From a virus (Duplodnaviria; Caudoviricetes), in IMG/VR virus record IMGVR_UViG_2695421015_000002: 64,000 nt of DNA; one strand, written 5' to 3'. Positions 1-64,000 of this stretch are shown here, piece by piece. Numbering within the stretch: the stretch's first letter is position 1; each line of letters begins with the position of its first letter. Position numbers and translations under genes: made by a program. Below the pieces are notes generated by a model. That model worked only from the letters and a program-made list of their open reading frames with translations, did not search any database and was not told the origin of the DNA.

Positions 1-171
1 AAGCGCAGGCTGACCGGCGACTGGTTCGACGTTACGCCGGATTTCGCGGTGCAAGCCATACGCCTCGCCTCGGACAAGAGCGGTGTCCCCATCCTCTCGC
101 ATGGTGAGATGCTGGAGAAGGTGAGGGCAGTCAGGAAGAAGAAGATCGAGGACGCGATCCGGGCTTCCTGA
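1..171 (+). CDS. 3' end of a probable GIY-YIG/T5orf172-like phage protein (partial)
   Basis: Frame 1 open from the window edge: KRRLTGDWFDVT...IRAS*; R-x-x-G-[DE]-W-F is typical of the T5orf172/MUG113 C-terminus. Confidence 0.5.
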   Translation, partial: KRRLTGDWFDVTPDFAVQAIRLASDKSGVPILSHGEMLEKVRAVRKKKIEDAIRAS

Positions 172-188
172 TCGGAGCCGATATCTTG

Positions 189-267
189 ACCTCCGCTTTC
201 GGCGCATAGGGGACATGGCCGGACTTGCTGCTGGCCCGACCCGGTCGCGAATGACCCAACCAGACAT
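189..267. repeat. Palindromic intergenic element R1 (central + right unit)
   Basis: ACCTCCGCTTTCGGCGCATAGGGGACAT ... GTCGCGAATGACCCAACCAGACAT; related to copies at 8272, 13026 and 15396. Confidence 0.7.
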
Positions 268-301
268 TCATGTGCTAACCGGCCGTCTAGTGGGCAGATG
301 A

Positions 302-2011
302 TCAGGACGATCGAGGTGGAAGTGGCAACAAGTCAGAGGCCGTATCCTGCCCGGTGCCAACATCGCTGTCTTTCAACCGGTTCGGATGTAGCTCGCCCGC
401 AGCCTCAAGTGCGGGATATGCGACTGAGCAGATGTGCGAGTGGATACGTTTGAGATCGCGCAAAACATCGAGATGGAGGGAACTCGTCTCTATGCTTTCG
501 GGCCGCGCGTCACGCAGCCGGGCCAAATGGCTTTCCGCGTAGCCGAGTTCGGCGACACGCAGCTGAGTCTTTTCCGCGATCAGCGAGCGAGCGATACGCA
601 CGTCCTCGTTGATGAAAACACTAAAGGCAAGTTTCAGGTTCTCAATAATGCGCTGGTGAAACATCGCGAGTTCCGTCGCTCCCTCCTTCGAGAACTCGTA
701 TTTGTGCTTGATCTTCTTGCTGGCCAACTCCATCAAATTCTTGTCGATGATGTCGCCTATATGTTCGAGGTTGATGGCGAAAGCGATTATCTCCATGGCG
801 CGTTGGCCATCCCGATCATCAAGGCTTTCGCGAGTCACTTTGGTGACGTAGAGTTTTATCGCTTCGTCCAATCTATCGACGATGTTGTCCATGCGCGAGA
901 CTTCGGCCACGAGCTTGCGGTCGTTGCTCATCAGTGCCGTCATCGCCTGTCGCAGCATGCGCTCGACGACATCACCCATGTGCAGTGTCTCGCGGGCGGC
1001 GCAGGCTAGCGCCACGGACGGCATGTGGATCGCCGTCTCATCCAGGTAGAGGGGTGCGGATGGATCGGCCGCCTTTGGCGGGTCGGGCAGCAGCCGCGTC
1101 AACAGGGATGCAAGGCCGTCCAACAGGAAGACGAAGGCCAGCGCCAGGACCACGTTGAAGGCCATGTGGAAATCGGCGGCCATCCGGGCGCCATTGGGAT
1201 CAAGTCGCGCAAAGAGGTCTGCGATCGGCTGAATGAAGGGCAAGACAAACGCGACGCCGGCAGCGCGATTGATCAGGTTCCCGATCGGCAGGCGACGGCT
1301 TGCCGGGTTAGCAGAACTGCCACCTTCCAGCAGTGGATTGATCGCGCTGCCAAGATTAGCGCCGAGGACGAGCGCGAGGGCCGCGACCGGACTCACGAAC
1401 TGCGAATAGGCGAGCGACATGACGAGCAACACCACCGCAGCGCTGGAATGGGCCGCCCAGGTGAGCGCAGCGGCGATCAGGACGCACAAAACGGGCGCGC
1501 CTGTGATCGTGGCAAGAAGCGCTCGTACACCTGGAGCATTCTCGGCTGGGGCGAGCGTATCCAACAGAATATGGAGAGACAGCAGCATAAGGCCAAGGCC
1601 GATCGCCACGCGGCCTAGGTCGCGGGCCAGCCTGCGGCCGCCGAAGTTGAATGCCAACAGGCCCACCAAAAACAGGACGGGTGCGACCGCCGAGATGTCG
1701 AACGAGAGGGCTTGCACGATTAATGTTGTGCCGATGTTGGCGCCGAGCATGACGGCCAGAGCCGGGACAAGATCGATGAGGCCACGCGCAGCGAAGGACG
1801 TCATCAGCAGGCCGGTCGCCGTGCTGCTCTGTAGGAGCGCAGTAACGCCGATCCCGGCCAGCAGCGCCAGAAATCGGTTCCGCAGCGCCCTGCCCAGCAC
1901 CTGCCGCAATTCGGAGCCGAACGCGCGCATGATCCCGCTACGGACCATGTGCAGGCCCCACAGGAGCAAGGCAACACCGCCCATCAAGTCAAGAAGAACA
2001 ATGCTTCCCAT
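302..2011 (-). CDS. Na/Pi cotransporter family protein (YjbB-like) with C-terminal PhoU-like domains
   Basis: QSSTAT and HSSAA motifs, GANIGTT/GANLGS repeats, many TM helices, C-terminal LEHIGD and DLKRI segments. Confidence 0.92.
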   Translation of the reverse strand: MGSIVLLDLMGGVALLLWGLHMVRSGIMRAFGSELRQVLGRALRNRFLALLAGIGVTALLQSSTATGLLMTSFAARGLIDLVPALAVMLGANIGTTLIVQALSFDISAVAPVLFLVGLLAFNFGGRRLARDLGRVAIGLGLMLLSLHILLDTLAPAENAPGVRALLATITGAPVLCVLIAAALTWAAHSSAAVVLLVMSLAYSQFVSPVAALALVLGANLGSAINPLLEGGSSANPASRRLPIGNLINRAAGVAFVLPFIQPIADLFARLDPNGARMAADFHMAFNVVLALAFVFLLDGLASLLTRLLPDPPKAADPSAPLYLDETAIHMPSVALACAARETLHMGDVVERMLRQAMTALMSNDRKLVAEVSRMDNIVDRLDEAIKLYVTKVTRESLDDRDGQRAMEIIAFAINLEHIGDIIDKNLMELASKKIKHKYEFSKEGATELAMFHQRIIENLKLAFSVFINEDVRIARSLIAEKTQLRVAELGYAESHLARLRDARPESIETSSLHLDVLRDLKRIHSHICSVAYPALEAAGELHPNRLKDSDVGTGQDTASDLLPLPPRSS

Positions 2012-2399
2012 TGAGCTGCACGCCTCGTGTCGATGCAGGTGCCGGCCCTTTGGTAAATAGCGCCGTTAGATGGTCAGTTCCAGTGCTGAATTTCGCGGTG
2101 GCCTGTTTTGAACTTGGGTTCGGAACCGTGCCGCTCTCGCTATTCGGCCAAGAGAATTTGTGCTAGATTTCCGATTGTGCGGCCCCTGGTCGCGCGTCCT
2201 ACTATGACAAATGACTTAGCCCTGCCCGGCGCGATTATCCCCCGACACCGAGCGGGGCTTTTTATTGGCCGCCTCACTTGGCGGCCTCTTTCATTCGGTC
2301 TTCAGAAACGCCTTCATAGCGGTAATCCGCTTGATCTGTCCGCTTCCTCTTGGCGCGTCAGAATAAACGTTCCCCAAATGCGTTCCGGCTAGTATCAGA

Positions 2400-2709
2400 C
2401 GAGCCGGATCAATACGTTTCGACCAGCTACGTTGAGCGGGGCGCCGGTTCACTCGCCTGACGAACGGCATTCTCAAAGAAGCTAGACAACCACGTCTCGG
2501 CGGTCCCGCTATACGTTGCCCACTACAACTTCTGCAGCGTTCATGAGGCCCAGTGGACGACGCCTGAGAGGGCGCTCAGTGTTGCCGCCCGCGCCTGGAC
2601 AGTTGCGCAGCTTGTGGACGCGGCGCTTGCCGATGCGCCAGCGCTGCCAACTGAAACGCCGCCTGATCGCCGCCGCAAGTTCACGGTAATTCATGGAGGA
2701 AAGCTCTAA
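2400..2709 (+). pseudogene. IS1-family transposase C-terminal remnant (frameshifted)
   Basis: Pieces translate as STSYVER, RRFTRLTNG and FSKKLDNHVSAVPLYVAHYNFC...WTVAQLVDAAL, split over frames. Confidence 0.75.
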
Positions 2710-3144
2710 AAAACACAACCGCAGAGAAAGTGCCGGAGAGGCCCTATTGTGGTGTGGGTTCGCAATCCGCCGACGTCATTAAATTCCGTTTTAGAAGCAC
2801 TTCGGTTGTGATGCTCGTTTCGGACTTGGCGTTTGGGTCGCCCTTTAATATATCCCGGATGCACATGCATTAGGTGACCAATGGTGAAAGAATCCAAATT
2901 CTTCCGGAAGCAGGCCGACAAGGCCGAGCGCATGGCGCGGGCTGTCTCAGACGCCGAAATTGCCGAACGCTTCCTAAACATGGCGAGGGCTTATCGCGGT
3001 CAGGCGGATGTGCTGAAGGCTAAGAAAAAAGTCCGGCAAAAAGCTATGATGCTGACAGCAAGCGTCCGCCAGTCAGATAAGGCCCATTTATGGCCTCAAG
3101 GAGAAAGTACAAATGACCCTGTCTTGGGGCGGGGCGTTACAGCA

Positions 3145-3528
3145 ATGGCAAAGTCATCAAAGCTTGTTGCGACAAAGCGCGGGCGGGTCTTGTTGGTGAG
3201 AAGAAGGCGGGACCGGTTATGGATGTTCCCGGGCGGGCGCAGGCGCGGGCGAGAAACGGAAAAAGATTGCCTGCGCAGGGAAATCCGGGAGGAGCTTCCA
3301 AAGCTCAAACTGGGGCGGTTGAAGCTCTGGAAAGAGGTCAAGTCCAAGAACCCCAGATCAGGACGGAAGATGAACGATGCTATATTCATCGCTAATAAAG
3401 CCTCCGGTCATCTCGCGATCGGTGACAAGAAGGAAATAGACAAGGCGACGTGGCGCAAACCGCGGGGCATCCGGTTAACACCGACCTCTCGTTACATCCG
3501 CGACAAGCTGTTCCCCAAGCGAGGCTAA
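3145..3528 (+). CDS. NUDIX hydrolase (the ORF track fuses it to an upstream small protein starting at 2881)
   Basis: WMFPGG-x5-E-x7-REIREE Nudix box. Confidence 0.8.
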   Translation: MAKSSKLVATKRGRVLLVRRRRDRLWMFPGGRRRGRETEKDCLRREIREELPKLKLGRLKLWKEVKSKNPRSGRKMNDAIFIANKASGHLAIGDKKEIDKATWRKPRGIRLTPTSRYIRDKLFPKRG

Positions 3529-3905
3529 CTATTTTCGGGTTTGGCCCATCACGTCATTTCGCTGCGCTGCGGAATTGATCGCTATCGGGGCATAGCGGAT
3601 GATCAGTGTCCATGTCAGGCGGCCTTATCGTTGTCGTTGTTGGGCTTGCGGAGCCCATCGAGGCGGACCGCGAGAACGTGGATGTTGAGCGTCACCTGCT
3701 CCTTGCAGGTGAAGCCGGCCCGGTCCCGGTGGGTGTGCTTAAAGCTGATCTGATCGACCACCACCGTCGTGAACGGCAGGCGGTGGCGAGGCGGAACGCC
3801 AATGGCGAACATGTTCTTCTCCAGGTTATCTGCCCAGCATGTGCAGCAGGGTCAGGGCAAATGGGATGGTTGCGAGCAAGAGGACGCCGCATGCCCTCTG
3901 GCTGA

Positions 3906-4178
3906 TCATGCGAACCCGACCGTCTGACCACCGCGGATTAGGACGGCGACGAAGCCGAAGTCCCAGGAGCGATCATCATTGCGCTTGCGGCTTGGCTTCA
4001 CGCGGAAGCCATCAGCTCGCTTCTCGATGATGGCTTTGTTTCCGGCCTTCTCGGCCGCACTCGGAGACACGTAGAGGCGATCGGCATCCATGGCCGTTCT
4101 CCAGATCAGGAATGTTTGAGGGGGTGGTTCAGTTTGGGCGGGCGATCCCTTGAGCCCTTTTGCGAGCCCGTCGTTCAC
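3906..4178 (-). CDS. Phage hypothetical protein
   Basis: Last of a packed - strand series of small ORFs. Confidence 0.5.
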   Translation of the reverse strand: MNDGLAKGLKGSPAQTEPPPQTFLIWRTAMDADRLYVSPSAAEKAGNKAIIEKRADGFRVKPSRKRNDDRSWDFGFVAVLIRGGQTVGFA

Positions 4179-4278
4179 GCCTGCTCTTGTTCAGCTTTTC
4201 GCCGTACAGCTCGCGCTTCCGTTACGCATTGTACGTCTTCAGGTCGGTGGTGTAGACGATCACCGAAGGGTGCGGCAT

Positions 4279-4452
4279 CACACCGGCTCTTCGTCTTTGG
4301 TGTCCACCATGATCGTGAAGCGCTGCGAGACGATCCCGGACTTCTGGACTGCCTCAAAGCTGTTGGTCTTCGCGTTATCGATGGTGAAGGCCTTCTCCGT
4401 GAGGGCTTGCGCCAGCAGCTGGGCTAGGTCGCGGGTGGAGTAGAGTCGCATT
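4279..4452 (-). CDS. Small phage hypothetical protein (57 aa, MRLYSTRDLAQ...), below the ORF-track cutoff
   Basis: GAGGAGG SD before the ATG; fills the gap in the operon. Confidence 0.55.
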
Positions 4453-4657
4453 GAGCCTCCTCAAGACGGGCGTGGTGATCGTTGATGCGGGTCAGCGCCA
4501 GGTCGAGCTGGTTCATTAGCTTCCTGGCCTGGATAGGATACATGATCCCGCTGAAGCGGGTGCCACCGCCTGGACCGTAGATCGTGACGGACACGCAATC
4601 GTTCTCGCCATCATCCACGCTCCAGGGCGAGCAGAAGCCGGTCACTACTTCACGCAT
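4424..4657 (-). CDS. Phage hypothetical protein
   Basis: Overlaps its neighbours in a coupled operon. Confidence 0.6.
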   Translation of the reverse strand: MREVVTGFCSPWSVDDGENDCVSVTIYGPGGGTRFSGIMYPIQARKLMNQLDLALTRINDHHARLEEAQCDSTPPAT

Positions 4658-4871
4658 TGGTCGTCCCCAGATTGAATTTCGCCAGCCAGCGGGGGCCTAG
4701 ATCATTGCGGAGCCGATGCAGCTCCGGGTGCTCTCGGCCTTGCTGATCGACCCAAATCCTTGCGTTCATCCAATAGTCCAACGCCAGCTTGTCCTTCCAC
4801 GTTCGGCCGAAGTGCTGAGCGAAGGCCTTCAGTCCTTCGATCTCCTCGTTGGTAAGGTCACGCTGCTTCAT
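4650..4871 (-). CDS. Phage hypothetical protein
   Basis: Coupled operon; protein-like composition (GRTWKDKL...LRNDLGPRWL). Confidence 0.7.
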   Translation of the reverse strand: MKQRDLTNEEIEGLKAFAQHFGRTWKDKLALDYWMNARIWVDQQGREHPELHRLRNDLGPRWLAKFNLGTTNA

Positions 4872-4900
4872 TTGACTTGCTCACTTTCATGCGTTCCATG

Positions 4901-5545
4901 TCAGCCTTCCTGTTCGATCAGGGTGGTATTGAACTCGGCATCGTGGCTGCCTTCGACCTCGGACCAGTCGTCGATCAGCATCTCAAGTAGCCGGGCGAGA
5001 GCAGGGGGTACCGCTGCAAAGCAGGGGTAGGAGTTCTCGGATTGAGCGCCTGCCAGCCGCAATAGCCAGGCATTGAGCCGGACCCGGGCTGCGGTGACGA
5101 TGCCTTCCTCGCTCATTTCCTCGTCAGACGGATGCTCGTCGATCCATTCGATCAGGTCCGACAGCTCTTCATCGCTGTGGACTACAAGCAACCACGCCTT
5201 GTTCTCTAAGCCTTTCAGGCGTTCGATTTCGGCGAGCGCGGCGGCTTCCGACTTGGACGGATCGTCGTCAGGCGTGTATTCTCCCCTGGCTTCTGCGATC
5301 AGGCAGCCGATCTCATCGAAATGGGGAATGAGGTAGCGGGCTTCCTTCTCGGAATCCATGATCGTGTGGATGCTATCCAGCATCGACACCAGCTTGTCGC
5401 AGACGGCGTCGCGCTTCTGCAGGCGCCATATCTCGCTGCACGCCAGATCTGCCTGATGTTCCGTATTATCCCGGTGTTCTTCCGGAACGGTGATGCCGAG
5501 CGCATTGAGAATGTTGTCGGTGAAGTCGACACAGGAATAGGTCAT
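4901..5545 (-). CDS. Acidic phage hypothetical protein
   Basis: GGAGGA SD; start overlaps the upstream stop. Confidence 0.7.
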   Translation of the reverse strand: MTYSCVDFTDNILNALGITVPEEHRDNTEHQADLACSEIWRLQKRDAVCDKLVSMLDSIHTIMDSEKEARYLIPHFDEIGCLIAEARGEYTPDDDPSKSEAAALAEIERLKGLENKAWLLVVHSDEELSDLIEWIDEHPSDEEMSEEGIVTAARVRLNAWLLRLAGAQSENSYPCFAAVPPALARLLEMLIDDWSEVEGSHDAEFNTTLIEQEG

Positions 5546-5817
5546 CACGTCCTCCGGTAGGGTTGATCCAGCCATAACCCGAGCGGGAAAAAATGCCGGA
5601 CGACAAAGCAATGCTTCTCCCGCTTCCCGACGAAGCCTTCGCCAGGAAACAGCGTGTTGTCGTACCACTCGCGATCAGTGCGATGGGTGGGAGCGTAGTG
5701 GCGCGTCCCCGTGCCGCCCTGGTCACAAGGACGAAGCCTTGCCCAGGACGGCACATGTTCCATGGTGAAGCGGTGCGGGTACTGCGCCTTCGCTTGCTCG
5801 AAGGAGATGATGCGCAT
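5545..5817 (-). CDS. Phage hypothetical protein
   Basis: Start and stop overlap neighbours; YPHRFTMEHVP...EWYDNT. Confidence 0.7.
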   Translation of the reverse strand: MRIISFEQAKAQYPHRFTMEHVPSWARLRPCDQGGTGTRHYAPTHRTDREWYDNTLFPGEGFVGKREKHCFVVRHFFPLGLWLDQPYRRT

Positions 5818-6446
5818 CAGTAGCCTCGATTCCACACATCGACGGGGGTCAGGTCGTACTTCTCGCCGAGCCACTTCACGAAATCGGCCGGCGTTTCACC
5901 CAGCTCGAAGGACTGACGCATCCGCTCACCGCCATCGTCGGTGACCAGACCCTCATAGGCCCACTGCTTTCGGGCCTCGCCCTTGCAATCGTCCTCGAAG
6001 CGCATCCAGGCGAACTGCTGCGCTACCAGCTGGGCGGCGCTGTGCGCGTCAATCAGCCCACCGCCGGTGTAGATGTAATCGCAGCGATACATCGATGCCT
6101 TGCCCTCTTTGCACACTGCATGCTTGAGCATGGCCGGGATCACTTCCCAGTCGTATGACCAGTAACTGAAGAAGTCTTCGTCACGCTTCGTCAGGATGTC
6201 GTAGATCTCCAGGCACCATCGGCCGAGGACGATCGATTGCGACCGCATCTCGCCGGAACCGCAGGTCTCGCGCATGTCGATCCATTCGAGCCGGATCGCC
6301 GCATGGGAGTGCGGGACAGCGTTCTTCCGCATCTTCTTGACGTCCTTCTCGGTGCCGAGTGTCCACTCATTGAGACATTCCCAGACGCAGAGCGCCGCCT
6401 CGACTTCGAGCGCGGTGTATTCCTTCTTAGCCGTGGTCTTGGCCAT
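5817..6446 (-). CDS. Phage hypothetical protein
   Basis: 209-aa ORF with AGGA SD and GC3-biased codons. Confidence 0.75.
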   Translation of the reverse strand: MAKTTAKKEYTALEVEAALCVWECLNEWTLGTEKDVKKMRKNAVPHSHAAIRLEWIDMRETCGSGEMRSQSIVLGRWCLEIYDILTKRDEDFFSYWSYDWEVIPAMLKHAVCKEGKASMYRCDYIYTGGGLIDAHSAAQLVAQQFAWMRFEDDCKGEARKQWAYEGLVTDDGGERMRQSFELGETPADFVKWLGEKYDLTPVDVWNRGY

Positions 6447-7288
6447 TGTTGTCTTCCTGCTTGGTGTTGCGACGAAACCGGCGGCGCATCATCGCGCTGA
6501 CGCGGCTTTTGGCGCGCTTCGAGCGGTTGTTGCTGTAGGTTTCGGAGGGATATTCATCGTGGCCGGGACAGCAGCCATATTGCTTGCGGTCTCGACCGTA
6601 ACCCTCTCAGTGTCCGCATGTGCGGCGTCCCGAATGACGCAAGGCAGGCGCTACACTGAGAGGGGTGATTTGTTGGTGGGCGAGGCGTGCTTCACCGGCT
6701 TTCGCCTCCACCGTGTCTCGCTGTCGCTACCACCATCGCGACCTCATCCGAGGTCCGGGCCTGTTTTCACCGGGAGCGCCCGGCTTCACTTCATAGGGGC
6801 GGCACCCCTACTAGCCCGGCGCGACCCGGGCTCGTCTCGCAAATGGCCCTAGCAGATTGTTCGTGCGCTGCTGGCCGCACTCTGCGTCCGGTCGCTCGCG
6901 GTTTCACCGGTCAGTCGAATTGGATGGCCGGATAGCGCCGGCCTCGCCACCGCGTTTGTGTCGCGGCAACTATGAGCTTCCGGATTTCTCCCCGGTCGCA
7001 AACTTCCCTACGTCATGTCATGGTGGCCATCATCGCCAGGCGTGGACCAACACCTATGTGGCTAGGCCGGTTTGAGGTGCAGAGCAGGTAACACTGCTCG
7101 CGTGGTCCTGCGGGTTTCCCCAGCCTTTGAGTGCAGACCGCTTCTACTGCACTCCGGGGCCTCGTTACGCCGCCTCCTTGTTCTTGGAGGCGAGCGCGGC
7201 ACGGCGTCGCAGCATTCGCACCTGAGTGCGACTGCCGTCGAGACGTGTTACTCTTTGCCAGTCGTCCTCAAGCCTTGATGAGGATCGA

Positions 7289-8263
7289 ATGGACCGGCGG
7301 GATTTGATAGCGGGTACTGCGGCACTGCTTGTTTCGCCACGGCGTTCGTGGGCACAGGGGCCGCCTCGCCGGGTTGGCTATCTTGATACCGCGCCCCTGT
7401 ACTTGCCAAACTACAAGGTGTGGCAGGACAGTATGCGCAATCATGGCTGGATCGAAGGGAAGAACCTGATCGTTGATTACCGGTCAGCCGAGGGGCACGC
7501 CGAGCGCGTAGTGCCTTTAGCGAACGAGCTTGTCGCGCTCAAGCCCGACGTGCTCGTTGGCCCGAGCTCGCAGGAAGCCCTAGCCCTGAAATCGGCAACT
7601 GCCAGCATTCCGATTGTTTTCTTTGCTGTGGGCCACCCCGTGCGGCATGGCCTCGTCCAAAGCCTGCCGCGTCCCGGCGGCAACGTAACGGGTCTGTCAA
7701 CCATCGTACCGGGAAATTTCGTCAGCAAATGGATACAAATCCTGCGGGAGACGGTTCCTGCCGCCTCAAAAATTGCGGTCGTGGTCAACCCGCACAATGC
7801 AGATCACAGGTTGGACGTAACCGAGGAGTTGCCCGAAATTGCCCGGAAGCTGGGCGTGACTTTCCAAGTACTGGAGGCGACCACGGTGGAGGAACTCGAC
7901 ATTGCCTTTGCCTCGGCCGCAGCCCAGCACGCCGATGCAATTCTTCCTATTGGCGATGCATTGACCGTTAATCACGTCACACGAGTTACCGCGCTGGCGG
8001 CGGAGCATCGTCTGCCCGCGGTCTACGGCTTCCGACTGTTCACCACCAATGGCGGTTTGGTTTCATACGGTGCCGATATAACCGATCTGCTCCGCCGTGC
8101 AGGCGACTACGTCGATAAAATTCTCAAAGGCACCAAGCCTGCCGATCTGCCAGTCGAGCAGCCGACCAAGTTCGATCTGGTGATCAACCTCAAGGCCGCA
8201 AAGGCGCTTGGCCTCGAAATACCTGCCTCATTGCTCGCCCGCGCCGACGAGGTGATCGAATAA
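7289..8263 (+). CDS. ABC transporter substrate-binding protein (ABC_sub_bind family), orphan
   Basis: Twin-Arg-like N-terminus DRRDLI; SLPRPGGNVTG, GGLVSYG and PADLPVEQPTKFDLVINLKAAKALGL motifs. Confidence 0.92.
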   Translation: MDRRDLIAGTAALLVSPRRSWAQGPPRRVGYLDTAPLYLPNYKVWQDSMRNHGWIEGKNLIVDYRSAEGHAERVVPLANELVALKPDVLVGPSSQEALALKSATASIPIVFFAVGHPVRHGLVQSLPRPGGNVTGLSTIVPGNFVSKWIQILRETVPAASKIAVVVNPHNADHRLDVTEELPEIARKLGVTFQVLEATTVEELDIAFASAAAQHADAILPIGDALTVNHVTRVTALAAEHRLPAVYGFRLFTTNGGLVSYGADITDLLRRAGDYVDKILKGTKPADLPVEQPTKFDLVINLKAAKALGLEIPASLLARADEVIE

Positions 8264-8271
8264 GGTGGCCT

Positions 8272-8390
8272 ACTTCCGCTGTTGGCACTTTTCCGACATG
8301 CCGGAGCGGTCTGACTATGTCCGTTCCTCGGGGCAGACCGGAAGTGGCCGAACCACGGTCGAAAACGACGCGATTGACCCCAAAGCGGGG
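8272..8390. repeat. Palindromic intergenic element R2 (left + central + right units)
   Basis: ACTTCCGCTGTTGGCACTTTTCCGACAT-17nt-ATGTCCGTTCCTCGGGGCAGACCGGAAGT ... GACGCGATTGACCCCAAAGCGG. Confidence 0.75.
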
Positions 8391-8409
8391 CTTCGCCATT
8401 CGCGTTAAT

Positions 8410-8631
8410 TTACGCGGCGCGTTCCTTGTCTGACTGTTCCTCGACGGTGGTCGCGGTTTCTTCCAACCCCTTTTCGTAATTGCCCGCGAACCTCTCGATA
8501 CTGTCGGCCCACATCCTCAGCATTGAGACTTGAAAGTGCATAATTGGCTTCAAGGCATTCATGCCGATTGCTGTCGCTGCGGTGATGCGCTCTTGGGGGT
8601 CGCGCGCGAAACGGTTTGCGTTGTCTGCCAT
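8410..8631 (-). CDS. Small helical hypothetical protein
   Basis: GAGGGAG SD; 73 aa ending in AA. Confidence 0.65.
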   Translation of the reverse strand: MADNANRFARDPQERITAATAIGMNALKPIMHFQVSMLRMWADSIERFAGNYEKGLEETATTVEEQSDKERAA

Positions 8632-10337
8632 GCTGTTTGCTCCCTCGCTCTGGTGTTACGGCCTAAAGCTAAGTGCCGGGTTGTACACTGCGTGAATCTA
8701 GACACCGGGCCAAAGCTTGATCTGCCGCGAGTCTCGCACCTCGGTCGTCATGCAATTCGTCCAGTTTTTTCAAATAATGGAGCACCAGCGGGTCAGGTGC
8801 AGCGTTTATGAAGCACGAGTGGCTTCGCTCGCCGCAGCCTGATGGGTCCCAAAACAGGGTGGGGTCTTTTGGAAGGCCAGGGGTCATTTCTTTCGCCGCG
8901 TCCGGAATTGGTGTCCTGATCATCACGAACGTTTCAAGTCGCGTGATGACAATCGTCAGAGTCACGTCACATTCATGTGGTGGTCATAAGAGGTTCGGCT
9001 GGGCAGACGTTGGTGAAAATCAATGTATTCGGACAGTCAATTTGTAGCATTGGAAATAATGTGCCGTGAGCGGGCTACGCTCACCAAAAAGGAAATGGAA
9101 CACTGGCAGGCAGAAACGGAATACTGGCTGGCGGAAGCAGAGGAATGGAGGCGATTCCGGGAATCAAAAGAAGTTCAGTGTCTAGAGGCGTAGGCTGCGG
9201 CCAGTCACGCGGCCCGGCAAGATGGTAATTTGTCGGCGCGAAGCGCTCGCTACTCACGGCCGGCGCCGCGCTCCCCAATTGGTCGTAACCAGGAGCGCGC
9301 GGTACGCCGGGTCTGTGGCGTACTGGATAGCAAGATGCTTCCCGTGAAATCACTTTCCGTTCCCGGAACGTCCTTTGGCCTCCGCCGACGGTCAGTTTTG
9401 GTTCGCTACGGAAAGAAATGATCCAGACGATGCCCGCGGCGCTCATGGCGAGGACAATGTAACCCCGCTGCCTGCACAAACCAAAATTGCCGGTCTCTCG
9501 TCATCCCGTAAAGGCCGGCACATTCAGTTTGGCGTGCCGCTCGGCGAGGTCGATGTCGTTGAACTGGTTAACACCGGAGCGGGACTGGATGACGATATTC
9601 TTCATGGGACACTCGTTTGCAGGCTGTTTGCACGAAGGCGAAAGATAATGCAAGAGCAAACTTTCGCCGCAAATCTGTGAGAGAAAAGGGGCTTCCGGAA
9701 ATTCCGGGGAAAATCCCAAATAAATCCGTTTGGGCCCCGAATTTCTCCCGCTCAGGCCTATTTTCCGAAGGCCGTCCGCAGGACCTCGAAGGCCTCCCGA
9801 ACGAGGGCCGAGGGGATACCACAGGACCCCAAGATCATAGCCGCGCCGGCAAGGGCGTGAGACTGATCAGGGGTAGGGGACGGGATCATTGAGCACTCGC
9901 GATAGAGTGCGTTGAGCAGTTCGAGCATCCGTTCCTCCGTTGCGTTGATTGCGAAGAAACCTCTTGAAAATCAGCACAAGTGAACGGGCCGCGGAATCGC
10001 GGGCCGCCGGACAAGCACACTCTCAAGAGGGAGAAGACAGGTAAGGCTAAGGAAGAGCTGAACTGGCCGGTGAACTGGTCACAGGGGTCAGCTACGCTTG
10101 CCTTGAGCTGGTAGTTTTCACGCAGACACAGCTGGAATTGCCTCGAAAACGCAGGCAACACCGGATATGTCGTCGTTCGCTTCTTTCGTCTCCCTTAAAA
10201 GACAAATTGCGATTTTCACTCGCCAGAGCACGAATTTGCACCCCAAAACCACTAAATCTAGTGCAAATCAGGTGCAAATCGGTACTCAGGTATGCAAATC
10301 GACGGGTTTGTATCGCCCGTCGATCTACATTTTGTGT

Positions 10338-10544
10338 TCAGTATTTCAGCGGCGTGTTCTGCTCGATCAGATCGTTGACCAGGAGCACGCAGTTGAAGCC
10401 GGTGGCATCCTTCTCAAGGGCTTCGGCCCACATCGATTTGAACAGAGCGATGTCGTGGGCATCGAGAGGCTTGCGAATGAGCCGGCGAATGTCCCGGAGC
10501 TTGCGCCGGGCGGTGTTGAAGCTGGGATGCATCACCAGATCCAT
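10338..10544 (-). CDS. Phage hypothetical protein
   Basis: GGAGG SD; part of the - strand series. Confidence 0.65.
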   Translation of the reverse strand: MDLVMHPSFNTARRKLRDIRRLIRKPLDAHDIALFKSMWAEALEKDATGFNCVLLVNDLIEQNTPLKY

Positions 10545-10611
10545 GGGTGACCTCCACAGACATAGCCGGCGATGGCGCAGGCCAGCACGAAGCAGGCCTC
10601 GATTGACAGTC

Positions 10612-11031
10612 TCATGGCTTCCTCGTGGTCAGTCCGAAGCCACCGATGGCGATGCGCTTGGAGTAGGAGTTGATCTGGATGGCGCCGCGGGCACGACCGG
10701 AGGAGTCCTCGATCGTGAAGGTCTGGCGCCTGCGGTAGTCGGGGATCTCGCAGTCCCGATCGGTGCGTTCGGGAGCCTTGCGCTTGGCCGGACGTTCGAA
10801 CCTGACCCGCGATTGAGGGGCAGGGGAGTAGATCGACTTGGGCTCGCGATGACGCCCGATCGGATCCGGGTGGAAGTTGAGACTGTCCAGCTCCAGGTCA
10901 CGCTTGAACGCCGCGTAATCGTCGGATGACTGCTGATCCGGCGTAATGGTCTCGACGTGGGTATGCGCCCTGCGGACTTTCTGCTGACGTGCCAGCTCAT
11001 GGGCACGCAGAATGGCTGCGACCTTGCTCAT
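10612..11031 (-). CDS. Phage hypothetical protein
   Basis: GGAG SD; part of the - strand series. Confidence 0.55.
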   Translation of the reverse strand: MSKVAAILRAHELARQQKVRRAHTHVETITPDQQSSDDYAAFKRDLELDSLNFHPDPIGRHREPKSIYSPAPQSRVRFERPAKRKAPERTDRDCEIPDYRRRQTFTIEDSSGRARGAIQINSYSKRIAIGGFGLTTRKP

Positions 11032-11058
11032 CGCGATATCTCCAATGGTGGGTTGGTT

Positions 11059-11418
11059 TCAGGCCGCGTTGCGGACAGGGACGAGCATGGAATCGAGGAC
11101 GTCTTCCCAATCCCAGCCATCGTCGAGCAGCTGATCCACGAAGGCGCACACTTCGATGTCGGTCATGCCGCCGGCATTGCCGTGGATGGCCAAGAGATCG
11201 TCGTTGGTGGCCTCGTCCGGCAGGTGTTCGATCATGTCCCGCAGGTTGTCGCAGATGTTGCGTTCCACGGGGGACAGGCGCAGGCCTGCGTCTTCCTCGA
11301 TCCATCCGGTGTCCCAGAAGGGGCGCATGGCCGGCATGGTGATCGGGTTCATGTTGATGGGCACGCCAGCACGACGGGCACGCGCGCCCATCTCCTCGAC
11401 TTCGAGGTGGGTAAGCAT
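11059..11418 (-). CDS. Acidic phage hypothetical protein
   Basis: GGAG SD; 119 aa ending in AA. Confidence 0.7.
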   Translation of the reverse strand: MLTHLEVEEMGARARRAGVPINMNPITMPAMRPFWDTGWIEEDAGLRLSPVERNICDNLRDMIEHLPDEATNDDLLAIHGNAGGMTDIEVCAFVDQLLDDGWDWEDVLDSMLVPVRNAA

Positions 11419-11600
11419 CGATCGCTCCAGAAATAGGGGGTGGGGGTGGCTGGCCAGAGGCCGAAAATTGCCAAAATGAAAGAGGCAGGCGTGTTCTGAA
11501 ATCGGCGCAAAATATCCCCCGCCCAGTGAAGGGCGAGGGTCGAGCGTGGGTGAGGATCGCCAGCGGTAGAGCCGCCGCTACCGCGCGGGGTAGGAGGGGC

Positions 11601-12344
11601 TTACGCCGCCTCCGCCATTTCCTCCGCCGGAGCAGACTCCGCCCCTAGCATGTCATCGACTTGCGCCGCCGTGCTGGCCTTCTCATGCATCAAGCCTTGC
11701 AGCCGGGCGATTAGCTTAATCAAATCGGTATCGGCGAGCTTTTCAGCGCGGGCAAAAATCGCCTCGATTTCGTCTTTCTGCTTTGGCGCTTTGGCCGGTT
11801 CCGATAGGGCGCTGCAAAGCTTCGCAAAGCTTGCGCCGTATGTTTCCCGGATAAAGGCCTTGAACGCCTCCGCCAAAGCGTCACCGCCCGCACCGGCCGT
11901 TTTCTTGGCCAACAAATCGCGGATGATATCGGCATGATTGACGCACACGTCTTTCATGAGGCGGAATGACCACGTTTTGAGCTTTGCCAGCCCTTCCACG
12001 AGTCGCGCGCCCTTTTCCTTTTTGTCGATGTAGTCAGAAACGGCCGACTCGCGTTCCTTGCCACGCTTGGCAAGCGCTTGGTTCAAGATATCGTCCGAGT
12101 CGCGCCACACGACTCCGCCCCGGTTAGCGTATCGTTTGAGGAAGGCGCGGAATGTGGCCTTGTTGGCCTTGTCCGTAATATCTTCCGAGCCTTCCGCACG
12201 TTCCACTTGACGGGCTGCCATCACAAGGCCAAGCGCTACCGTTGCGGTAAACGCGGCCGAGTCATCGTCCTTGACCGCCTTGATTGCTTCCGCAATGGCG
12301 ATTTCGCCAAGCGTCTTATTGGGAACCGTATTCGACATTTGCAT
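11601..12344 (-). CDS. Helical phage hypothetical protein, first gene of the leftward operon
   Basis: 247-aa Ala/Lys-rich ORF with AAGG SD, ending EAA. Confidence 0.75.
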   Translation of the reverse strand: MQMSNTVPNKTLGEIAIAEAIKAVKDDDSAAFTATVALGLVMAARQVERAEGSEDITDKANKATFRAFLKRYANRGGVVWRDSDDILNQALAKRGKERESAVSDYIDKKEKGARLVEGLAKLKTWSFRLMKDVCVNHADIIRDLLAKKTAGAGGDALAEAFKAFIRETYGASFAKLCSALSEPAKAPKQKDEIEAIFARAEKLADTDLIKLIARLQGLMHEKASTAAQVDDMLGAESAPAEEMAEAA

Positions 12345-12848
12345 TTTACCTTTCGTCGTTTTTCCGTAGGGGCGGAGAAAATTCCGGTTTTAGACATGGC
12401 TCTCCCGTTCTCTGAAACCGCTTGGTTTCTGAGTTCCACGCGACAAGAGTCGCCTCATGAGAGTCCGGGAAATGTCTAGTCCGAAAACGCTCCGTTTGCT
12501 TTCACACAAATCACCCTAAAGGACCGCGAACCGGAATGCAAACGGAAAAATGCAAATCGGTATTAGACTTTGGTCTAACGGAAAATCCGAAAAGGGTTTC
12601 CCGTGGTCCTTTTCGGAATACCAGAATTTTTTATGGGAACAGGGGGTATGGGTGGGGCGTCCCCCTCATACTTCGAATCACCAAAAGGCCATTTACCACC
12701 CGCCTCAAGCAACCCAGCCAAATGCCTGATCTGGCTGGCAGAAACGGGGCTGGCGTAGCCCGGCGGCCCGCGCCTGGACCAAACCTGCCTGGCCGCATGA
12801 CGGCCCTCTTGGGCTTCCCTGGCCGTCCGTGAACACGCCACCCCAGAT

Positions 12849-12980
12849 AAAAAAGAACCCCCTTTTCGGGGGGCCAAGTCGACGAAAGTTGCCTGTGAAA
12901 GCGGAGCCCAATTAGCACAGTCCGCCCGAAAATGCAAATAGTTGGGCAAAAAAGAACCCCCCTGATTGGGGGTCCAAGTC
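12849..12980 (-). terminator. Two tandem near-identical rho-independent terminators (12849-12880 and 12948-12980)
   Basis: Direct repeat AAAAAAGAACCCCC...GGGG(G/T)CCAAGTC; on the - strand each is a GC hairpin followed by TTCTTTTTT. Confidence 0.65.
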
Positions 12981-13025
12981 TAAGCAAGGTTCAGTCGGTT
13001 GACCAACGGATGCGCCTGGAATGCG

Positions 13026-13096
13026 GTGTCTGCTTTCGCCAACTGCGGACGTGCCGTCGCACACGTCCGGGGGAGCTATGTGCCAGAAGCTGACAT
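13026..13096. repeat. Palindromic intergenic element R3 (central + right unit)
   Basis: GTGTCTGCTTTCGCCAACTGCGGACGT ... GGAGCTATGTGCCAGAAGCTGACAT. Confidence 0.75.
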
Positions 13097-13203
13097 CACT
13101 TGATCAGCTCGTCGGGGCGAATGAGCAACGACGGCGGCATGGCGAGACCGAGCGCCTTGGCCGTCCTCATGTTGATGATAAGTACGAACTTGATTGGCCT
13201 CTG
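13096..13203 (-). pseudogene. C-terminal 35-codon remnant of an ABC_sub_bind paralog
   Basis: Translates QRPIKFVLIINMRTAKALGLAMPPSLLIRPDELIK*, matching the tail of 7289..8263 ([35 protein letters not shown]). Confidence 0.85.
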
Positions 13204-13323
13204 TGACGGACTCTCTACCCATTCTTGGAGGAATTTGCGGGGCTCAACCATTAGCGCCAACCCGTTGTTGCTCACCGCATTGTTCGTCTTCAGTTGAAAG
13301 AACCCAAAGCGTTCGGATAGGGC

Positions 13324-14948
13324 TTAAAATATTGTGAGTGCCAAGACTGGATTACTCCCATCATAGCGAAGTTCTCCGCCACCAAGATTTCTTCCGTCTC
13401 GACTGAACCAGACTCGCTGTCCAAAACCGCCAGCTTGCGAAAACGCTGTCAGTATTCCGCCACCAAAAGTGCACATTGCAAGAACTGGTGATGTACCATC
13501 ATAGGCCAGTTCCCCACCACCAAGATTTCTTCCGTCTCGACTGAACCAGACTCGCTGTCCAAAACCGCCAGCTTGCGAAAACGCTGTCAGTATTCCGCCG
13601 CCATAACCGCACATCACATGAACCGGAGATGTTCCTTCGTAGCGAAGTTCCCCGCCACCAAGATTTCTTCCGTCTCGACTGAACCAGACCCGGTGCCCAG
13701 CACCACCAGCTTGCGAAAACGCCGTTAGCATTCCGCCATCATAAGCGCACATGGCTTGAACCGGAGATGTTCCTTCGTAGCGAAGTTCCCCGCCACCAAG
13801 ATTTCTTCCGTCTCGACTAAACCAGACCCGGTGTCCAGCACCGCCAGCTTGCGAAAACGCCGTTAGCACTCCGCCATCGTAAGCAACCATTGCTCGCACA
13901 GGAGAGGTGCCATTGTAGCGCATCTCTCCAATTCCGAGACCTTCTCCATCTGGGCTGAAGTGAATGGCGTGACCATAACCACCGGTATTCGAAAACGCTG
14001 TCAAAACTCCGTTGGCGTATGGTAGCATTGCTGCTACGGGAGAACTACCCTTGTACAGAGGCCGACCGGACCCGAGCATCAATCCATCTTGACTCCAGTG
14101 CACTACATTGGAGAATCCTGTAAGTACGCTACCTCGCGTTACTGGTGAATAAAGCCGGCTAATCGCTGTAATGTCATCGGTAGTCAACGCACGCGAACCC
14201 ACGTCCTCGTCGTATGTTGCAAACATTACTGAACCCTGGACCGCGGAATGAGCCAAGCCTAAGGCGTGCCCGATTTCGTGCGTTGCGATGCTCTGAATAT
14301 CAATCTGGTTAACTGCGATATTCAGCGCCCAAGGTTCTTCATTATCGAAATGTACATCACCCGCAAATGCTCCAGGTGGCGGGTAAAACGCATGAGCGAG
14401 CACAGGGCCCTGTGGTCCATCAAATGGTGATCCATCACCGTGGTCGCGAACTACAAACCTAACATTTATGTCGTGAGGTTGGGTATCAGCAACTTCGCGG
14501 AAAGTAAGGGGGGCACCACGGCGGCGGCCCAAGCCCCGAACGCTGCCACAAGCGCAGCTCGCGCTTGCGCGTCGGTGATCGCTCCACCAGGGAACTGGCT
14601 AATAGCGAATGTTAGGTTGGTTCTTTCCCATCTAGGCCCGGCCAGTACGTACCTAGAATGGAAGTCGGGATCGGGCACTCCACATCGCGGCATATTTAAG
14701 AGCGCGGCGGTCCCAGCATCGGTTTCGCCTGTTTCCGCGAGACGGTGGCGCTTCTGAAATTTGCGGAGAGCGCGCTCCGTCTCGTCAGAGAAGTCGTTAG
14801 TTACCACTGCAGTGCTTGAATGCAGATCGACTCCGTCAGGACTTGTCGGTGAAGCGTATCCAAACCTGGAGAGGTATCGGTTCAATAGCTCAACGTCTGC
14901 GCTTTTATCGCCCTTGCGTAAACCTACCGGGATTAGCTCTCGTGCCAT
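13324..14948 (-). pseudogene. M10/matrixin metalloprotease with PG-binding domain and C-terminal 46-aa repeats, split by a frameshift at a C6 tract
   Basis: Upstream ORF has ALRKFQ...L.ETG (PG-binding) and the PRCGVPD cysteine switch; downstream ORF has HEIGHALGLAH and the Met-turn SVM; frames switch at G6 14508-14513. Confidence 0.88.
13340..13920 (-). repeat. Tandem 138-bp (46-aa) coding repeats, probably beta-propeller blades
   Basis: ACCAAGATTTCTTCCGTCTCGACT recurs at 13381, 13519, 13657 and 13795; more diverged copies extend to about 14130. Confidence 0.9.
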
Positions 14949-15395
14949 GGTACTGCTCCGCTACTCATGATGCGAGACGGACGTAAGGGTATTGCGGCGG
15001 GTGCCAGCTAAGCGCTCTCGACGGACGGTCGTTAATTGTTTTTCTGGAGAGAAGGTGCCTGATCTGCAAAACGTTGGGAGCGCTCTTTGGCGGAACAATG
15101 CGTGGCGCCCACCGGGGTTTGGATTGCAACGCATCATTGTTGATGACGCAGCCAAACTTCGGATCGGGAGCTGGAAGCTGCCGCCTATTGTCGCGGTGGC
15201 GCTGGGTAATCCCAAAACGCCTGTGACCTGATGAGCTGAGGCCGAGAGACAACCTAGTGTGAAGAAAAGCTGCTGTGGCCGCAAGTACGTTCGGTTTCAC
15301 TCGACCCTCCGCTTGCCATAGCGATGGGTATCGGCCGTGAGTAGAACTTTCCTTTGACCTAGATCAAGGGTGATAGCAAATGCATCGTCTCCGGG

Positions 15396-15468
15396 ATGCC
15401 CGCTAATGGGTCAAACCCGGACTTCCGCCTTTGGGGGCCGCACGTCCGCTTCCGCCGAGTGCAGACAT
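15396..15468. repeat. Palindromic intergenic element R4 (left + central unit)
   Basis: ATGCCCGCTAATGGGTCAAACCCGGACTT-17nt-ACGTCCGCTTCCGCCGAGTGCAGACAT. Confidence 0.75.
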
Positions 15469-15883
15469 TGGTCCGCGAGGGCAGTCCGTTGGTCAAGCTG
15501 CGCAATTCTGCTTAGGGAGGAAAAGGTGACGGCCCGGCCATGGCCTGGGGGCTGGTCGGCTTCACCAAGCCGTCCCTTGTCGAGCGGCGCCACATGGCCA
15601 CCGCCCTGTCGACACCCGCCATTCGCTTTTGTTTCCGTGTAATCCAGGACAAATTTGCCGCAAAAGAGGTGCAAAGCGTATGCCAATGGGCCCCTGCGAA
15701 TTGCGTATGGCCGGCGAGCGCTTCGCGCTTATCTAATCAAGGGGCGGCGGCGTTGACCCGGCATCACGATGAGGGCGTCAATGACCTGTCCCCGCTGCGA
15801 GGTAGAGACGAAACCTGTCGAGCGACTGAGCGACGGCAGGCTGGTCTACCGCTGCCGACTCTGCCGCCACCTGGTCTGGAAGA

Positions 15884-16480
15884 TCAGAACTGATCCAGGA
15901 CGCGACTATAGGCAGGGTGCGAGCGGTTCTTGACCTTCACCCAGTCGCATGTGCGGGGCCGGTATAGCCGCTCGCGGCGCTTGGAGACCAAACCCTCGAG
16001 ACCCATACGGCAGGCCGCCTCGAACAGCTCAGGCCCGATCTCGCCCTGCTCGAAGGGTGCAACGAAGATGCCATCAGGCCGGCCGCGCAGGAGCTGCTCC
16101 AGGTTCGTCTTGCGCAGGTGCAGCGGCAGACCCCGCAGGTCGTCGCCGTTATACGCCAGCAGGTCGAATGAGTATAACTGGACCTCGTGGTCGTGCTTGC
16201 GGCTGTGGAGTGCGTTGAAGTCCGAGATCCCGTCGACGCCGAGCACGACGGCTTCGCCGTCGATGATGAACTGGCTCTTGCGGATCTTCAGCGCCGTCTC
16301 GACGATCCAGGGATAGCGCTTGGTGAGATCGTTACCGCCCTTCGAGAGCAGCCGGACCTTGCTGCCGTCGCGCTCCAGGCGCAACCGGTAGCCGTCGTAT
16401 TTCACCTCGTGGATCCAGTCTGGGCCGGCCGGAACAGCCTTCTTGACCGTGGGGATGCAAAACTCAATGTGCTTGGTCAT
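15884..16480 (-). CDS. ATP-dependent DNA ligase adenylation domain (LigD-like, no OB domain)
   Basis: HEVKYDGYR, IDGEAV, FDLL, EGLVSKR and WVKVK ligase motifs. Confidence 0.9.
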   Translation of the reverse strand: MTKHIEFCIPTVKKAVPAGPDWIHEVKYDGYRLRLERDGSKVRLLSKGGNDLTKRYPWIVETALKIRKSQFIIDGEAVVLGVDGISDFNALHSRKHDHEVQLYSFDLLAYNGDDLRGLPLHLRKTNLEQLLRGRPDGIFVAPFEQGEIGPELFEAACRMGLEGLVSKRRERLYRPRTCDWVKVKNRSHPAYSRVLDQF

Positions 16481-16510
16481 GTCCGGTATTTATGCAGAGT
16501 CCGGCAGCGA

Positions 16511-16783
16511 TCAATGCCGCTTCTTGGCGTCCGTCATGCGCGCCAACTCTTTCTCGACTTCCTCGATGTCATGCTCCACATCGATGACCGGATCGAAGTC
16601 TCGTACCTCCTCAACCTTAAAATCCGGAGGCATGTCCGGTACCTTCTCCGCATCGTTATTGCATGCCGGGCAGGGCTCGCCCGGTGCTCCACAGGTGCAG
16701 GCGCGGTCGCCAAATTCCCAGGGAAGATCGGGATGGGCCTCACAGACCCAGCGAGCGCCGTCGCACCGCAGGCAGAACTTCAT
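16511..16783 (-). CDS. Small Cys-rich (Zn-binding) hypothetical protein
   Basis: CLRC, WVCEAHP, CTCG and CPAC motifs. Confidence 0.7.
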   Translation of the reverse strand: MKFCLRCDGARWVCEAHPDLPWEFGDRACTCGAPGEPCPACNNDAEKVPDMPPDFKVEEVRDFDPVIDVEHDIEEVEKELARMTDAKKRH

Positions 16784-17133
16784 CGTTCCAGGCCGAGGAG
16801 CGGCAGCGGGAGTTGCACGCCGATCTTGCGCCCGAGATGGCTCTCGATGAAGTCCTGGATCGTCTCGGAAATCTCCAGACCCTCGCCGCCGACCCGTCGC
16901 TCCAGCTCGCGGGCGACATCCTCTGAGGCGTCCCGCGACCATCCTTCAGCCGCATTGAATGCAACCACCCGCAGCGGCTGCTCATACTGGCCCGTGAGCA
17001 GGTCGGTGATCAGCGTCGAATAGTCGATGCCCTCGTCGGTCTCGCGAAAGGCCGCGCCGCTCCTGAAGTCCTCAAGGACCAGGTAGAAGTCCTTGTCGAG
17101 CCGGTCGTTCGGGATGATTGAGGGGTACGCCAT
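16780..17133 (-). CDS. Hypothetical protein
   Basis: YLVLEDF...GQYEQPLRVVAFNAAEGWSRDASED; coupled to the next gene. Confidence 0.75.
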   Translation of the reverse strand: MAYPSIIPNDRLDKDFYLVLEDFRSGAAFRETDEGIDYSTLITDLLTGQYEQPLRVVAFNAAEGWSRDASEDVARELERRVGGEGLEISETIQDFIESHLGRKIGVQLPLPLLGLER

Positions 17134-17188
17134 ACGCGGAACTCCACTGCCCGAGTCCAAGATAGGCAAGCGTCGGCTTAAATGCGAA

Positions 17189-17368
17189 TCAGTCGCTGTG
17201 CTTAATGTCCGTGATTTTTCGATCGATGCACCAGACCTCGATGTCCTGCCCGTCTTTCAGTCGGAGCCGTGCCTTCTCGACCGCCTGATCGTCATCATCG
17301 GCCGCAATGTTAAAGCAACTGGTGGCATGGCCATCCTTGTCGACGTGGTAGGCGTAGTAGAATGGCAT
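17189..17368 (-). CDS. Small hypothetical protein
   Basis: Y.AY.VDKDGH...AADDDDQA...IEVW pattern. Confidence 0.6.
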   Translation of the reverse strand: MPFYYAYHVDKDGHATSCFNIAADDDDQAVEKARLRLKDGQDIEVWCIDRKITDIKHSD

Positions 17369-17415
17369 GCTCGTGTTCCCCTGATGGGAACCAATAACAA
17401 AAATCGTCTTGGGTG

Positions 17416-17856
17416 TTAAGCGCCGATGCCGCGGTGCGCCGCCTGGATGTGCTTCGAGATCGAGGCGTTGGTGATCTCCGCACCGCAAAAACACCGCGAC
17501 CGGCCATCGGTGCGCTGGGTCGGCATCTGCATCTTCTCGTCCCACATTCGGTACTTCCAGGCCGTCCAGTCGCGCTGGTAGCGCCACAGCTCGAAATGCG
17601 CCTCGGTCTTGGCCCGCTCGATCTTCTTCCAGGCCTCCTCGAACTCAGCTCGCGCCTGCTCGAAGGTTGCTGCGGTTCCATGCGTCTGTTCGCTGATATC
17701 GCAGCCAGGGGTGAAGCCGCAGGACCAGCCCCACTGGTCCTCGTCGACCGGAACACCGGCTCGCATACCGATGTGTCCAACCCGGACATCGCCGTAATAG
17801 ACGTTCCAGCCCTTACGATTCCGGTCGTTGTCAGGTCTGCGGGTGAGGGCGGTCAC
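17416..17856 (-). CDS. Hypothetical protein
   Basis: Trp-rich 146-aa ORF with C-terminal CFCG...H...H. Confidence 0.7.
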   Translation of the reverse strand: MTALTRRPDNDRNRKGWNVYYGDVRVGHIGMRAGVPVDEDQWGWSCGFTPGCDISEQTHGTAATFEQARAEFEEAWKKIERAKTEAHFELWRYQRDWTAWKYRMWDEKMQMPTQRTDGRSRCFCGAEITNASISKHIQAAHRGIGA

Positions 17857-17944
17857 GTCAGAAAAAGTACCACAAATTTCTGACAGACGGGAGGGCGCTT
17901 CGCGCCCAGAATCCCCACGTAACGGGGCGGGCCGGCGAGGGGGT

Positions 17945-18057
17945 ATGTCAGCGTGGACGACATGGGGGGTATGTCAAGCTGGACGACATAGGATGTCAAA
18001 GAGGCCGACATACGTATGTCAAGCTGGCCGACATACCTATGTCAAACAGGCCGACAT
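17945..18057. repeat. Array of five 19-bp palindromic units ATGTC-N9-GACAT (iteron/operator-like)
   Basis: Units start at 17945, 17971, 17993, 18016 and 18039, followed by an AT-rich tract with AACCC repeats. Confidence 0.85.
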
Positions 18058-18183
18058 GAAGAACCGTATATATCTAGAACCCAAACTATAACCCATACCC
18101 AGAACCCAAGAGTCTACCCCTCGCTGCCGCGGCGGGTGTCCGGCCGTCTCGGTTCCCGAATTTTGCATTCCATTTGCCTGGGC

Positions 18184-18237
18184 TTGACGAAATGCCGGGG
18201 TCAGTGTACAGGATGGGTAGATTAGCATTCGTGCAAA
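18184..18237 (+). promoter_or_regulatory. Putative sigma70 promoter (TTGACG-N17-TACAGG) with a downstream TTAGCATTCGTGCAAA box
   Basis: Good -35, weak -10; lies at the start of the + strand phage arm. Confidence 0.45.
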
Positions 18238-18329
18238 TGCAAAGATCATCCGTTCGCCCCAACCCTGGAACAGCCGGGTCCAACCCAGCTGAGCCAGGGG
18301 AGGCGGCCTACCCACCCGGAGCAAACCCC

Positions 18330-18704
18330 ATGATGGACGACCTGATGTTCGCTGTGGTGCTCGCGGGCAGAACCTTGAAGGTTCTCACGATGATCTTCGG
18401 CGGCATGGGCGTCATGGTCGGCTTCCTCTTGCTCTGGCGAGCGGGTGCCATCGTGGCAGAAAAATGTCTCGGGCGCTTCGCGCCAGAAGAGAACACTTCC
18501 GAGCCGGCGGCGCCGCAGACCTTCATGGGCTCCACCTCTCAGGTGACAGTTCACGATTGGCAGCGCTGGTTCGCTTTGATCCCAGTCAAGATCGACGGCC
18601 GGCGCAAATGGCTGCGCTTCGTTGAGCGGAGGCTGTTCCACACCTACGACTACCTTTGGCGCTGCGACGATCACTTCTGGCAGTACCGCGCCATCGTGAA
18701 ATGA
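18330..18704 (+). CDS. Phage membrane hypothetical protein
   Basis: GGAG SD; one TM; C-terminal W..WFAL.PV...WL..VERR motif. Confidence 0.65.
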   Translation: MMDDLMFAVVLAGRTLKVLTMIFGGMGVMVGFLLLWRAGAIVAEKCLGRFAPEENTSEPAAPQTFMGSTSQVTVHDWQRWFALIPVKIDGRRKWLRFVERRLFHTYDYLWRCDDHFWQYRAIVK

Positions 18705-18776
18705 GATCGATTTACCCAGAGCCCGGCCTCACTCTTGAACGGGGGAGCCGGGTCACCCTTTCAAGCAATCGGAGTC

Positions 18777-19046
18777 ATGGGCGTGGCAGACGAGAAGCTT
18801 GTTGACCTCGCCGTCGAGGTCTTCAACGACGAACTGGATCACTGGCAAAGGATCGGGGCCCCTTATCCAGGCCAGATGTATCTGCGCCGGATGCCGCTGC
18901 TCCACGAGATCGGTCCGGCCGATTACATCCCGGCGGAAGACACTGGCGAGATGCACTTGGTGCCGGACGTTTTCGTCCTCGACTTCCTCAAGTCGAAGGC
19001 TATGGCGCGCGTGATCGACGAGATCCAGAAGGCGATAGCGGCATGA
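18777..19046 (+). CDS. Phage hypothetical protein
   Basis: GGAG SD; operon position. Confidence 0.65.
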   Translation: MGVADEKLVDLAVEVFNDELDHWQRIGAPYPGQMYLRRMPLLHEIGPADYIPAEDTGEMHLVPDVFVLDFLKSKAMARVIDEIQKAIAA

Positions 19047-19055
19047 TCGGGATGC

Positions 19056-19313
19056 ATGACCAGGCCTGACCCGATCTCGACATCGCCGCTCGCCAAGCAA
19101 GCCTTCGACATCATCCAGCATCTCGACAAGCTCGTCGGGCCCGCCGAGGCCCAGATGTGGATGCTGCGCGGCAACGAGCTGCTCGGCGGCGACAACCCTG
19201 TCGCTGCCATCAAGGATCGCCGGCTGCCTGACGTGCGCAAGGCCGTTCGCGCAGTCGCCATGGAAAAGGGGCTCTTCGCAGAGCCGTTCCTTCCGCCAAG
19301 CCAAAGGAAATAG
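19056..19313 (+). CDS. Xre/MbcA/ParS antitoxin C-terminal (DUF2384-like) domain protein
   Basis: A..WM...N..LGG..P...I......V pattern (EAQMWMLRGNELLGGDNPVAAIKD). Confidence 0.65.
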   Translation: MTRPDPISTSPLAKQAFDIIQHLDKLVGPAEAQMWMLRGNELLGGDNPVAAIKDRRLPDVRKAVRAVAMEKGLFAEPFLPPSQRK

Positions 19314-19316
19314 CTC

Positions 19317-19499
19317 ATGCGAGCCTACCCGTTTTTTGCGGTGCTGTACTTCGGCGCCGTGCTCACCGCGCTTGCCGCGTGGGTCACCCACGTCGTCGTC
19401 TGCATCAAGTCGGCCTCCTACCTGTTCCTGATCGCCGGAGCGATCCTGCCGCCGGTCGGCGTGATCCACGGATGGGGCGTGTGGCTGGGGGGCTGGTGA
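19317..19499 (+). CDS. Small 2-TM phage protein
   Basis: Hydrophobic 60 aa, AWVTHV...PVGVIHG. Confidence 0.7.
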   Translation: MRAYPFFAVLYFGAVLTALAAWVTHVVVCIKSASYLFLIAGAILPPVGVIHGWGVWLGGW

Positions 19500-19648
19500 T
19501 GAGCATCGTCTCTGCAATCATCATCGCCGCGGCGCTCTATTTCGGCCTGTCTGCGATCGGAGAGGCTATCGACAACGTGGCGGTCGGCATCGAGCAGTTC
19601 GGCATCTATCTCGCCTCCATCCTCTCAGAGGAAGAGGAGGTGGAGTGA
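19499..19648 (+). CDS. Small membrane hypothetical protein
   Basis: TGATG coupling with the upstream gene. Confidence 0.55.
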   Translation: MSIVSAIIIAAALYFGLSAIGEAIDNVAVGIEQFGIYLASILSEEEEVE

Positions 19649-19784
19649 TGCCGTTCCCGTTCTCAATCTTCCTGTTCAGCTACGTGATCTGGCAGGCGTC
19701 GATCGAGCAGGCCTTCGCTCTCACCCCAACCTCCATCTCTGCGCCCTGACATCTGTCGTCGGCCGGCGCTGACCAGAGTCAGTC

Positions 19785-20144
19785 ATGAATAAAAGCCGCA
19801 GGAAGTTGCCTGATCGCACCCTGCTGCCAAGCACCATCAAGATCGGCGTCTTCGAATACCAACTCCAACACTGGGATCCCGAAGAGGCCGACGAGAAGGA
19901 ATGTCTCGGCCTGTGCGACCGCTTCAACTTCATCATCTACGTCCGCACCGATCTTCCGGACTCGGCATTCGCTGAAACGCTTGAGCACGAGATCAACCAT
20001 GCCTGCTGGCATGCCGCAGCGCTGAAGAGCAGGGCGGCTGAAGAGACGGTCGTGAACCGGTTGACGCCGGTCCTGATCATGGCTCGCCGCGACAATCGGG
20101 AAATCTATTCCTGGATCGACCGGGCCATCGCACAAAAGGAATGA
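19785..20144 (+). CDS. HExxH zincin-like phage protein
   Basis: ETLEHEINHA motif preceded by LGLCD...IYV. Confidence 0.7.
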   Translation: MNKSRRKLPDRTLLPSTIKIGVFEYQLQHWDPEEADEKECLGLCDRFNFIIYVRTDLPDSAFAETLEHEINHACWHAAALKSRAAEETVVNRLTPVLIMARRDNREIYSWIDRAIAQKE

Positions 20145-20410
20145 CCATGCTCAACGCGATGGTCGCTTCCACCAGGAAGCACGCCGAGGTGATGATCGCC
20201 TGGCTGAAACTAAACCCCAAAGAGTGGGAGCCGATCGCCTACGGGGATCCCGTAGCCAAGCTCTACTCCAACGCAAAACTGATCCGCCCGTGTATCGGTG
20301 TCGAACAGGAGCATGTCGACTGGGTGCTTGAAAAGCTCGTTCCCAATCTCTGCCTTGCTGTGTCGACGGTGCCGGCGCACTGGATGATCCCACAGAGAAT
20401 GGTTTCCTGA
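20141..20410 (+). CDS. Phage hypothetical protein
   Basis: ATGA overlap; AAGGA SD. Confidence 0.65.
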   Translation: MTMLNAMVASTRKHAEVMIAWLKLNPKEWEPIAYGDPVAKLYSNAKLIRPCIGVEQEHVDWVLEKLVPNLCLAVSTVPAHWMIPQRMVS

Positions 20411-20613
20411 TGAAGAATGTCCAGCCGACCAACAAGACGGTCAACAAGTCCTACAACCGGCCCTCCATGCGCCCGGCGCCATCCGTGACGCCCAAGCAGC
20501 ACCAGCGCGACTGGAGCGATGGCGGGCACGTATCCTACGTCACCCGGGTCGACGAAGTCCTCCTGGAAGACAAGCACAGGAATCAGCGCCGGGCGAAAGC
20601 GGCCGGCCAATAA
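20410..20613 (+). CDS. Phage hypothetical protein
   Basis: TGATG coupling. Confidence 0.55.
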   Translation: MKNVQPTNKTVNKSYNRPSMRPAPSVTPKQHQRDWSDGGHVSYVTRVDEVLLEDKHRNQRRAKAAGQ

Positions 20614-20799
20614 CACTCATCCCCGGAGCTGAGTAACAGGGAGCGGCGGCGCAGTGATGCGATTTTCGCCGACCGACTGACGAGCCCGGCATGTGCGGGG
20701 GTTTCCCCTCCTTTACCCCGCACGCCCGAGAACAAATCAGATGGCGCCCACCTTCTGCAAAACCTCGGGCTTTCAACACGCCAACCAGAGAAGAACCAA

Positions 20800-21063
20800 A
20801 TGAAACGTCTCGCTGAACTCCGTCAGCGGGCGCGATTTCGGTGGCATGCGTTCATCGCCGCTCTCTCCATCTCGATGCCGGTGCTGCTCACCCAGCTCCA
20901 GGTCGTCGACCTGAAGCCGATCATCCAGCGATTCGGCATCAGCCAGGAGGTCGCAGCGATCATCGTCGCGCTGATCCCGTTCTACATCGCGCTGCTGAAG
21001 CCCATGGTCCACTTCGAGGACCAAAACGACTGTAAGGAACAGACCTCTAGTGGACAGCCTTAA
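20800..21063 (+). CDS. Small 2-TM protein (holin-like candidate)
   Basis: Basic N-terminus and two hydrophobic helices. Confidence 0.55.
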   Translation: MKRLAELRQRARFRWHAFIAALSISMPVLLTQLQVVDLKPIIQRFGISQEVAAIIVALIPFYIALLKPMVHFEDQNDCKEQTSSGQP

Positions 21064-22090
21064 TGCTACCGCGCTGGCCAACGGAATGATGTTTGGCGCT
21101 GCGGCGGCAACGCAGGTCCTCACCGACCCTCAATACGCAGCTCTCTATCAGCAACACTGCGGCATCATTACCACCGACATCGCGCTCAAGTGGAGCACGG
21201 TGCGTCCGACCGCCGACTTCGTCCCGAACTGGGGGCCGGCTGATCAGCTGATCGCGTGGGCTGAGACCAACGGCATCATGGTCAAGGGCCATAACCTGGC
21301 CTGGAACGAGTACAATCCGGCCTGGCTATGGTCGTCGAACAGCACAGGCCCCGATTACGGCGTCTTGAATGTCGCAGTCCAGGACGCTCAGCGCTACTTC
21401 GATCAGCACGTCACCGAAACGGTCGGTCGATATGCCGGACGAATCCCCGTTTGGGACGTCGTCAATGAACCGATTGAGCCGGCTCACGGACGCGCCGACC
21501 TTATGCGTTCCAAGACGTGGATGAAGGTCTTTGGACCCGACTACGTCGAACGTGCATTCCGTCGAGCGCACGCTGCTGACAGCGATGCCAAGCTGTTCAT
21601 GAATGAACAGGTACTTGATCGTATGGGTTGCGAGAAGAACCGGATCGCGTTCCTCGCCCTGGTCGATCGTCTGCTCGGTCGAGGCGTCCCCATCCACGGT
21701 ATTGGCTTCGAAAGCCACCTCACGCTCTGGGCCGGTGTCACCCACGAAGGTGTCATGTGGCTCCTCGAAGAGTTGCGGAAGCGTGGCCTCGAAGTCCATA
21801 TCTCCGAACTCGATATCGCCCCGCTTGGGGGCAGCAACACGGCATTACCAGTCGCCACGACAGACACTACGCTGATCGATACTCGTGTCGCCGAAACAAC
21901 CCGCTCCTACCTCAAAGACGTTCTGTCGTTCCCTAACGTCAAAGCCGTCATTACCTGGGAACTCGCGGACAAATACTCCTGGCTCATCGCACAAGGTCAG
22001 AAGCGGCCCTTGCCCTTCGACGACAACTACCAGCCGAAGTCGATGGCCGCTGAGATCGAGCGGGCTTTCCAGAACCGGAGAGCCGGTTAA
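21050..22090 (+). CDS. Glycoside hydrolase family 10 (endo-1,4-beta-xylanase-like)
   Basis: KGHNLAW, WDVVNEP (acid/base Glu), HGIGFESH, ISELDI (nucleophile Glu), W...DKYSW and PLPFD...PK. Confidence 0.93.
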   Translation: MDSLNATALANGMMFGAAAATQVLTDPQYAALYQQHCGIITTDIALKWSTVRPTADFVPNWGPADQLIAWAETNGIMVKGHNLAWNEYNPAWLWSSNSTGPDYGVLNVAVQDAQRYFDQHVTETVGRYAGRIPVWDVVNEPIEPAHGRADLMRSKTWMKVFGPDYVERAFRRAHAADSDAKLFMNEQVLDRMGCEKNRIAFLALVDRLLGRGVPIHGIGFESHLTLWAGVTHEGVMWLLEELRKRGLEVHISELDIAPLGGSNTALPVATTDTTLIDTRVAETTRSYLKDVLSFPNVKAVITWELADKYSWLIAQGQKRPLPFDDNYQPKSMAAEIERAFQNRRAG

Positions 22091-22244
22091 TTCGTCGGTG
22101 CCAGCCGATCGTCACCTGAAGACATAGGGGTGGCTGGTTAAATGGGGCCATGCGCCAAGCCGAGCGCTCACGGACTGTGAGCACAGCCCGTCACCGATCT
22201 GCGTGACGGGCACCAATTCAACAAACAACAACAGGAAAAACCCA

Positions 22245-22535
22245 ATGGCTCTCGCCACTCCCGCCGGAACCCCGATCCCTCTCGCCGCGATGGACACCGA
22301 TCGTCCAGGCTCGCCGGCTGCTATCGAGGATCTCGCCATGGGCGGAAATCAGAACCCCGCAGCGTCTACGAACGGTGTTCCTCTCCCGATCTCCGATCGC
22401 GGAACGGCTGACAGCGTGAACCCCGGTGCTTATGCAGCGGCCCGCGCTCGCCGTGGAATGCATTCGGTCGGTGCGCCGGCTGCTGGCCCTCGCGGCGGCA
22501 AGCTGGACACGGTCGGTCCGATCTCATCCAAGTAA
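22245..22535 (+). CDS. Low-complexity hypothetical protein
   Basis: AGGA SD; 96 aa. Confidence 0.6.
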   Translation: MALATPAGTPIPLAAMDTDRPGSPAAIEDLAMGGNQNPAASTNGVPLPISDRGTADSVNPGAYAAARARRGMHSVGAPAAGPRGGKLDTVGPISSK

Positions 22536-22551
22536 CCCGAGGCCCCAAATC

Positions 22552-22626
22552 GCCAGGGTAGCTCAATGGTAGAGCAGCGGAATCATAAATCGCAGGTCGT
22601 TGGTTCAACTCCTCCCCCTGGCACCA
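22552..22626 (+). tRNA. tRNA-Met(CAT)-like, with stem mismatches
   Basis: GCCAGGG/CCCTGGC acceptor, TAGCTCAATGGTAGAGC D-arm, CAT anticodon, GGTTCAACTCC T-loop, encoded ACCA. Confidence 0.85.
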
Positions 22627-22721
22627 CCAAAGCCGAAAGGCGCACGCAAACCCCCACAAGGCGTCCCGACGACTGGTCACTCCGTCGCGTGAAGAAATCG
22701 GGCTGGGGAACAAATTCATGC

Positions 22722-22795
22722 ATCGGAGTCCTCCGGCGTAGGCGCCCGGTCTCCAAAACTGTGGTGCGAGGTTTCGAGTACCTCCTCCGGTGCCA
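22722..22795 (+). tRNA. tRNA-Trp(CCA)-like, non-canonical
   Basis: ATCGGAG/CTCCGGT acceptor + GCCA; CCGGT-CTCCAAA-ACTGT anticodon arm; GAGGT-TTCGAGT-ACCTC T-arm; irregular D-arm. Confidence 0.75.
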
Positions 22796-22810
22796 ACAGA
22801 AAGTCCCGTC

Positions 22811-23224
22811 ATGCTCTTCAGTCTACTTTCGCTCATCCCGGGCCTGGCATCGGGATTTCTGAGCTGGCTCAACACCAAGACCAACGCCGACCTTGAGAAG
22901 TTCAAGGCGCAGGTCGGTGCCGACACCTCGATCAACCTGGCCGACCTTCAGGCCAAGGTCGAGGTCGCCAAGCTCGTCGCCGCCAACCGCAACGCTGACC
23001 GCGACCACTGGTTCACTGCCTGGATGGTGCCCGTAGCCTTCGCCGTCTTCCTGTCCCACGCAGCCGCTGTCGTCTTCGACTCGATGCCGCTGTTCGGACA
23101 CGCGATCGGCAGCTGGGGCGTTGCTGCGCTGCCGGGCATGTACGCCAACATGCAGAACAACATCATCCTGACCGTCTGCGGCGTCTGCGGCGTGTCGGTA
23201 ATCGGGAAAATCTTCTCGAAATGA
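22811..23224 (+). CDS. Membrane protein, 3TM holin-like candidate
   Basis: N-terminal hydrophobic helix, coiled segment, two C-terminal TMs. Confidence 0.6.
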   Translation: MLFSLLSLIPGLASGFLSWLNTKTNADLEKFKAQVGADTSINLADLQAKVEVAKLVAANRNADRDHWFTAWMVPVAFAVFLSHAAAVVFDSMPLFGHAIGSWGVAALPGMYANMQNNIILTVCGVCGVSVIGKIFSK

Positions 23225-23556
23225 AAACCATCACCGACAGCACACCTGTCTCTGAGATCATGCAGGCATCACGTCCAATCGTGGTGAAGTTCGAGGCCAA
23301 GTGGTGCGCGCCATGCAAGGCGATGACGCCGCTGCTCCTCGACATCGAGCAGCAGCTCGGCGACAAGGTCGGATTCTATTCGGCCAACGTCGACCACTGC
23401 ATGCTGATCGCCCAGCGCTACAAGGTTAATCAGATCCCGGCCCTGTTGGTGATCGACAAAGGCGCTGTGACCGCGATGCGGACCGGCGCCGCGTCCAAGG
23501 CCGAGTTACTGCAATGGATCAAACAGGCGATCCCCGAGTTTGGGGATCAGGCGTAA
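23221..23556 (+). CDS. Thioredoxin
   Basis: F.A.WCAPCK active site and cis-Pro IPAL. Confidence 0.93.
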   Translation: MKTITDSTPVSEIMQASRPIVVKFEAKWCAPCKAMTPLLLDIEQQLGDKVGFYSANVDHCMLIAQRYKVNQIPALLVIDKGAVTAMRTGAASKAELLQWIKQAIPEFGDQA

Positions 23557-23774
23557 TCGGGTTCACGGTCGACTTCGACACGATGAACATCATCTACGAG
23601 GGCGGTTTCCACGCACCGATCGTCGAAATGTACGATCGCTTCGAAATGGAAACCGACGACCCGAATGAAGCCGAGATGCTGCTCGTCGCTTTCCCGCCGG
23701 ACGGATTGATAGCGTGCATCCTGGTCGAGAATCTCTACGACCGGGCAGTCTCAATCCCCGAACACCCACATTAG
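23514..23774 (+). CDS. Acidic hypothetical protein (start uncertain)
   Basis: Fills the gap in the operon. Confidence 0.5.
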   Translation: MDQTGDPRVWGSGVIGFTVDFDTMNIIYEGGFHAPIVEMYDRFEMETDDPNEAEMLLVAFPPDGLIACILVENLYDRAVSIPEHPH

Positions 23775-23808
23775 CCCTCAAGGGCTCAGTCCCAAAAAGA
23801 AGAAGAAC

Positions 23809-24354
23809 ATGACTGATCTCCCGAAACGTCGCCGCGGGCGGCCGACGAAGGAGGAGGCTGCCGCACGCGAGGCCGCAGCCAAAGCCGTCGCCGAGAAGGA
23901 AGCAGAGGAGGGGGCGTTCCTCGACGAACTTCTTTCCCGCCCCATTGGGCTTCGCAGGACGAAACTCCAACCTGATGAGGATACGCTTCGTGCTCTGGCT
24001 GAAATCGCACGTCTTTTCGGCACACAAGAAGAGGCAGCCGCAATCCTCGGCGTAAGCCCTCGAACCATCTCCAACTTCTTCAACGACTATCCCGAGACCC
24101 GAGAGGTCTGGGAAGACGGTTTGATGCACGCGAAGGTCTCCCTTCGCCGCAAGCAGTTGGCGCTGGCCGACAAGAACGCGCCCGCCGCGATCTTCCTCGG
24201 AAAGAACTACCTCGCCCAGAAGGACGAGAACCACACCAACCTCAATGTCCGCAAGGAAGCGACGGAGATGTCCGAAGCCGAGCTGCTTGAACTCGCCAGC
24301 CGAGCCAAGAAGCCAGCCAAGCAGGACGATGAGAAGAAACAAAGCGTCCACTGA
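23809..24354 (+). CDS. Terminase small subunit-like DNA-binding protein
   Basis: N-terminal RRRGRP, HTH (TQEEAAAILGVSPRTI), SLRRKQ...AAIFLGKNYLAQKD motif. Confidence 0.7.
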   Translation: MTDLPKRRRGRPTKEEAAAREAAAKAVAEKEAEEGAFLDELLSRPIGLRRTKLQPDEDTLRALAEIARLFGTQEEAAAILGVSPRTISNFFNDYPETREVWEDGLMHAKVSLRRKQLALADKNAPAAIFLGKNYLAQKDENHTNLNVRKEATEMSEAELLELASRAKKPAKQDDEKKQSVH

Positions 24355-24356
24355 CC

Positions 24357-25346
24357 ATGTACCACCGACGTCCATCACACGTGTCGGCGGATGGACGTCG
24401 ACAACGCCGCGAACTCCTGGAGCGACGTCAGAGACCGGCTGACGACAGTTTCTCCCCGAGCATCGCGACGCCACCGGAAGAAGAGCCGGCTGATTTTCCC
24501 GAGCGGGAAGATCTGGCCGAAAAGGTCGAGCCATCGGTACCCGATTTACCGATCGGAAAACCTGTGCCCGCCGAGCCGGCGCTTCCTCCACCAAAGCCCA
24601 CGAAAGACGACCCGCGACCACCGAGTCTGGTCGCACCAAAGGAGATGACTATGCCATTTGTTCCCAATCAACCGACCGTCGTGATCGTCGGTGCCGACAA
24701 GGGCGGCGTCGGCAAGACCACGCTGTCTCGAGTTATCCTCGACTACTTCGCCGCGCAGGGCATGACCACCCGCGCGTTCGACACCGAAAGCCCGAAGGGC
24801 GACCTGATCCGCTTCTTCCCATCGATCACCGAGGTCGTGAACCTTCGTGACTCGGACGACCAGGTGAAGGTGTTCGACTCCATCAGCAACGCCTCGATCA
24901 CCCTGATCGACATCCGCGCCGGTCTTCTGACCGAGACGCTGAACCTGCTGAGCGAGATCGGCTTCCTCGACATGGTCAAGGAAGGCAAGGTCAACACCGC
25001 GGTCATGCACGTGATCGGCTCGACGCTGGCCTCGTTCGGCGAGATCGAGCAGACCTCGCAGATCCTGACCGGCGCGAAGCACTGCATCGTGCTCAACCGC
25101 AACAACTCGGCCGAGTTCTTCAAGGGCATCGACGATGTTGCCCGCCAGGCGCTCAGCCTCGGCACCTCTGTGATCGATGTTCCGATGCTCGATCCGCGTG
25201 CCATGGAGCACGTCGATTCGGCTTCCGTGCCGTTCGGCGATTTCGAGAAGGATCCCAAGTACTCCTTCGTGATGCGCGGCAAGGTCCGGCACTGGGAGAA
25301 GCAGGTCTTCACCCAGCTCGACGCGGCCCAGTTCAACATCCACTAA
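24357..25346 (+). CDS. ParA/MinD-like P-loop ATPase (alternative start 24645)
   Basis: Deviant Walker A GADKGGVGKT, FDTE, LIDIRAG; Pro-rich N-terminal extension. Confidence 0.85.
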   Translation: MYHRRPSHVSADGRRQRRELLERRQRPADDSFSPSIATPPEEEPADFPEREDLAEKVEPSVPDLPIGKPVPAEPALPPPKPTKDDPRPPSLVAPKEMTMPFVPNQPTVVIVGADKGGVGKTTLSRVILDYFAAQGMTTRAFDTESPKGDLIRFFPSITEVVNLRDSDDQVKVFDSISNASITLIDIRAGLLTETLNLLSEIGFLDMVKEGKVNTAVMHVIGSTLASFGEIEQTSQILTGAKHCIVLNRNNSAEFFKGIDDVARQALSLGTSVIDVPMLDPRAMEHVDSASVPFGDFEKDPKYSFVMRGKVRHWEKQVFTQLDAAQFNIH

Positions 25347-25367
25347 CCAAACAACCGAGGTGCTGCA

Positions 25368-25961
25368 GTGTCTTTTGCAGATGAGTTCAACGTTCGGCAG
25401 ATGCTGCAGCAGCTCTTCGAATCCCACCAGCGTCACAGCCTGATGGGACATGATCGCCTGACGGCGATCGAAAACCACCTCAACCAACTGAAGGAACTAT
25501 TCATGGCTCTCACCCCCGAAGTCCAGGCTCTTGTCGACCAGGACGCACTGCTCAAGTCGTCCGTGGATTCGATGAAGGCGAAGCTGGACCAGGTGTCGGC
25601 CCAGGTCTCCGATCTGCAGGCGAAGCTGGACGCTGCTCCGGCCGCCGGTATCTCGGCTGAAGACCTGGCCGCCATCAAGTCGGTTACCTCCGACATCTCC
25701 GCGACTGTCGCGGAAGCACAGGCTGCGGTTGCCCCGCCCGCCGCGCCGGCTCCTGCTGCCCCGGTTGCCGATGCTCCGGCTCCGGCTGCCGATGCTCCGG
25801 TTGCTGACGCCCCGGCGCCCGCCGCCGATGCGCCTGCTGCCGACGCGCCTGCTGCCGACGCTCCGGCTCCGGCCGCGGATGCTCCCGCTGCCCCGGCTGC
25901 GGATGCGCCCGCTGCTGACGCTCCGGCTGCTCCGGCCGCCGACGCGCCCGCCGCGCAGTAA
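25368..25961 (+). CDS. Coiled-coil protein with Ala/Asp/Pro repeat tail (alternative start 25503)
   Basis: Heptad-like region followed by (AADAP)n repeats. Confidence 0.75.
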   Translation: MSFADEFNVRQMLQQLFESHQRHSLMGHDRLTAIENHLNQLKELFMALTPEVQALVDQDALLKSSVDSMKAKLDQVSAQVSDLQAKLDAAPAAGISAEDLAAIKSVTSDISATVAEAQAAVAPPAAPAPAAPVADAPAPAADAPVADAPAPAADAPAADAPAADAPAPAADAPAAPAADAPAADAPAAPAADAPAAQ

Positions 25962-25973
25962 GCGATGCTTACG

Positions 25974-26002
25974 GACCCCCATCAAAAGGTGGGGGTCTTT
26001 TT
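25974..26002 (+). terminator. Rho-independent terminator
   Basis: GACCCCCATC-AAAA-GGTGGGGGTC followed by TTTTT. Confidence 0.85.
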
Positions 26003-26057
26003 CTTCGTTTGAGGCCCATCCCTCCCAACAAAAACAAAGAACAGGAACAAGGCCAAA

Positions 26058-27806
26058 ATGGCTGTCATCAAATACCGGAAGGGTCAGTGGTCGATCATTG
26101 GCAAGTCCAAGTATATCCCGCTCGGCCCCGGCGGCCCTGGTCTCTCGGCTGCCACCGCATCCGTTGACGGCAAGACCTATACCGGCGCAGGCGTGAAGCC
26201 TCTGTCGACCGTCACCGTCTACGTTGGTGGCGTGCAGGCCGGCACCGCGGTCGCCGACGCCAATGGCGACTGGAGCTACACCTTCGCCAACGCACCTGCT
26301 AAGAACAGCGTGATCGGATGGGATGGCATCATCTCGGCGCCGACCACCATCGCGCCGACTCCGCATCCGACGCTGGGCGGCCTTAACCTTTCCGGTGCGA
26401 CCTTCACGCAAGGCGCAGCCGCCGGCACCGTGATCGGCACTTTCGCTGGCAAGACCGCAGGATCCACGCTTTCAATCTCTCCGAACGATGGCACGGTTGC
26501 CATCAGCGGTGACCAGACCAAGCTCGTCGTCGGCGCCACCGCCTCGACGCCCGGCACGCGCTCCTACACCGTCACCGAGACGGACGCCGATGCCACCAAT
26601 GGTCCTAAGACCACCACGTTTGCGATCACCTGCAACATCGCTCTGCTCAACCTGAATACCCGCTTCGTCGCGGAAGGCGACAGCATCACCGCTGGCTCGA
26701 ACGGTCCGAGCTGGCTCTGGGCCTTCGACGCTGCATCCGCCGGCCGGTTCTTCATGCCGCAGGGCTACAACCAGGCGACTGGCGGCCAGACGGCTGCCCA
26801 GATGGCCACCCAGGTGGCGCAGATCACCGCGCTCAGCCCGAAAGTGGTCTCGCTGCTCGCCGGCACCAACGACCTCGGCGGAACGAGCGACACGCCTGCC
26901 ACGATCTACGGCAATCTGAAGACCTGCTGGAAGGCCTACATCGACGGCGGCGCGCAGCACGTCATCATCGCGACGGTTATGCCGCGCAACGATAGCGTCT
27001 GGACGGCGCTGACTGCCGCCCGTCAGACTGATCGCGTCACATTGAACAACCTGATCAGCGGATATGCCACCGATCCGGATCTTGCCAACTACAAGGACAA
27101 GCTCCACCTCGTGAACCTTGAGAGCTACAACCCGGCGACGGACTCGATCGAAGGTCTGCATCCTCAGTGGCTCGGCGCTATCAAGGTCGGCAAGCTCTTC
27201 GCGGCGGTCGCCAACTCGCTGATCGACCAGACGCACACGCTGAACGGCGATCTTTATCTCGATGCAACGAATGTTCTGTCGTCGAAGAACCCGGCTCTGA
27301 CCGGCACCACGGGGACCATGAGCGGCACGGCGCAACCGACAGGCGCAGTCGCTACCGGCTGGAGCGTATCGGAAAACGGCGGCATGACCGTCGTCTGTTC
27401 GAAGTCGACACTCAACGGCGCAGAAGCTCAGCGTATCGTGGTTTCCGGCACCAACTCGACGGTCCAGCGGCTGGTAAACTTCAGCGCTGCGGTCAACGTC
27501 ACCGGCAACATCGGAGACAGCTTCGAGGCCTGCATCGACTTCAGCCTGGCTGCTGGACACCAGAAGATCAGGGATATCGTCATCAACCACGCAACTGCTT
27601 CCACGCCGAACAGCGGAAACCAGTCGTTCAACTTCGACGGAGCGGGTGCGATATCTGGCACGCTGCGATCCGCCGTGACGGCTCCGCTCTCCGCGGCCAT
27701 CACCACCATCACCCTGCAGGCGCTACTGAACTTCGATGTCGGGACAGTCGGTGCAGACATCACCTGGGGCAAGCCGTACCTGCGGAAAGTGCCGGCCACC
27801 ATCTAA
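26058..27806 (+). CDS. Ig-like domain + SGNH/GDSL hydrolase protein, probably virion-associated
   Basis: A.ANGDWSYT Ig-like motif; EGDSIT, GGQT, AGTND and EGLHP SGNH blocks; Thr/Gly/Ala-rich beta C-terminus. Confidence 0.85.
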   Translation: MAVIKYRKGQWSIIGKSKYIPLGPGGPGLSAATASVDGKTYTGAGVKPLSTVTVYVGGVQAGTAVADANGDWSYTFANAPAKNSVIGWDGIISAPTTIAPTPHPTLGGLNLSGATFTQGAAAGTVIGTFAGKTAGSTLSISPNDGTVAISGDQTKLVVGATASTPGTRSYTVTETDADATNGPKTTTFAITCNIALLNLNTRFVAEGDSITAGSNGPSWLWAFDAASAGRFFMPQGYNQATGGQTAAQMATQVAQITALSPKVVSLLAGTNDLGGTSDTPATIYGNLKTCWKAYIDGGAQHVIIATVMPRNDSVWTALTAARQTDRVTLNNLISGYATDPDLANYKDKLHLVNLESYNPATDSIEGLHPQWLGAIKVGKLFAAVANSLIDQTHTLNGDLYLDATNVLSSKNPALTGTTGTMSGTAQPTGAVATGWSVSENGGMTVVCSKSTLNGAEAQRIVVSGTNSTVQRLVNFSAAVNVTGNIGDSFEACIDFSLAAGHQKIRDIVINHATASTPNSGNQSFNFDGAGAISGTLRSAVTAPLSAAITTITLQALLNFDVGTVGADITWGKPYLRKVPATI

Positions 27807-28070
27807 GGGCTGTTCGCAGTCCGTTCGATTTCGGAAAGAAGTTGCCCGTTTTTGGAAAGTTCTTTCCGGACACGGGACGTTCCGAGAACCAAACAAGTCT
27901 CCCATCGGGATCGCGAAAGCGACCGCAATATAGAGCCCTGAGCACAGGGCGATCCGCTTGGCCAGCGGGCGTGGAGACTTCCTTTTTTTTCACTCTGACC
28001 GAGTTGCCGCTTCGGGGGCATTAGCCGCGAGGCCTCGGTCGGAGTCTAAACCCTGTGAAGAAAGCAAGAA

Positions 28071-28292
28071 ATGTCGAGCATCAGCATTGTCCACCAAAAG
28101 CTGGACATTGAAGACGTGCGCCTCATCAACGTGTCGGACATCGTCCAGGACACGGACGGCGAATGGATCCGCATCGTCAAGTTCTATGGCGATCCCGTCG
28201 TTAACGGCGCTCCAACCGCCTTCGCCGAGATCGCCTGTCGATCGGCGAACAAGGACGACCTGACCATCCAGGCTCCTGGCTTCAAGTACTAA
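28071..28292 (+). CDS. Phage hypothetical protein
   Basis: 73-aa ORF just before terL. Confidence 0.7.
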   Translation: MSSISIVHQKLDIEDVRLINVSDIVQDTDGEWIRIVKFYGDPVVNGAPTAFAEIACRSANKDDLTIQAPGFKY

Positions 28293-28307
28293 TCACAAGG
28301 ATCAGCT

Positions 28308-29771
28308 GTGTCGTTGATCACCGATGTCTCCCCCGAGGAGGCAGCGGCCGAGATCCTGCGTCGTAGGAGAGGCCGCGAGCGCCTCATCGACTTCACCACT
28401 TACACTCTGCCGAAATACTACGCTGACCCGTTTCACTATCAGGTCGCGGGCGCCCTGGAGCGCGTTGAGCAAGGCCTTTGCAAGCGCCTGATGATCTTCG
28501 CGCCTCCGCGGCACGGCAAGTCTGAGCTGTCGACCCGACGCTTCCCGGCCTACTTCATGGCCAGGAACCCCGAGAAGAACGTCATCTCGGCTTCCTACAA
28601 CGCTGACTTCGCCACCGGCTTCGGCCGGAACGTCCGCGACATCATCAAGGGCAGGCAATTCAATACGCTGTTTCCAGAAATCGCCATCCGCAGCGACCAG
28701 CGCGCTGCCGACGACTGGCAGCTCGAAGCGGGCGGTCAGTATTACGCGGTCGGTGTCGGCTCAGGCACCACCGGTAAGGGCGCCCACCTCTTTCTGATCG
28801 ACGATCCGATCAAGGACCGCAAGGAAGTCAAGTCGCAAGGTTTCCGCGACGACCAGTGGGACTGGTACCGCGACGTCGTTTACACCCGTCTCGAAGAGGA
28901 CGCCGCAATCGTCCTCACGCTGACGCGGTGGCATTACGACGACATCGCCGGCCGGCTCATCGAGCTGATGAACGACGGCAAGGGCTTGCCCTGGGAGATC
29001 CTGTATCTGCCGGCGCTGCCTTACGTGAAGAAGTTCAAGAACGCTGAAGGCCTCGAAGAACTGATCCTCAACGAGGATGGTACGGTGCCCGGCGATCCGC
29101 TGGGCCGCACTCCGAAGGAGCCACTGGCTCCGAACCGCTTCTCCTACGACGCTCTGATGGATCGTCTCGACGTTCTCGGCGAGCGATCGTTCTCCGCGCT
29201 CTATCAGCAGCAGCCGATGTCGGACGACGGCGGCATGTTCCGCGTCGACTGGTTTCAACCGCCGACCGAGATATCGCCGAGGCGTGTGCGTGTCCGCGCA
29301 TGGGATTTGGCGGCGTCTGCTGACGGCGACTACACCGTTGGCGTCCTGATGTCGAAGGATGCGAACGGCATCTTCTACATCGAGAACATCATCCGATTCC
29401 GCGGCACCCCGCTGCAGGTCGAGAAGAAGATCTTCGAGACAGCAAAGAACGATGGCCGCTCGGTCACGATCGTTCTCCCGCAAGACCCCGGCCAGGCTGG
29501 CAAGAGCCAGGTCGACAGCTATATCCGCCGGCTCGCCGGCTACATCGTCAAGGCAAAACGCCCGACAGGATCAAAAGAGGTCCGCGCTGCCGCATTCGCT
29601 GCGCAGTGCGAGGCCGGCAACGTGAAGATGGTGCATGGCAGTTGGAATAACTGCTTCACCGACGAATTGGAAACCTTCCCCCTTGGCACCTACGACGACC
29701 AGGTGGACGCGGCATCCGATGCGTTCAATGAGCTTCTCGGTCCGAAGAAGGCGCGAGTCCTTGACTGGTAA
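28308..29771 (+). CDS. terL: Terminase large subunit
   Basis: Walker A PPRHGKS, Walker B LIDDP, TRWH..D, YQQ.P, WDLA and DDQVDA nuclease motifs. Confidence 0.97.
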   Translation: MSLITDVSPEEAAAEILRRRRGRERLIDFTTYTLPKYYADPFHYQVAGALERVEQGLCKRLMIFAPPRHGKSELSTRRFPAYFMARNPEKNVISASYNADFATGFGRNVRDIIKGRQFNTLFPEIAIRSDQRAADDWQLEAGGQYYAVGVGSGTTGKGAHLFLIDDPIKDRKEVKSQGFRDDQWDWYRDVVYTRLEEDAAIVLTLTRWHYDDIAGRLIELMNDGKGLPWEILYLPALPYVKKFKNAEGLEELILNEDGTVPGDPLGRTPKEPLAPNRFSYDALMDRLDVLGERSFSALYQQQPMSDDGGMFRVDWFQPPTEISPRRVRVRAWDLAASADGDYTVGVLMSKDANGIFYIENIIRFRGTPLQVEKKIFETAKNDGRSVTIVLPQDPGQAGKSQVDSYIRRLAGYIVKAKRPTGSKEVRAAAFAAQCEAGNVKMVHGSWNNCFTDELETFPLGTYDDQVDAASDAFNELLGPKKARVLDW

Positions 29772-29791
29772 CGTCAGGACATCCATCCAAC

Positions 29792-31450
29792 ATGCCTTAT
29801 ACCGCACAGAATAACGAGGCGGGCTTTCCGGTATTCTCGTCGCAAGCTCCGCAAAGCGGCAACCCGGGCTTCCTGTCCTCGGCCGCGACGACGATGCAGA
29901 GCCGCGTCACGCTCATGCGGGACTGCTATGGCGGCACCGAAACGATGCGGGCGGCCGGCGCCACCTATCTTCCACAGTACGAGAAGGAGTCGACGACCCG
30001 CTACAACGCTCGTCTGGCATCCACCTTCGCGCTGAACAAGCTGCGTGAGGCGGTGGACGCGGCATCGGCCAAGCCGTTCCGCACGCTGCTCAAGATCCAG
30101 AACGGCGACCCCGATCTCGATCAGTGGGTGCAGGACGTCGATCTGCAGGGAAACCACCTGCACGTTTTCGCCCACCAGCTGTTCAACAACGCCATGCTCG
30201 ACGGCATGTGCCACATCCTGGTCGACCACCCGGACACCTTCAACTTCAAGAGCTACGCGGTCCAGAAGGCTGCGAACGTTCGCCCGTTCATGAAGCTGTT
30301 CCGCACGGACAGCGTGATCGCTGCCTATGACGAGTATGTCGGCGGCGATATCAAGACGCTGCACGTCCGCATCCAGACCCAGCGCTCCAACCGCGATAAC
30401 TTTCGCGAGTTCCTCTACGACCAGCTCCGCATCATCGAAGTTGAGCCGGGCTCGGATCAGGGCATCGTTCAGCTCTGGGAGCGCCGCGGCTCGGCAGCGT
30501 CGACCGAAGGTGGCGGCGGCTGGATCTTCGTTGGTGAGACCCCGCTGCAGATGGACGAGGTTCCGTTCAAAACGCTCTATGCCGGCGACAAGGAAGGCGA
30601 CTACCTGGTCAAGCCGATCTTCCAGGACCTGGCTTACAAGCAGATCGAGCACTGGATCTCCTCATCCGATCAGCGTTCGATCCTGTCGGCGGCGCGCTTT
30701 CCGATGCTGGCCTGCTCCGGCGTCCAGATCGACCCGGACGACGAGGCCCAGTTCGCCATCGGCCCGTACAAGGTGCTCTACGCTCCCGAGGCCAACGGTC
30801 GCTGGTATTACGTCGAGCCCAAGGGCACGGCGATCGACTCCGGCCAGAAGGACCTGGACAAGCTCGAAATGCAGATGGACATGCTGGCGCTGAACCCGGT
30901 CACGGGTACGCACCGTCAGTACGTTCCACAGAACGAGCGCGACATCCAGGAGACCCGAGTCCACTCGGTCGTCCATGACATGTCGATCCGCGCCCAGGAT
31001 ACGATCGAAGCCGCGATCAACCTGATGGGCAAGTGGATCAACCGCGACTACAGCCAGGTGCAGTGCATACTCAACACCGAGTTTGCCAACACCTCGGACC
31101 GGATCGCCGAGGTCGGCCAGCTCGTCACGATGTACGAGAAGCGCGGCATCTCGCGTGAGACCCTGTTGCGCGAAGTCTACAAGCGGAACCTGCTTGGCGA
31201 CGACTTCAACATGCAGAACGAACTGGCAGCTCTGGCCGCGATCGACGCGGCACTGGGCGGCTCCACGCCGACGACCGGCCAGCCCACCGACCCGCAGGAT
31301 CCGTCCGCAGTTGCCGGCGGTGGTGGCAACAACGGCAGCGGCGCTGCGCAGCCGACTGGCGGGAAACCTCCGACTGGCATGAAGGCGGGTGGTGCAAAGC
31401 CCGATCCGTCGTGGCCGGCCGGGCAAAATCGCCCCAAGCCTCAGTTCTAG
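29792..31450 (+). CDS. Portal protein (DUF4055-like)
   Basis: Follows terL; GGTETMRAAG..YLP...E....Y..RL, D.DL.GN.L and ISRET motifs. Confidence 0.9.
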   Translation: MPYTAQNNEAGFPVFSSQAPQSGNPGFLSSAATTMQSRVTLMRDCYGGTETMRAAGATYLPQYEKESTTRYNARLASTFALNKLREAVDAASAKPFRTLLKIQNGDPDLDQWVQDVDLQGNHLHVFAHQLFNNAMLDGMCHILVDHPDTFNFKSYAVQKAANVRPFMKLFRTDSVIAAYDEYVGGDIKTLHVRIQTQRSNRDNFREFLYDQLRIIEVEPGSDQGIVQLWERRGSAASTEGGGGWIFVGETPLQMDEVPFKTLYAGDKEGDYLVKPIFQDLAYKQIEHWISSSDQRSILSAARFPMLACSGVQIDPDDEAQFAIGPYKVLYAPEANGRWYYVEPKGTAIDSGQKDLDKLEMQMDMLALNPVTGTHRQYVPQNERDIQETRVHSVVHDMSIRAQDTIEAAINLMGKWINRDYSQVQCILNTEFANTSDRIAEVGQLVTMYEKRGISRETLLREVYKRNLLGDDFNMQNELAALAAIDAALGGSTPTTGQPTDPQDPSAVAGGGGNNGSGAAQPTGGKPPTGMKAGGAKPDPSWPAGQNRPKPQF

Positions 31451-31489
31451 CTTGCCTTGCATTCGTGCAATCTGGTAGCCGACAGGCAA

Positions 31490-31753
31490 ATGACCGAGAC
31501 TCTGACATTTCGGGCCGAGCAATACGCATGCGAACCCTGCTCACTGCGGCAGGGGACGCCCGTGCGCGAGCTTGTCCGCATGATCCCGGTGTCGGTCGTT
31601 GCTTTCGGCAAACTGGTGGGCACGGAATATTACTGCTGCCCGATCTGCTTCGAGCCGAAGTTCGATGTGAAGACCAAGAAGCCGGTCAAGGACCGGGCAG
31701 GGGCTGAAAAACATGGGGATTCCAAACAAGGACCAAGGCTCGTCAAAGACTGA
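31490..31753 (+). CDS. Small Zn-finger hypothetical protein
   Basis: CEPC and CPIC motifs. Confidence 0.6.
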   Translation: MTETLTFRAEQYACEPCSLRQGTPVRELVRMIPVSVVAFGKLVGTEYYCCPICFEPKFDVKTKKPVKDRAGAEKHGDSKQGPRLVKD

Positions 31754-32011
31754 GTCGACTCAGGGCGAGCTGATTGCCGCCCAGCTTTTGGAGCAAGAGC
31801 GGAAGGCTAACGCTTTCCGGGCTGCCGGCCTCCTGTTGATGTTGGGGATTAGCGCCCCAATGTGGGTTCCAGGGGTGTTCATCCTCTGGCTGATCCTCAA
31901 GATATTCGTCTTCTCGCCGTGATTTGCATTTCATTTGCAGGAGCCGGAAGCCCCTCTTGACAAAAACCCGGGTTTGTGGTTGAAGTTTGCTTGAATGCAA
32001 ATGGAGTATCC

Positions 32012-32299
32012 GTGAAGCTCTTCCAGCGCAAGATCTTGGTGCAGGCCTTCCAGCTCCCCCTTTGGGGCCAATCCGCTGACGAGATCCCGCCTCAATGGCT
32101 CGTCCGTCGCCTCCAGTCAGGCGACCTGGAGGTCAACAGGCTTGGCGGCCTGACAATGGCCACGCCCTTTGGCGTTCAGTCATGTGCCGCTGGCGACATC
32201 GTGCTTCTGACCGATGATGACACGATCCAATTTGCCAAGCCCGAGGACCTCGCCAAGTTCGAGGTCGTGACGGGCGACCAGCTGCTCAAGGCAGCTTAA
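32012..32299 (+). CDS. Phage hypothetical protein
   Basis: GGAG SD; KLFQRK...VQAFQ...T..G......GDIV motif; upstream TTGACA at 31957. Confidence 0.7.
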   Translation: MKLFQRKILVQAFQLPLWGQSADEIPPQWLVRRLQSGDLEVNRLGGLTMATPFGVQSCAAGDIVLLTDDDTIQFAKPEDLAKFEVVTGDQLLKAA

Positions 32300-32776
32300 G
32301 CACTCCTCTCATCAGAGAGCCTCTCCAAGCCGCTCAGGACCGTCCTGGGCGGCTTTTCCTTTTCGTTCACTCGACACTGCCCGCTCAGTCCCGATGGCTG
32401 GGCGGGCTCTTTTTCGGCCTGCGCCGGCCGGCAAATCGAGTTTCAACAGCTGCGCCTGAAAAACGGTCGAACTGTTGAAACCTTGGCGACAGCTTTCGGA
32501 CTCGCGCTCCCTTGAATGGTCGAGCGCGATGTCAGCGGTCTCAGCTCGCATCCCGCACAAGACGAGCAGAGATACCCAAGAGCGTGTCGCACGCCCGCGC
32601 CGCCGCTGACCACTGATTCGCCAGCACTGATCCATCGAGCGCCGGGACGGCCTCGAAACGATCGCCGCTGGCAACTCCGATTCCCCGGTCCTCGGGGATA
32701 TCGCCGGCCCCAAGGCGGGATGCCTGACGGGCCTTTTATCACGAGGGGCGGGATGCCCCGCATTTCCGGGATGGAT

Positions 32777-33670
32777 ATGCTCAAAGCAGTCGTTACCGAC
32801 ATCAACACCGTCGATGAAGCCCACCGTGGCCTGTACGTCGAGAAGAACGGGAAGTTCTTTCTGAACGTCGTGGCATCCGAGGGGTTCGAACTCGACAATG
32901 TCCAGGGCCTCAAGACCGCGCTCGGCGCTGAACGCAACAACGTTGCCGTTCTCCGGGAGCAGCTCAAGCCCTACGAAGGCCTCGACGTCTCCGCGGCTCG
33001 CACCGCGCTCGAACGTATCGCCGCCTTCGGTGAGATCACTCCGGATGCCGCCAAGACGGCGCTGGAGACCGCACAACGACTGTCAGCTCTCGATCCCGCG
33101 AAAGAGGCCGATAAGATCGCTGAGACGAAGCTCGAAACCATCAAGAGCCAGCTCGCCGCCCAGTTTGGTCTGGAGCGTACCGAGCTGACCACGAAGATCA
33201 CGGGCTACGAGACCACGATCAACGGCCTGACGGGGCAGCTGCAGACCCTGATGCGCGACAACGCCATCAAGTCTGAAGTTGTAAAAGCCAATCCGCTAGA
33301 CGATGCGCGGGATGCCATCGAACTTCTGGCTGGGCAATTCGTCCGCACCAAGGTCGTGGACGGCCGGTATGTCGCCGAGGTTATCGACGGCAACGGCAAT
33401 CCGCGGATGAAGGACTACCTCAACAACACCCCCTTCACCGTCACCGACCTGATCGCCGAGATCCGCGAAAGCAAGCCGGGGCTGTTCAAGGCCGACGACA
33501 AGCGCGGTATCGGCATCAACCCGAACTCGGGCGGCCACCCGCCCGCGAACCACGGCGTCAAGAATCCCTGGGCCAAAGAGTCCTGGAACCTGACGCAGCA
33601 GATGGTTCTGACCAAGACCAAACCAGAACTGGCAAAGCAGTTCCAAGCGCAAGCCGGCGTCGAGGAGTAA
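32777..33670 (+). CDS. Capsid scaffolding protein
   Basis: LY.E..GKF.L.V, V.GLK.AL..ER coiled coil, C-terminal NPW.KE.WNLT.Q; directly upstream of the capsid gene. Confidence 0.85.
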   Translation: MLKAVVTDINTVDEAHRGLYVEKNGKFFLNVVASEGFELDNVQGLKTALGAERNNVAVLREQLKPYEGLDVSAARTALERIAAFGEITPDAAKTALETAQRLSALDPAKEADKIAETKLETIKSQLAAQFGLERTELTTKITGYETTINGLTGQLQTLMRDNAIKSEVVKANPLDDARDAIELLAGQFVRTKVVDGRYVAEVIDGNGNPRMKDYLNNTPFTVTDLIAEIRESKPGLFKADDKRGIGINPNSGGHPPANHGVKNPWAKESWNLTQQMVLTKTKPELAKQFQAQAGVEE

Positions 33671-33761
33671 TCCTCGCACCGCATGCAGGCGCCGAGTCAT
33701 GTCTCGGCGCTTGCATGAATGCAAACAACTGCAAAGCCGGTCACAACCTCAAGAGTGAGAA

Positions 33762-34739
33762 ATGACCGTTACCGCTCTCGCGGACCTCATCGTCCCGACC
33801 ATCTTCAACAACTACGTGCAGACGCTGACGACCGAGAAGTCGCGGCTGTTCCGCTCCGGCATCATCACCGACCTGTCGTCCGTCATCGACGCGCAGATCG
33901 AGGGCAAGACGGTCAACATGCCGTTCTTCAACGACCTCGATACCTCGGATGAGGAAGTCGTGCTCGACGACACCACCGACCTGGCGGTCGGCAAAATGAC
34001 CACGGGTCAGGACGTCGCCGTCAAGCTGCTGCGCGGCAAGGCGTTCGGCGCGACCGACCTGTCGGCCGACCTGACGGGCGCTGACCCGATCTCCCAGGTT
34101 GCCGAGCGTTTCGCCAACTGGTGGGACATCCGCTTCCAGCGTGCGCTGCTCGCGACCCTGAACGGCGCGATGGGCGCGGCCAACATGACCGAGAACGTCA
34201 ACGACATCTCCGGTCTGACCGGCGGCGCGGCGGCGTTCGACGCCGACAGCTTCATCGACTCGGCGTTCCTGCTGGGCGACGAGCAGGGCGGCCTGACCGG
34301 CGTTGCAGTCCACTCCCAGACGCTCAAGGCGATGGTGAAGGCGGACCTCATCGACTACATCCCGGACAGCGAAGGCAAGCTCACCATCCCGACCTACATG
34401 GGCAAGCTGGTGATCGAAGACGACGGCATGCCGGTGACCGGCGCCGGCGCTGACCGCGTGTTCACGACCTACATCTTCGGCCAGGGCGCCATCGCCTACG
34501 GCGAGAAGAGCCCCCGCGTTGCGGTGGAAGTCGAGCGGCGTGCTCTGGTCGGTATGGGCCAGGAGTACATCGTGAACCGCCGGCAGTGGGTCATGCATCC
34601 CCGTGGTGTGAAGTGGATCGGCACCGCGGTCGGCCCGACGCCGACCAACGTGGAGCTGGCGAACTCCGCCAGCTGGACCCGCGTGTACGATCACAAGCTG
34701 ATCCGCATCGTGGCGTTCAAGCACAAGATCGCCGCCTAA
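33762..34739 (+). CDS. Major capsid protein
   Basis: T.LADLIVP.IF..Y, NMPFFNDL, R....HPRG..W...PT..ELA....W.RVY..K.I.IV motifs. Confidence 0.92.
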   Translation: MTVTALADLIVPTIFNNYVQTLTTEKSRLFRSGIITDLSSVIDAQIEGKTVNMPFFNDLDTSDEEVVLDDTTDLAVGKMTTGQDVAVKLLRGKAFGATDLSADLTGADPISQVAERFANWWDIRFQRALLATLNGAMGAANMTENVNDISGLTGGAAAFDADSFIDSAFLLGDEQGGLTGVAVHSQTLKAMVKADLIDYIPDSEGKLTIPTYMGKLVIEDDGMPVTGAGADRVFTTYIFGQGAIAYGEKSPRVAVEVERRALVGMGQEYIVNRRQWVMHPRGVKWIGTAVGPTPTNVELANSASWTRVYDHKLIRIVAFKHKIAA

Positions 34740-34807
34740 TAGCGGGTTCTGACAACAGCCCCTCCTGGAGCGATCCGGGAGGGGTTCTGTCTTAGGAGAC
34801 CAACTTC

Positions 34808-35230
34808 ATGAACATCCCAAAGGGCTATCGCGCCCGTGAGGCCGCTGGCCGCCAACGCAAGGTTCGTGGTCGTATTGACCCCGATATCCGCGCCCAGCGC
34901 CAGGCAGTCCTTGAGCCGAAGATCCACAAGGCAATCCTGCGGACCCGCGACCAGCACGAGCTGAAGGCGGTGTTCGAGGCCGAGGAGAAGGCGGCAGCCG
35001 AGAAGAGCGTCTCCGAGACTGTCCAGCCCGTCCAGCCGGTGGAAGCCGAGCAGACCGAGCAGGTCGTCAGCGATGAGCAGTTCGCAGAACTGGTCGACGC
35101 GGATGAGGACGAGCAGCCGGCCGACGAACAGTCCGAGCCGGAAAAATCCACGGAGGAGGAGCCTGTCGAAGCCAAGCCTGAACAGGCGGCTTCCAAGCCC
35201 AAGTCCAAGTCGAAGAACAAGAACAAGTAA
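34808..35230 (+). CDS. Hypothetical protein, basic N-terminus and acidic C-terminus
   Basis: AGGAG SD. Confidence 0.7.
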   Translation: MNIPKGYRAREAAGRQRKVRGRIDPDIRAQRQAVLEPKIHKAILRTRDQHELKAVFEAEEKAAAEKSVSETVQPVQPVEAEQTEQVVSDEQFAELVDADEDEQPADEQSEPEKSTEEEPVEAKPEQAASKPKSKSKNKNK

Positions 35231-35239
35231 GGACCGACA

Positions 35240-35476
35240 ATGTCTCTCGATCCCGGCGTGGCCCACGGCCAGAACGGCTCTCGCCACATCAACGAGGCGC
35301 TCGAAGACGCCGTGCGCCATGACGTGTTCACCGTCGCAACTATCCCGCATGCGGCGGACCACGCGACCAAGATCGTCGCTGTCTCCGATGGCGATACTGG
35401 AAAGCTCTGCCTGGCCTATTCGAACGGTGCCAACTGGCTCCGTATCGTGCTCGGCGCGGCGGTTTCCGCAACCTAA
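35240..35476 (+). CDS. Small structural protein candidate
   Basis: AAGGA SD; TVATIP.A...VSDG...LAYSNG.NWLR motif. Confidence 0.7.
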   Translation: MSLDPGVAHGQNGSRHINEALEDAVRHDVFTVATIPHAADHATKIVAVSDGDTGKLCLAYSNGANWLRIVLGAAVSAT

Positions 35477-35488
35477 TAGGGGTTCGTA

Positions 35489-35956
35489 ATGGGCTACGCG
35501 ACCAAGGACGATATCGACCAGCTCTACGGCACCGATCTCCTGGTTCGCGTGGCCGATTACAATCGCGACGGAACGCCTGACCCGGACGTCATCGCAAAGG
35601 GCCTGCAGGCAGCCGATGAGATCTGCGATGCATATCTCTCGGCGCAGTATGCCGTGCCGGTCACTCCGGTGCCCGGCATCGTCAAGAACTGCGCAATCGA
35701 CATCGCCGTCTACAAGATGGCGCTCGGCCGCACTGGCCGAACTGACGAAATGCGCGTGCGCTACGAGGATGCGCTCTCAATCCTCGAGAAGATTTCGACC
35801 GGTAAAGTCGGTCTCGGTCTGCCGAACGTCACGACGCAGCCGATCGACCCGACCACCGGTAAACCCCAGGTCGACGCCAACGGCAACCCCGTTCTGGTGA
35901 CGACCGATCCGAACGTGAAGAGGTCGGGCGGTTCGTTCGACTGCGGGAGGGCGTAG
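35489..35956 (+). CDS. Head-tail adaptor, Mu gp36/DUF1320-like
   Basis: MGYAT..D....G...L, DAYL...Y..P, DIAVY and RYEDA...L..I..G motifs. Confidence 0.88.
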   Translation: MGYATKDDIDQLYGTDLLVRVADYNRDGTPDPDVIAKGLQAADEICDAYLSAQYAVPVTPVPGIVKNCAIDIAVYKMALGRTGRTDEMRVRYEDALSILEKISTGKVGLGLPNVTTQPIDPTTGKPQVDANGNPVLVTTDPNVKRSGGSFDCGRA

Positions 35957-36435
35957 TGGCTGAGGTCAAGATTGAGATCGACGCCATGGGATTGGCGGTT
36001 CTCAATCGACGGCTGAACAAGCTTCTGCATAAGGCCAAGAACCTGGAGCCGGTCTGGGAAGACGCTGCCGACTACATGGTTCGGTCGACCGTCAACCGCA
36101 TCCTGCGGACCAAGACCGGCCCTGACGGCGAACGCTGGGCGGCCCTGAGTGATCTGACCATCCAACTTAAAGGGCATGACCGGCAGCTGTTCGAGAGCGG
36201 AGACCTGTACCGCAGCGTCCACGTCGAGGACGTCAGCAAAGAAGGCTTCGCGATTGCCGCCGACTCCGATCATGCATCGTTCATGCAGGACGGCGTCAAC
36301 ACGGTCAGAGGCAAATACCGATCCAAGAAGCCGTCGCCGCAAGTTCCGGCTCGACCGTTCATGGGCTTCTCTGATCAGAACGTCCGGGAAATTTCAAAGA
36401 TGCTCCGAGAGTATCTAGCTGAGGGAGGCGACTGA
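35956..36435 (+). CDS. Phage virion morphogenesis protein (Mu gpG-like)
   Basis: PDG.RW..LS..T, L..SG.L..S and PARPFMG.S motifs. Confidence 0.88.
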   Translation: MAEVKIEIDAMGLAVLNRRLNKLLHKAKNLEPVWEDAADYMVRSTVNRILRTKTGPDGERWAALSDLTIQLKGHDRQLFESGDLYRSVHVEDVSKEGFAIAADSDHASFMQDGVNTVRGKYRSKKPSPQVPARPFMGFSDQNVREISKMLREYLAEGGD

Positions 36436-37019
36436 TGGGAAAGATCGTCGACTTCCGTCAGAAGATCATCGACGGGCTCAAGACGCTGATCCCCGAGCTG
36501 GACGTCGATTGGTATGACGGCCTGTTCGATGAGCACGACATCGCCGACTGGACGCTGAAGACGCCCTGCGCTCGCGTTGCAGTCATGAACGTGCCGACCG
36601 AGCAAACCTTCACCGGGGAGCTGAACGCGCTGCTCCGCTGCGTGGTCGTCATCATCGACGAGAACAAGTCAGTCGCCCTCGACGGCGATGCTCGCGCCTG
36701 GGATTACGTCGAGACGGTCGCCACCTGGGCCAACATGAATGAGTTCGGCCACCCCGATGCGGCGCCAGCCGGCGCCATCAAGTTCAAGCGCATCAGCCAG
36801 CCGGTGCTTCGCCGCGAAGGCGTGGCTGTCGGCGTCATCGAGTGGCAGAGCAACCTGATGATCGGCACCAACCAGGTGATCATGCGCGACTTCGTCTGGA
36901 ACAATGGCCAGATGGTCACGAAGGTGCCGACGACGAAAAACATGGCGCTCGGCTACGTCCATAACGCAGCTGGCCAGTCCAGCAACGACCAGCTGGATGT
37001 AACACCAGAGACTGACTGA
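36435..37019 (+). CDS. Tail terminator/neck protein candidate
   Basis: Position and coupling between neck and baseplate genes. Confidence 0.6.
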   Translation: MGKIVDFRQKIIDGLKTLIPELDVDWYDGLFDEHDIADWTLKTPCARVAVMNVPTEQTFTGELNALLRCVVVIIDENKSVALDGDARAWDYVETVATWANMNEFGHPDAAPAGAIKFKRISQPVLRREGVAVGVIEWQSNLMIGTNQVIMRDFVWNNGQMVTKVPTTKNMALGYVHNAAGQSSNDQLDVTPETD

Positions 37020-38536
37020 TGGTTCGTGCAATTCACGCGATGGAGCGCCGCCTCCAAGATCTGGAACGAAAGTTCCAGAACAAAGAGCGCCTCGGCAAGA
37101 TCGTCGCTGTGAAGTACGAGAAGGACCGCTGGTACGTCAAACTCAATGACGGCCAGAACCAGACGCCGAGCGGCGGCGATGAAGGTGCCGGCGGCAGCCA
37201 GGACACCTTCAAGAGCGATTGGCAGCCTTGGCAGGCCCACTCGCACCAGACCATCAAGTATTCGATCCCGCCGAAAATCGGTCAGCACGGAATCATCCGG
37301 GCTGTCGGCGGCATCCCCGAACTAGCAACCGTCGAGCCCTTCCATTATGGGCCCGACACGCCGTCACCGCACGGCAAGCAGGATGAAACGGTTGAGCTGA
37401 TCCACGATAAAGATGATCAGCAGCACTGGGTCCATCAGACCAAGGACACCAACCACCTCATCATCAAGAGCAAACAGAGCCAGGGCGGCATCGGCGGCCT
37501 TGGCGACATTGGCGGACTCGGTGACCTCGCCGGTATCAGCCAGATGGCTGGCCTCAGCGGCATGGATTTCTCCGGCCTCATGGGCAGCCTTGGCAATCTC
37601 GGCAACCTTGGCAACCTAGCCAATCTCGACATCTCGAACATCGCCAACCTGTCGCAGCTGTCCCAGCTCACCAACATCGGTGGTCTAGCCAAGCTCGCTG
37701 ACATCGGCAGCATGGCCAAGATAGTCGGCCTCCCTGATCTCGCGCAGCTCGGCAACGTCGCCAGCATCGCGCAGCAGGTCACTGGCGCAGGTCTCCTCGG
37801 CCAGGTCGGCGGCATGATCGGCGGCGGTGCCGGCGGTGCAGCCGGCGTCCCTGCGAGCAGTGGAGGATCGGGCGGCTCCGGTAGTTCCGGTAGCGGTTCG
37901 AGCGGCCAGCAGCAGTCGCAGCAGACGCAGGCGCCCAAACTTCCGGACGTGCCGGAGGAGGGCGACGACGGCGTCACGCGCACGCTGAACGACAAGGACA
38001 AGATCCTCAAGACGGTCGGCAAGAACAAGTCGTACTACCGCCAGGACGAAAAGCTCGTCCACGTCCGCTTCGGTGATCAGGACGCCAAGGGCGACGTGCT
38101 GATGGACGACAACCAGGTCAAGATCCAGTTCAAGGACAAGAAGGCCGTCGTCAAGTGGACCGAGAATGACCTGACCGCCCAGATGGGCGATGACGACAAG
38201 TCGAAGGTCTACATGACCGAAGACGAGATCCTGATGACGCAGGGCGGCGGCAATGCGTCGACCGTCAAGGTCACGAAGGACCACGTCAAGCTCAGTCAGG
38301 GCTCTACCCAGTTCGTGCTGGACAGCGGCGGTCTCACGATCGTTGCCGGCGGCACCATGTGGCGTTTCTCCGGCTCTGGCTACAGCCAGATCGGCGGCGA
38401 GATGGGCCACAACCACAAGAACATCGGTTACCTGCACACGCATCCAGGTACCGGACCACCCAACCTTCCATTCCTCGGTGAAGACCCGACCGCGCCAGTC
38501 GACGACGGCGGCGGAAGCGGTGTCATCTCCACATAA
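37019..38536 (+). CDS. Baseplate spike protein (gpV-like) with a long low-complexity insert
   Basis: N-terminal OB-like segment (G.I..V...SDWQPW...PPKIGQ), beta-repeat region, C-terminal H-T-H-P-G metal motif. Confidence 0.8.
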   Translation: MVRAIHAMERRLQDLERKFQNKERLGKIVAVKYEKDRWYVKLNDGQNQTPSGGDEGAGGSQDTFKSDWQPWQAHSHQTIKYSIPPKIGQHGIIRAVGGIPELATVEPFHYGPDTPSPHGKQDETVELIHDKDDQQHWVHQTKDTNHLIIKSKQSQGGIGGLGDIGGLGDLAGISQMAGLSGMDFSGLMGSLGNLGNLGNLANLDISNIANLSQLSQLTNIGGLAKLADIGSMAKIVGLPDLAQLGNVASIAQQVTGAGLLGQVGGMIGGGAGGAAGVPASSGGSGGSGSSGSGSSGQQQSQQTQAPKLPDVPEEGDDGVTRTLNDKDKILKTVGKNKSYYRQDEKLVHVRFGDQDAKGDVLMDDNQVKIQFKDKKAVVKWTENDLTAQMGDDDKSKVYMTEDEILMTQGGGNASTVKVTKDHVKLSQGSTQFVLDSGGLTIVAGGTMWRFSGSGYSQIGGEMGHNHKNIGYLHTHPGTGPPNLPFLGEDPTAPVDDGGGSGVIST

Positions 38537-38550
38537 CAGGGAAATCAAAA

Positions 38551-38832
38551 ATGACCGCTTATACCGTTGCCAAGGCCTTCTGGCGCAATGGCATCCTCCA
38601 GCCCGTTGGCAAGGTGGTCAACCTCCTTGAGGTTGAAGCCAAGTATATCAAGCACGCGCTGGCGCCAGTCGTCCAGACAGTGGAAGCGGAAGTAGCGAAG
38701 GTGGAGTCGGCTGTGGCCGCTGTCACTTCCAAGACCCCCGCTGCTCCTGCAACGCCGGCTGCTCCTGCGGCTCCTGCGGCTCCGGCGGCGCCCGCTGCCC
38801 CGGCAGCTCCGGCGGCTCCGGCCTCCAAGTAA
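38551..38832 (+). CDS. Small protein with (PAA)n tail
   Basis: N-terminal V.L...EAKY motif followed by 9-nt repeats. Confidence 0.7.
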   Translation: MTAYTVAKAFWRNGILQPVGKVVNLLEVEAKYIKHALAPVVQTVEAEVAKVESAVAAVTSKTPAAPATPAAPAAPAAPAAPAAPAAPAAPASK

Positions 38833-38853
38833 TCGTGGCGGAGGCGCCGAACA

Positions 38854-39213
38854 ATGGCAGCGCTTCCCACTGATCATCTGATCGACATCGATCGTGAGAC
38901 TGGCGAGTACATCCAAGGATGGCCTCGCATCAAGCAGAGCATCTTCGTCATCCTCACCACCAGGCTCAAGAGCCGTCTCATGCGCCTGTGGTGGGGCTCG
39001 CAGTTCATCGACATGCAGGACAAGCCGATGAACGAGGAGACGATCATGTCCGGCATGATGGCAGCGATCTCCGCGATCAACACCTACGAGCCTGAGTTCA
39101 AGGTCACCCGCGTGTCGATCGATTCGGCCGACGCATCGGGCGACATCACCATCACGGTGGAAGGAGTCGATCTCATCGACAACGCAGCGCGCAGGGTGAA
39201 AACCGTAATTTAG
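38854..39213 (+). CDS. Baseplate wedge protein (gpW/gp25-like)
   Basis: IDRETG, I.QSI..ILTT...SR.MR..WGS and EP motifs. Confidence 0.92.
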   Translation: MAALPTDHLIDIDRETGEYIQGWPRIKQSIFVILTTRLKSRLMRLWWGSQFIDMQDKPMNEETIMSGMMAAISAINTYEPEFKVTRVSIDSADASGDITITVEGVDLIDNAARRVKTVI

Positions 39214-39223
39214 CGAGGGTGCA

Positions 39224-40099
39224 ATGCCCAACTACACTTCACCCGCGCTCTACATCGACTTTGCGCGGCTGCCTCCGCCTGACGTAATCGAGACCATTTC
39301 GTTCGAGACGCTGCTTTCGCAGTATCAGGCGGATGTCGTCTCGAAGAACGACAAGCTCGCCGCGGCGGTCAAGCTTGAGCAGTCCCCGACCAATGTGATC
39401 TTGGAGGCGGAAGCCTACGGCGAAATGCTGGTCCGGGCCCGCGTCAATGCGGCTGCTCGCGCGGTGATGCTCGCCTTCTCCAAGGGCGCTGACCTGGACA
39501 ACCTTGCAGCCTTCTTCGGCTGCGAGCGCCTGGCCGGCGAAACCGACGACAGCCTGCGGCGCCGAGCCCAGCTCGCCCCTGAGGCCTTCACTACGGCCGG
39601 ATCTGAAGGCGCCTACATCTACCAGACGCTGACCTCCGACGTCCGCATTCGCGATGCGACAGCGGTGAAGATGAACAATTTCGGCGGCGTCCGGGTGAGC
39701 GTGATGCAGAGCGGGTCTGATCCCGTGCCGACGACCGACATCATCTACAACGTCGTCAATCGCCTGAACTCGAAGGGTATCAAGCCCCTGACCGACGTGA
39801 TCAGCGTCGTGCCTGTCAAGGTGATCAAGCAGCAGATCGTCGCCAACATCAGCCTCTATCCTGGGCCCGATGCGGCGCTGGTCATGGCCGATATCGGCAC
39901 TGCGTTGAACAAGGTCCGCGCGAACGTCTCGCTCATCGGTCGCGATCTGACGCGGTCGGCGATCATCTCTGCCCTCAACCAGGAGGGCGTCCAGTCCGTC
40001 GATCTGATCTCGCCGGCACAGAATGTGGTGGTGGACACCAGCCAGTGCGCGCTCATCGAGTCCGCGACGGTTACGCCGCTGCCGTTCCGGGTGGAGTAA
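39224..40099 (+). CDS. Baseplate assembly protein J
   Basis: LP.PDVIE...FE, RVN.AARA.MLA...G.DLD.L, AG..GAY and PLTD motifs. Confidence 0.93.
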   Translation: MPNYTSPALYIDFARLPPPDVIETISFETLLSQYQADVVSKNDKLAAAVKLEQSPTNVILEAEAYGEMLVRARVNAAARAVMLAFSKGADLDNLAAFFGCERLAGETDDSLRRRAQLAPEAFTTAGSEGAYIYQTLTSDVRIRDATAVKMNNFGGVRVSVMQSGSDPVPTTDIIYNVVNRLNSKGIKPLTDVISVVPVKVIKQQIVANISLYPGPDAALVMADIGTALNKVRANVSLIGRDLTRSAIISALNQEGVQSVDLISPAQNVVVDTSQCALIESATVTPLPFRVE

Positions 40100-40102
40100 G
40101 AA

Positions 40103-41314
40103 ATGACGACGTTTCCGACGCGCCGGATGGATCACGTCCTCGCTCCGAACGCTACGGAATACGAGCGGACGCTCGCGTCCCAGGTTGATCGTCTTCTGAA
40201 CATGGACATTCCGATCCGGGTCCTCTGGGATCCGTGGAAGTGTCCTGAGAACCTGCTGCCATACCTGGCGTGGGCTCTCTCGGTCGATATCTGGGACTCG
40301 AGCTGGCCTCTTACCAAGCGTCGGAGCGTGGTCGCCAACGCGATCAAGCACCACCAGGTCAAGGGCACGCTACAGGCGATCGAAACCTACATCGATCTCG
40401 TCGACAGCCAGCTGCTCAAGGCAACGACGCCGCCGGCTAAGATATTCTCCGGCGCATCGCTCAGCGTGGAGCAGCGAGAGGCCTGGCTTGCCAAACTTCC
40501 GCAGGTCAGGGTCTATCAGCAGTACCTGCTGGGCGCCGCCAAGAAGCGAATCTTCTCTGGTGGCGGCCGGTACAACAGCTTCTTCGAACAGAAGTTCCCG
40601 CAGCCGAACGACGCCATCACGCGGCTGTCGAAGCGGGCGACCTGGACCGTCAACGGTGTCGAGACCGACACCAAGATCGAGAACGACGACAGCTATTTCA
40701 GGATCTTCATCAAGACGGTCCTGCCGTATTCGGATTTCTGCAACAGACCGTTTAATCTGAAGAAGAAGTTCCCGATCCCGTCGACCGCCTACAAGCGGAT
40801 CGTGACGATCGCGCCGCTGGTTATCAGTCCATGGCGCGTTGCAGTCGGCCCTCAGCTTGAGCCGGTGTCGACCACGCCAGAGTTGGTCACGACCACGGGC
40901 AAGGAAGGGCACGCGGTCTACAGCGGTCGCACGATCTACAAGCGGTATTTCGTTCCGTCGCAGGCGCCGTACCAGATCTACGAGCGGTACGCGGTCAACG
41001 ACGGCTCGATCCTGACGCCGCAGCGACCGTCGATCCAGTTCATGGGCTACGGTAGGTACGGCATCGCGCCTCACTCTGCCGAGCTGAAGGTGCGGATGAA
41101 CACGCAGTGGAGCAGGTACAAGGCACGCCTCGGCGAGCCGTTCGCTCCGCGCACGAAGTTCTTCACGCCGCATGACCCAACGCTCATGGCAAAGAACAGG
41201 CAGGCGATCATCGCCGCCAAGCGCCTGAGCGACAAGATCGTGCTGGATACCAACACCGTGCCCGGGTTCATCGCCGGACTTCCCAAGTTCGCTGGCGATC
41301 CCATCGTAATCTGA
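40103..41314 (+). CDS. Phage tail protein I (P2 gpI-like), extended
   Basis: LWDP..CP..LLPYLAWALSVD.WD..W....KR and H..KGT. Confidence 0.9.
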   Translation: MTTFPTRRMDHVLAPNATEYERTLASQVDRLLNMDIPIRVLWDPWKCPENLLPYLAWALSVDIWDSSWPLTKRRSVVANAIKHHQVKGTLQAIETYIDLVDSQLLKATTPPAKIFSGASLSVEQREAWLAKLPQVRVYQQYLLGAAKKRIFSGGGRYNSFFEQKFPQPNDAITRLSKRATWTVNGVETDTKIENDDSYFRIFIKTVLPYSDFCNRPFNLKKKFPIPSTAYKRIVTIAPLVISPWRVAVGPQLEPVSTTPELVTTTGKEGHAVYSGRTIYKRYFVPSQAPYQIYERYAVNDGSILTPQRPSIQFMGYGRYGIAPHSAELKVRMNTQWSRYKARLGEPFAPRTKFFTPHDPTLMAKNRQAIIAAKRLSDKIVLDTNTVPGFIAGLPKFAGDPIVI

Positions 41315-41335
41315 TCTTTCAACCGAAAGCACAAT

Positions 41336-41366
41336 GCCCATCGTCCGCGGGGACGGTGGGCTTTTT
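41336..41366 (+). terminator. Rho-independent terminator
   Basis: GCCCATCGTCC-GCGG-GGACGGTGGGC followed by TTTTT. Confidence 0.85.
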
Positions 41367-41390
41367 CGTGCCCCAACAAGAGGCCCATAG

Positions 41391-43658
41391 ATGGACCGCC
41401 AAGTAATCTTCCGCGACTATCAGGAACAGGTCGCGACTGACCACAACAACATTCAGGATTATGTGCGTACCGCGATGGACAACATCGTGACGGACGCGGT
41501 CTCTGCTACCCGCAAATACTCTGGCCTGATGGTCACCAAGACCGGTCAGGTCGAGGTCACCGTGGGTATGGGTCGCGTGTACGATACCGGCGCTGTCTAC
41601 GCGCTCCGCGCCATCCTGACGCAGTCGCTGGCAACCTATGTCGCTGCAGCCGCAAGGCGCGTCGTCACCATCTCGGCCTATGGCCAGGAAGTGCAGACGG
41701 ACGTCCAGACCCGCGACTATCTGACCGACGTCGATACCGGGACCGTCGAGCCACGCGCTGTCGCGATGACCGACTCCCGTGACGCACAGATCGTCTTCAC
41801 GGCCGGCGCCGAAGCAGCTGATCCGGTTCCTCCTGCGATCCCTGCGACCCACGTCGTGATCGCCAACGTCGTGCTGGATACCACGCAGATCGTCTCGATC
41901 GACATGCAGGACCAGAACGCGGTCGTGTCGACCGACGCCCTGGACATCCGCACCGATCTGCTCGAAACCTTCAAATCCCTCATCGAGCCGCGCGTCACCT
42001 CGCTGGCGTCCGACCTTGCGGACCTCTCGAACCGCATCACCGGCCTGGCTGCTCAGGATGACCTTTCCCGCGTCTACCTCGATCTGGCGCGCGTGAAGGA
42101 GAGCCTGCGCTTCCCGCCAGACGCTTCGGGCTTCGACTCTGACTTCTTCCTCGACATGAATAAGTCGGACTACAACAACACGCTGTTGCTCGGCTACGAC
42201 GCGAAGGTCGAGGAGGGCATCCGCTTCAACGATGCCAACGCGAACCAGTTCGAAATCTCGCTATTCTCGGCGAACGATCCGAACGCGGCGTTGTCCGGCG
42301 GCTATCTGATGCCGAAATACACCAACGTGCTGAAGATCCAGACCGGTGCCTACACCGAGTCTCTCGGCATCGCTCAGTACGGCTACCAGGTGCATTCGAT
42401 GCAGGTGGGATACATGGCCCGCACGCGCATTCGGTATGGCGGAAGCTACACGGTCTGCACCAACGGCAACAGCTACAACACCCCGGGAGAACAGGTCAAC
42501 ACCACCAACCTGTACGATTTCAACACGACTGAGTTCACGACGGTGGAAAACAATCCACCGACTCTCGCTCATCCGTATGCCTGGTCTCGTACCGACTACT
42601 ACTGGCTCGACACCTGGGAAGAGCCGTTCATGTACGAGGTCACCACCAACCTGTCGATCACAGGTGCTCAGGTGGCTCAGACCTTCCTGGTTTCGAACGA
42701 CATCATCGCGACCCAGCTCGGATTCTACATCACGGCCAAGGCCGCGAACGAAGACATCCACATCGCGCTCTGCGAAGTGACCGCCGGTCAGCCTGACCTC
42801 GACAAGGTCTGTTTGAAGACGACCTACTCGCAGGCGAGCATCGTCACGGGTTGGAACCTGTGCCCAATACAGCCGACCTTCCTCCAGAAGGGTAAGCGTT
42901 ACGCCTTCGTGTTCATCTCGAACGCGAACCACCAGATCGGCATGACCTCCGGTCAGTCCTATCTGGACGGCACGTTCTTCTACTCGACGGACGGCATCTA
43001 CTACATGGGCGATCTGACCAAGGACATGATGCTCCAGGTCTATGGCGCTTCGTTCGCTTCGTCTCAGGTTGCGATCGAGTTCGCTCCGATCAACCTCGAC
43101 GGCGGCTTCCGCGACGTCGACATCCTGGCCGAACAGTGGGTTCCGGGTTCGTGCGAACTCGTCTTCGAGATGCGACCAAACGGTACCGGTGAATGGCAGC
43201 CGCTGATCGCCGACAATTCCGGCGTTCTCGGAACTGCTCCGCCGCTCGCTCAGTTCAGGGCTCGCTTCATCGGCACCACCGACATGGCGCCGATCCTGCA
43301 TCTGACAGGTTCTCGCGTCAGCGTCTCTCGTCCGAAGACGGCATACAAGCATGTCTCGACCCAGATGACCGTGCCGGCGCTGTCGAACATCGCGCACAAC
43401 CTGACGTTCGTGAACTTGCTCGAAATGTTCGATCCGACGCCGCACACCTACGGCATCTCGGTTCGAGTTGGCGGGACTGAGTACACGCCCGACACGACCA
43501 TCACCGAGGTGATGGACGCGACAGCGAAGCGTTACCAGAAGACCTACACGTTCAGTCTTCCGGCCGGGACCACGCAGTTCACGATCGAGCAGACCGGAAC
43601 GACGAACTCTCCGCAGGTCACGTACCACGTCGCCGAGCGGACGTTCTACACCAAGTAA
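41391..43658 (+). CDS. Large baseplate/tail-fibre structural protein
   Basis: 755-aa Thr-rich beta protein following gpI. Confidence 0.7.
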   Translation: MDRQVIFRDYQEQVATDHNNIQDYVRTAMDNIVTDAVSATRKYSGLMVTKTGQVEVTVGMGRVYDTGAVYALRAILTQSLATYVAAAARRVVTISAYGQEVQTDVQTRDYLTDVDTGTVEPRAVAMTDSRDAQIVFTAGAEAADPVPPAIPATHVVIANVVLDTTQIVSIDMQDQNAVVSTDALDIRTDLLETFKSLIEPRVTSLASDLADLSNRITGLAAQDDLSRVYLDLARVKESLRFPPDASGFDSDFFLDMNKSDYNNTLLLGYDAKVEEGIRFNDANANQFEISLFSANDPNAALSGGYLMPKYTNVLKIQTGAYTESLGIAQYGYQVHSMQVGYMARTRIRYGGSYTVCTNGNSYNTPGEQVNTTNLYDFNTTEFTTVENNPPTLAHPYAWSRTDYYWLDTWEEPFMYEVTTNLSITGAQVAQTFLVSNDIIATQLGFYITAKAANEDIHIALCEVTAGQPDLDKVCLKTTYSQASIVTGWNLCPIQPTFLQKGKRYAFVFISNANHQIGMTSGQSYLDGTFFYSTDGIYYMGDLTKDMMLQVYGASFASSQVAIEFAPINLDGGFRDVDILAEQWVPGSCELVFEMRPNGTGEWQPLIADNSGVLGTAPPLAQFRARFIGTTDMAPILHLTGSRVSVSRPKTAYKHVSTQMTVPALSNIAHNLTFVNLLEMFDPTPHTYGISVRVGGTEYTPDTTITEVMDATAKRYQKTYTFSLPAGTTQFTIEQTGTTNSPQVTYHVAERTFYTK

Positions 43659-43670
43659 GGAAACCACTTC

Positions 43671-43922
43671 ATGGCAGACACGTCTACCGCAGCCGCTCCG
43701 GCGGCTGCTCCTGCTGCTGCTCCGGCGGCGGCTCCCGTCGCTCCTGCGGCACAGCCTGTTTCGCCTGCCGCGCCCGATCCGAACAAGCGTTACCGGGTCA
43801 AGCTGGCTCGCGCAGTCGAGGTTGTGCCTGGCATCTGGGCGCGGCCTGGCCACAACGTGACCCTCAGGGGGTCCGACGTCGTCAAGCTCGGCGCCGCAAT
43901 CATCAGCTACGAAGAGGTCTAA
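43671..43922 (+). CDS. Small tail-associated protein with Ala/Pro N-terminus
   Basis: AAGGA SD; D..K.Y.V.L.R.V motif. Confidence 0.7.
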   Translation: MADTSTAAAPAAAPAAAPAAAPVAPAAQPVSPAAPDPNKRYRVKLARAVEVVPGIWARPGHNVTLRGSDVVKLGAAIISYEEV

Positions 43923-43925
43923 GGA

Positions 43926-45260
43926 ATGGCCCGCCGGTTTGATCAATATTATCAGGTAAAGTCGAGGGACAACCTTGGCGATCCCGATTACTGGAACCGG
44001 CGTTTTGATGACATCGATCGTCGAATTTCGTCCAACGAGGACGGACTCTCGGCGATCGGTGGGTTGACGACGTACATCGAGGGTCTCGCTCTCGACCGCC
44101 TCAACCTCGTCCTTGCGCCGGCCTTGGACAAGATCACCCTGGTCTCAGAACAGGGCTTCTTGCTTGCCCATTCGAACAACGCGGTGACGCTGGACACGGC
44201 GACCACCCAGACGTTCGCCATCTATGATGCCGCCGAACGTGAGCTTTTCGCCCCGTCGCCTTTCGTCACGATCGTGCGCGAGGCCAACCAGACCGACTAT
44301 GCTTTCGCAAGGCTCGTGTCCTGGGACAAGGTGGGCGGCCAGCTGGTTCTCCAGCCGGTTCAGATTTTCGGCAATCCGGGACCGTTCATCGACTGGACCA
44401 TCTACGTCGGAACGGCCCTTTCGCAGGCCATTCAGCAGATGCTGGCTGACACCCAGGCGGCGCGAGACGCAGCCAAGGGATATCGCGACAACGCTGCTGA
44501 CAGTGCAAATCAAACATCGTCTGACAAGACTGCCATCGCGCTGATGAAGTCAGACACGCTGGCGGCTCGTGACGCTGCCGCGGCTTCTGCTGCTGCGGCC
44601 AAGGTCTGGGATCCGACGAACTACTATCAGAAGACCGAGGTCGATGCCGAAGTCAACGCCAAGGTCGCCGGCTTGGTCAACAGCGCGCCATCAACGCTCG
44701 ACACGCTGCAGGAACTCGCCTCGGCGCTCGGCAACGACGCCAACTTTTCGACGACCGTCACGGCTTCGCTCGGAAATAGGGTGAGGGTCGACACCAACGC
44801 ACAAGGACTGACTGCGGCTCAGCAGTTAAACGCCAGAACCAACCTGGGCTTCCCGGCGAACACTGTTGGCCTTGTCAACATCGCGTCCGCTGCGCAGATC
44901 ACGGTTGGCGCGGCTGCTGACGCCGTCACCGTCAATCAGGCGTGGGCTGCGGCTGGCTGGGTGCCACTCGGTAACCTGACTGGCACTGTCACAATCGACG
45001 GCAACACTGGCTCTCGCTTCGTTGGCACTCTCGTTGGCAACGTCACTATCGCCACCACCAATATGAAGCCCGGTCAGGTCTTAGAACTTTCCTTCGTTCA
45101 AGACGCCACCGGCTCGCGAACTGTGAGCTGGTCTGGATTCCTATTCCCAGATGGTATCGCTCCGACAGTCTTCCCGAATGCCAATAATTGGGCGGTTTTC
45201 TACTCCGGTGTCTACCATTCCTACGGTTTTATGCTGGGCAATGGCTGGAAGACGTACTGA
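43926..45260 (+). CDS. Tail fibre protein
   Basis: LV.SAP.TLDTLQELA.ALGND.NF, Q.LT..Q...AR.N.G and QDATG.RT..W motifs. Confidence 0.88.
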   Translation: MARRFDQYYQVKSRDNLGDPDYWNRRFDDIDRRISSNEDGLSAIGGLTTYIEGLALDRLNLVLAPALDKITLVSEQGFLLAHSNNAVTLDTATTQTFAIYDAAERELFAPSPFVTIVREANQTDYAFARLVSWDKVGGQLVLQPVQIFGNPGPFIDWTIYVGTALSQAIQQMLADTQAARDAAKGYRDNAADSANQTSSDKTAIALMKSDTLAARDAAAASAAAAKVWDPTNYYQKTEVDAEVNAKVAGLVNSAPSTLDTLQELASALGNDANFSTTVTASLGNRVRVDTNAQGLTAAQQLNARTNLGFPANTVGLVNIASAAQITVGAAADAVTVNQAWAAAGWVPLGNLTGTVTIDGNTGSRFVGTLVGNVTIATTNMKPGQVLELSFVQDATGSRTVSWSGFLFPDGIAPTVFPNANNWAVFYSGVYHSYGFMLGNGWKTY

Positions 45261-45847
45261 TGATCATCCCTAGCCTTCGACACATAATTACCCCGGCTGG
45301 CCACACGGTTATTCCCGGCAGCGTCAGCTACACCACGCCAGGCACCTACTCCTTCACCGTCCCTTACTATCACTCGCTCCTGGCAGACTGTCGCGGAGCG
45401 AGTGGGGGCGGCGGCGGTTACTGTTGGAATCAACCATATGGCGGCACGGACGGTGGCGCGGGTGGCTATAGTTACTTTAACGCACCCACCGGCAACATCG
45501 TAGGCTACGGCGGTGGTGGCGGTACAGCGGGTAGCTCACAAACACCAGTTCATCACGGTACCAACGGTGCGAACGGCACCGGGTCTGGTGGTGACTACAA
45601 TGGTGTTGGTGATGCGACCACTGGCGGTATCGGCGCTTACTATCCTGCAAACAGGTCGTATGACGGAGGTAACGGCGGCAATGGCGCTCGGGCCTACAAG
45701 ACATTCTCCAAGGGTGGCCCGCTCATCCCGCTCTCCGTTATCACCGTTGTGGTTGGCCAGGCTGGCGCTGCTGGTTACGCCGATAACGCAAACCTCGTGA
45801 AGGCTACCCCCGGCGTCAATGGCGCAGTCTACATTTCATGGAGCTAA
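45260..45847 (+). CDS. Glycine-rich tail-associated protein
   Basis: YTTPGTYSFTVP, G.SGGGG and G..GAV.ISW motifs. Confidence 0.8.
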   Translation: MIIPSLRHIITPAGHTVIPGSVSYTTPGTYSFTVPYYHSLLADCRGASGGGGGYCWNQPYGGTDGGAGGYSYFNAPTGNIVGYGGGGGTAGSSQTPVHHGTNGANGTGSGGDYNGVGDATTGGIGAYYPANRSYDGGNGGNGARAYKTFSKGGPLIPLSVITVVVGQAGAAGYADNANLVKATPGVNGAVYISWS

Positions 45848-45850
45848 TCA

Positions 45851-46453
45851 ATGCTGATCGCCAAAGAGACGACGCCTGGAACATTTGAAGAGATCTTATT
45901 TGGGTCTTCCTTCACTGGCCCAGATGGAGTGCTCCATGGATGGCAGTGCATCGAATTGTGGTCCGATTCTGATCTGAATGCGATCGGCGTGTATCGCGTT
46001 CAGCCAGTCACGCCGCCCACCGACCCTGAAGTGACGATCTCCGGATACCACTTCGAGCGTGTCAACGGAATTGTCACCCAGATCCTTGATCTGGTTCAGC
46101 CTCCACCGCCGACCAAGCAGGATCTTCTGGACTATGCAGCCGCCAAGCGATTCGACCTCGAAGTCGGAGGCATCGTCTCGGCAACATATGGTCCGCTTCC
46201 GACTGACCGAGACACCCGAGCCATCGTTGGCCAGACAATTCAGTCTATCGACCTTGGCATCGTCACAGCTCCAGTCAACTTCAAGACGCCGCAGGGATTT
46301 GTCCCGCTCGATCGTGCGGCATTCGTAGCAATCGCCACGGAAATGGCCGCCCACGTCCAGTCTACCTTCGACAAAGAAGGTCAGGTTGACGCTCAGATCC
46401 AGGCGGGGACGATCACCACGAAAGCGGCGGTTGACGCCGCGCTCACCTCATAA
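45851..46453 (+). CDS. Tail fibre assembly-like protein (DUF4376-like)
   Basis: L..YAA.KR...EVGG, TDR and HVQ..F..E motifs. Confidence 0.75.
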   Translation: MLIAKETTPGTFEEILFGSSFTGPDGVLHGWQCIELWSDSDLNAIGVYRVQPVTPPTDPEVTISGYHFERVNGIVTQILDLVQPPPPTKQDLLDYAAAKRFDLEVGGIVSATYGPLPTDRDTRAIVGQTIQSIDLGIVTAPVNFKTPQGFVPLDRAAFVAIATEMAAHVQSTFDKEGQVDAQIQAGTITTKAAVDAALTS

Positions 46454-46476
46454 ACCAAACCAACCAACCTCACCAC

Positions 46477-46508
46477 GAGCCGCTCCATCCGGGGCGGCTT
46501 TTTTGTTT
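46477..46508 (+). terminator. Rho-independent terminator
   Basis: GAGCCGCTCC-ATCC-GGGGCGGCTT followed by a T-run. Confidence 0.85.
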
Positions 46509-46521
46509 GGGAGAACCATAC

Positions 46522-47955
46522 GTGACTGTTCAATATCTCCACGGCATCGAGACGATCGAACTCGACAGCCCTGCTGGTCCGGTCGACACCGTCAAGTCGA
46601 ACGTGATCGGCCTCGTCGGCACGGCGCCGGACGCTGACCCCGATATCTTCCCGCTCAACACGCCTGTGGCCGTCTTCTCTGACGCGCTGAAGGCGGGTCA
46701 GCTGAAGTCCACCGGCACCCTGCTCGACGCAGTCGACGCGATCTACAGCCAGAAGTCGGCCGTGGTCGTCGTGGTCCGCGTGGACGATGGCCTGAGCATG
46801 GAGGAGACCTGGTCCAACGCTGTCGGTTCGCCGACCGGCAAGACCGGCATCTGGTCGCTGCTCAAGTCGCGCCCGATGCTTCAGGTCATCCCGAAGCTGC
46901 TCATCGCGCCCGGCCTCACCAGCGGTCGCCCGACCAACGGTCTGATGAACCTGGTCATCGGCGACGTCGGCCAGAACTATGTCCTGGCGACGACCACGAT
47001 CACGATCGATGCACCACCGGCTGGTGGCCGTCAGGCGACGGCTGTGCCTCAGGTTGTCGGCGGCAAGTTGACCGGTGCGATCATCACTGACCCTGGCTAC
47101 GGCTACGACGCTATCCCGAACGTCACGGTGAGCGGCGCCGGCACGGGCGCAACCATCACGGCGACCCTCGGCCATGTGGCCAACCCGGTCGGCGTGGCGT
47201 TCGCCTCCATCGTCGATCGCCTCCGCGCGGTGGCCTTCCTCGACGGTCCCGGCACCAGCTACGACGACGCGGTCCAGTATCGCCAGGACTACGGCAGCCA
47301 GCGCATCTCGATCATCGATCCAGGCGTTCTCTCCTGGAACACCGAGAACTCGGTGTACGTGCAGAAGCCTGCTTCGGCCTACGCGGCCGGCATCCAGGCT
47401 CGCATCGACGAGGAGAAGGGCTTTTGGTACTCGTTCTCGAACGAGGTGATCCAGAACATCGGCGGTCCATCGCGTCCGGTCGATTGGATGCCCAACGATC
47501 GCGACAGCGAAGCGAACATGCTGAACTCCAACCAGGTCACCACCATCATCCACGATGCTGGCTACAGGTTCTGGGGTCTGCGTGGCACCGGCACCGACCC
47601 GCTCTGGGCTCAGCTGTCTGTGCGCCGCACCGCGGACATGATCTACGAGAGCCTCGAACAGGCCGAGCGCGATCGCCTCGACAAGCCGTTCAGCTACCAG
47701 CTGCTCACCGGCATCCAGGGCGACGTGAACGCTTACCTCCGACTGCTCCGCTCGCGCGGCGCGCTGATCGGCGGAAAGTGCTGGATCGACCAGACGCTCA
47801 ACACCCCGGCGACATTCGCTTCGGGCGAGCTGACCGTGAACTTCGATCTCGAGCCCCCGGCGTGCTTGGAGCACCTGCAGTTCCAGGCGGTCCGTAACCC
47901 GAACTACTACACGGACTTCATCGAGACGTTCGCGCGGCAGGTCGCCAACGGCTAA
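46522..47955 (+). CDS. Tail sheath protein (P2 FI-like)
   Basis: YLHGIE, VIGLVGTAPDAD...FPLNTPV, GFW.S.SN and G.RFWG.R motifs. Confidence 0.95.
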   Translation: MTVQYLHGIETIELDSPAGPVDTVKSNVIGLVGTAPDADPDIFPLNTPVAVFSDALKAGQLKSTGTLLDAVDAIYSQKSAVVVVVRVDDGLSMEETWSNAVGSPTGKTGIWSLLKSRPMLQVIPKLLIAPGLTSGRPTNGLMNLVIGDVGQNYVLATTTITIDAPPAGGRQATAVPQVVGGKLTGAIITDPGYGYDAIPNVTVSGAGTGATITATLGHVANPVGVAFASIVDRLRAVAFLDGPGTSYDDAVQYRQDYGSQRISIIDPGVLSWNTENSVYVQKPASAYAAGIQARIDEEKGFWYSFSNEVIQNIGGPSRPVDWMPNDRDSEANMLNSNQVTTIIHDAGYRFWGLRGTGTDPLWAQLSVRRTADMIYESLEQAERDRLDKPFSYQLLTGIQGDVNAYLRLLRSRGALIGGKCWIDQTLNTPATFASGELTVNFDLEPPACLEHLQFQAVRNPNYYTDFIETFARQVANG

Positions 47956-48051
47956 CGCCGAGGCCACTCCGCATCACCCACCACAATGAGCTAGTCACGA
48001 GCCGTCCGGTCCTTGCGGGCCGGGCGCGCTCTGGCGTGGCCGGAGACATCT

Positions 48052-48576
48052 ATGAATAACCTTCGCGACTCCAACATTTTCCAGGACTTCACGGTCTGGA
48101 TCCAGGACATCGGCAAGATCGGAGAGGCGCCCGAGTTTCAGCCCCCGGAAATCCAGATCGAGACCGAGGACTTCCGCGGCGGCGGTATGGACGGCACCAT
48201 CGAAATGCCGATGGGTATCCAGAAGATCGAGTTCGACTTCATGCTCCATACCTGGGACGCGCAGATCTGGCAGAACCTCGGCTACGGCCCTGGATCGCTG
48301 GACGTGCCGATCACCTTCCGCGGCTACCTGCTGTCGGCAAACGGCGCCGAGAAGAGCGTCCTGATCGAGACTCACAGCCTGATCAAGGCGATCAAGCCCG
48401 GCAAGGTGCAGGCCGGCAAGAAGGTCGACCAGACCATCAGCCTCTGCGCCAACTACTTCCGTCACAACATCGACGGGACCGATGTCACCGAGATCGACGT
48501 GTTCAACAAGATCACGATCATCGGTGGTACCGACAAGAGCGCCAACGCTCGACAGATCCTGGGCTTCACCTACTAA
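48052..48576 (+). CDS. Tail tube protein (P2 FII-like)
   Basis: E.FRGGGMDG.I...MG and EID..N...I.G.D motifs. Confidence 0.93.
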   Translation: MNNLRDSNIFQDFTVWIQDIGKIGEAPEFQPPEIQIETEDFRGGGMDGTIEMPMGIQKIEFDFMLHTWDAQIWQNLGYGPGSLDVPITFRGYLLSANGAEKSVLIETHSLIKAIKPGKVQAGKKVDQTISLCANYFRHNIDGTDVTEIDVFNKITIIGGTDKSANARQILGFTY

Positions 48577-48597
48577 GCCCTGAGATCACTCCAACCG

Positions 48598-48632
48598 AGG
48601 CCTCGCCATAACCGGCGGGGCCTTTTTGTTTT
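48598..48632 (+). terminator. Rho-independent terminator
   Basis: AGGCCTCGCC-ATAACC-GGCGGGGCCT followed by a T-run. Confidence 0.8.
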
Positions 48633-48656
48633 CCTCATCAAGGTGTGCAAACCAAA

Positions 48657-48920
48657 ATGGCCGAACAAGTTTTCCCTCTCAACCATCCCTTCGAGTACCG
48701 CGGCGCGAGCTACATCGAGTTCAAGGCCCGCCGGCCGAAGGTCCGTGACCTCCGCAACTTCATCAAGAACGTCGACAAGGACGGTGTCGCTGCGATGGAA
48801 AAGGTCCTCGCTGACCTGTGCGAAGTCGACGAGAAGATCATCGCCGAAGTCGATATCGAGGACTTCACCCCGATGAAGGCGTGGTTCGAAGGTTTTTTGA
48901 AGCCAATGCTGGGCGAATAG
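48657..48920 (+). CDS. Tail assembly chaperone (gpE/gp41-like)
   Basis: L.HP...G......RRPKV.D, LC.V....I...D..D; lies between tube and tape measure. Confidence 0.88.
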   Translation: MAEQVFPLNHPFEYRGASYIEFKARRPKVRDLRNFIKNVDKDGVAAMEKVLADLCEVDEKIIAEVDIEDFTPMKAWFEGFLKPMLGE

Positions 48921-49081
48921 ACCGGATCCTCCAGGACTCCTTCCCGATCTTCGAGCGCTTCCACTGGACGCTCGACGACGTGGAGAACATGGAGTTCTGG
49001 GATTTCTGCCTAGTGGCAGACGGTGTCCAGCATCTAAACGCGCGAGACGCTGAAGCGCTCGCAAAAGCTCGGGGTGGATAA
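48891..49081 (+). CDS. -1 frameshift extension of the tail chaperone (gpE+E'-like)
   Basis: Slippery GGTTTTTTG at 48891-48899; the -1 frame reads FFEANAG...FHWTLDDVENM. Confidence 0.8.
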
Positions 49082-49114
49082 CCCCGGGCTTCTTTTTTGT
49101 TTTCAGGAGCGGTG

Positions 49115-52100
49115 ATGTCCGACGATCTCAATCTCAGGGCCAGGCTGACGGGCGAAGACTCGCTCTCGCCGCTGGTCCAGCGCATCGTGTCCCAATTCGA
49201 CCGCCTGGAAAAGAAGCTGAAGGCTCTTGGCCAGAACTACCGGAACCCCATCGCTGGGCTTGATGACAAGTACATCAAGCAGCTGCAGAAGGGCGGCAAG
49301 GAGATCGACGGCCTCACCGAGAAATACATGCGGTGGGCGCGCTACCAGCGCGACTTCGGCAAGATGTCGTCCACCCAGTGGACGAAGATGACCAATGAGC
49401 TGCAGGGCTATCACGACCGGTTCGACAAGCTCAACCGAAAGGAAATGAAGGCCTACGCCGAGAAGGTGAAGCGGGCACAGGCCTACAGCGCTGTCTGGAA
49501 CTCCCAGGCGAAGGAGCGCGTCCGCATCGAAGACAACATGCGGGACCAGATCAACCGCATCGACGTTGAGCACCTGCGCCAGGAAGAGCGGCGCAACCGC
49601 GACCATCAGAACAGGATGCTGAGTGCGCGGCGCCAGTTCGTGCAGCAGGTCAACAAGATCTACCAGGGCGTACGCCGGCTTGGCTATGCCGAGCTTGGTG
49701 CGGCGGCTGGCGTCGGCGCAATGGGCGCCTCGTCCGTCCGGTCCGCAGTGGATCTGGACAAGGCGGAGTTCAACGCCCGCATCAATATGGACCAGAGCCA
49801 GGTCAACGCCCGGCAGCTGCGTGACATGTGGGCGCTCCCGCGTGCTGTGGCTCTCGGCCAGAACCCGGCAAGGCTGATGGAGACGGCGGCAGACGCCGCC
49901 AAGGCAGGCGTTCCTGAAAAGCTCGCCGCCGGCACCGCCGAGATGGTGACCAAGCTCGCCAAGACCATGGGCATCGACGCAGCCCAGGCCATGGAAGGAA
50001 TGGGCTACGCCATCGCTCAGGAGATCGGCGCCGGCCGCATGTCCGACACGGACATCAAGCCGATCCGACGCCTGGCGAACACCTCGGCGTACCTCGCCAA
50101 CAAGACCTCCGCGCGTCCGGACCAGATGTTCTCGTTCCTGCGAACGGGTATGGGTTCCGGTGCCAAGCTTGGTCTCGATCAGGAGACCACGCTCGCGTTC
50201 GGCGCTTCGGCAATTCAGGCCGGTGCGCAAGGCCAGCAGGCATCCCGATTCCTCGGTTCGTTCGGCGCTGACATCTACGGCCTTCAGATGAAGGCGCGGG
50301 ACATCCAGCGCAAGGGCGGCAATCGCTCTCAAGAAGACAAGCTGTTCCTGAGCCTGCCCAGCAAGCTCGGCTTCGGCTCGTACGGAAACCTGATCCAAGG
50401 TTTCAGGAAGGATCCCAACAACGCCATCTTCGACCTGATCAAGTCGTTCGGCAAGATCAAGGACAACATCCAGCGCGAACAGGCGATGGATGCTCTGTTC
50501 GGCAGCGGCTTCGGTCGCTTCCTCGCGAACATGGTCGAGTCACCTGCGATGCTCGATCGCACCCGGGCCCTGTCCAGAGAGGCGATGGGTCAGTCGGAAG
50601 AGACCGACTTCATCAGCAAGTCGTGGCAGGAGTTCACGAACAGCCTGGAGTACTTCGTCGACAAGGTGAAGGCGACCTGGACCGTCCTCAAGGACGAGCT
50701 GGGCGACGTGCTCAAGCCGTACATCCAGCAGTTCAGCAGCTGGGTCGAAGACTGGTACACGACCGTCAAGACCAGCGGCATCAAGGAACGCTTCGCCGGA
50801 TTCCTGAGCGGATTGACGGAAGGCTTCCTCGGCCACCCCGGCTCGTTCCGCGACCTGCTCGACAAGGCATTCGGTAAGCCTGGAGAGAAGAGCGGCTCGA
50901 GCGCCGATGACTTCATGAAGCTGGGCAAGGGATTTGCGGAGGGCATCAAGTCTGTCGCGAAGGCCTTCGTCAGCATCTCGGCGTATTTCGGCAACAACTC
51001 AGCTGACCCTGAGGCGATCGGCCGGTTCGCCGGCAAGATCGTAGCGCTCGTCGGCGCATTGACACTACTGAGTCCTCTCATCAGCGTCATGGGCCTCGTG
51101 GTTTCGAGCCTATTCATGTTGGGATCAGCGCTGAAATTCCTCAGTGACCTCGGCGTACTAAAGTTCCTCGCCAAGATCACAGGCCTCAAAGCCGGTAAGG
51201 ACATGGCCTTGCAGTTCGGCGCGAAGGCTGCCGGCAAGGTTGGACTTGGCGCGCTCGGTGGCTGGATGGGCATGTTGCTATATGGCGACGGCCGGCCGGA
51301 CAATAGCCCTGAAGACATGAAGGGCCTCCAGGATGAGCTGAGGAATTACTACGAGAAGAACGGCAAGCTGAAGAAGAAGACCTCCGGTGAAGGCTTCGAT
51401 CCTTCGATGGTCCACCCTGCGGCCTACTACACCCGCAGCTCTGTCGACGATCTGAGCGACCAGCTGAAGAAGTTCGGCGGTATGGTTGAGCGCGCTTCGT
51501 TCATCACCACGACCGGCGGCGCAATCCGCGGCGCTGGCTTCGTTGGTGGTGGCGGACTCAGCTCAAGCTACGGATCGTCTTCGGGCATCAGCCTGGGCGG
51601 CGGTAGCGGCAGCCCGATGGCTCTGATCCACAGCACTCCGGGCGCACGGCTGCCGAACTTCGGCGTCGGCTCCGGCGGCATAATCAAGCGCAGCAACATC
51701 CCGTCCTTCTCGGGCGGCGGCGGTAGCGCTGGAGGGCTGAGCAAGTCGGCATACGAGCGGGTCTTCGCTGGAACGCCGCTCGCTGGCATGTACGACAATG
51801 TCGTTGCAGCAGCGAAGGCGAACGGCGTCGATCCGGCTCTGCTGGCCAGCGTCATGGCTCATGAGACTGGCAAGGGCAGTGTGCTGACTGGGAATAACCC
51901 CGGCGGCATCATGGACCCTGCCACCGGCATGGCCAGGAAGATGCAGTTCGGTAGCCTTGCTCAGGGCATCGACCGGACAGCTGCCACGGTTGCGAAGAAC
52001 TACCAGAGGGCTGGCGGTAGCATCGACGCTCTGGGGCGCATCTACGCTCCGGTCGGCGCAGCTAACGATCCGCGCGGCCTGAACGGCGGATGGGCTGCTG

Positions 52101-52756
52101 GCGTCAAGGGCTACCTCAGCCAGATGTCGGGCTCGGACCAGGCCAGCGGCCTCGGAGATCCGGTCAAAACGGCGGAGCGCTTCCTCAACAAAAACGAGTG
52201 GCGCGACACCAAGGAGATTGCGAACTTCATCAAGGCCGACCCGCGTGGCAACGTGAACGCTTGGTGCGCTCGCTTCGTAAACGCCGCTCTCAAGGAAAAC
52301 GGCGTCCAGGGTACCGGAAGCGCTGCGGCAGCCAGCTTCTATAAGTGGGGCTCCGCAGTTGAAGGTGCTGTGAAGCGCAACGACATCATGGTCTCTCCGC
52401 ATCACGTCGGCATGGCCACCGGTAAGGTGGACGAGAATGGCAACATTCAGATGATCTCCGGCAACCACGGGGATTCGGTCCAGTACAGCTGGGAACCCCG
52501 CGGCAAGTATCAGTTGCGTAGGGCAACGCCTGGACTCGTCAGCGGTGTGCCAGACCCGAAGAGTGTCACCCGGGGTGTTCCGTCGACACCGATCCCTGGT
52601 GCTGGTGCGAGCGACATCCGTCGCAATCCTGGTAACGTGGCGATCCACATCAATGGTGGTTCGCACGATCCGGAAGCTCTGGCGACGTTGGTCCAGCGCC
52701 GCATCGACGAACAGATGAACTGGCGTATCCACGACAGCGAGTCCGAATACACCTAA
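49115..52756 (+). CDS. Tape measure protein with C-terminal peptidoglycan hydrolase domains
   Basis: Long helical Ala/Gly-rich ORF; GVDPALLASVMAHETG...NNPGG (lysozyme-like) and AWCARFVN...HVG...ISGN (CHAP/NlpC-like). Confidence 0.9.
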   Translation: MSDDLNLRARLTGEDSLSPLVQRIVSQFDRLEKKLKALGQNYRNPIAGLDDKYIKQLQKGGKEIDGLTEKYMRWARYQRDFGKMSSTQWTKMTNELQGYHDRFDKLNRKEMKAYAEKVKRAQAYSAVWNSQAKERVRIEDNMRDQINRIDVEHLRQEERRNRDHQNRMLSARRQFVQQVNKIYQGVRRLGYAELGAAAGVGAMGASSVRSAVDLDKAEFNARINMDQSQVNARQLRDMWALPRAVALGQNPARLMETAADAAKAGVPEKLAAGTAEMVTKLAKTMGIDAAQAMEGMGYAIAQEIGAGRMSDTDIKPIRRLANTSAYLANKTSARPDQMFSFLRTGMGSGAKLGLDQETTLAFGASAIQAGAQGQQASRFLGSFGADIYGLQMKARDIQRKGGNRSQEDKLFLSLPSKLGFGSYGNLIQGFRKDPNNAIFDLIKSFGKIKDNIQREQAMDALFGSGFGRFLANMVESPAMLDRTRALSREAMGQSEETDFISKSWQEFTNSLEYFVDKVKATWTVLKDELGDVLKPYIQQFSSWVEDWYTTVKTSGIKERFAGFLSGLTEGFLGHPGSFRDLLDKAFGKPGEKSGSSADDFMKLGKGFAEGIKSVAKAFVSISAYFGNNSADPEAIGRFAGKIVALVGALTLLSPLISVMGLVVSSLFMLGSALKFLSDLGVLKFLAKITGLKAGKDMALQFGAKAAGKVGLGALGGWMGMLLYGDGRPDNSPEDMKGLQDELRNYYEKNGKLKKKTSGEGFDPSMVHPAAYYTRSSVDDLSDQLKKFGGMVERASFITTTGGAIRGAGFVGGGGLSSSYGSSSGISLGGGSGSPMALIHSTPGARLPNFGVGSGGIIKRSNIPSFSGGGGSAGGLSKSAYERVFAGTPLAGMYDNVVAAAKANGVDPALLASVMAHETGKGSVLTGNNPGGIMDPATGMARKMQFGSLAQGIDRTAATVAKNYQRAGGSIDALGRIYAPVGAANDPRGLNGGWAAGVKGYLSQMSGSDQASGLGDPVKTAERFLNKNEWRDTKEIANFIKADPRGNVNAWCARFVNAALKENGVQGTGSAAAASFYKWGSAVEGAVKRNDIMVSPHHVGMATGKVDENGNIQMISGNHGDSVQYSWEPRGKYQLRRATPGLVSGVPDPKSVTRGVPSTPIPGAGASDIRRNPGNVAIHINGGSHDPEALATLVQRRIDEQMNWRIHDSESEYT

Positions 52757-52812
52757 TTGTCCTGGCCCTACGGGGCCGGGACTTCCCCTTCAATTCCAAT
52801 CGAGAGGATTCC

Positions 52813-53307
52813 ATGGCATCGGTGCTACTGGGGTTGGGTTCGCTTGACCCTTCCGCAACTGACAACGTGATCCTTTTCTACGCGCCGCTGCCCGGGAACG
52901 ACACTCCGGGCTTCGAAACTTTTGCGCGAGACTCCCAATACACTTGGGTCTCGAACGATCGCCTGTCACGTGACCCGGCGATGCAGTTCACTGGACCCGG
53001 AGAGGAGAACATCGTAATCGACGGGCGGATGTACCCCTACCATTTCGGTGGCCTCTCAACCCTCAAGCTGCTGCGCGATGCTGGTCGCAGCGGCAAACCT
53101 TACATCCTGGCACGGTTCTATCCGCTCTCCGGTCCTGGCGGATACGGGAGCGAGAACCTCGGCAACTTCGTCATCATGCGGGTCCGCTCGGCGGAATCGA
53201 AGATCGGTGCTGTCGGCATCGCTCACAAGATCGATTTCACGCTGGAGCTGAAGCGCTATGGTGACGACCTGGAGTCGACCGCGCCCGACAATTTCGTGGT
53301 GACCTAA
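52813..53307 (+). CDS. Tail protein gpU-like
   Basis: W....R....PA.QF.GPG...I...G..YP and I.F.L.LKRY. Confidence 0.88.
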   Translation: MASVLLGLGSLDPSATDNVILFYAPLPGNDTPGFETFARDSQYTWVSNDRLSRDPAMQFTGPGEENIVIDGRMYPYHFGGLSTLKLLRDAGRSGKPYILARFYPLSGPGGYGSENLGNFVIMRVRSAESKIGAVGIAHKIDFTLELKRYGDDLESTAPDNFVVT

Positions 53308-53528
53308 TGTCAACCTACGTTACCAAGACGTACGATCGGCTCGATCGTATCTGCTACGACAGGTACGGATCGACCGACAACCGGATCGTCGAGTGGGTCA
53401 TCGACCAGGACTACGGCATTGAGCTGTACGGCATCGTTCTGCCGATCGGGATCGTCATCGACCTCCCGGATGCGCCGCAGCAGATGTCGGGTCCGAAGGT
53501 TCTCCCGCAAATCTTCCTCTGGAGCTGA
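53307..53528 (+). CDS. Tail protein X (LysM-like)
   Basis: Y.T...D.LD.IC...YG, LP.G..I.LP and LW terminus. Confidence 0.9.
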   Translation: MSTYVTKTYDRLDRICYDRYGSTDNRIVEWVIDQDYGIELYGIVLPIGIVIDLPDAPQQMSGPKVLPQIFLWS

Positions 53529-53575
53529 TCTGCAATAGCAGATCGTTCCGATCAAAATATATGCGTTAGCGCATC

Positions 53576-53606
53576 AGGCCGTCCTTCGGGGCGGCCTTTT
53601 CGTTTT
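53576..53606 (+). terminator. Rho-independent terminator
   Basis: AGGCCGTCC-TTCG-GGGCGGCCT followed by TTTCGTTTT. Confidence 0.8.
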
Positions 53607-53616
53607 GGAGGCGTGC

Positions 53617-54723
53617 GTGCCTACAGGTTACACCCCGATCTACCGGGTCATGCGGAACGGCATCGACATCACTGGTCGCTTCAACGATAGGACCACGCAG
53701 ATCAAGGTCGATCTTACCGCGGGAGGCGGTGAGGGCGACATCTGCACTATCATGCTCGATGACCGAGACTGGAGAATCGTTCGGCCGTACCCCGGCGAGA
53801 ACATCTCATTGTGGCTTGGATATCAGGAAGTAGGCCTAGCCTACATGGGGTCGTTCGAAATCGACGACGTCACCTTCCTCGGCAAGCCTCGCAGCATACA
53901 ACTTACAGGACTCTCCACGGGACTTCGTGACATTCAGAAGTCACCGCAGATCGCAAATTTCGACAACAAGACGGTCGGAGACATCCTCGGGCAAATGGCC
54001 GGACAAACCGGCATCAGTACCGCCATCTCGGGCGGACTTGCCTCACAAAAAATCCCCTTCAAAAATCAGGTCGTCAGCAACCTGCACATGATCCATGAGC
54101 TGGAGCGCATCTATGGCGCTGTGGCCAAGATCGCTGACGGCAAGCTGGTGTTCGCGCCACGTGACTCGACCGAGAGCGTGAGCGGCATCGCGCTTCCAAC
54201 CCTCGTCCTGCTGCCGGAACATTTCGGCGATTGGTCAGTCCGGTACAGCTCCAAATCGGAGTTCGCCGGGGTAAAGGCCGCCTATTGGGACAAGGACCAG
54301 CACATCCGACAGTGGGTCAATTCCGCGATCCCTGGTGCGGACAACGGCGCTGAACATTTCACCATCGGCAACGTCTTCAACTCCGTTGAGGAGGCCACGG
54401 CGGCTGCAGCTTCGAAGGGCGAAGCGCTGAAGCGATCAGAGGTCTACGCGGTCTTCGATCTCGCCAAGGGTGATCCCTGGGTCCGAGATCAGCAGACGCT
54501 GTTGGTCAGCGGCATGCGCGACGGCATCAACGGATCCTACGTCGTCGACAAGGCGACCCACACGTACGTCAGGAGCACGGGCATTCGGACGAACCTCGAA
54601 TGCAGAGCACCTGGTGATGGCGCTGATTACAGCGACCGCGCCGAGGAGTGGTTCCTGAAGCCGCTTCCTGGTGAGCCGATGGGCTCTGTCATCCCAGACG
54701 GGACCTTCAACGGTCCGTTCTAA
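53617..54723 (+). CDS. Baseplate hub / late control protein D-like
   Basis: P.Y.....G.DIT, D...I.LDD.D and LGY...GL..MG.F.ID motifs. Confidence 0.9.
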   Translation: MPTGYTPIYRVMRNGIDITGRFNDRTTQIKVDLTAGGGEGDICTIMLDDRDWRIVRPYPGENISLWLGYQEVGLAYMGSFEIDDVTFLGKPRSIQLTGLSTGLRDIQKSPQIANFDNKTVGDILGQMAGQTGISTAISGGLASQKIPFKNQVVSNLHMIHELERIYGAVAKIADGKLVFAPRDSTESVSGIALPTLVLLPEHFGDWSVRYSSKSEFAGVKAAYWDKDQHIRQWVNSAIPGADNGAEHFTIGNVFNSVEEATAAAASKGEALKRSEVYAVFDLAKGDPWVRDQQTLLVSGMRDGINGSYVVDKATHTYVRSTGIRTNLECRAPGDGADYSDRAEEWFLKPLPGEPMGSVIPDGTFNGPF

Positions 54724-54736
54724 CCGAAAGAAAGAA

Positions 54737-55909
54737 ATGTTCAGTCAAGAAATCATCGACGCCATCATGGCGGCGGCGAAGGCCCAGGGCTGGCCCGAGT
54801 CGTCCCTGTTGGCTGTAGTCGAGTGTGAAACCTCTGGTCAGCCGTTCGAGGTTGACGGACATACCCCGACCCTCCTGTTCGAGCGGCATAAGTTCTATTC
54901 GGAGATGCAGAAGCATCAGCCGAGCAAGCTGAGCAAGGCCATCGCGGCCGGCCTCGCCATCAAGACCTGGAGCCCGAAGACCCAATACAAGGACGAGGGC
55001 ACTTCCGCCAACCGCGTGAAGCTGATCGCAAAGGCCCGCGAGATCGACGAGGAAGTCGCCAACCGTGCGGCGTCCTGGGGTCTCGGCCAGACCATGGGCT
55101 TCAATGCCGAGGAGCTTAAATACGCCAGCGCCACGGCGATGGTGGCCGAGCTGTCCAAGGGCATCGCCGAGCAGATCGAGGCTCTGGTCCGCGAGATCAA
55201 GGCCAACCATCTGGACGGCTATCTCAAGGAGAAGAACTTCGCCGCCTTCGCGAAGGGCTACAACGGCGCCGGCTACAAGCAGAACAACTACGACGTCAAG
55301 ATGCGCAACGCCGATGCGGCGTGGGAGAAGCGTATCGCCAACGGCGACATGCAGGCCAAGCCGGCCAAGTCCGTCACGCTGGTCTATCAGGCCAAGCTGA
55401 AGGCGCTGAACTATCAGGTCGGCACGGTCGATGGTGACTGGGGCGATCTGACCACGGGCGCGTGCTCCGCGTTCCAGCGCAAGCAGGGCCTCAAGATCAC
55501 CGGCCACCCGGATGACGAGACCACTGCGGCGCTCGACAAGGCGACCCCTGATCAGGCCCGCCAGGTCAGCCAGGAGCGTGCCAACGCCACGGCAGAGGAT
55601 CTGAAAGCCAAGGGCTCGAAGACGATCGCTGCGGCCCAGAAGGGATCCGGAGTGACCAAGGTGCTGATCGCGACCGGCGCGATCGGCGGCGCGGCCCAAA
55701 CCGGCGCTCTCCACAAGGCCAAGGTTGCGGTCGGCAACGCCACCGGGGCGCACAGCTTCCTCGACTCCGTCCGAGATGTGGCTGTCCACGCCGCCCACTA
55801 CTGGTGGGTTGGTCTCATCGTGGCCGGCGTCGTCATCCTCGGCTGCTACGGCAAGGTGATCGAGGCCCGCCTGCTGGATCACCAGACCGGCAACAACATC
55901 GGAAAGTAA
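54737..55909 (+). CDS. Endolysin: N-acetylmuramidase (DUF3380-like) + PG-binding domain + C-terminal TM
   Basis: AV.E.E..G, LFERHKF, SWGLGQ.MGFN, FA.GYNG..Y..N.YD; VDG.WG..T......FQ...GL..TG. Confidence 0.92.
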   Translation: MFSQEIIDAIMAAAKAQGWPESSLLAVVECETSGQPFEVDGHTPTLLFERHKFYSEMQKHQPSKLSKAIAAGLAIKTWSPKTQYKDEGTSANRVKLIAKAREIDEEVANRAASWGLGQTMGFNAEELKYASATAMVAELSKGIAEQIEALVREIKANHLDGYLKEKNFAAFAKGYNGAGYKQNNYDVKMRNADAAWEKRIANGDMQAKPAKSVTLVYQAKLKALNYQVGTVDGDWGDLTTGACSAFQRKQGLKITGHPDDETTAALDKATPDQARQVSQERANATAEDLKAKGSKTIAAAQKGSGVTKVLIATGAIGGAAQTGALHKAKVAVGNATGAHSFLDSVRDVAVHAAHYWWVGLIVAGVVILGCYGKVIEARLLDHQTGNNIGK

Positions 55910-55913
55910 TCCA

Positions 55914-56339
55914 GTGTCCGTCATCGAAACGATCGTGGGGCTCGTCCCCACGGTCCAGGCTCGCGCGAAAGCGGTCCTGGACTTCCTCACCTCGACCACC
56001 GGCAAGGTGATCTCGGCCGTCGTGCTCGTTCTCGCCATCCTCGGCTACGTCCACCACCTGGGCGTCGAAAGCCAGAAAGGCAAGATCGAGTCCCTGACGA
56101 AGGAACTCGGAGTCGTGAAGCTGCAGCTCGCCGCAGCTCAGCAGAAGACCCAGGCTTGCCCCGAGCAGAAGGCTGAAGCGACTCCTCCGAAGGCCGGCTG
56201 GCTGGACGAGCAGGCGAAGGCAGCCGCCGCCCTAAACTCGAAAGTCAATTCCTATGAACAAGAGCTGGCCAAACGCCCTGCGCGCAGCGGCGATCGCCTT
56301 TCTGCCGCTGAGTCTCGGCGGCTGCTTGACATCCGGTAA
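55914..56339 (+). CDS. i-spanin (Rz-like)
   Basis: Single TM then coiled coil; overlapped by a lipoprotein ORF. Confidence 0.75.
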   Translation: MSVIETIVGLVPTVQARAKAVLDFLTSTTGKVISAVVLVLAILGYVHHLGVESQKGKIESLTKELGVVKLQLAAAQQKTQACPEQKAEATPPKAGWLDEQAKAAAALNSKVNSYEQELAKRPARSGDRLSAAESRRLLDIR

Positions 56340-56547
56340 GCCGGATCTGCGCAACCTGCCGCCCGCTCTCGCCGAGTGCGAGAAGGTCGCCAAGAAGGTG
56401 GCGCTGCCGCCAATCGCCCCGGGGATGGACAAGGTCGCGGTGATCGCCCGCTACCGATCTGCCCTCATCACTGCCAACAACCGCATCGAAGGGGCATCTG
56501 AGTGCTTAGCTGAGATCGACGCACTTCAGACTGGAAACCAAAAATGA
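56254..56547 (+). CDS. o-spanin (Rz1-like lipoprotein)
   Basis: Lipobox LGGC; Pro-rich; overlaps the i-spanin in another frame. Confidence 0.75.
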   Translation: MNKSWPNALRAAAIAFLPLSLGGCLTSGKPDLRNLPPALAECEKVAKKVALPPIAPGMDKVAVIARYRSALITANNRIEGASECLAEIDALQTGNQK

Positions 56548-56867
56548 CCGCGCCGTCTACCATCGACGTGATCAACATTGAAGGCCTCGTAGGCCTGTTC
56601 GGACCTACCGTTGCAGCGGTCGGCCTCATCCTCACCGTCTGGTGGCGCATGGATGCAAAGATCGAGTCTGCAGCTGAGAAAGCGCACGATACTGAAAAGG
56701 CGCTTGCCGACTTCAAGCTCAAGGTTGCCGAGGAGTACGCCTCCTGGGAGACCGTGAAGTCGATCGAGACCCGTCTGACCGAACGGATGGACGGCCTCGC
56801 GGAGCAGGTGATGAAGATGCCTGACGCGATCGTCGACCGGATCATGAAGTACCTGATCAAACAATAA
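56544..56867 (+). CDS. Single-TM coiled-coil protein (lysis-associated, holin-like candidate)
   Basis: ATGA overlap; L..FKL.VAE.YA...V..IE.RL motif. Confidence 0.65.
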   Translation: MTAPSTIDVINIEGLVGLFGPTVAAVGLILTVWWRMDAKIESAAEKAHDTEKALADFKLKVAEEYASWETVKSIETRLTERMDGLAEQVMKMPDAIVDRIMKYLIKQ

Positions 56868-56895
56868 TAAGCCGGGTCAACCGGCAACCAACCTC

Positions 56896-56938
56896 GGCCC
56901 CGGTGTCAGCTTCGCGCTGGCCTGGGGCCTCTTTTTTT
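56896..56938 (+). terminator. Rho-independent terminator ending the late operon
   Basis: GGCCCCGG...CTGGGGCC followed by TCTTTTTTT. Confidence 0.8.
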
Positions 56939-56958
56939 GTGCCTTCATTTGCCCGAAA

Positions 56959-56974
56959 TTTGCACGAATGCAAA
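56959..56974. promoter_or_regulatory. TTTGCA-N4-TGCAAA box (best copy; others at 18222, 31456, 31986, 33710, 58999 and 59493)
   Basis: Seven intergenic near-copies of one pseudo-palindrome. Confidence 0.75.
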
Positions 56975-57021
56975 TTCTGTGGTAGGCGTCAACCCATAAA
57001 ATCCCTCCATCCAGAGGCTCC

Positions 57022-58995
57022 ATGACACTGTCAACCGCTGAGCGTGCCCGCAGAAAGAAGATCGTCGAGGATCTCCTGCAGATCGGGTACCACCCTCAGG
57101 GTCAACGCGGTGGCCTTGCTTCGGCCACCAAGACCGCTGAGCGCCGCGAAGGCATCAACTATCCCAACTGGGTCCGCGCTGAAGAAGCGCTGAAGCGCAA
57201 GCGCAGAGAGAACTTCGCGGTCGATTGGTCGCTCTATGTTCCGCCGGCTAAGGCCGCCACCGTGACCCGTGGGTCCGAAGAAGTTGGCGAAGAACTGTCC
57301 GCCGAAGACCACGCCCACATGCGGGCGGTATCGCTCTCGTCGGAGGTTACTGACCTCATCACCGCCTCGAAGTATCCGGTTGTGAATCCGGAAGCTATCA
57401 TCATCGACTCCTACCTTGTCCGGCGCTATGACCGCTCGGTCGGCGGTTATGTCATCAAGGAGGGCACCCCGCGGACGTGGATGACAGACACCCTGCGTGT
57501 CGCGCCGATCACCAATCCGCGGAACCGCAACTTCATCTTCACGGGTGCGCAGAACGATGCGCCGATCCATGAGGAGTTCTGGGCCAACCTCCAGGCCTAT
57601 GCAGCCTATCTCGACGCTGAGATCGTCGTGGGTCCGTGGACATATGAGACCCAATGGTGGGCTGAGAACAACCCGACCGCGCGTGCCTACGCCACGGAAC
57701 TGACGCCGTATCTGTGCTTCGGCCAGATGAAGATCGGCGACAACTTCATGTTCTGCGGTGAGATGAACACCTTGCCGACCGCGTCGCAGCCGATCTCGGA
57801 CCTCGTGACGTATAGCCGGGGCCGCTGGGCCGTGTTTCCGCACGCCAAGCGCCAGCTGAAGTCCGTTCCCTCGACCGACCCCAACATCCAGGCCCACCAG
57901 GTCATGACGTCCGGCGCTGTGACGCGCCCGAAGGTCATCCCGCGTAAGGCCGGCGTGAAATCCATCTTCCATCAGGTGGTTGGCGCCACCGTAGTCCAGT
58001 TCGACGAGGAGGGGGATGTGTTCTGTCGGCAGATCACCGCTGGCGAGGATGGGGCCTTCTACGACCTCGACGCCCATGTGGAGGACGGAGAGGTCACGAC
58101 GGGTCACCGCGTCAAGGCGATCACCTGGGCCGACATCCACGTCCGCAAACTCGATGCAGCCAACACCATGGCGTCCTTCGGCTGGGATATGCGTGGGAAC
58201 GTGGGCTACCAGCGCAACTCGGTGATCGAGGTGCTCAATCCCTACTTCTCGATCTATCACGACATCTTCGACAACGAGCCGGGCAACCATCACCACGTTG
58301 GTGACAACGCCTACAGCTATGAGATGGCCATCCGTGGCCGCGATAGCGTCGAGGGCGAGGTCATCCAGTGCGGCGACTTCCTGTTGCGCACCTGCGGCGA
58401 TGATCGTCAGGGCGTCGTTGCCGAGGGCAACCATGACCTGGCGCTGGAGAAGTATGCCCGCGAGGCCCGCTACCGAAACGACGGCATCAACGTTCGCTTC
58501 GGCCTCCAGCTGGAGGATGCGTACCTCGGTCACGTCGAGGCGCGCTCGCACGCGATCGACAATGATCTGCCGGTTCCGCGCTTCTCGCTGCTCGAACACG
58601 CGATCCGCATGAAATATCCCCAGCTCGGGGACAAGATCAGGTGGTGCCACGATGGCTACAGCTACCTGATCGACGGCATCGAGGTCGGCAACCACGGCTT
58701 CCGCGGCGCGAACGGCGCCAAGGGAACGGTCGCTGGCTTCGCCCGCATGGGTCGCAAGATGACCATCGGGGACAAGCATTCACCGGAGATCAACGAAGGA
58801 GTTTACGTGGCTGGAGCGATGAACCTGCGTCACGGGTACAACAAGGGACCGAGCGGCTGGGCTGTCTCGCACGTCGTGCAGTATGCGGACGGCAAGCGGG
58901 CCATCATCACGCTGCAGAAGGGCAAGTGGCGGCCCGAGAAACCGATCATCCGGATGCCGGCGGCGCGTGAAGCCGTGGCCCATTCGGTTGCCTAA
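57022..58995 (+). CDS. Large metallophosphoesterase-fold protein (T5 A1-like)
   Basis: FTGAQN...H..FW.NL motif; calcineurin-like ADIH, HD.FD, GNHD, NHG and GDKHS motifs. Confidence 0.7.
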   Translation: MTLSTAERARRKKIVEDLLQIGYHPQGQRGGLASATKTAERREGINYPNWVRAEEALKRKRRENFAVDWSLYVPPAKAATVTRGSEEVGEELSAEDHAHMRAVSLSSEVTDLITASKYPVVNPEAIIIDSYLVRRYDRSVGGYVIKEGTPRTWMTDTLRVAPITNPRNRNFIFTGAQNDAPIHEEFWANLQAYAAYLDAEIVVGPWTYETQWWAENNPTARAYATELTPYLCFGQMKIGDNFMFCGEMNTLPTASQPISDLVTYSRGRWAVFPHAKRQLKSVPSTDPNIQAHQVMTSGAVTRPKVIPRKAGVKSIFHQVVGATVVQFDEEGDVFCRQITAGEDGAFYDLDAHVEDGEVTTGHRVKAITWADIHVRKLDAANTMASFGWDMRGNVGYQRNSVIEVLNPYFSIYHDIFDNEPGNHHHVGDNAYSYEMAIRGRDSVEGEVIQCGDFLLRTCGDDRQGVVAEGNHDLALEKYAREARYRNDGINVRFGLQLEDAYLGHVEARSHAIDNDLPVPRFSLLEHAIRMKYPQLGDKIRWCHDGYSYLIDGIEVGNHGFRGANGAKGTVAGFARMGRKMTIGDKHSPEINEGVYVAGAMNLRHGYNKGPSGWAVSHVVQYADGKRAIITLQKGKWRPEKPIIRMPAAREAVAHSVA

Positions 58996-59027
58996 TCGTT
59001 TGCATGAATGCAAATAAGGAGGCTTGC

Positions 59028-59492
59028 ATGCTTGTCTATCTGGCCGGTCCGATCTCCGGTCTGAACTTCGAGGGCGCCACGGACTGGCGGCAGTACGCGA
59101 AGGCGGAGCTGGCGCAGTTCGGGATCAAGGCGCTCTCGCCTCTCCGAGAGCAGGAGCACCTGAAGACGGTAGGCGTCTTCACGGACTGCGCCAAGGAGAC
59201 CGAGCGCCTGAAGAGTCCCATGTCGATGCCTCGCGGCCTGACCGTGCGGGACCGCTGGGACGCGCGGCGCTGCGACGTGCTGCTCGTGAACCTGTTGGGG
59301 GCAACCAGGGTCTCGATCGGCACCGTGCTGGAGATCGCCTGGGCTGATGCAGCCGGCACACCGATCGTCGTGGCGATGGAGCCGGACGGCTCTAACCCCC
59401 ACGAGCACGCGATGATCAACCAGCTCATCGGATTCCGCGTCCCGACACTGTGGGACGCGATCGACGTCACGCGGCAGCTGCTTGCCTGCTGA
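59028..59492 (+). CDS. Nucleoside 2-deoxyribosyltransferase / N-glycosidase family protein
   Basis: VYLAGPI, RD......CD.LLVN and SIGT.LEI.WA motifs. Confidence 0.85.
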   Translation: MLVYLAGPISGLNFEGATDWRQYAKAELAQFGIKALSPLREQEHLKTVGVFTDCAKETERLKSPMSMPRGLTVRDRWDARRCDVLLVNLLGATRVSIGTVLEIAWADAAGTPIVVAMEPDGSNPHEHAMINQLIGFRVPTLWDAIDVTRQLLAC

Positions 59493-59522
59493 TTAGCTTG
59501 AATGCAAACAAAGGAGTATGAA

Positions 59523-60206
59523 GTGACTGTTGTTGGACTCGCAGGTTTCGCCCAGTCGGGCAAGACGACCGCGGCGCTGTACCTGGAGAAGAAGTACGGC
59601 ATCCGCCGCAAGCACATCGCCGAGCCGCTGCGGGCGATGCTCGCCGTGCTGCTCCAGGCGAACGGCATGTCGAGCGATATGATCACCCGCTATCTGGTGG
59701 GCGATCTCAAGGAGCAGTTGATCCCCGAGCTGGGTGTCACCTCCCGCTATGCACAGATCACGATCGGAACAGAGTGGGGCCGCAAGCTGATCGGCGAGGA
59801 TATCTGGGCCAACACCTGGGAGCGCGGTATCGCTGACGTCGAGTCCGTGATGAACGACTCCGTGCGCTTCCCGAACGAGGCTGAGGCTATCCGCCGCCGA
59901 GGTGGCATCGTCATCATGATCAAGCGCCCCGGCACCAAGCCGGCGAAGTTCAAGTGGGGGAAGATCGGGGAATTTCTGTACGACAAGTTCGGTCTGATGT
60001 GGGGCGTGCATCCGAGCGAGCGTATCGACCTGATCAGGCCGGACTTCATCATCCACAACGATGCCAGCATCGAGGAGATGTATGCAGACCTCGATCAGGC
60101 GATGCGTATCCACCTGAACAAGATGGTGGATACCAATTTCGTTGGATCGGCAAAGAGAACGAAGGCAGCCGCCCTGCTGCCGCTGGCTTATTCGCCGGGG
60201 CTCTGA
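59523..60206 (+). CDS. Deoxynucleoside monophosphate kinase
   Basis: GLAGFAQSGKTT P-loop; A.PL..M, R...Q..GTEWGR, VRFPNE and H.SE motifs. Confidence 0.9.
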   Translation: MTVVGLAGFAQSGKTTAALYLEKKYGIRRKHIAEPLRAMLAVLLQANGMSSDMITRYLVGDLKEQLIPELGVTSRYAQITIGTEWGRKLIGEDIWANTWERGIADVESVMNDSVRFPNEAEAIRRRGGIVIMIKRPGTKPAKFKWGKIGEFLYDKFGLMWGVHPSERIDLIRPDFIIHNDASIEEMYADLDQAMRIHLNKMVDTNFVGSAKRTKAAALLPLAYSPGL

Positions 60207-60311
60207 TGGCAATTACTTTGAGTCCGTGATGACAGCGGACTCAACTAGTGCCGGAGCCTGCCTCGGGCGATGGGGCAGGCGCCGACGTGATAATAAGTCT
60301 AATACAGTGCG

Positions 60312-60875
60312 TTATCTCGGCTCGGCAGTTTCTTTGACGTCTATCTTCTCCTTAATTCTGATTTTGATCAGCCCGGGAATACCACCCTCAATCTCCCACT
60401 CACCTTCGGTGGTCGTGTCGACCCGAACTGTCGTCAACGTTCCCGCATCGACGTAGCCAGCGTCAGGGCTACCGGCATCGCCGGCATGGCTGGCACCGCC
60501 GGTAGCGCCGGCACCGCCGGCATCGCCGGCACCGCCGGTAGCGCCGGCATCGCCGGCACCGCCGGTAGCGCCGGCACCGCCGGTAGCGTGGGCATCGCTC
60601 CAATCGTCCTCTGTTTCTGTTTCTGCTTCCACGCGGCTCCGCTTTACTTTTTCCTCCCTGAAGGTTCTATCCCTTGCGTCGATGTCGAACTCTAGTTTGA
60701 ATGGCCGACCGTTATCGGCTTTGGCGTCAAGCTTGTGCAGTTGGTACAGCACGGCAATGTTATTCGCACATATACGGTTGCTCAGCAGTTGGACCGCAAT
60801 TTCCCGCATCAGAAGTGACCGGATTCCCTCAAGCGACTTCACGGGAACCTGTTTTCCATCCAGATTGCTCTTCAT
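60312..60875 (-). CDS. Hypothetical protein with Gly/Ala repeats (moron-like)
   Basis: GGAGG SD; antisense to the phage arm; (GGAGAT/GDAG)n at about 60470-60590. Confidence 0.6.
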   Translation of the reverse strand: MKSNLDGKQVPVKSLEGIRSLLMREIAVQLLSNRICANNIAVLYQLHKLDAKADNGRPFKLEFDIDARDRTFREEKVKRSRVEAETETEDDWSDAHATGGAGATGGAGDAGATGGAGDAGGAGATGGASHAGDAGSPDAGYVDAGTLTTVRVDTTTEGEWEIEGGIPGLIKIRIKEKIDVKETAEPR

Positions 60876-61620
60876 GTTGGCCTCCGTCTGAAGGTAGGAG
60901 ACCGAGCATTTTACGCCGCGATGATCTCCTTCGCCACCCAGAGGAGGGCTGGATCGCTAAATTCTTGCGTGACCGTCAGTCCGACGAGATTGGACGCATC
61001 AAGGCCGTCTTAGGACTAGCCTTTCCGAGAAAATCGGGTCGGCGGTCTAGTGCTGCCGCTTGCTCTCCGCCTCAATAGGGCGGGCATCTATGCGATAAAA
61101 AGTCTGGGATGCAGTCTGCCAGTGCTCAGGAGCAAGGACGTTCCTGAGTGCCCTGGGCAGCTCCCTCTAGCGCTGCCCGAAGATTGTCGGATAGACGTTC
61201 ATCTACGAGAAGCGCATCCAGTTCGAGGATCTCGGCTTCGATGCTGTCGCAGTCTTTCTGCACTGCCGATCCTTCCCCTCGTTGAATTTGCATTCTCTGC
61301 AAAGAAAGATGTAGCTCCCTGGCGCCCAGCCATAACGCTGGGGCCGTATGTCTTCATTCCAGTTCACGTCAACCCCCACGTGCTGAAAAAGCAGTCATAG
61401 ACCTCCTGGCACCACGCATGACGAACGTATGTCTCGCAGAACCGGCGCACGAGGTAGCTGCGGACGACCGAAATGATAGTGAAGATCAGGGTGATGGCGA
61501 AGCTCTGCAGATTGATCCCTGAGCGAGCGAATCAGGCAACGATCCAATATGCTGGCGGTATGCATCGGCGACAAGCGGGCAATCATGTGCGCCGACTGCG
61601 CCTATGCGCTGCCTTAACCT

Positions 61621-61821
61621 GTGCCGATCGATCGAGCGCAGAACGCCATCGCCGTCGTGATGGTCGATAATCCCGACAAGGTGGAGCAGGCGAAGCTTCG
61701 ACCACAGCTGCTGGGATGGTTTGTCGGCCATACGATGAAGCGGCTGAACGGCGCCGCCGACCCGCAGGAGGTCTACGACAAGGTGGTCGAGGCATTTAGC
61801 GCCCACGGCCACGGGGTTTAA
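61621..61821 (+). CDS. Stand-alone GatB C-terminal (YqeY-like) domain protein
   Basis: NPDKVEQAK..P.LLGWFVG..MK...G.ADPQ.V resembles the alphaproteobacterial GatB tail. Confidence 0.7.
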   Translation: MPIDRAQNAIAVVMVDNPDKVEQAKLRPQLLGWFVGHTMKRLNGAADPQEVYDKVVEAFSAHGHGV

Positions 61822-61920
61822 GCGACAGATCTACGTGTATTATGCTGCAATGCAACCCTTCAAAGTATGCTATCGTTCGACTGCTGGTTGCCTCAACGAT
61901 TAGTACAGGAGGGGTGAATT

Positions 61921-62331
61921 ATGCGCGTATCGATTGGTTTGATGTCCATAATGCTCACTGCTTTTATACCGCAGATGGCTAACGCCCAGACACCGATCAA
62001 GTACGACCTTATGCCTAATGGGTTTGGCATCAACGGAGTTTATTACGATTGGACGTCCATCGTGCTCAATCGCAAAGAAAGCAAAGCTTACGATTGCCTC
62101 GCAAGAGAAAAGAGCAGTGGACCGCCACCACTTCTTCTCAAGTTAACATGCGCTGAGACCCACCAACTTCATGGAACCGTATTGAACGGAGATAATGTAG
62201 TAACAAGACTAACTCCAGTTGCGCAGCCCAATCCGGTGGTGCTTGGCTTTTGGCAAATCGATCAGGTCGCAGGTGATCTGATATTTTGCGCGCTTCCTAG
62301 CGGAGAATGCGGCAGTACACGCGTGCCGTGA
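61921..62331 (+). CDS. Secreted Cys-containing hypothetical protein
   Basis: Signal peptide ending ANA-Q; AGGAGG SD; AT-richer codons. Confidence 0.7.
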   Translation: MRVSIGLMSIMLTAFIPQMANAQTPIKYDLMPNGFGINGVYYDWTSIVLNRKESKAYDCLAREKSSGPPPLLLKLTCAETHQLHGTVLNGDNVVTRLTPVAQPNPVVLGFWQIDQVAGDLIFCALPSGECGSTRVP

Positions 62332-62501
62332 GTCATCGTCGGTGTTCATTGGTCGAGCGGCCTCCATTTCGATCGCCAGACCTGCCAGAAGTTAACCTCG
62401 CCACACCGGCAGCATGAATTGGCCCGAAAGTATCGGTGCTGATTTGAAAAACATGCAGGGGTTGTGATAGATCATCTTACTGCTTTTGGTGGGGTGAGCC
62501 G

Positions 62502-63011
62502 ATGAACGTGAAGCGTGGACTGTGGCGTGCTTGGATATTCGTATCCGTGCTCTGGGTCTTGGGAGCGGTGCTGCTGTCAGCATCAATGGCCCCGGCCAGT
62601 TTCGCCAAGAAATATTCTTACATTTACCAGATGAGATCGGACGTACCAGACCCGAACAAGGTTGACTGGACGAAGAATTTCTACGACCTGATGCAATCGC
62701 CGTCCCGCAACATGTTGTCATCGACATTCGACGTCGTCAGCTATTCGAACGGGTTAACCTGGGACGAGGACGTTAAAAAAGGTACCCTTATTAGCGCTGA
62801 GTTTCCGGACAATTCGAAGCTCTACTTGAGTGCCCAGATGACCAAGGACGACCAGAATTACGTTGCAAAACAGTTCTGGAATCAGCGTTGGTGGCGATAC
62901 GGCTCTGACATCATACCGTTTGCAGCATGGACAGTCGCGCCACCCATCGTGCTCTTAATACTAGGCGGCAGTTTTTTGGTTTGGGTGGCCCGCGGCTTTG
63001 CTCGTGATTAG
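62502..63011 (+). CDS. Membrane protein with N- and C-terminal TMs
   Basis: MN.KRGL.R.W...SVLW and PP..LL.LG....WV.RGF motifs. Confidence 0.75.
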   Translation: MNVKRGLWRAWIFVSVLWVLGAVLLSASMAPASFAKKYSYIYQMRSDVPDPNKVDWTKNFYDLMQSPSRNMLSSTFDVVSYSNGLTWDEDVKKGTLISAEFPDNSKLYLSAQMTKDDQNYVAKQFWNQRWWRYGSDIIPFAAWTVAPPIVLLILGGSFLVWVARGFARD

Positions 63012-63043
63012 TCTCGCTGGTTGAGGTTGCGATGTCGCGATAA

Positions 63044-64000
63044 TCAAATTGTCGAAAAATGGGGTGGCCGAGTTGCCACCGAATGGGACTGAGGAAGATC
63101 TACTATCGGTTTGTCCAGGGGCCGATGAATCACCTTCCCCTGCCGAAATTCGCCAATTCGTTTTTGGGCGATTTTCACATACTTCTTTTCCTTGTCGCAG
63201 CCGATAAACTTTCGACCTTCGATAGCGCTGGCTAAAGCCGTTGACCCCGAGCCCATAAAGGGATCCACCACTACTCCGTTTGGGGGCGTCATTGCCCGTA
63301 TACATCGTTGCACAAGCCCAACCGGAAATTGGCAAGGGTGAGCCGTTTTTTCGATGTGGGAGGACTTTACATTCGGAATATCCCAAACGTCGGATGGGTT
63401 TTTTCCGGCCGGATTCCCGCTCCACTCCCCCTTCTTTGGCCCTTTATAGTGTCGCTTACCCGGATATTTTTGCGGCACTCGAACGGCATCCAGATTGAAG
63501 AAATAATCAGCGCCCTTAGTGAACCAAAGAATGCTTTCGTGTCGGCCACTAAACCGCTTTGACGCATGAACACCGTGGCCGAAAGTCCAGACGATCCGAT
63601 TTCGAAGCTTCAATTCTTTGTCATCAGCGAATATCCCATAGACGACTGCATCAAGAGGAATCACGGTCCCGGCTTTAACATGGTTGCCGACTTGCCAACA
63701 AATACTACCGCCGCTCTTGAGGGCTCGGACGAGCAGTGGCAGCAGACGTATATGCTCGCTTTTGAATTCCTCGATGCTTGAGGATTTTTCGTATTCCTTC
63801 CCCATGAAATAGGGGGGCGAGGCAATGATGAGGTCAACAGAATCAGCCTTTAGTTCTGACAAAAATTCGAAAGCATCCCCGTGCACAAGCTCAACTGGCA
63901 GCCTGCTTTGTGCGCCCCGCGACTGAATCTTCCCGTTGGCAAGCTTCTGGATGTGGTTGGGCATAATAATTTCCATCGGTACAACACCCAGAGCTATCAT
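63044..64000 (-). CDS. Site-specific DNA methyltransferase, beta class (N4-C/N6-A); true start uncertain
   Basis: SPPY motif IV before HPCQFP and DPFMGSGST motif I. Confidence 0.93.
   Translation of the reverse strand: MIALGVVPMEIIMPNHIQKLANGKIQSRGAQSRLPVELVHGDAFEFLSELKADSVDLIIASPPYFMGKEYEKSSSIEEFKSEHIRLLPLLVRALKSGGSICWQVGNHVKAGTVIPLDAVVYGIFADDKELKLRNRIVWTFGHGVHASKRFSGRHESILWFTKGADYFFNLDAVRVPQKYPGKRHYKGPKKGEWSGNPAGKNPSDVWDIPNVKSSHIEKTAHPCQFPVGLVQRCIRAMTPPNGVVVDPFMGSGSTALASAIEGRKFIGCDKEKKYVKIAQKRIGEFRQGKVIHRPLDKPIVDLPQSHSVATRPPHFSTI

Follow-up and report, generated by a model that had tools for sequence, protein, structure and literature searches.

Host-type intergenic repeats in the cargo modules of a prophage and a candidate cargo unit with composite ends

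The window, the whole 64,000-nt stretch of viral DNA analysed here, lies inside a ~120-kb prophage that is collinear with Bradyrhizobium phage BDU-MI-1, and it carries four related elements, R1 to R4, in its left arm. These sites are probably intergenic repeats of the host that reside in cargo modules of the prophage, and R3 and R4 probably belong to the ends, L and R, of a trans-mobilised cargo unit resembling a MITE or a mobile insertion cassette (MIC). In this explanation, the modules that carry repeats would be host-type DNA acquired together with them, and the L/R units would be non-autonomous cargo units, moved in trans by a separate enzyme without target duplication.

The ORF map is collinear with BDU-MI-1 from window −50.2 kb to +71.4 kb, and the two terminases are 81% identical. 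Within the window, this collinearity is broken by three blocks only, and the backbone resumes at the right of the last one:

15884..16480, − strand: phage ATP-dependent DNA ligase, adenylation domain (PF01068), the first backbone gene rightward; 66% amino acid identity to the BDU-MI-1 ligase
16000..61800, + strand: prophage backbone collinear with BDU-MI-1 (tRNA-Met, terminase, portal, capsid, tail, DNA transfer protein)

Every repeat copy in the window falls in a block absent from BDU-MI-1, which bears out the proposal that the left arm carries cargo in a prophage, and all five family copies of the prophage (5/5) are located in collinearity gaps. At E≤0.1, neither the family profile nor the end profile finds a match in BDU-MI-1 itself. 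A profile scan confirmed the absence of copies from the structural arm that had been noted earlier (none in 16000..61800); this absence is not significant alone, because the genome-wide density predicts ~1.5 copies per 48 kb. The repeats occur only in host-like modules that are missing from the sister phage, which suggests that they entered the prophage with host-type DNA.

The whole window was scanned with the family profile with filters off. R1–R4 account for all six best matches, and the next match has an E value of 1.6; the four elements are thus real and related, at the coordinates first given. The matches are R2 (8268–8384, +, E 2.5e-29), R4 (15479–15395, −, E 9e-8, echoed more weakly on the + strand), R3 (13099–13022, −, E 0.015) and R1 in two pieces (188–229 and 220–268, +, E 0.11 and 0.47). 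R1 is backed independently by 4–5 other copies in the same genome at 88–90% and by copies at 80–88% in at least eight other genomes of the genus; copies elsewhere keep the same boundaries (186–192 to 257–273). Other copies of R2 are found by blastn at 85–97%. The features that bear on R1 and R2 are as follows:

186..270, + strand: R1, a ~85-nt family member with units 1 and 3, left edge of non-backbone block 1
7226..8263, + strand: ABC transporter substrate-binding protein gene (PF04392, Pfam E 2.4e-53), inside block 2
8264..8395, + strand: R2, a full-length copy with units 1-2-3, mid-block 2, identified by blastn, alignment, profile and fold

The profile assigns units 1-2-3 on the + strand to R2, units 1 and 3 without the central unit to R1, units 1 and 2 to R3, and units 2 and 3 to R4, which displaces the earlier assignment of central and right units to R1 and R3 and of left and central units to R4. 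R3 and R4 both lie on the − strand and are therefore inverted relative to R2. A recount upheld the description of their central units as direct repeats (18/23). The palindromes are weak: the single-stranded DNA fold of R2 beats its shuffles (z −2.47; 2/200 shuffles as good), whereas R1, R3 and R4 fold no better than theirs (z +0.18, −0.47 and +0.37). The idea that the sites mark cargo borders also stands in part, since R1 lies at a block edge and R3 and R4 bracket a unit, whereas R2 lies in the middle of block 2 (6447–9766). R2 directly follows the stop codon of the PF04392 gene, which has no counterpart in BDU-MI-1; it is an ordinary 3′ appendage of that gene, inside a module and without a border role.

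A profile of the genome-wide R2-type copies, started from 18 seeds, returned 208 matches at E≤0.01, and three rounds of profile search at E≤1e-3 returned at least 272 copies in the 9.09-Mb genome. The consensus is ~135 nt long, weakly palindromic, and composed of three GTCCG...CGGAC-type units. Copies are overwhelmingly intergenic: 259/272 (95%) overlap filtered ORFs by <20%, compared with 27% of 5000 random 120-nt windows. No copy was found in 50,697 phage records, and together with the chromosomal copies this contradicts the original prediction of sites private to the cargo or prophage. R2-type DNA is present in 3/5 genomes of the same genus and in 0/195 genomes from 61 other genera; in this sample the family was found only in one genus, which is apparently Bradyrhizobium. 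A full copy also lies 3′ of a homologous binding-protein gene in another genome (G012). The family is best explained as composite intergenic repeats that litter the host chromosome, comparable to REP/BIME, RIME or MITE-like elements.

Block 1 is best explained as a module (186–3599) with R1 at one border and X, a repeat that had been overlooked, at the other, and with a transporter gene and a NUDIX gene as cargo:

302..2011, − strand: Na/Pi cotransporter fused to PhoU domains (PF02690, PF01895)
2881..3528, + strand: NUDIX hydrolase (PF00293; PHROG 1198)
3540..3599, + strand: repeat X, R1's partner, ~60 nt long and dispersed, right edge of block 1

Phage homology ends at 168, just left of R1, which begins 15 nt past the stop (169–171) of a conserved phage gene. 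X sits 15 nt before the stop of another conserved phage gene (3615–3812, −), which has a phage homolog. A second genome copy of the cotransporter gene was not found by tblastn, and the gene is missing in this genome from the syntenic chromosomal locus that holds it in relatives. Copies of X at 85–91% occur in 5/5 genomes searched. In one of them (G007), all three R1 copies pair with all three X copies in the order and strand seen in the window, 1.1–2.0 kb apart and enclosing different genes, and this R1-then-X arrangement occurs once in another (G018). Two observations count against the pairing: such pairs are absent in 3/5 genomes searched, two of these three being draft assemblies in hundreds of contigs, and R1 bears only a weak likeness to X in reverse complement, with 20 of 96 aligned columns invariant.

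R3 and R4 are contained in the ~110-nt composite ends of a 2.5-kb unit (12980–15515):

12980..13099, + strand: L end, 5′-CTAAGCA terminus, 31-nt terminal module, then R3 (units 2 and 1 on the − strand)
13096..13323, − strand: PF04392 binding-protein C-terminal fragment, 75 codons, no start, identified by translation
13324..14960, − strand: matrixin-type (M10) metallopeptidase with N-terminal peptidoglycan-binding domain (PF00413, PF01471)
15395..15515, − strand: R end, 5′-CTAAGCA from 15515, 31-nt terminal module, then R4 (units 2 and 3)

Both ends have sharp termini, and together they make up an imperfect inverted repeat of ~75 nt. The original prediction missed the terminal modules of 31 nt that flank R3 and R4 on the outer side (12980–13010 and 15485–15515, inverted repeats I5 and I8). 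Homology of the L end to other genomes begins at 12977–12980 at seven loci, and that of the R end stops at 15513–15515. The M10 gene spans two overlapping frames, which change within a C homopolymer near 14,510, and five 138-nt tandem repeats (D1) occupy 13220–14047. The binding-protein fragment is followed by R3 on its own strand and shares a 106-nt inverted match (I1) with the end of the gene at 7226–8263.

L ends occur in 14/200 and R ends in 8/200 other genomes of the genus, and ends are also found in 23 stretches of a species collection. Outward-facing L-R pairs number 16 (the window and 15 elsewhere); they lie 0.4–7.2 kb apart around unrelated genes, including a histidine kinase, adenylate cyclases, regulators, a sulfatase, an oxidase and a glycosyltransferase, in no fixed cargo orientation. 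The proposal that R3 and R4 bracket a discrete, cassette-like unit is therefore upheld by the recurrence of their ends around other genes. One L-cyclase-R unit is present at two loci of a single genome (L074 and L075). Between the two copies, identity is 80.5% in the interiors (3579 nt) and 93.6% in the ends, and homology stops at the termini; a difference of 20% indicates that the movement was not recent. At the recO stop codon there is a 400-nt form without genes (L078). A simple cut-and-paste transposon predicts neither the roughly 14 solo ends, which have no partner in their 8-kb stretch, nor the three pairs that face inward.

No mobilising enzyme was found. Eleven L-R pairs with interior ORFs scanned, nine of them with Pfam, contain no transposase, with two exceptions; these are IS1182/IS5-type genes that differ from each other (25% identity), and one of them was inserted independently and has inverted repeats of its own. 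An IS1182-like IS lies at the same position in two L ends. An autonomous IS with ends matching L/R was not found. The four L-R pairs inspected show no target duplication, and no empty site was found, so that insertion has never been seen directly.

Among the alternatives, it is possible, at perhaps a third of the weight we give the trans-mobilised cargo unit, that the repeats are passive passengers: host pieces would have been gained by illegitimate or repeat-mediated homologous recombination, and the pairs would reflect repeat-rich neighbourhoods and recombination within repeats. The chromosome-wide, intergenic and strongly clustered distribution of the family (0 to 35 copies per 250 kb) is consistent with this, as are the many solo ends and the lack of a transposase, target duplication or empty site. 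R2 and R3 follow PF04392 gene ends, as family repeats do directly after 11/42 such genes genome-wide, and the L end follows a PF04392 gene or fragment at three loci (the window, G015 and L059). However, 31 aligned ends have identical, sharp CTAAGCA termini against 31 different outer flanks, and the 16 outward pairings arise though most genomes hold only 1–3 ends. The complete L-cargo-R unit at two loci and an end that cuts a resolvase gene mid-domain also argue for a discrete unit.

It is unlikely that the repeats act primarily at the level of RNA or DNA structure, whether as hairpins on the 3′ side that terminate transcripts or stabilise them, or as REP/BIME-like protein-binding sites, with a border position that merely reflects gene ends, and such a role can coexist with any of the other explanations. 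The fold of R2 is compatible with it, 172/272 copies are preceded by an ORF in the same orientation, and 86/272 lie between convergent genes compared with ~25% of random intergenic points. Against this, 65/272 copies lie between divergent genes, R1, R3 and R4 fold like their shuffles, RNAalifold gives no consensus structure for 116 full-length copies, the repeats have no match in Rfam, and sharp termini and pairing are left unexplained.

Slightly less probable still is the scheme first proposed, in which a circle with a full site recombines through its central unit into a minimal target, with a recombinase in trans, and loads host genes into prophages. In its favour, the − strand reads terminal module, units 2 and 3, cargo, units 1 and 2, terminal module, the order given by a 1-2-3 site that is circularly permuted and has its unit 2 doubled; the loops of the two central units match as direct repeats (18/23), and no target duplication was seen, as expected for site-specific recombination. 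Under this scheme, however, inner arms should differ from cargo to cargo and minimal targets should be found empty. Instead, the inner arms of L (unit 1) and R (unit 3) are 85–97% conserved around unrelated cargo and so belong to the ends, no minimal target with two termini ~100 nt apart occurs among the 23 stretches, R1 and R2 do not fit, phage records hold no copies, and no recombinase is linked to the sites, the two resolvase genes that adjoin ends lying outside the unit with one truncated by the end. One observation that this scheme would predict counts against the MITE-like reading, namely that the central-unit hairpin loops of L and R match better in direct (8/11) than in inverted orientation (4/11) by hand count.

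The family is similar to REP/BIME sequences and the RAYT-mobilised REPINs of Enterobacteria and Pseudomonas, which are likewise high-copy, extragenic, imperfectly palindromic units in mosaics, often 3′ of genes, with copy numbers that vary between strains and with IS elements inserted. For Bradyrhizobium, Di Nocera et al. 2013 (PMC3733652) describe GTAG- and CGTC-tagged REPs with 8–9-bp stems and 4–5-nt loops. Unlike those REPs, the units here have 5–6-bp stems and 10–15-nt loops, and a GTAG or CGTC tag is not evident; for three of the four window copies, folding shows no advantage over shuffled sequence. In contrast to RAYT-mobilised REPINs, repeats of other types flank both Y1 (RAYT-like) genes in this genome. 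RIME (Rhizobium-specific intergenic mosaic elements) and NIME/dRS3 of Neisseria are ~100–150-nt intergenic mosaics of palindromic modules in chromosomes of alphaproteobacteria or Neisseria, and they may favour recombination and the exchange of adjacent genes. The present family has a similar general layout and differs in being confined to one genus in the sample.

Integron cassettes with attC and res- or dif-type modules comprise one to a few genes bounded by imperfectly palindromic sites. The L/R unit shares such bounding sites and an unduplicated target sequence with them. Unlike integron cassettes, it has no integrase, attI or cassette array and its cargo orientation is not fixed; unlike these systems as a whole, its sites belong to a chromosome-wide repeat family and empty sites were not found. 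MITEs, MICs (e.g. MIC231) and MITE-flanked units such as the integron mobilisation unit have sharp terminal inverted repeats, no transposase and passenger genes. The L/R unit differs from them in its ~110-nt, mutually different ends built from host REP-like units, in its many solo ends and some inward-facing pairs, and in that neither a target-site duplication nor an autonomous IS with matching ends was found. It resembles them in its sharp inverted-repeat ends, its varied cargo without a transposase, its 400-nt gene-free form, its several copies in some genomes and the presence of one unit at two loci.

The window was scanned by the family profile with all filters off, and the scan picked the four elements of the original prediction (R1 to R4, at 189–267, 8272–8390, 13026–13096 and 15396–15468) as the sole copies. 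This confirms their positions and their relatedness, as well as the claimed lack of copies in the phage structural arm. The matches are listed below.

8268–8384, + strand: R2, units 1–3, profile E 2.5e-29
15479–15395, − strand: R4, units 2–3, profile E 9e-8
13099–13022, − strand: R3, units 1–2, profile E 0.015
188–229 and 220–268, + strand: R1, units 1 and 3, profile E 0.11 and 0.47

The best match in the window beyond R1–R4 has an E value of 1.6. The full three-unit makeup claimed for R2 is borne out by a match that spans units 1–3, whereas R1, which had been read as central plus right, matches units 1 and 3 and has no central unit. R3 and R4 are oriented opposite to R2. As single-stranded DNA, R2 folds better than its shuffled sequences (z −2.47), while R1, R3 and R4 fold no better (z +0.18, −0.47 and +0.37, respectively). 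R2 starts at the stop codon of a PF04392 gene (7226–8263), and R3 lies downstream (− strand) of a second PF04392 gene, of which a 75-codon C-terminal fragment is present (13096–13323). The 380 nt directly after R2 (8396–8777), which include a 73-codon ORF (8410–8631, − strand), are 80–86% identical to single loci in four other same-genus genomes.

R1–R4 are host intergenic repeats. Dozens of R2 copies with 85–97% identity were found elsewhere in the genome by blastn, and 18 of them align over ~110 nt. A profile seeded by these 18 R2-type copies yielded 208 matches (E ≤ 0.01) in the 9,092,136-bp single-contig genome and 272 (E ≤ 1e-3) in the third round. The family consensus is ~135 nt long and comprises three units of the type GTCCG(N10–15)CGGAC; 116 of the 272 copies are full-length. 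Less than 20% overlap with filtered ORFs was observed for 259 of the 272 copies, compared with 27% of 5000 random windows. Every intergenic class is represented (86 convergent, 65 divergent, 64 and 57 tandem), a co-oriented ORF lies upstream of 172 copies, and between 0 and 35 copies are found per 250 kb of genome. PF04392 binding-protein ORFs are a favoured neighbour, 11 of 42 having a copy within 250 nt downstream (17 of 40 gene ends in an earlier tblastn count), but only 12 of the 272 copies follow such an ORF. The homologue of the R2-adjacent PF04392 gene in another genome (G012; 75% identity) also has a full repeat copy downstream. R2-type DNA is present in three of five sampled same-genus genomes and in none of the 195 genomes that represent 61 other genera of the bacterial family. 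Rfam at gathering thresholds found only the tRNA in the window and nothing at R1–R4, RNAalifold on the 116 full-length copies gave no consensus structure, and a literature search returned no description of the repeat family or of the 16-mer tested.

The original prediction placed the cargo inside a prophage, which is right. The closest phage is the Bradyrhizobium phage BDU-MI-1 (121,342-bp record), with which the terminase shares 81% identity. At the ORF level, reverse collinearity with this phage begins at ribonucleotide reductase (window −50.2 kb) and continues to +71.4 kb, a limit that adjoins the region where the phage record has its integrase; the prophage integrase homolog is located outside the window. 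In total, the prophage measures about 120 kb (window −50,200 to +71,400). Its collinear part includes the ligase (15884–16480), tRNA-Met and all the structural genes, and is interrupted in the window by three blocks.

172–3614: block 1
6447–9766: block 2
12339–15886: block 3

The G+C content of the blocks is 55–58%, compared with 61.0% for the backbone and 61.4% for the genome. The whole prophage contains five profile copies, R1–R4 and one at window −11545..−11467. All five copies lie in collinearity gaps. BDU-MI-1 has no match to the family profile or to a profile of the L and R ends that bound the 2.5-kb unit at 12980–15515 (E ≤ 0.1, filters off). Because BDU-MI-1 is devoid of the repeats and all five copies lie in collinearity gaps, the prophage repeats mark host-type DNA. 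Their position at module borders reflects modules of host type; two of these are flanked by specific repeat pairs that also surround other genes elsewhere. R2 and the 2.5-kb unit have no match in 50,697 phage records. A 17-kb gap (−46.9 to −29.9 kb) also has no BDU-MI-1 counterpart and contains other host repeats, which have as many as 83 copies in the genome.

The block at ~186–3599 is bounded by R1 and a second repeat, X. On the left, the stop codon of a backbone gene precedes R1 by 15 nt, and phage homology ends at 168; on the right, X (~60 nt, 3540–3599) is separated by 15 nt from the stop codon of the backbone gene 3615–3812 (− strand). R1 is weakly similar to the reverse complement of X, and both are dispersed in the genus. 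In one genome (G007), each of the three R1 copies has one of three X copies 1.1–2.0 kb downstream on the same strand, and the pairs flank a methyltransferase-like gene, an alpha/beta-hydrolase-like gene (both named from translations) and a third segment. Another genome (G018) has one pair spaced 2.3 kb apart, and no pair on one contig was found in G001, G004 and G017. The block carries a Na/Pi cotransporter–PhoU gene (302–2011) that shares 70% DNA identity with its chromosomal counterparts in relatives, and in the strain studied this prophage-borne gene is the only one in the genome. The syntenic chromosomal locus (C1:3889688–3893064), with flanks 78% identical to those of three relatives, does not contain the gene and holds 3.4 kb of other sequence. 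The cotransporter loci of relatives share the gene but not R1.

The L/R unit (12980–15515) contains R3 in its L end and R4 in its R end. The 31-nt modules outside R3 and R4 (12980–13010 and 15485–15515) are mutual inverted repeats with 74% complementarity, and the adjoining 28-nt central units are 75% complementary. Together they form a ~75-nt imperfect inverted repeat with the termini 5´-CTAAGCA, and such terminal inverted repeats with defined ends, as in MITEs, are a property of the L/R units. In G015, both ends (94–95% identity) flank a 169-codon ORF at a spacing of 0.9 kb, and the homology to the window begins and stops exactly at the termini. Of 200 other same-genus genomes, 14 have L ends and 8 have R ends, and a pattern scan with one genome per species gave 23 stretches with ends. 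One named record carrying them is Bradyrhizobium liaoningense. Most carriers have 1–3 ends, and G313 and G320 are rich in them (at least 19 and at least 15, respectively). A plasmid search returned one partial match of the R end, on a Bradyrhizobium plasmid, and none of the L end; the unit has no match in phage records, and viral contigs contain two solo R ends. Together with BDU-MI-1 as the closest phage, the plasmid match and the B. liaoningense record point to Bradyrhizobium as the probable genus of the host. The 31 aligned ends share the CTAAGCA termini and conserved bodies of ~105–125 nt of two types (L and R), have 31 different outer flanks, and reveal no conserved target or direct repeats. 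Sixteen outward-facing L–R pairs, spaced 0.4–7.2 kb, were found.

Window: one pair
G015, G138 and G149: one pair each
L057 and L047 (extracted loci): one pair each
G313: three pairs; G317: one; G315: one; G320: five

In addition, there are one R–R pair (G137), three inward-facing pairs, and about 14 ends that have no partner in their 8-kb stretch. The same L-cyclase-R unit is present twice in a single genome, at the loci L074 and L075, with 80.5% identity between the interiors, 93.6% between the ends, and unrelated flanks from the termini outward; a related cyclase gene (86% identity) occurs without ends in another genome. A gene-free 400-nt L/R form sits at the recO stop codon (L078, in G320). 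Adjoining this form is a 217-nt repeat (L078:1006–1224) with three other G320 copies of 96–98% identity.

The interiors of the window unit and eight further pairs were annotated by Pfam. The cargo varies between units and includes M10 peptidase, MHYT histidine kinase, SAM-cyclase-AAA proteins, Crp- and MarR-type regulators, a sulfatase with a MetA-pathway protein, HxlR with an FAD oxidase, and a glycosyltransferase; the interiors of L078 and L081 have no Pfam domain match. The window unit and the eight pairs hold passenger genes between IS-type inverted repeats without a transposase, as MICs do. Mobile DNA often adjoins the ends: G015 has an IS5 next to its L end, two loci have truncated IS91 (Y2) genes beyond the R end, and one L end cuts a resolvase gene. 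ATP-dependent DNA ligase genes or fragments are located within ~0.5 kb of the R end at three unrelated loci, in differing orientations (window 15884–16480, L046:5650–6564 and L041:2440–2670); at the one in G137, the fragment is inside the unit.

The M10 (matrixin-type) peptidase gene of the window (− strand) is split into two frames that overlap in the 14440–14640 region, with the PG-binding and cysteine-switch part at 14466–14960 and the catalytic part at 13324–14598. The frame changes inside a C run near 14,510, which reflects either a pseudogene or an assembly homopolymer error. Five tandem 138-nt repeats (13220–14047; 60–87% identical to the reference copy) translate into 46-residue repeats within the peptidase's C-terminal half. 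Immediately left of the L terminus lie two similar terminator-like hairpins (12849–12873 and 12948–12972; A-run, GAACCCCC...GGGGG), 99 nt apart.

The L/R unit is probably a non-autonomous, MITE/MIC-like cargo element that is moved in trans. No direct repeat flanks the unit in the window, G015, G138, L057, L074 or L075; a 2-nt TA duplication within CTAG is still compatible, because CTA/TAG is part of every end. Solo ends, inward-facing pairs, the lack of a target duplication or transposase, and the mobile-DNA neighbours count against a simple transposon. A more far-reaching reading, which we regard as rather unlikely, is that the L/R units, and perhaps the R1/X units, represent an undescribed kind of repeat-bounded cassette of Bradyrhizobium and related soil bacteria, moved in trans without target duplication and shuttling genes. 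Such a cassette would have ends of ~110 nt that are unlike each other and are composed of a 31-nt terminal module together with REP-like hairpin units of the host; an HUH-type or site-specific enzyme acting in trans might move it and leave no target duplication, and single signalling, transport and enzyme genes could be shuttled between the chromosome, IS-rich regions and large temperate phages. A purely passive origin of the repeats and pairs is possible.

The original prediction had proposed that a circle bearing a full left-central-right site recombines through its central unit. This model fits the order of the units as well as hairpin loops in direct orientation, but it is contradicted by inner arms that are conserved irrespective of the cargo and by the absence of empty targets: two termini ~100 nt apart, as in an unoccupied target, were found in 0 of 23 stretches. 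In 300 same-genus genomes, nothing homologous to the left flank of the window unit was found; BDU-MI-1 does not contain the ORFs flanking the unit, the flanks of L075 were not found joined, and divergence prevented an alignment of the recO intergenic region. Two unpublished genomes (G016 and G557) were included in some of the searches, and none of the conclusions depends on them.

As for the mover of the probable cargo element, no cognate transposase from a related IS acting in trans was identified among the IS checked (IS1182-like and IS630-family). The ends of both IS types differ from L/R in the same genomes, and the small gene-free form exists. IS630 elements, which target CTAG and duplicate TA, were considered; in G320, members of this family end in unrelated sequences. 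The IS1182/IS5-type transposases inside L077 and L039 (G149) were rejected, being 25% identical to each other. The L077 gene belongs to a separate, intact IS1182-like IS (L077:557–2164) with its own 17-nt inverted repeats and GGCC on both sides, which interrupts the L end. A remnant of this IS lies at the same L-end position in L075 (about 603–640), which suggests that it targets the L-end repeat. Rolling-circle capture by IS91/ISCR is not supported, as those Y2 genes that lie close to R ends are truncated and do not form part of the unit. PF04986 had no match in the genome itself, but its control gave none anywhere either, which makes this negative uninformative. RAYT mobilisation was rejected because both Y1 genes (two PF01797 matches) are flanked by other repeat types, with no family copy within 4 kb of either. 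These RAYT-like genes (C1:5632396–5632716, L001, and 2731800–2732132, L002) each have their own inverted-repeat type, and the flanking repeats are two further repeat families of the genome.

If mobile, the L/R units would show how single accessory genes can pass between a large temperate phage and the chromosome without a resident transposase, in an agriculturally important genus of soil bacteria, and their 5´-CTAAGCA ends would offer a sequence-defined handle for finding the enzyme. The analysis also calls for caution, since palindromic sites bordering prophage modules can be the host's own intergenic repeats.

Compared with known systems, the L/R units differ from an integron, res or dif-like system by the lack of an unoccupied target and by inner arms conserved across cargo. 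The repeat family resembles REPs and REPINs in its many extragenic imperfect-palindrome copies (272 composite, 259 essentially outside ORFs), but the RAYT genes of the host are not flanked by it. The tagged Bradyrhizobium REPs (GTAG/CGTC) of Di Nocera et al. (PMC3733652) have 8–9-bp stems (CGTC), 4–5-nt loops and a short tail, whereas the family has 5–6-bp stems (GTCCG/CGGAC) and 10–15-nt loops; on inspection, the consensus has neither the terminal tag nor such a stem and loop. With MITEs, from which they differ by having no apparent target-site duplication, the L/R units share defined terminal inverted repeats, and with MICs, apart from a cognate IS transposase, which was not identified, they share passenger genes carried without a transposase.
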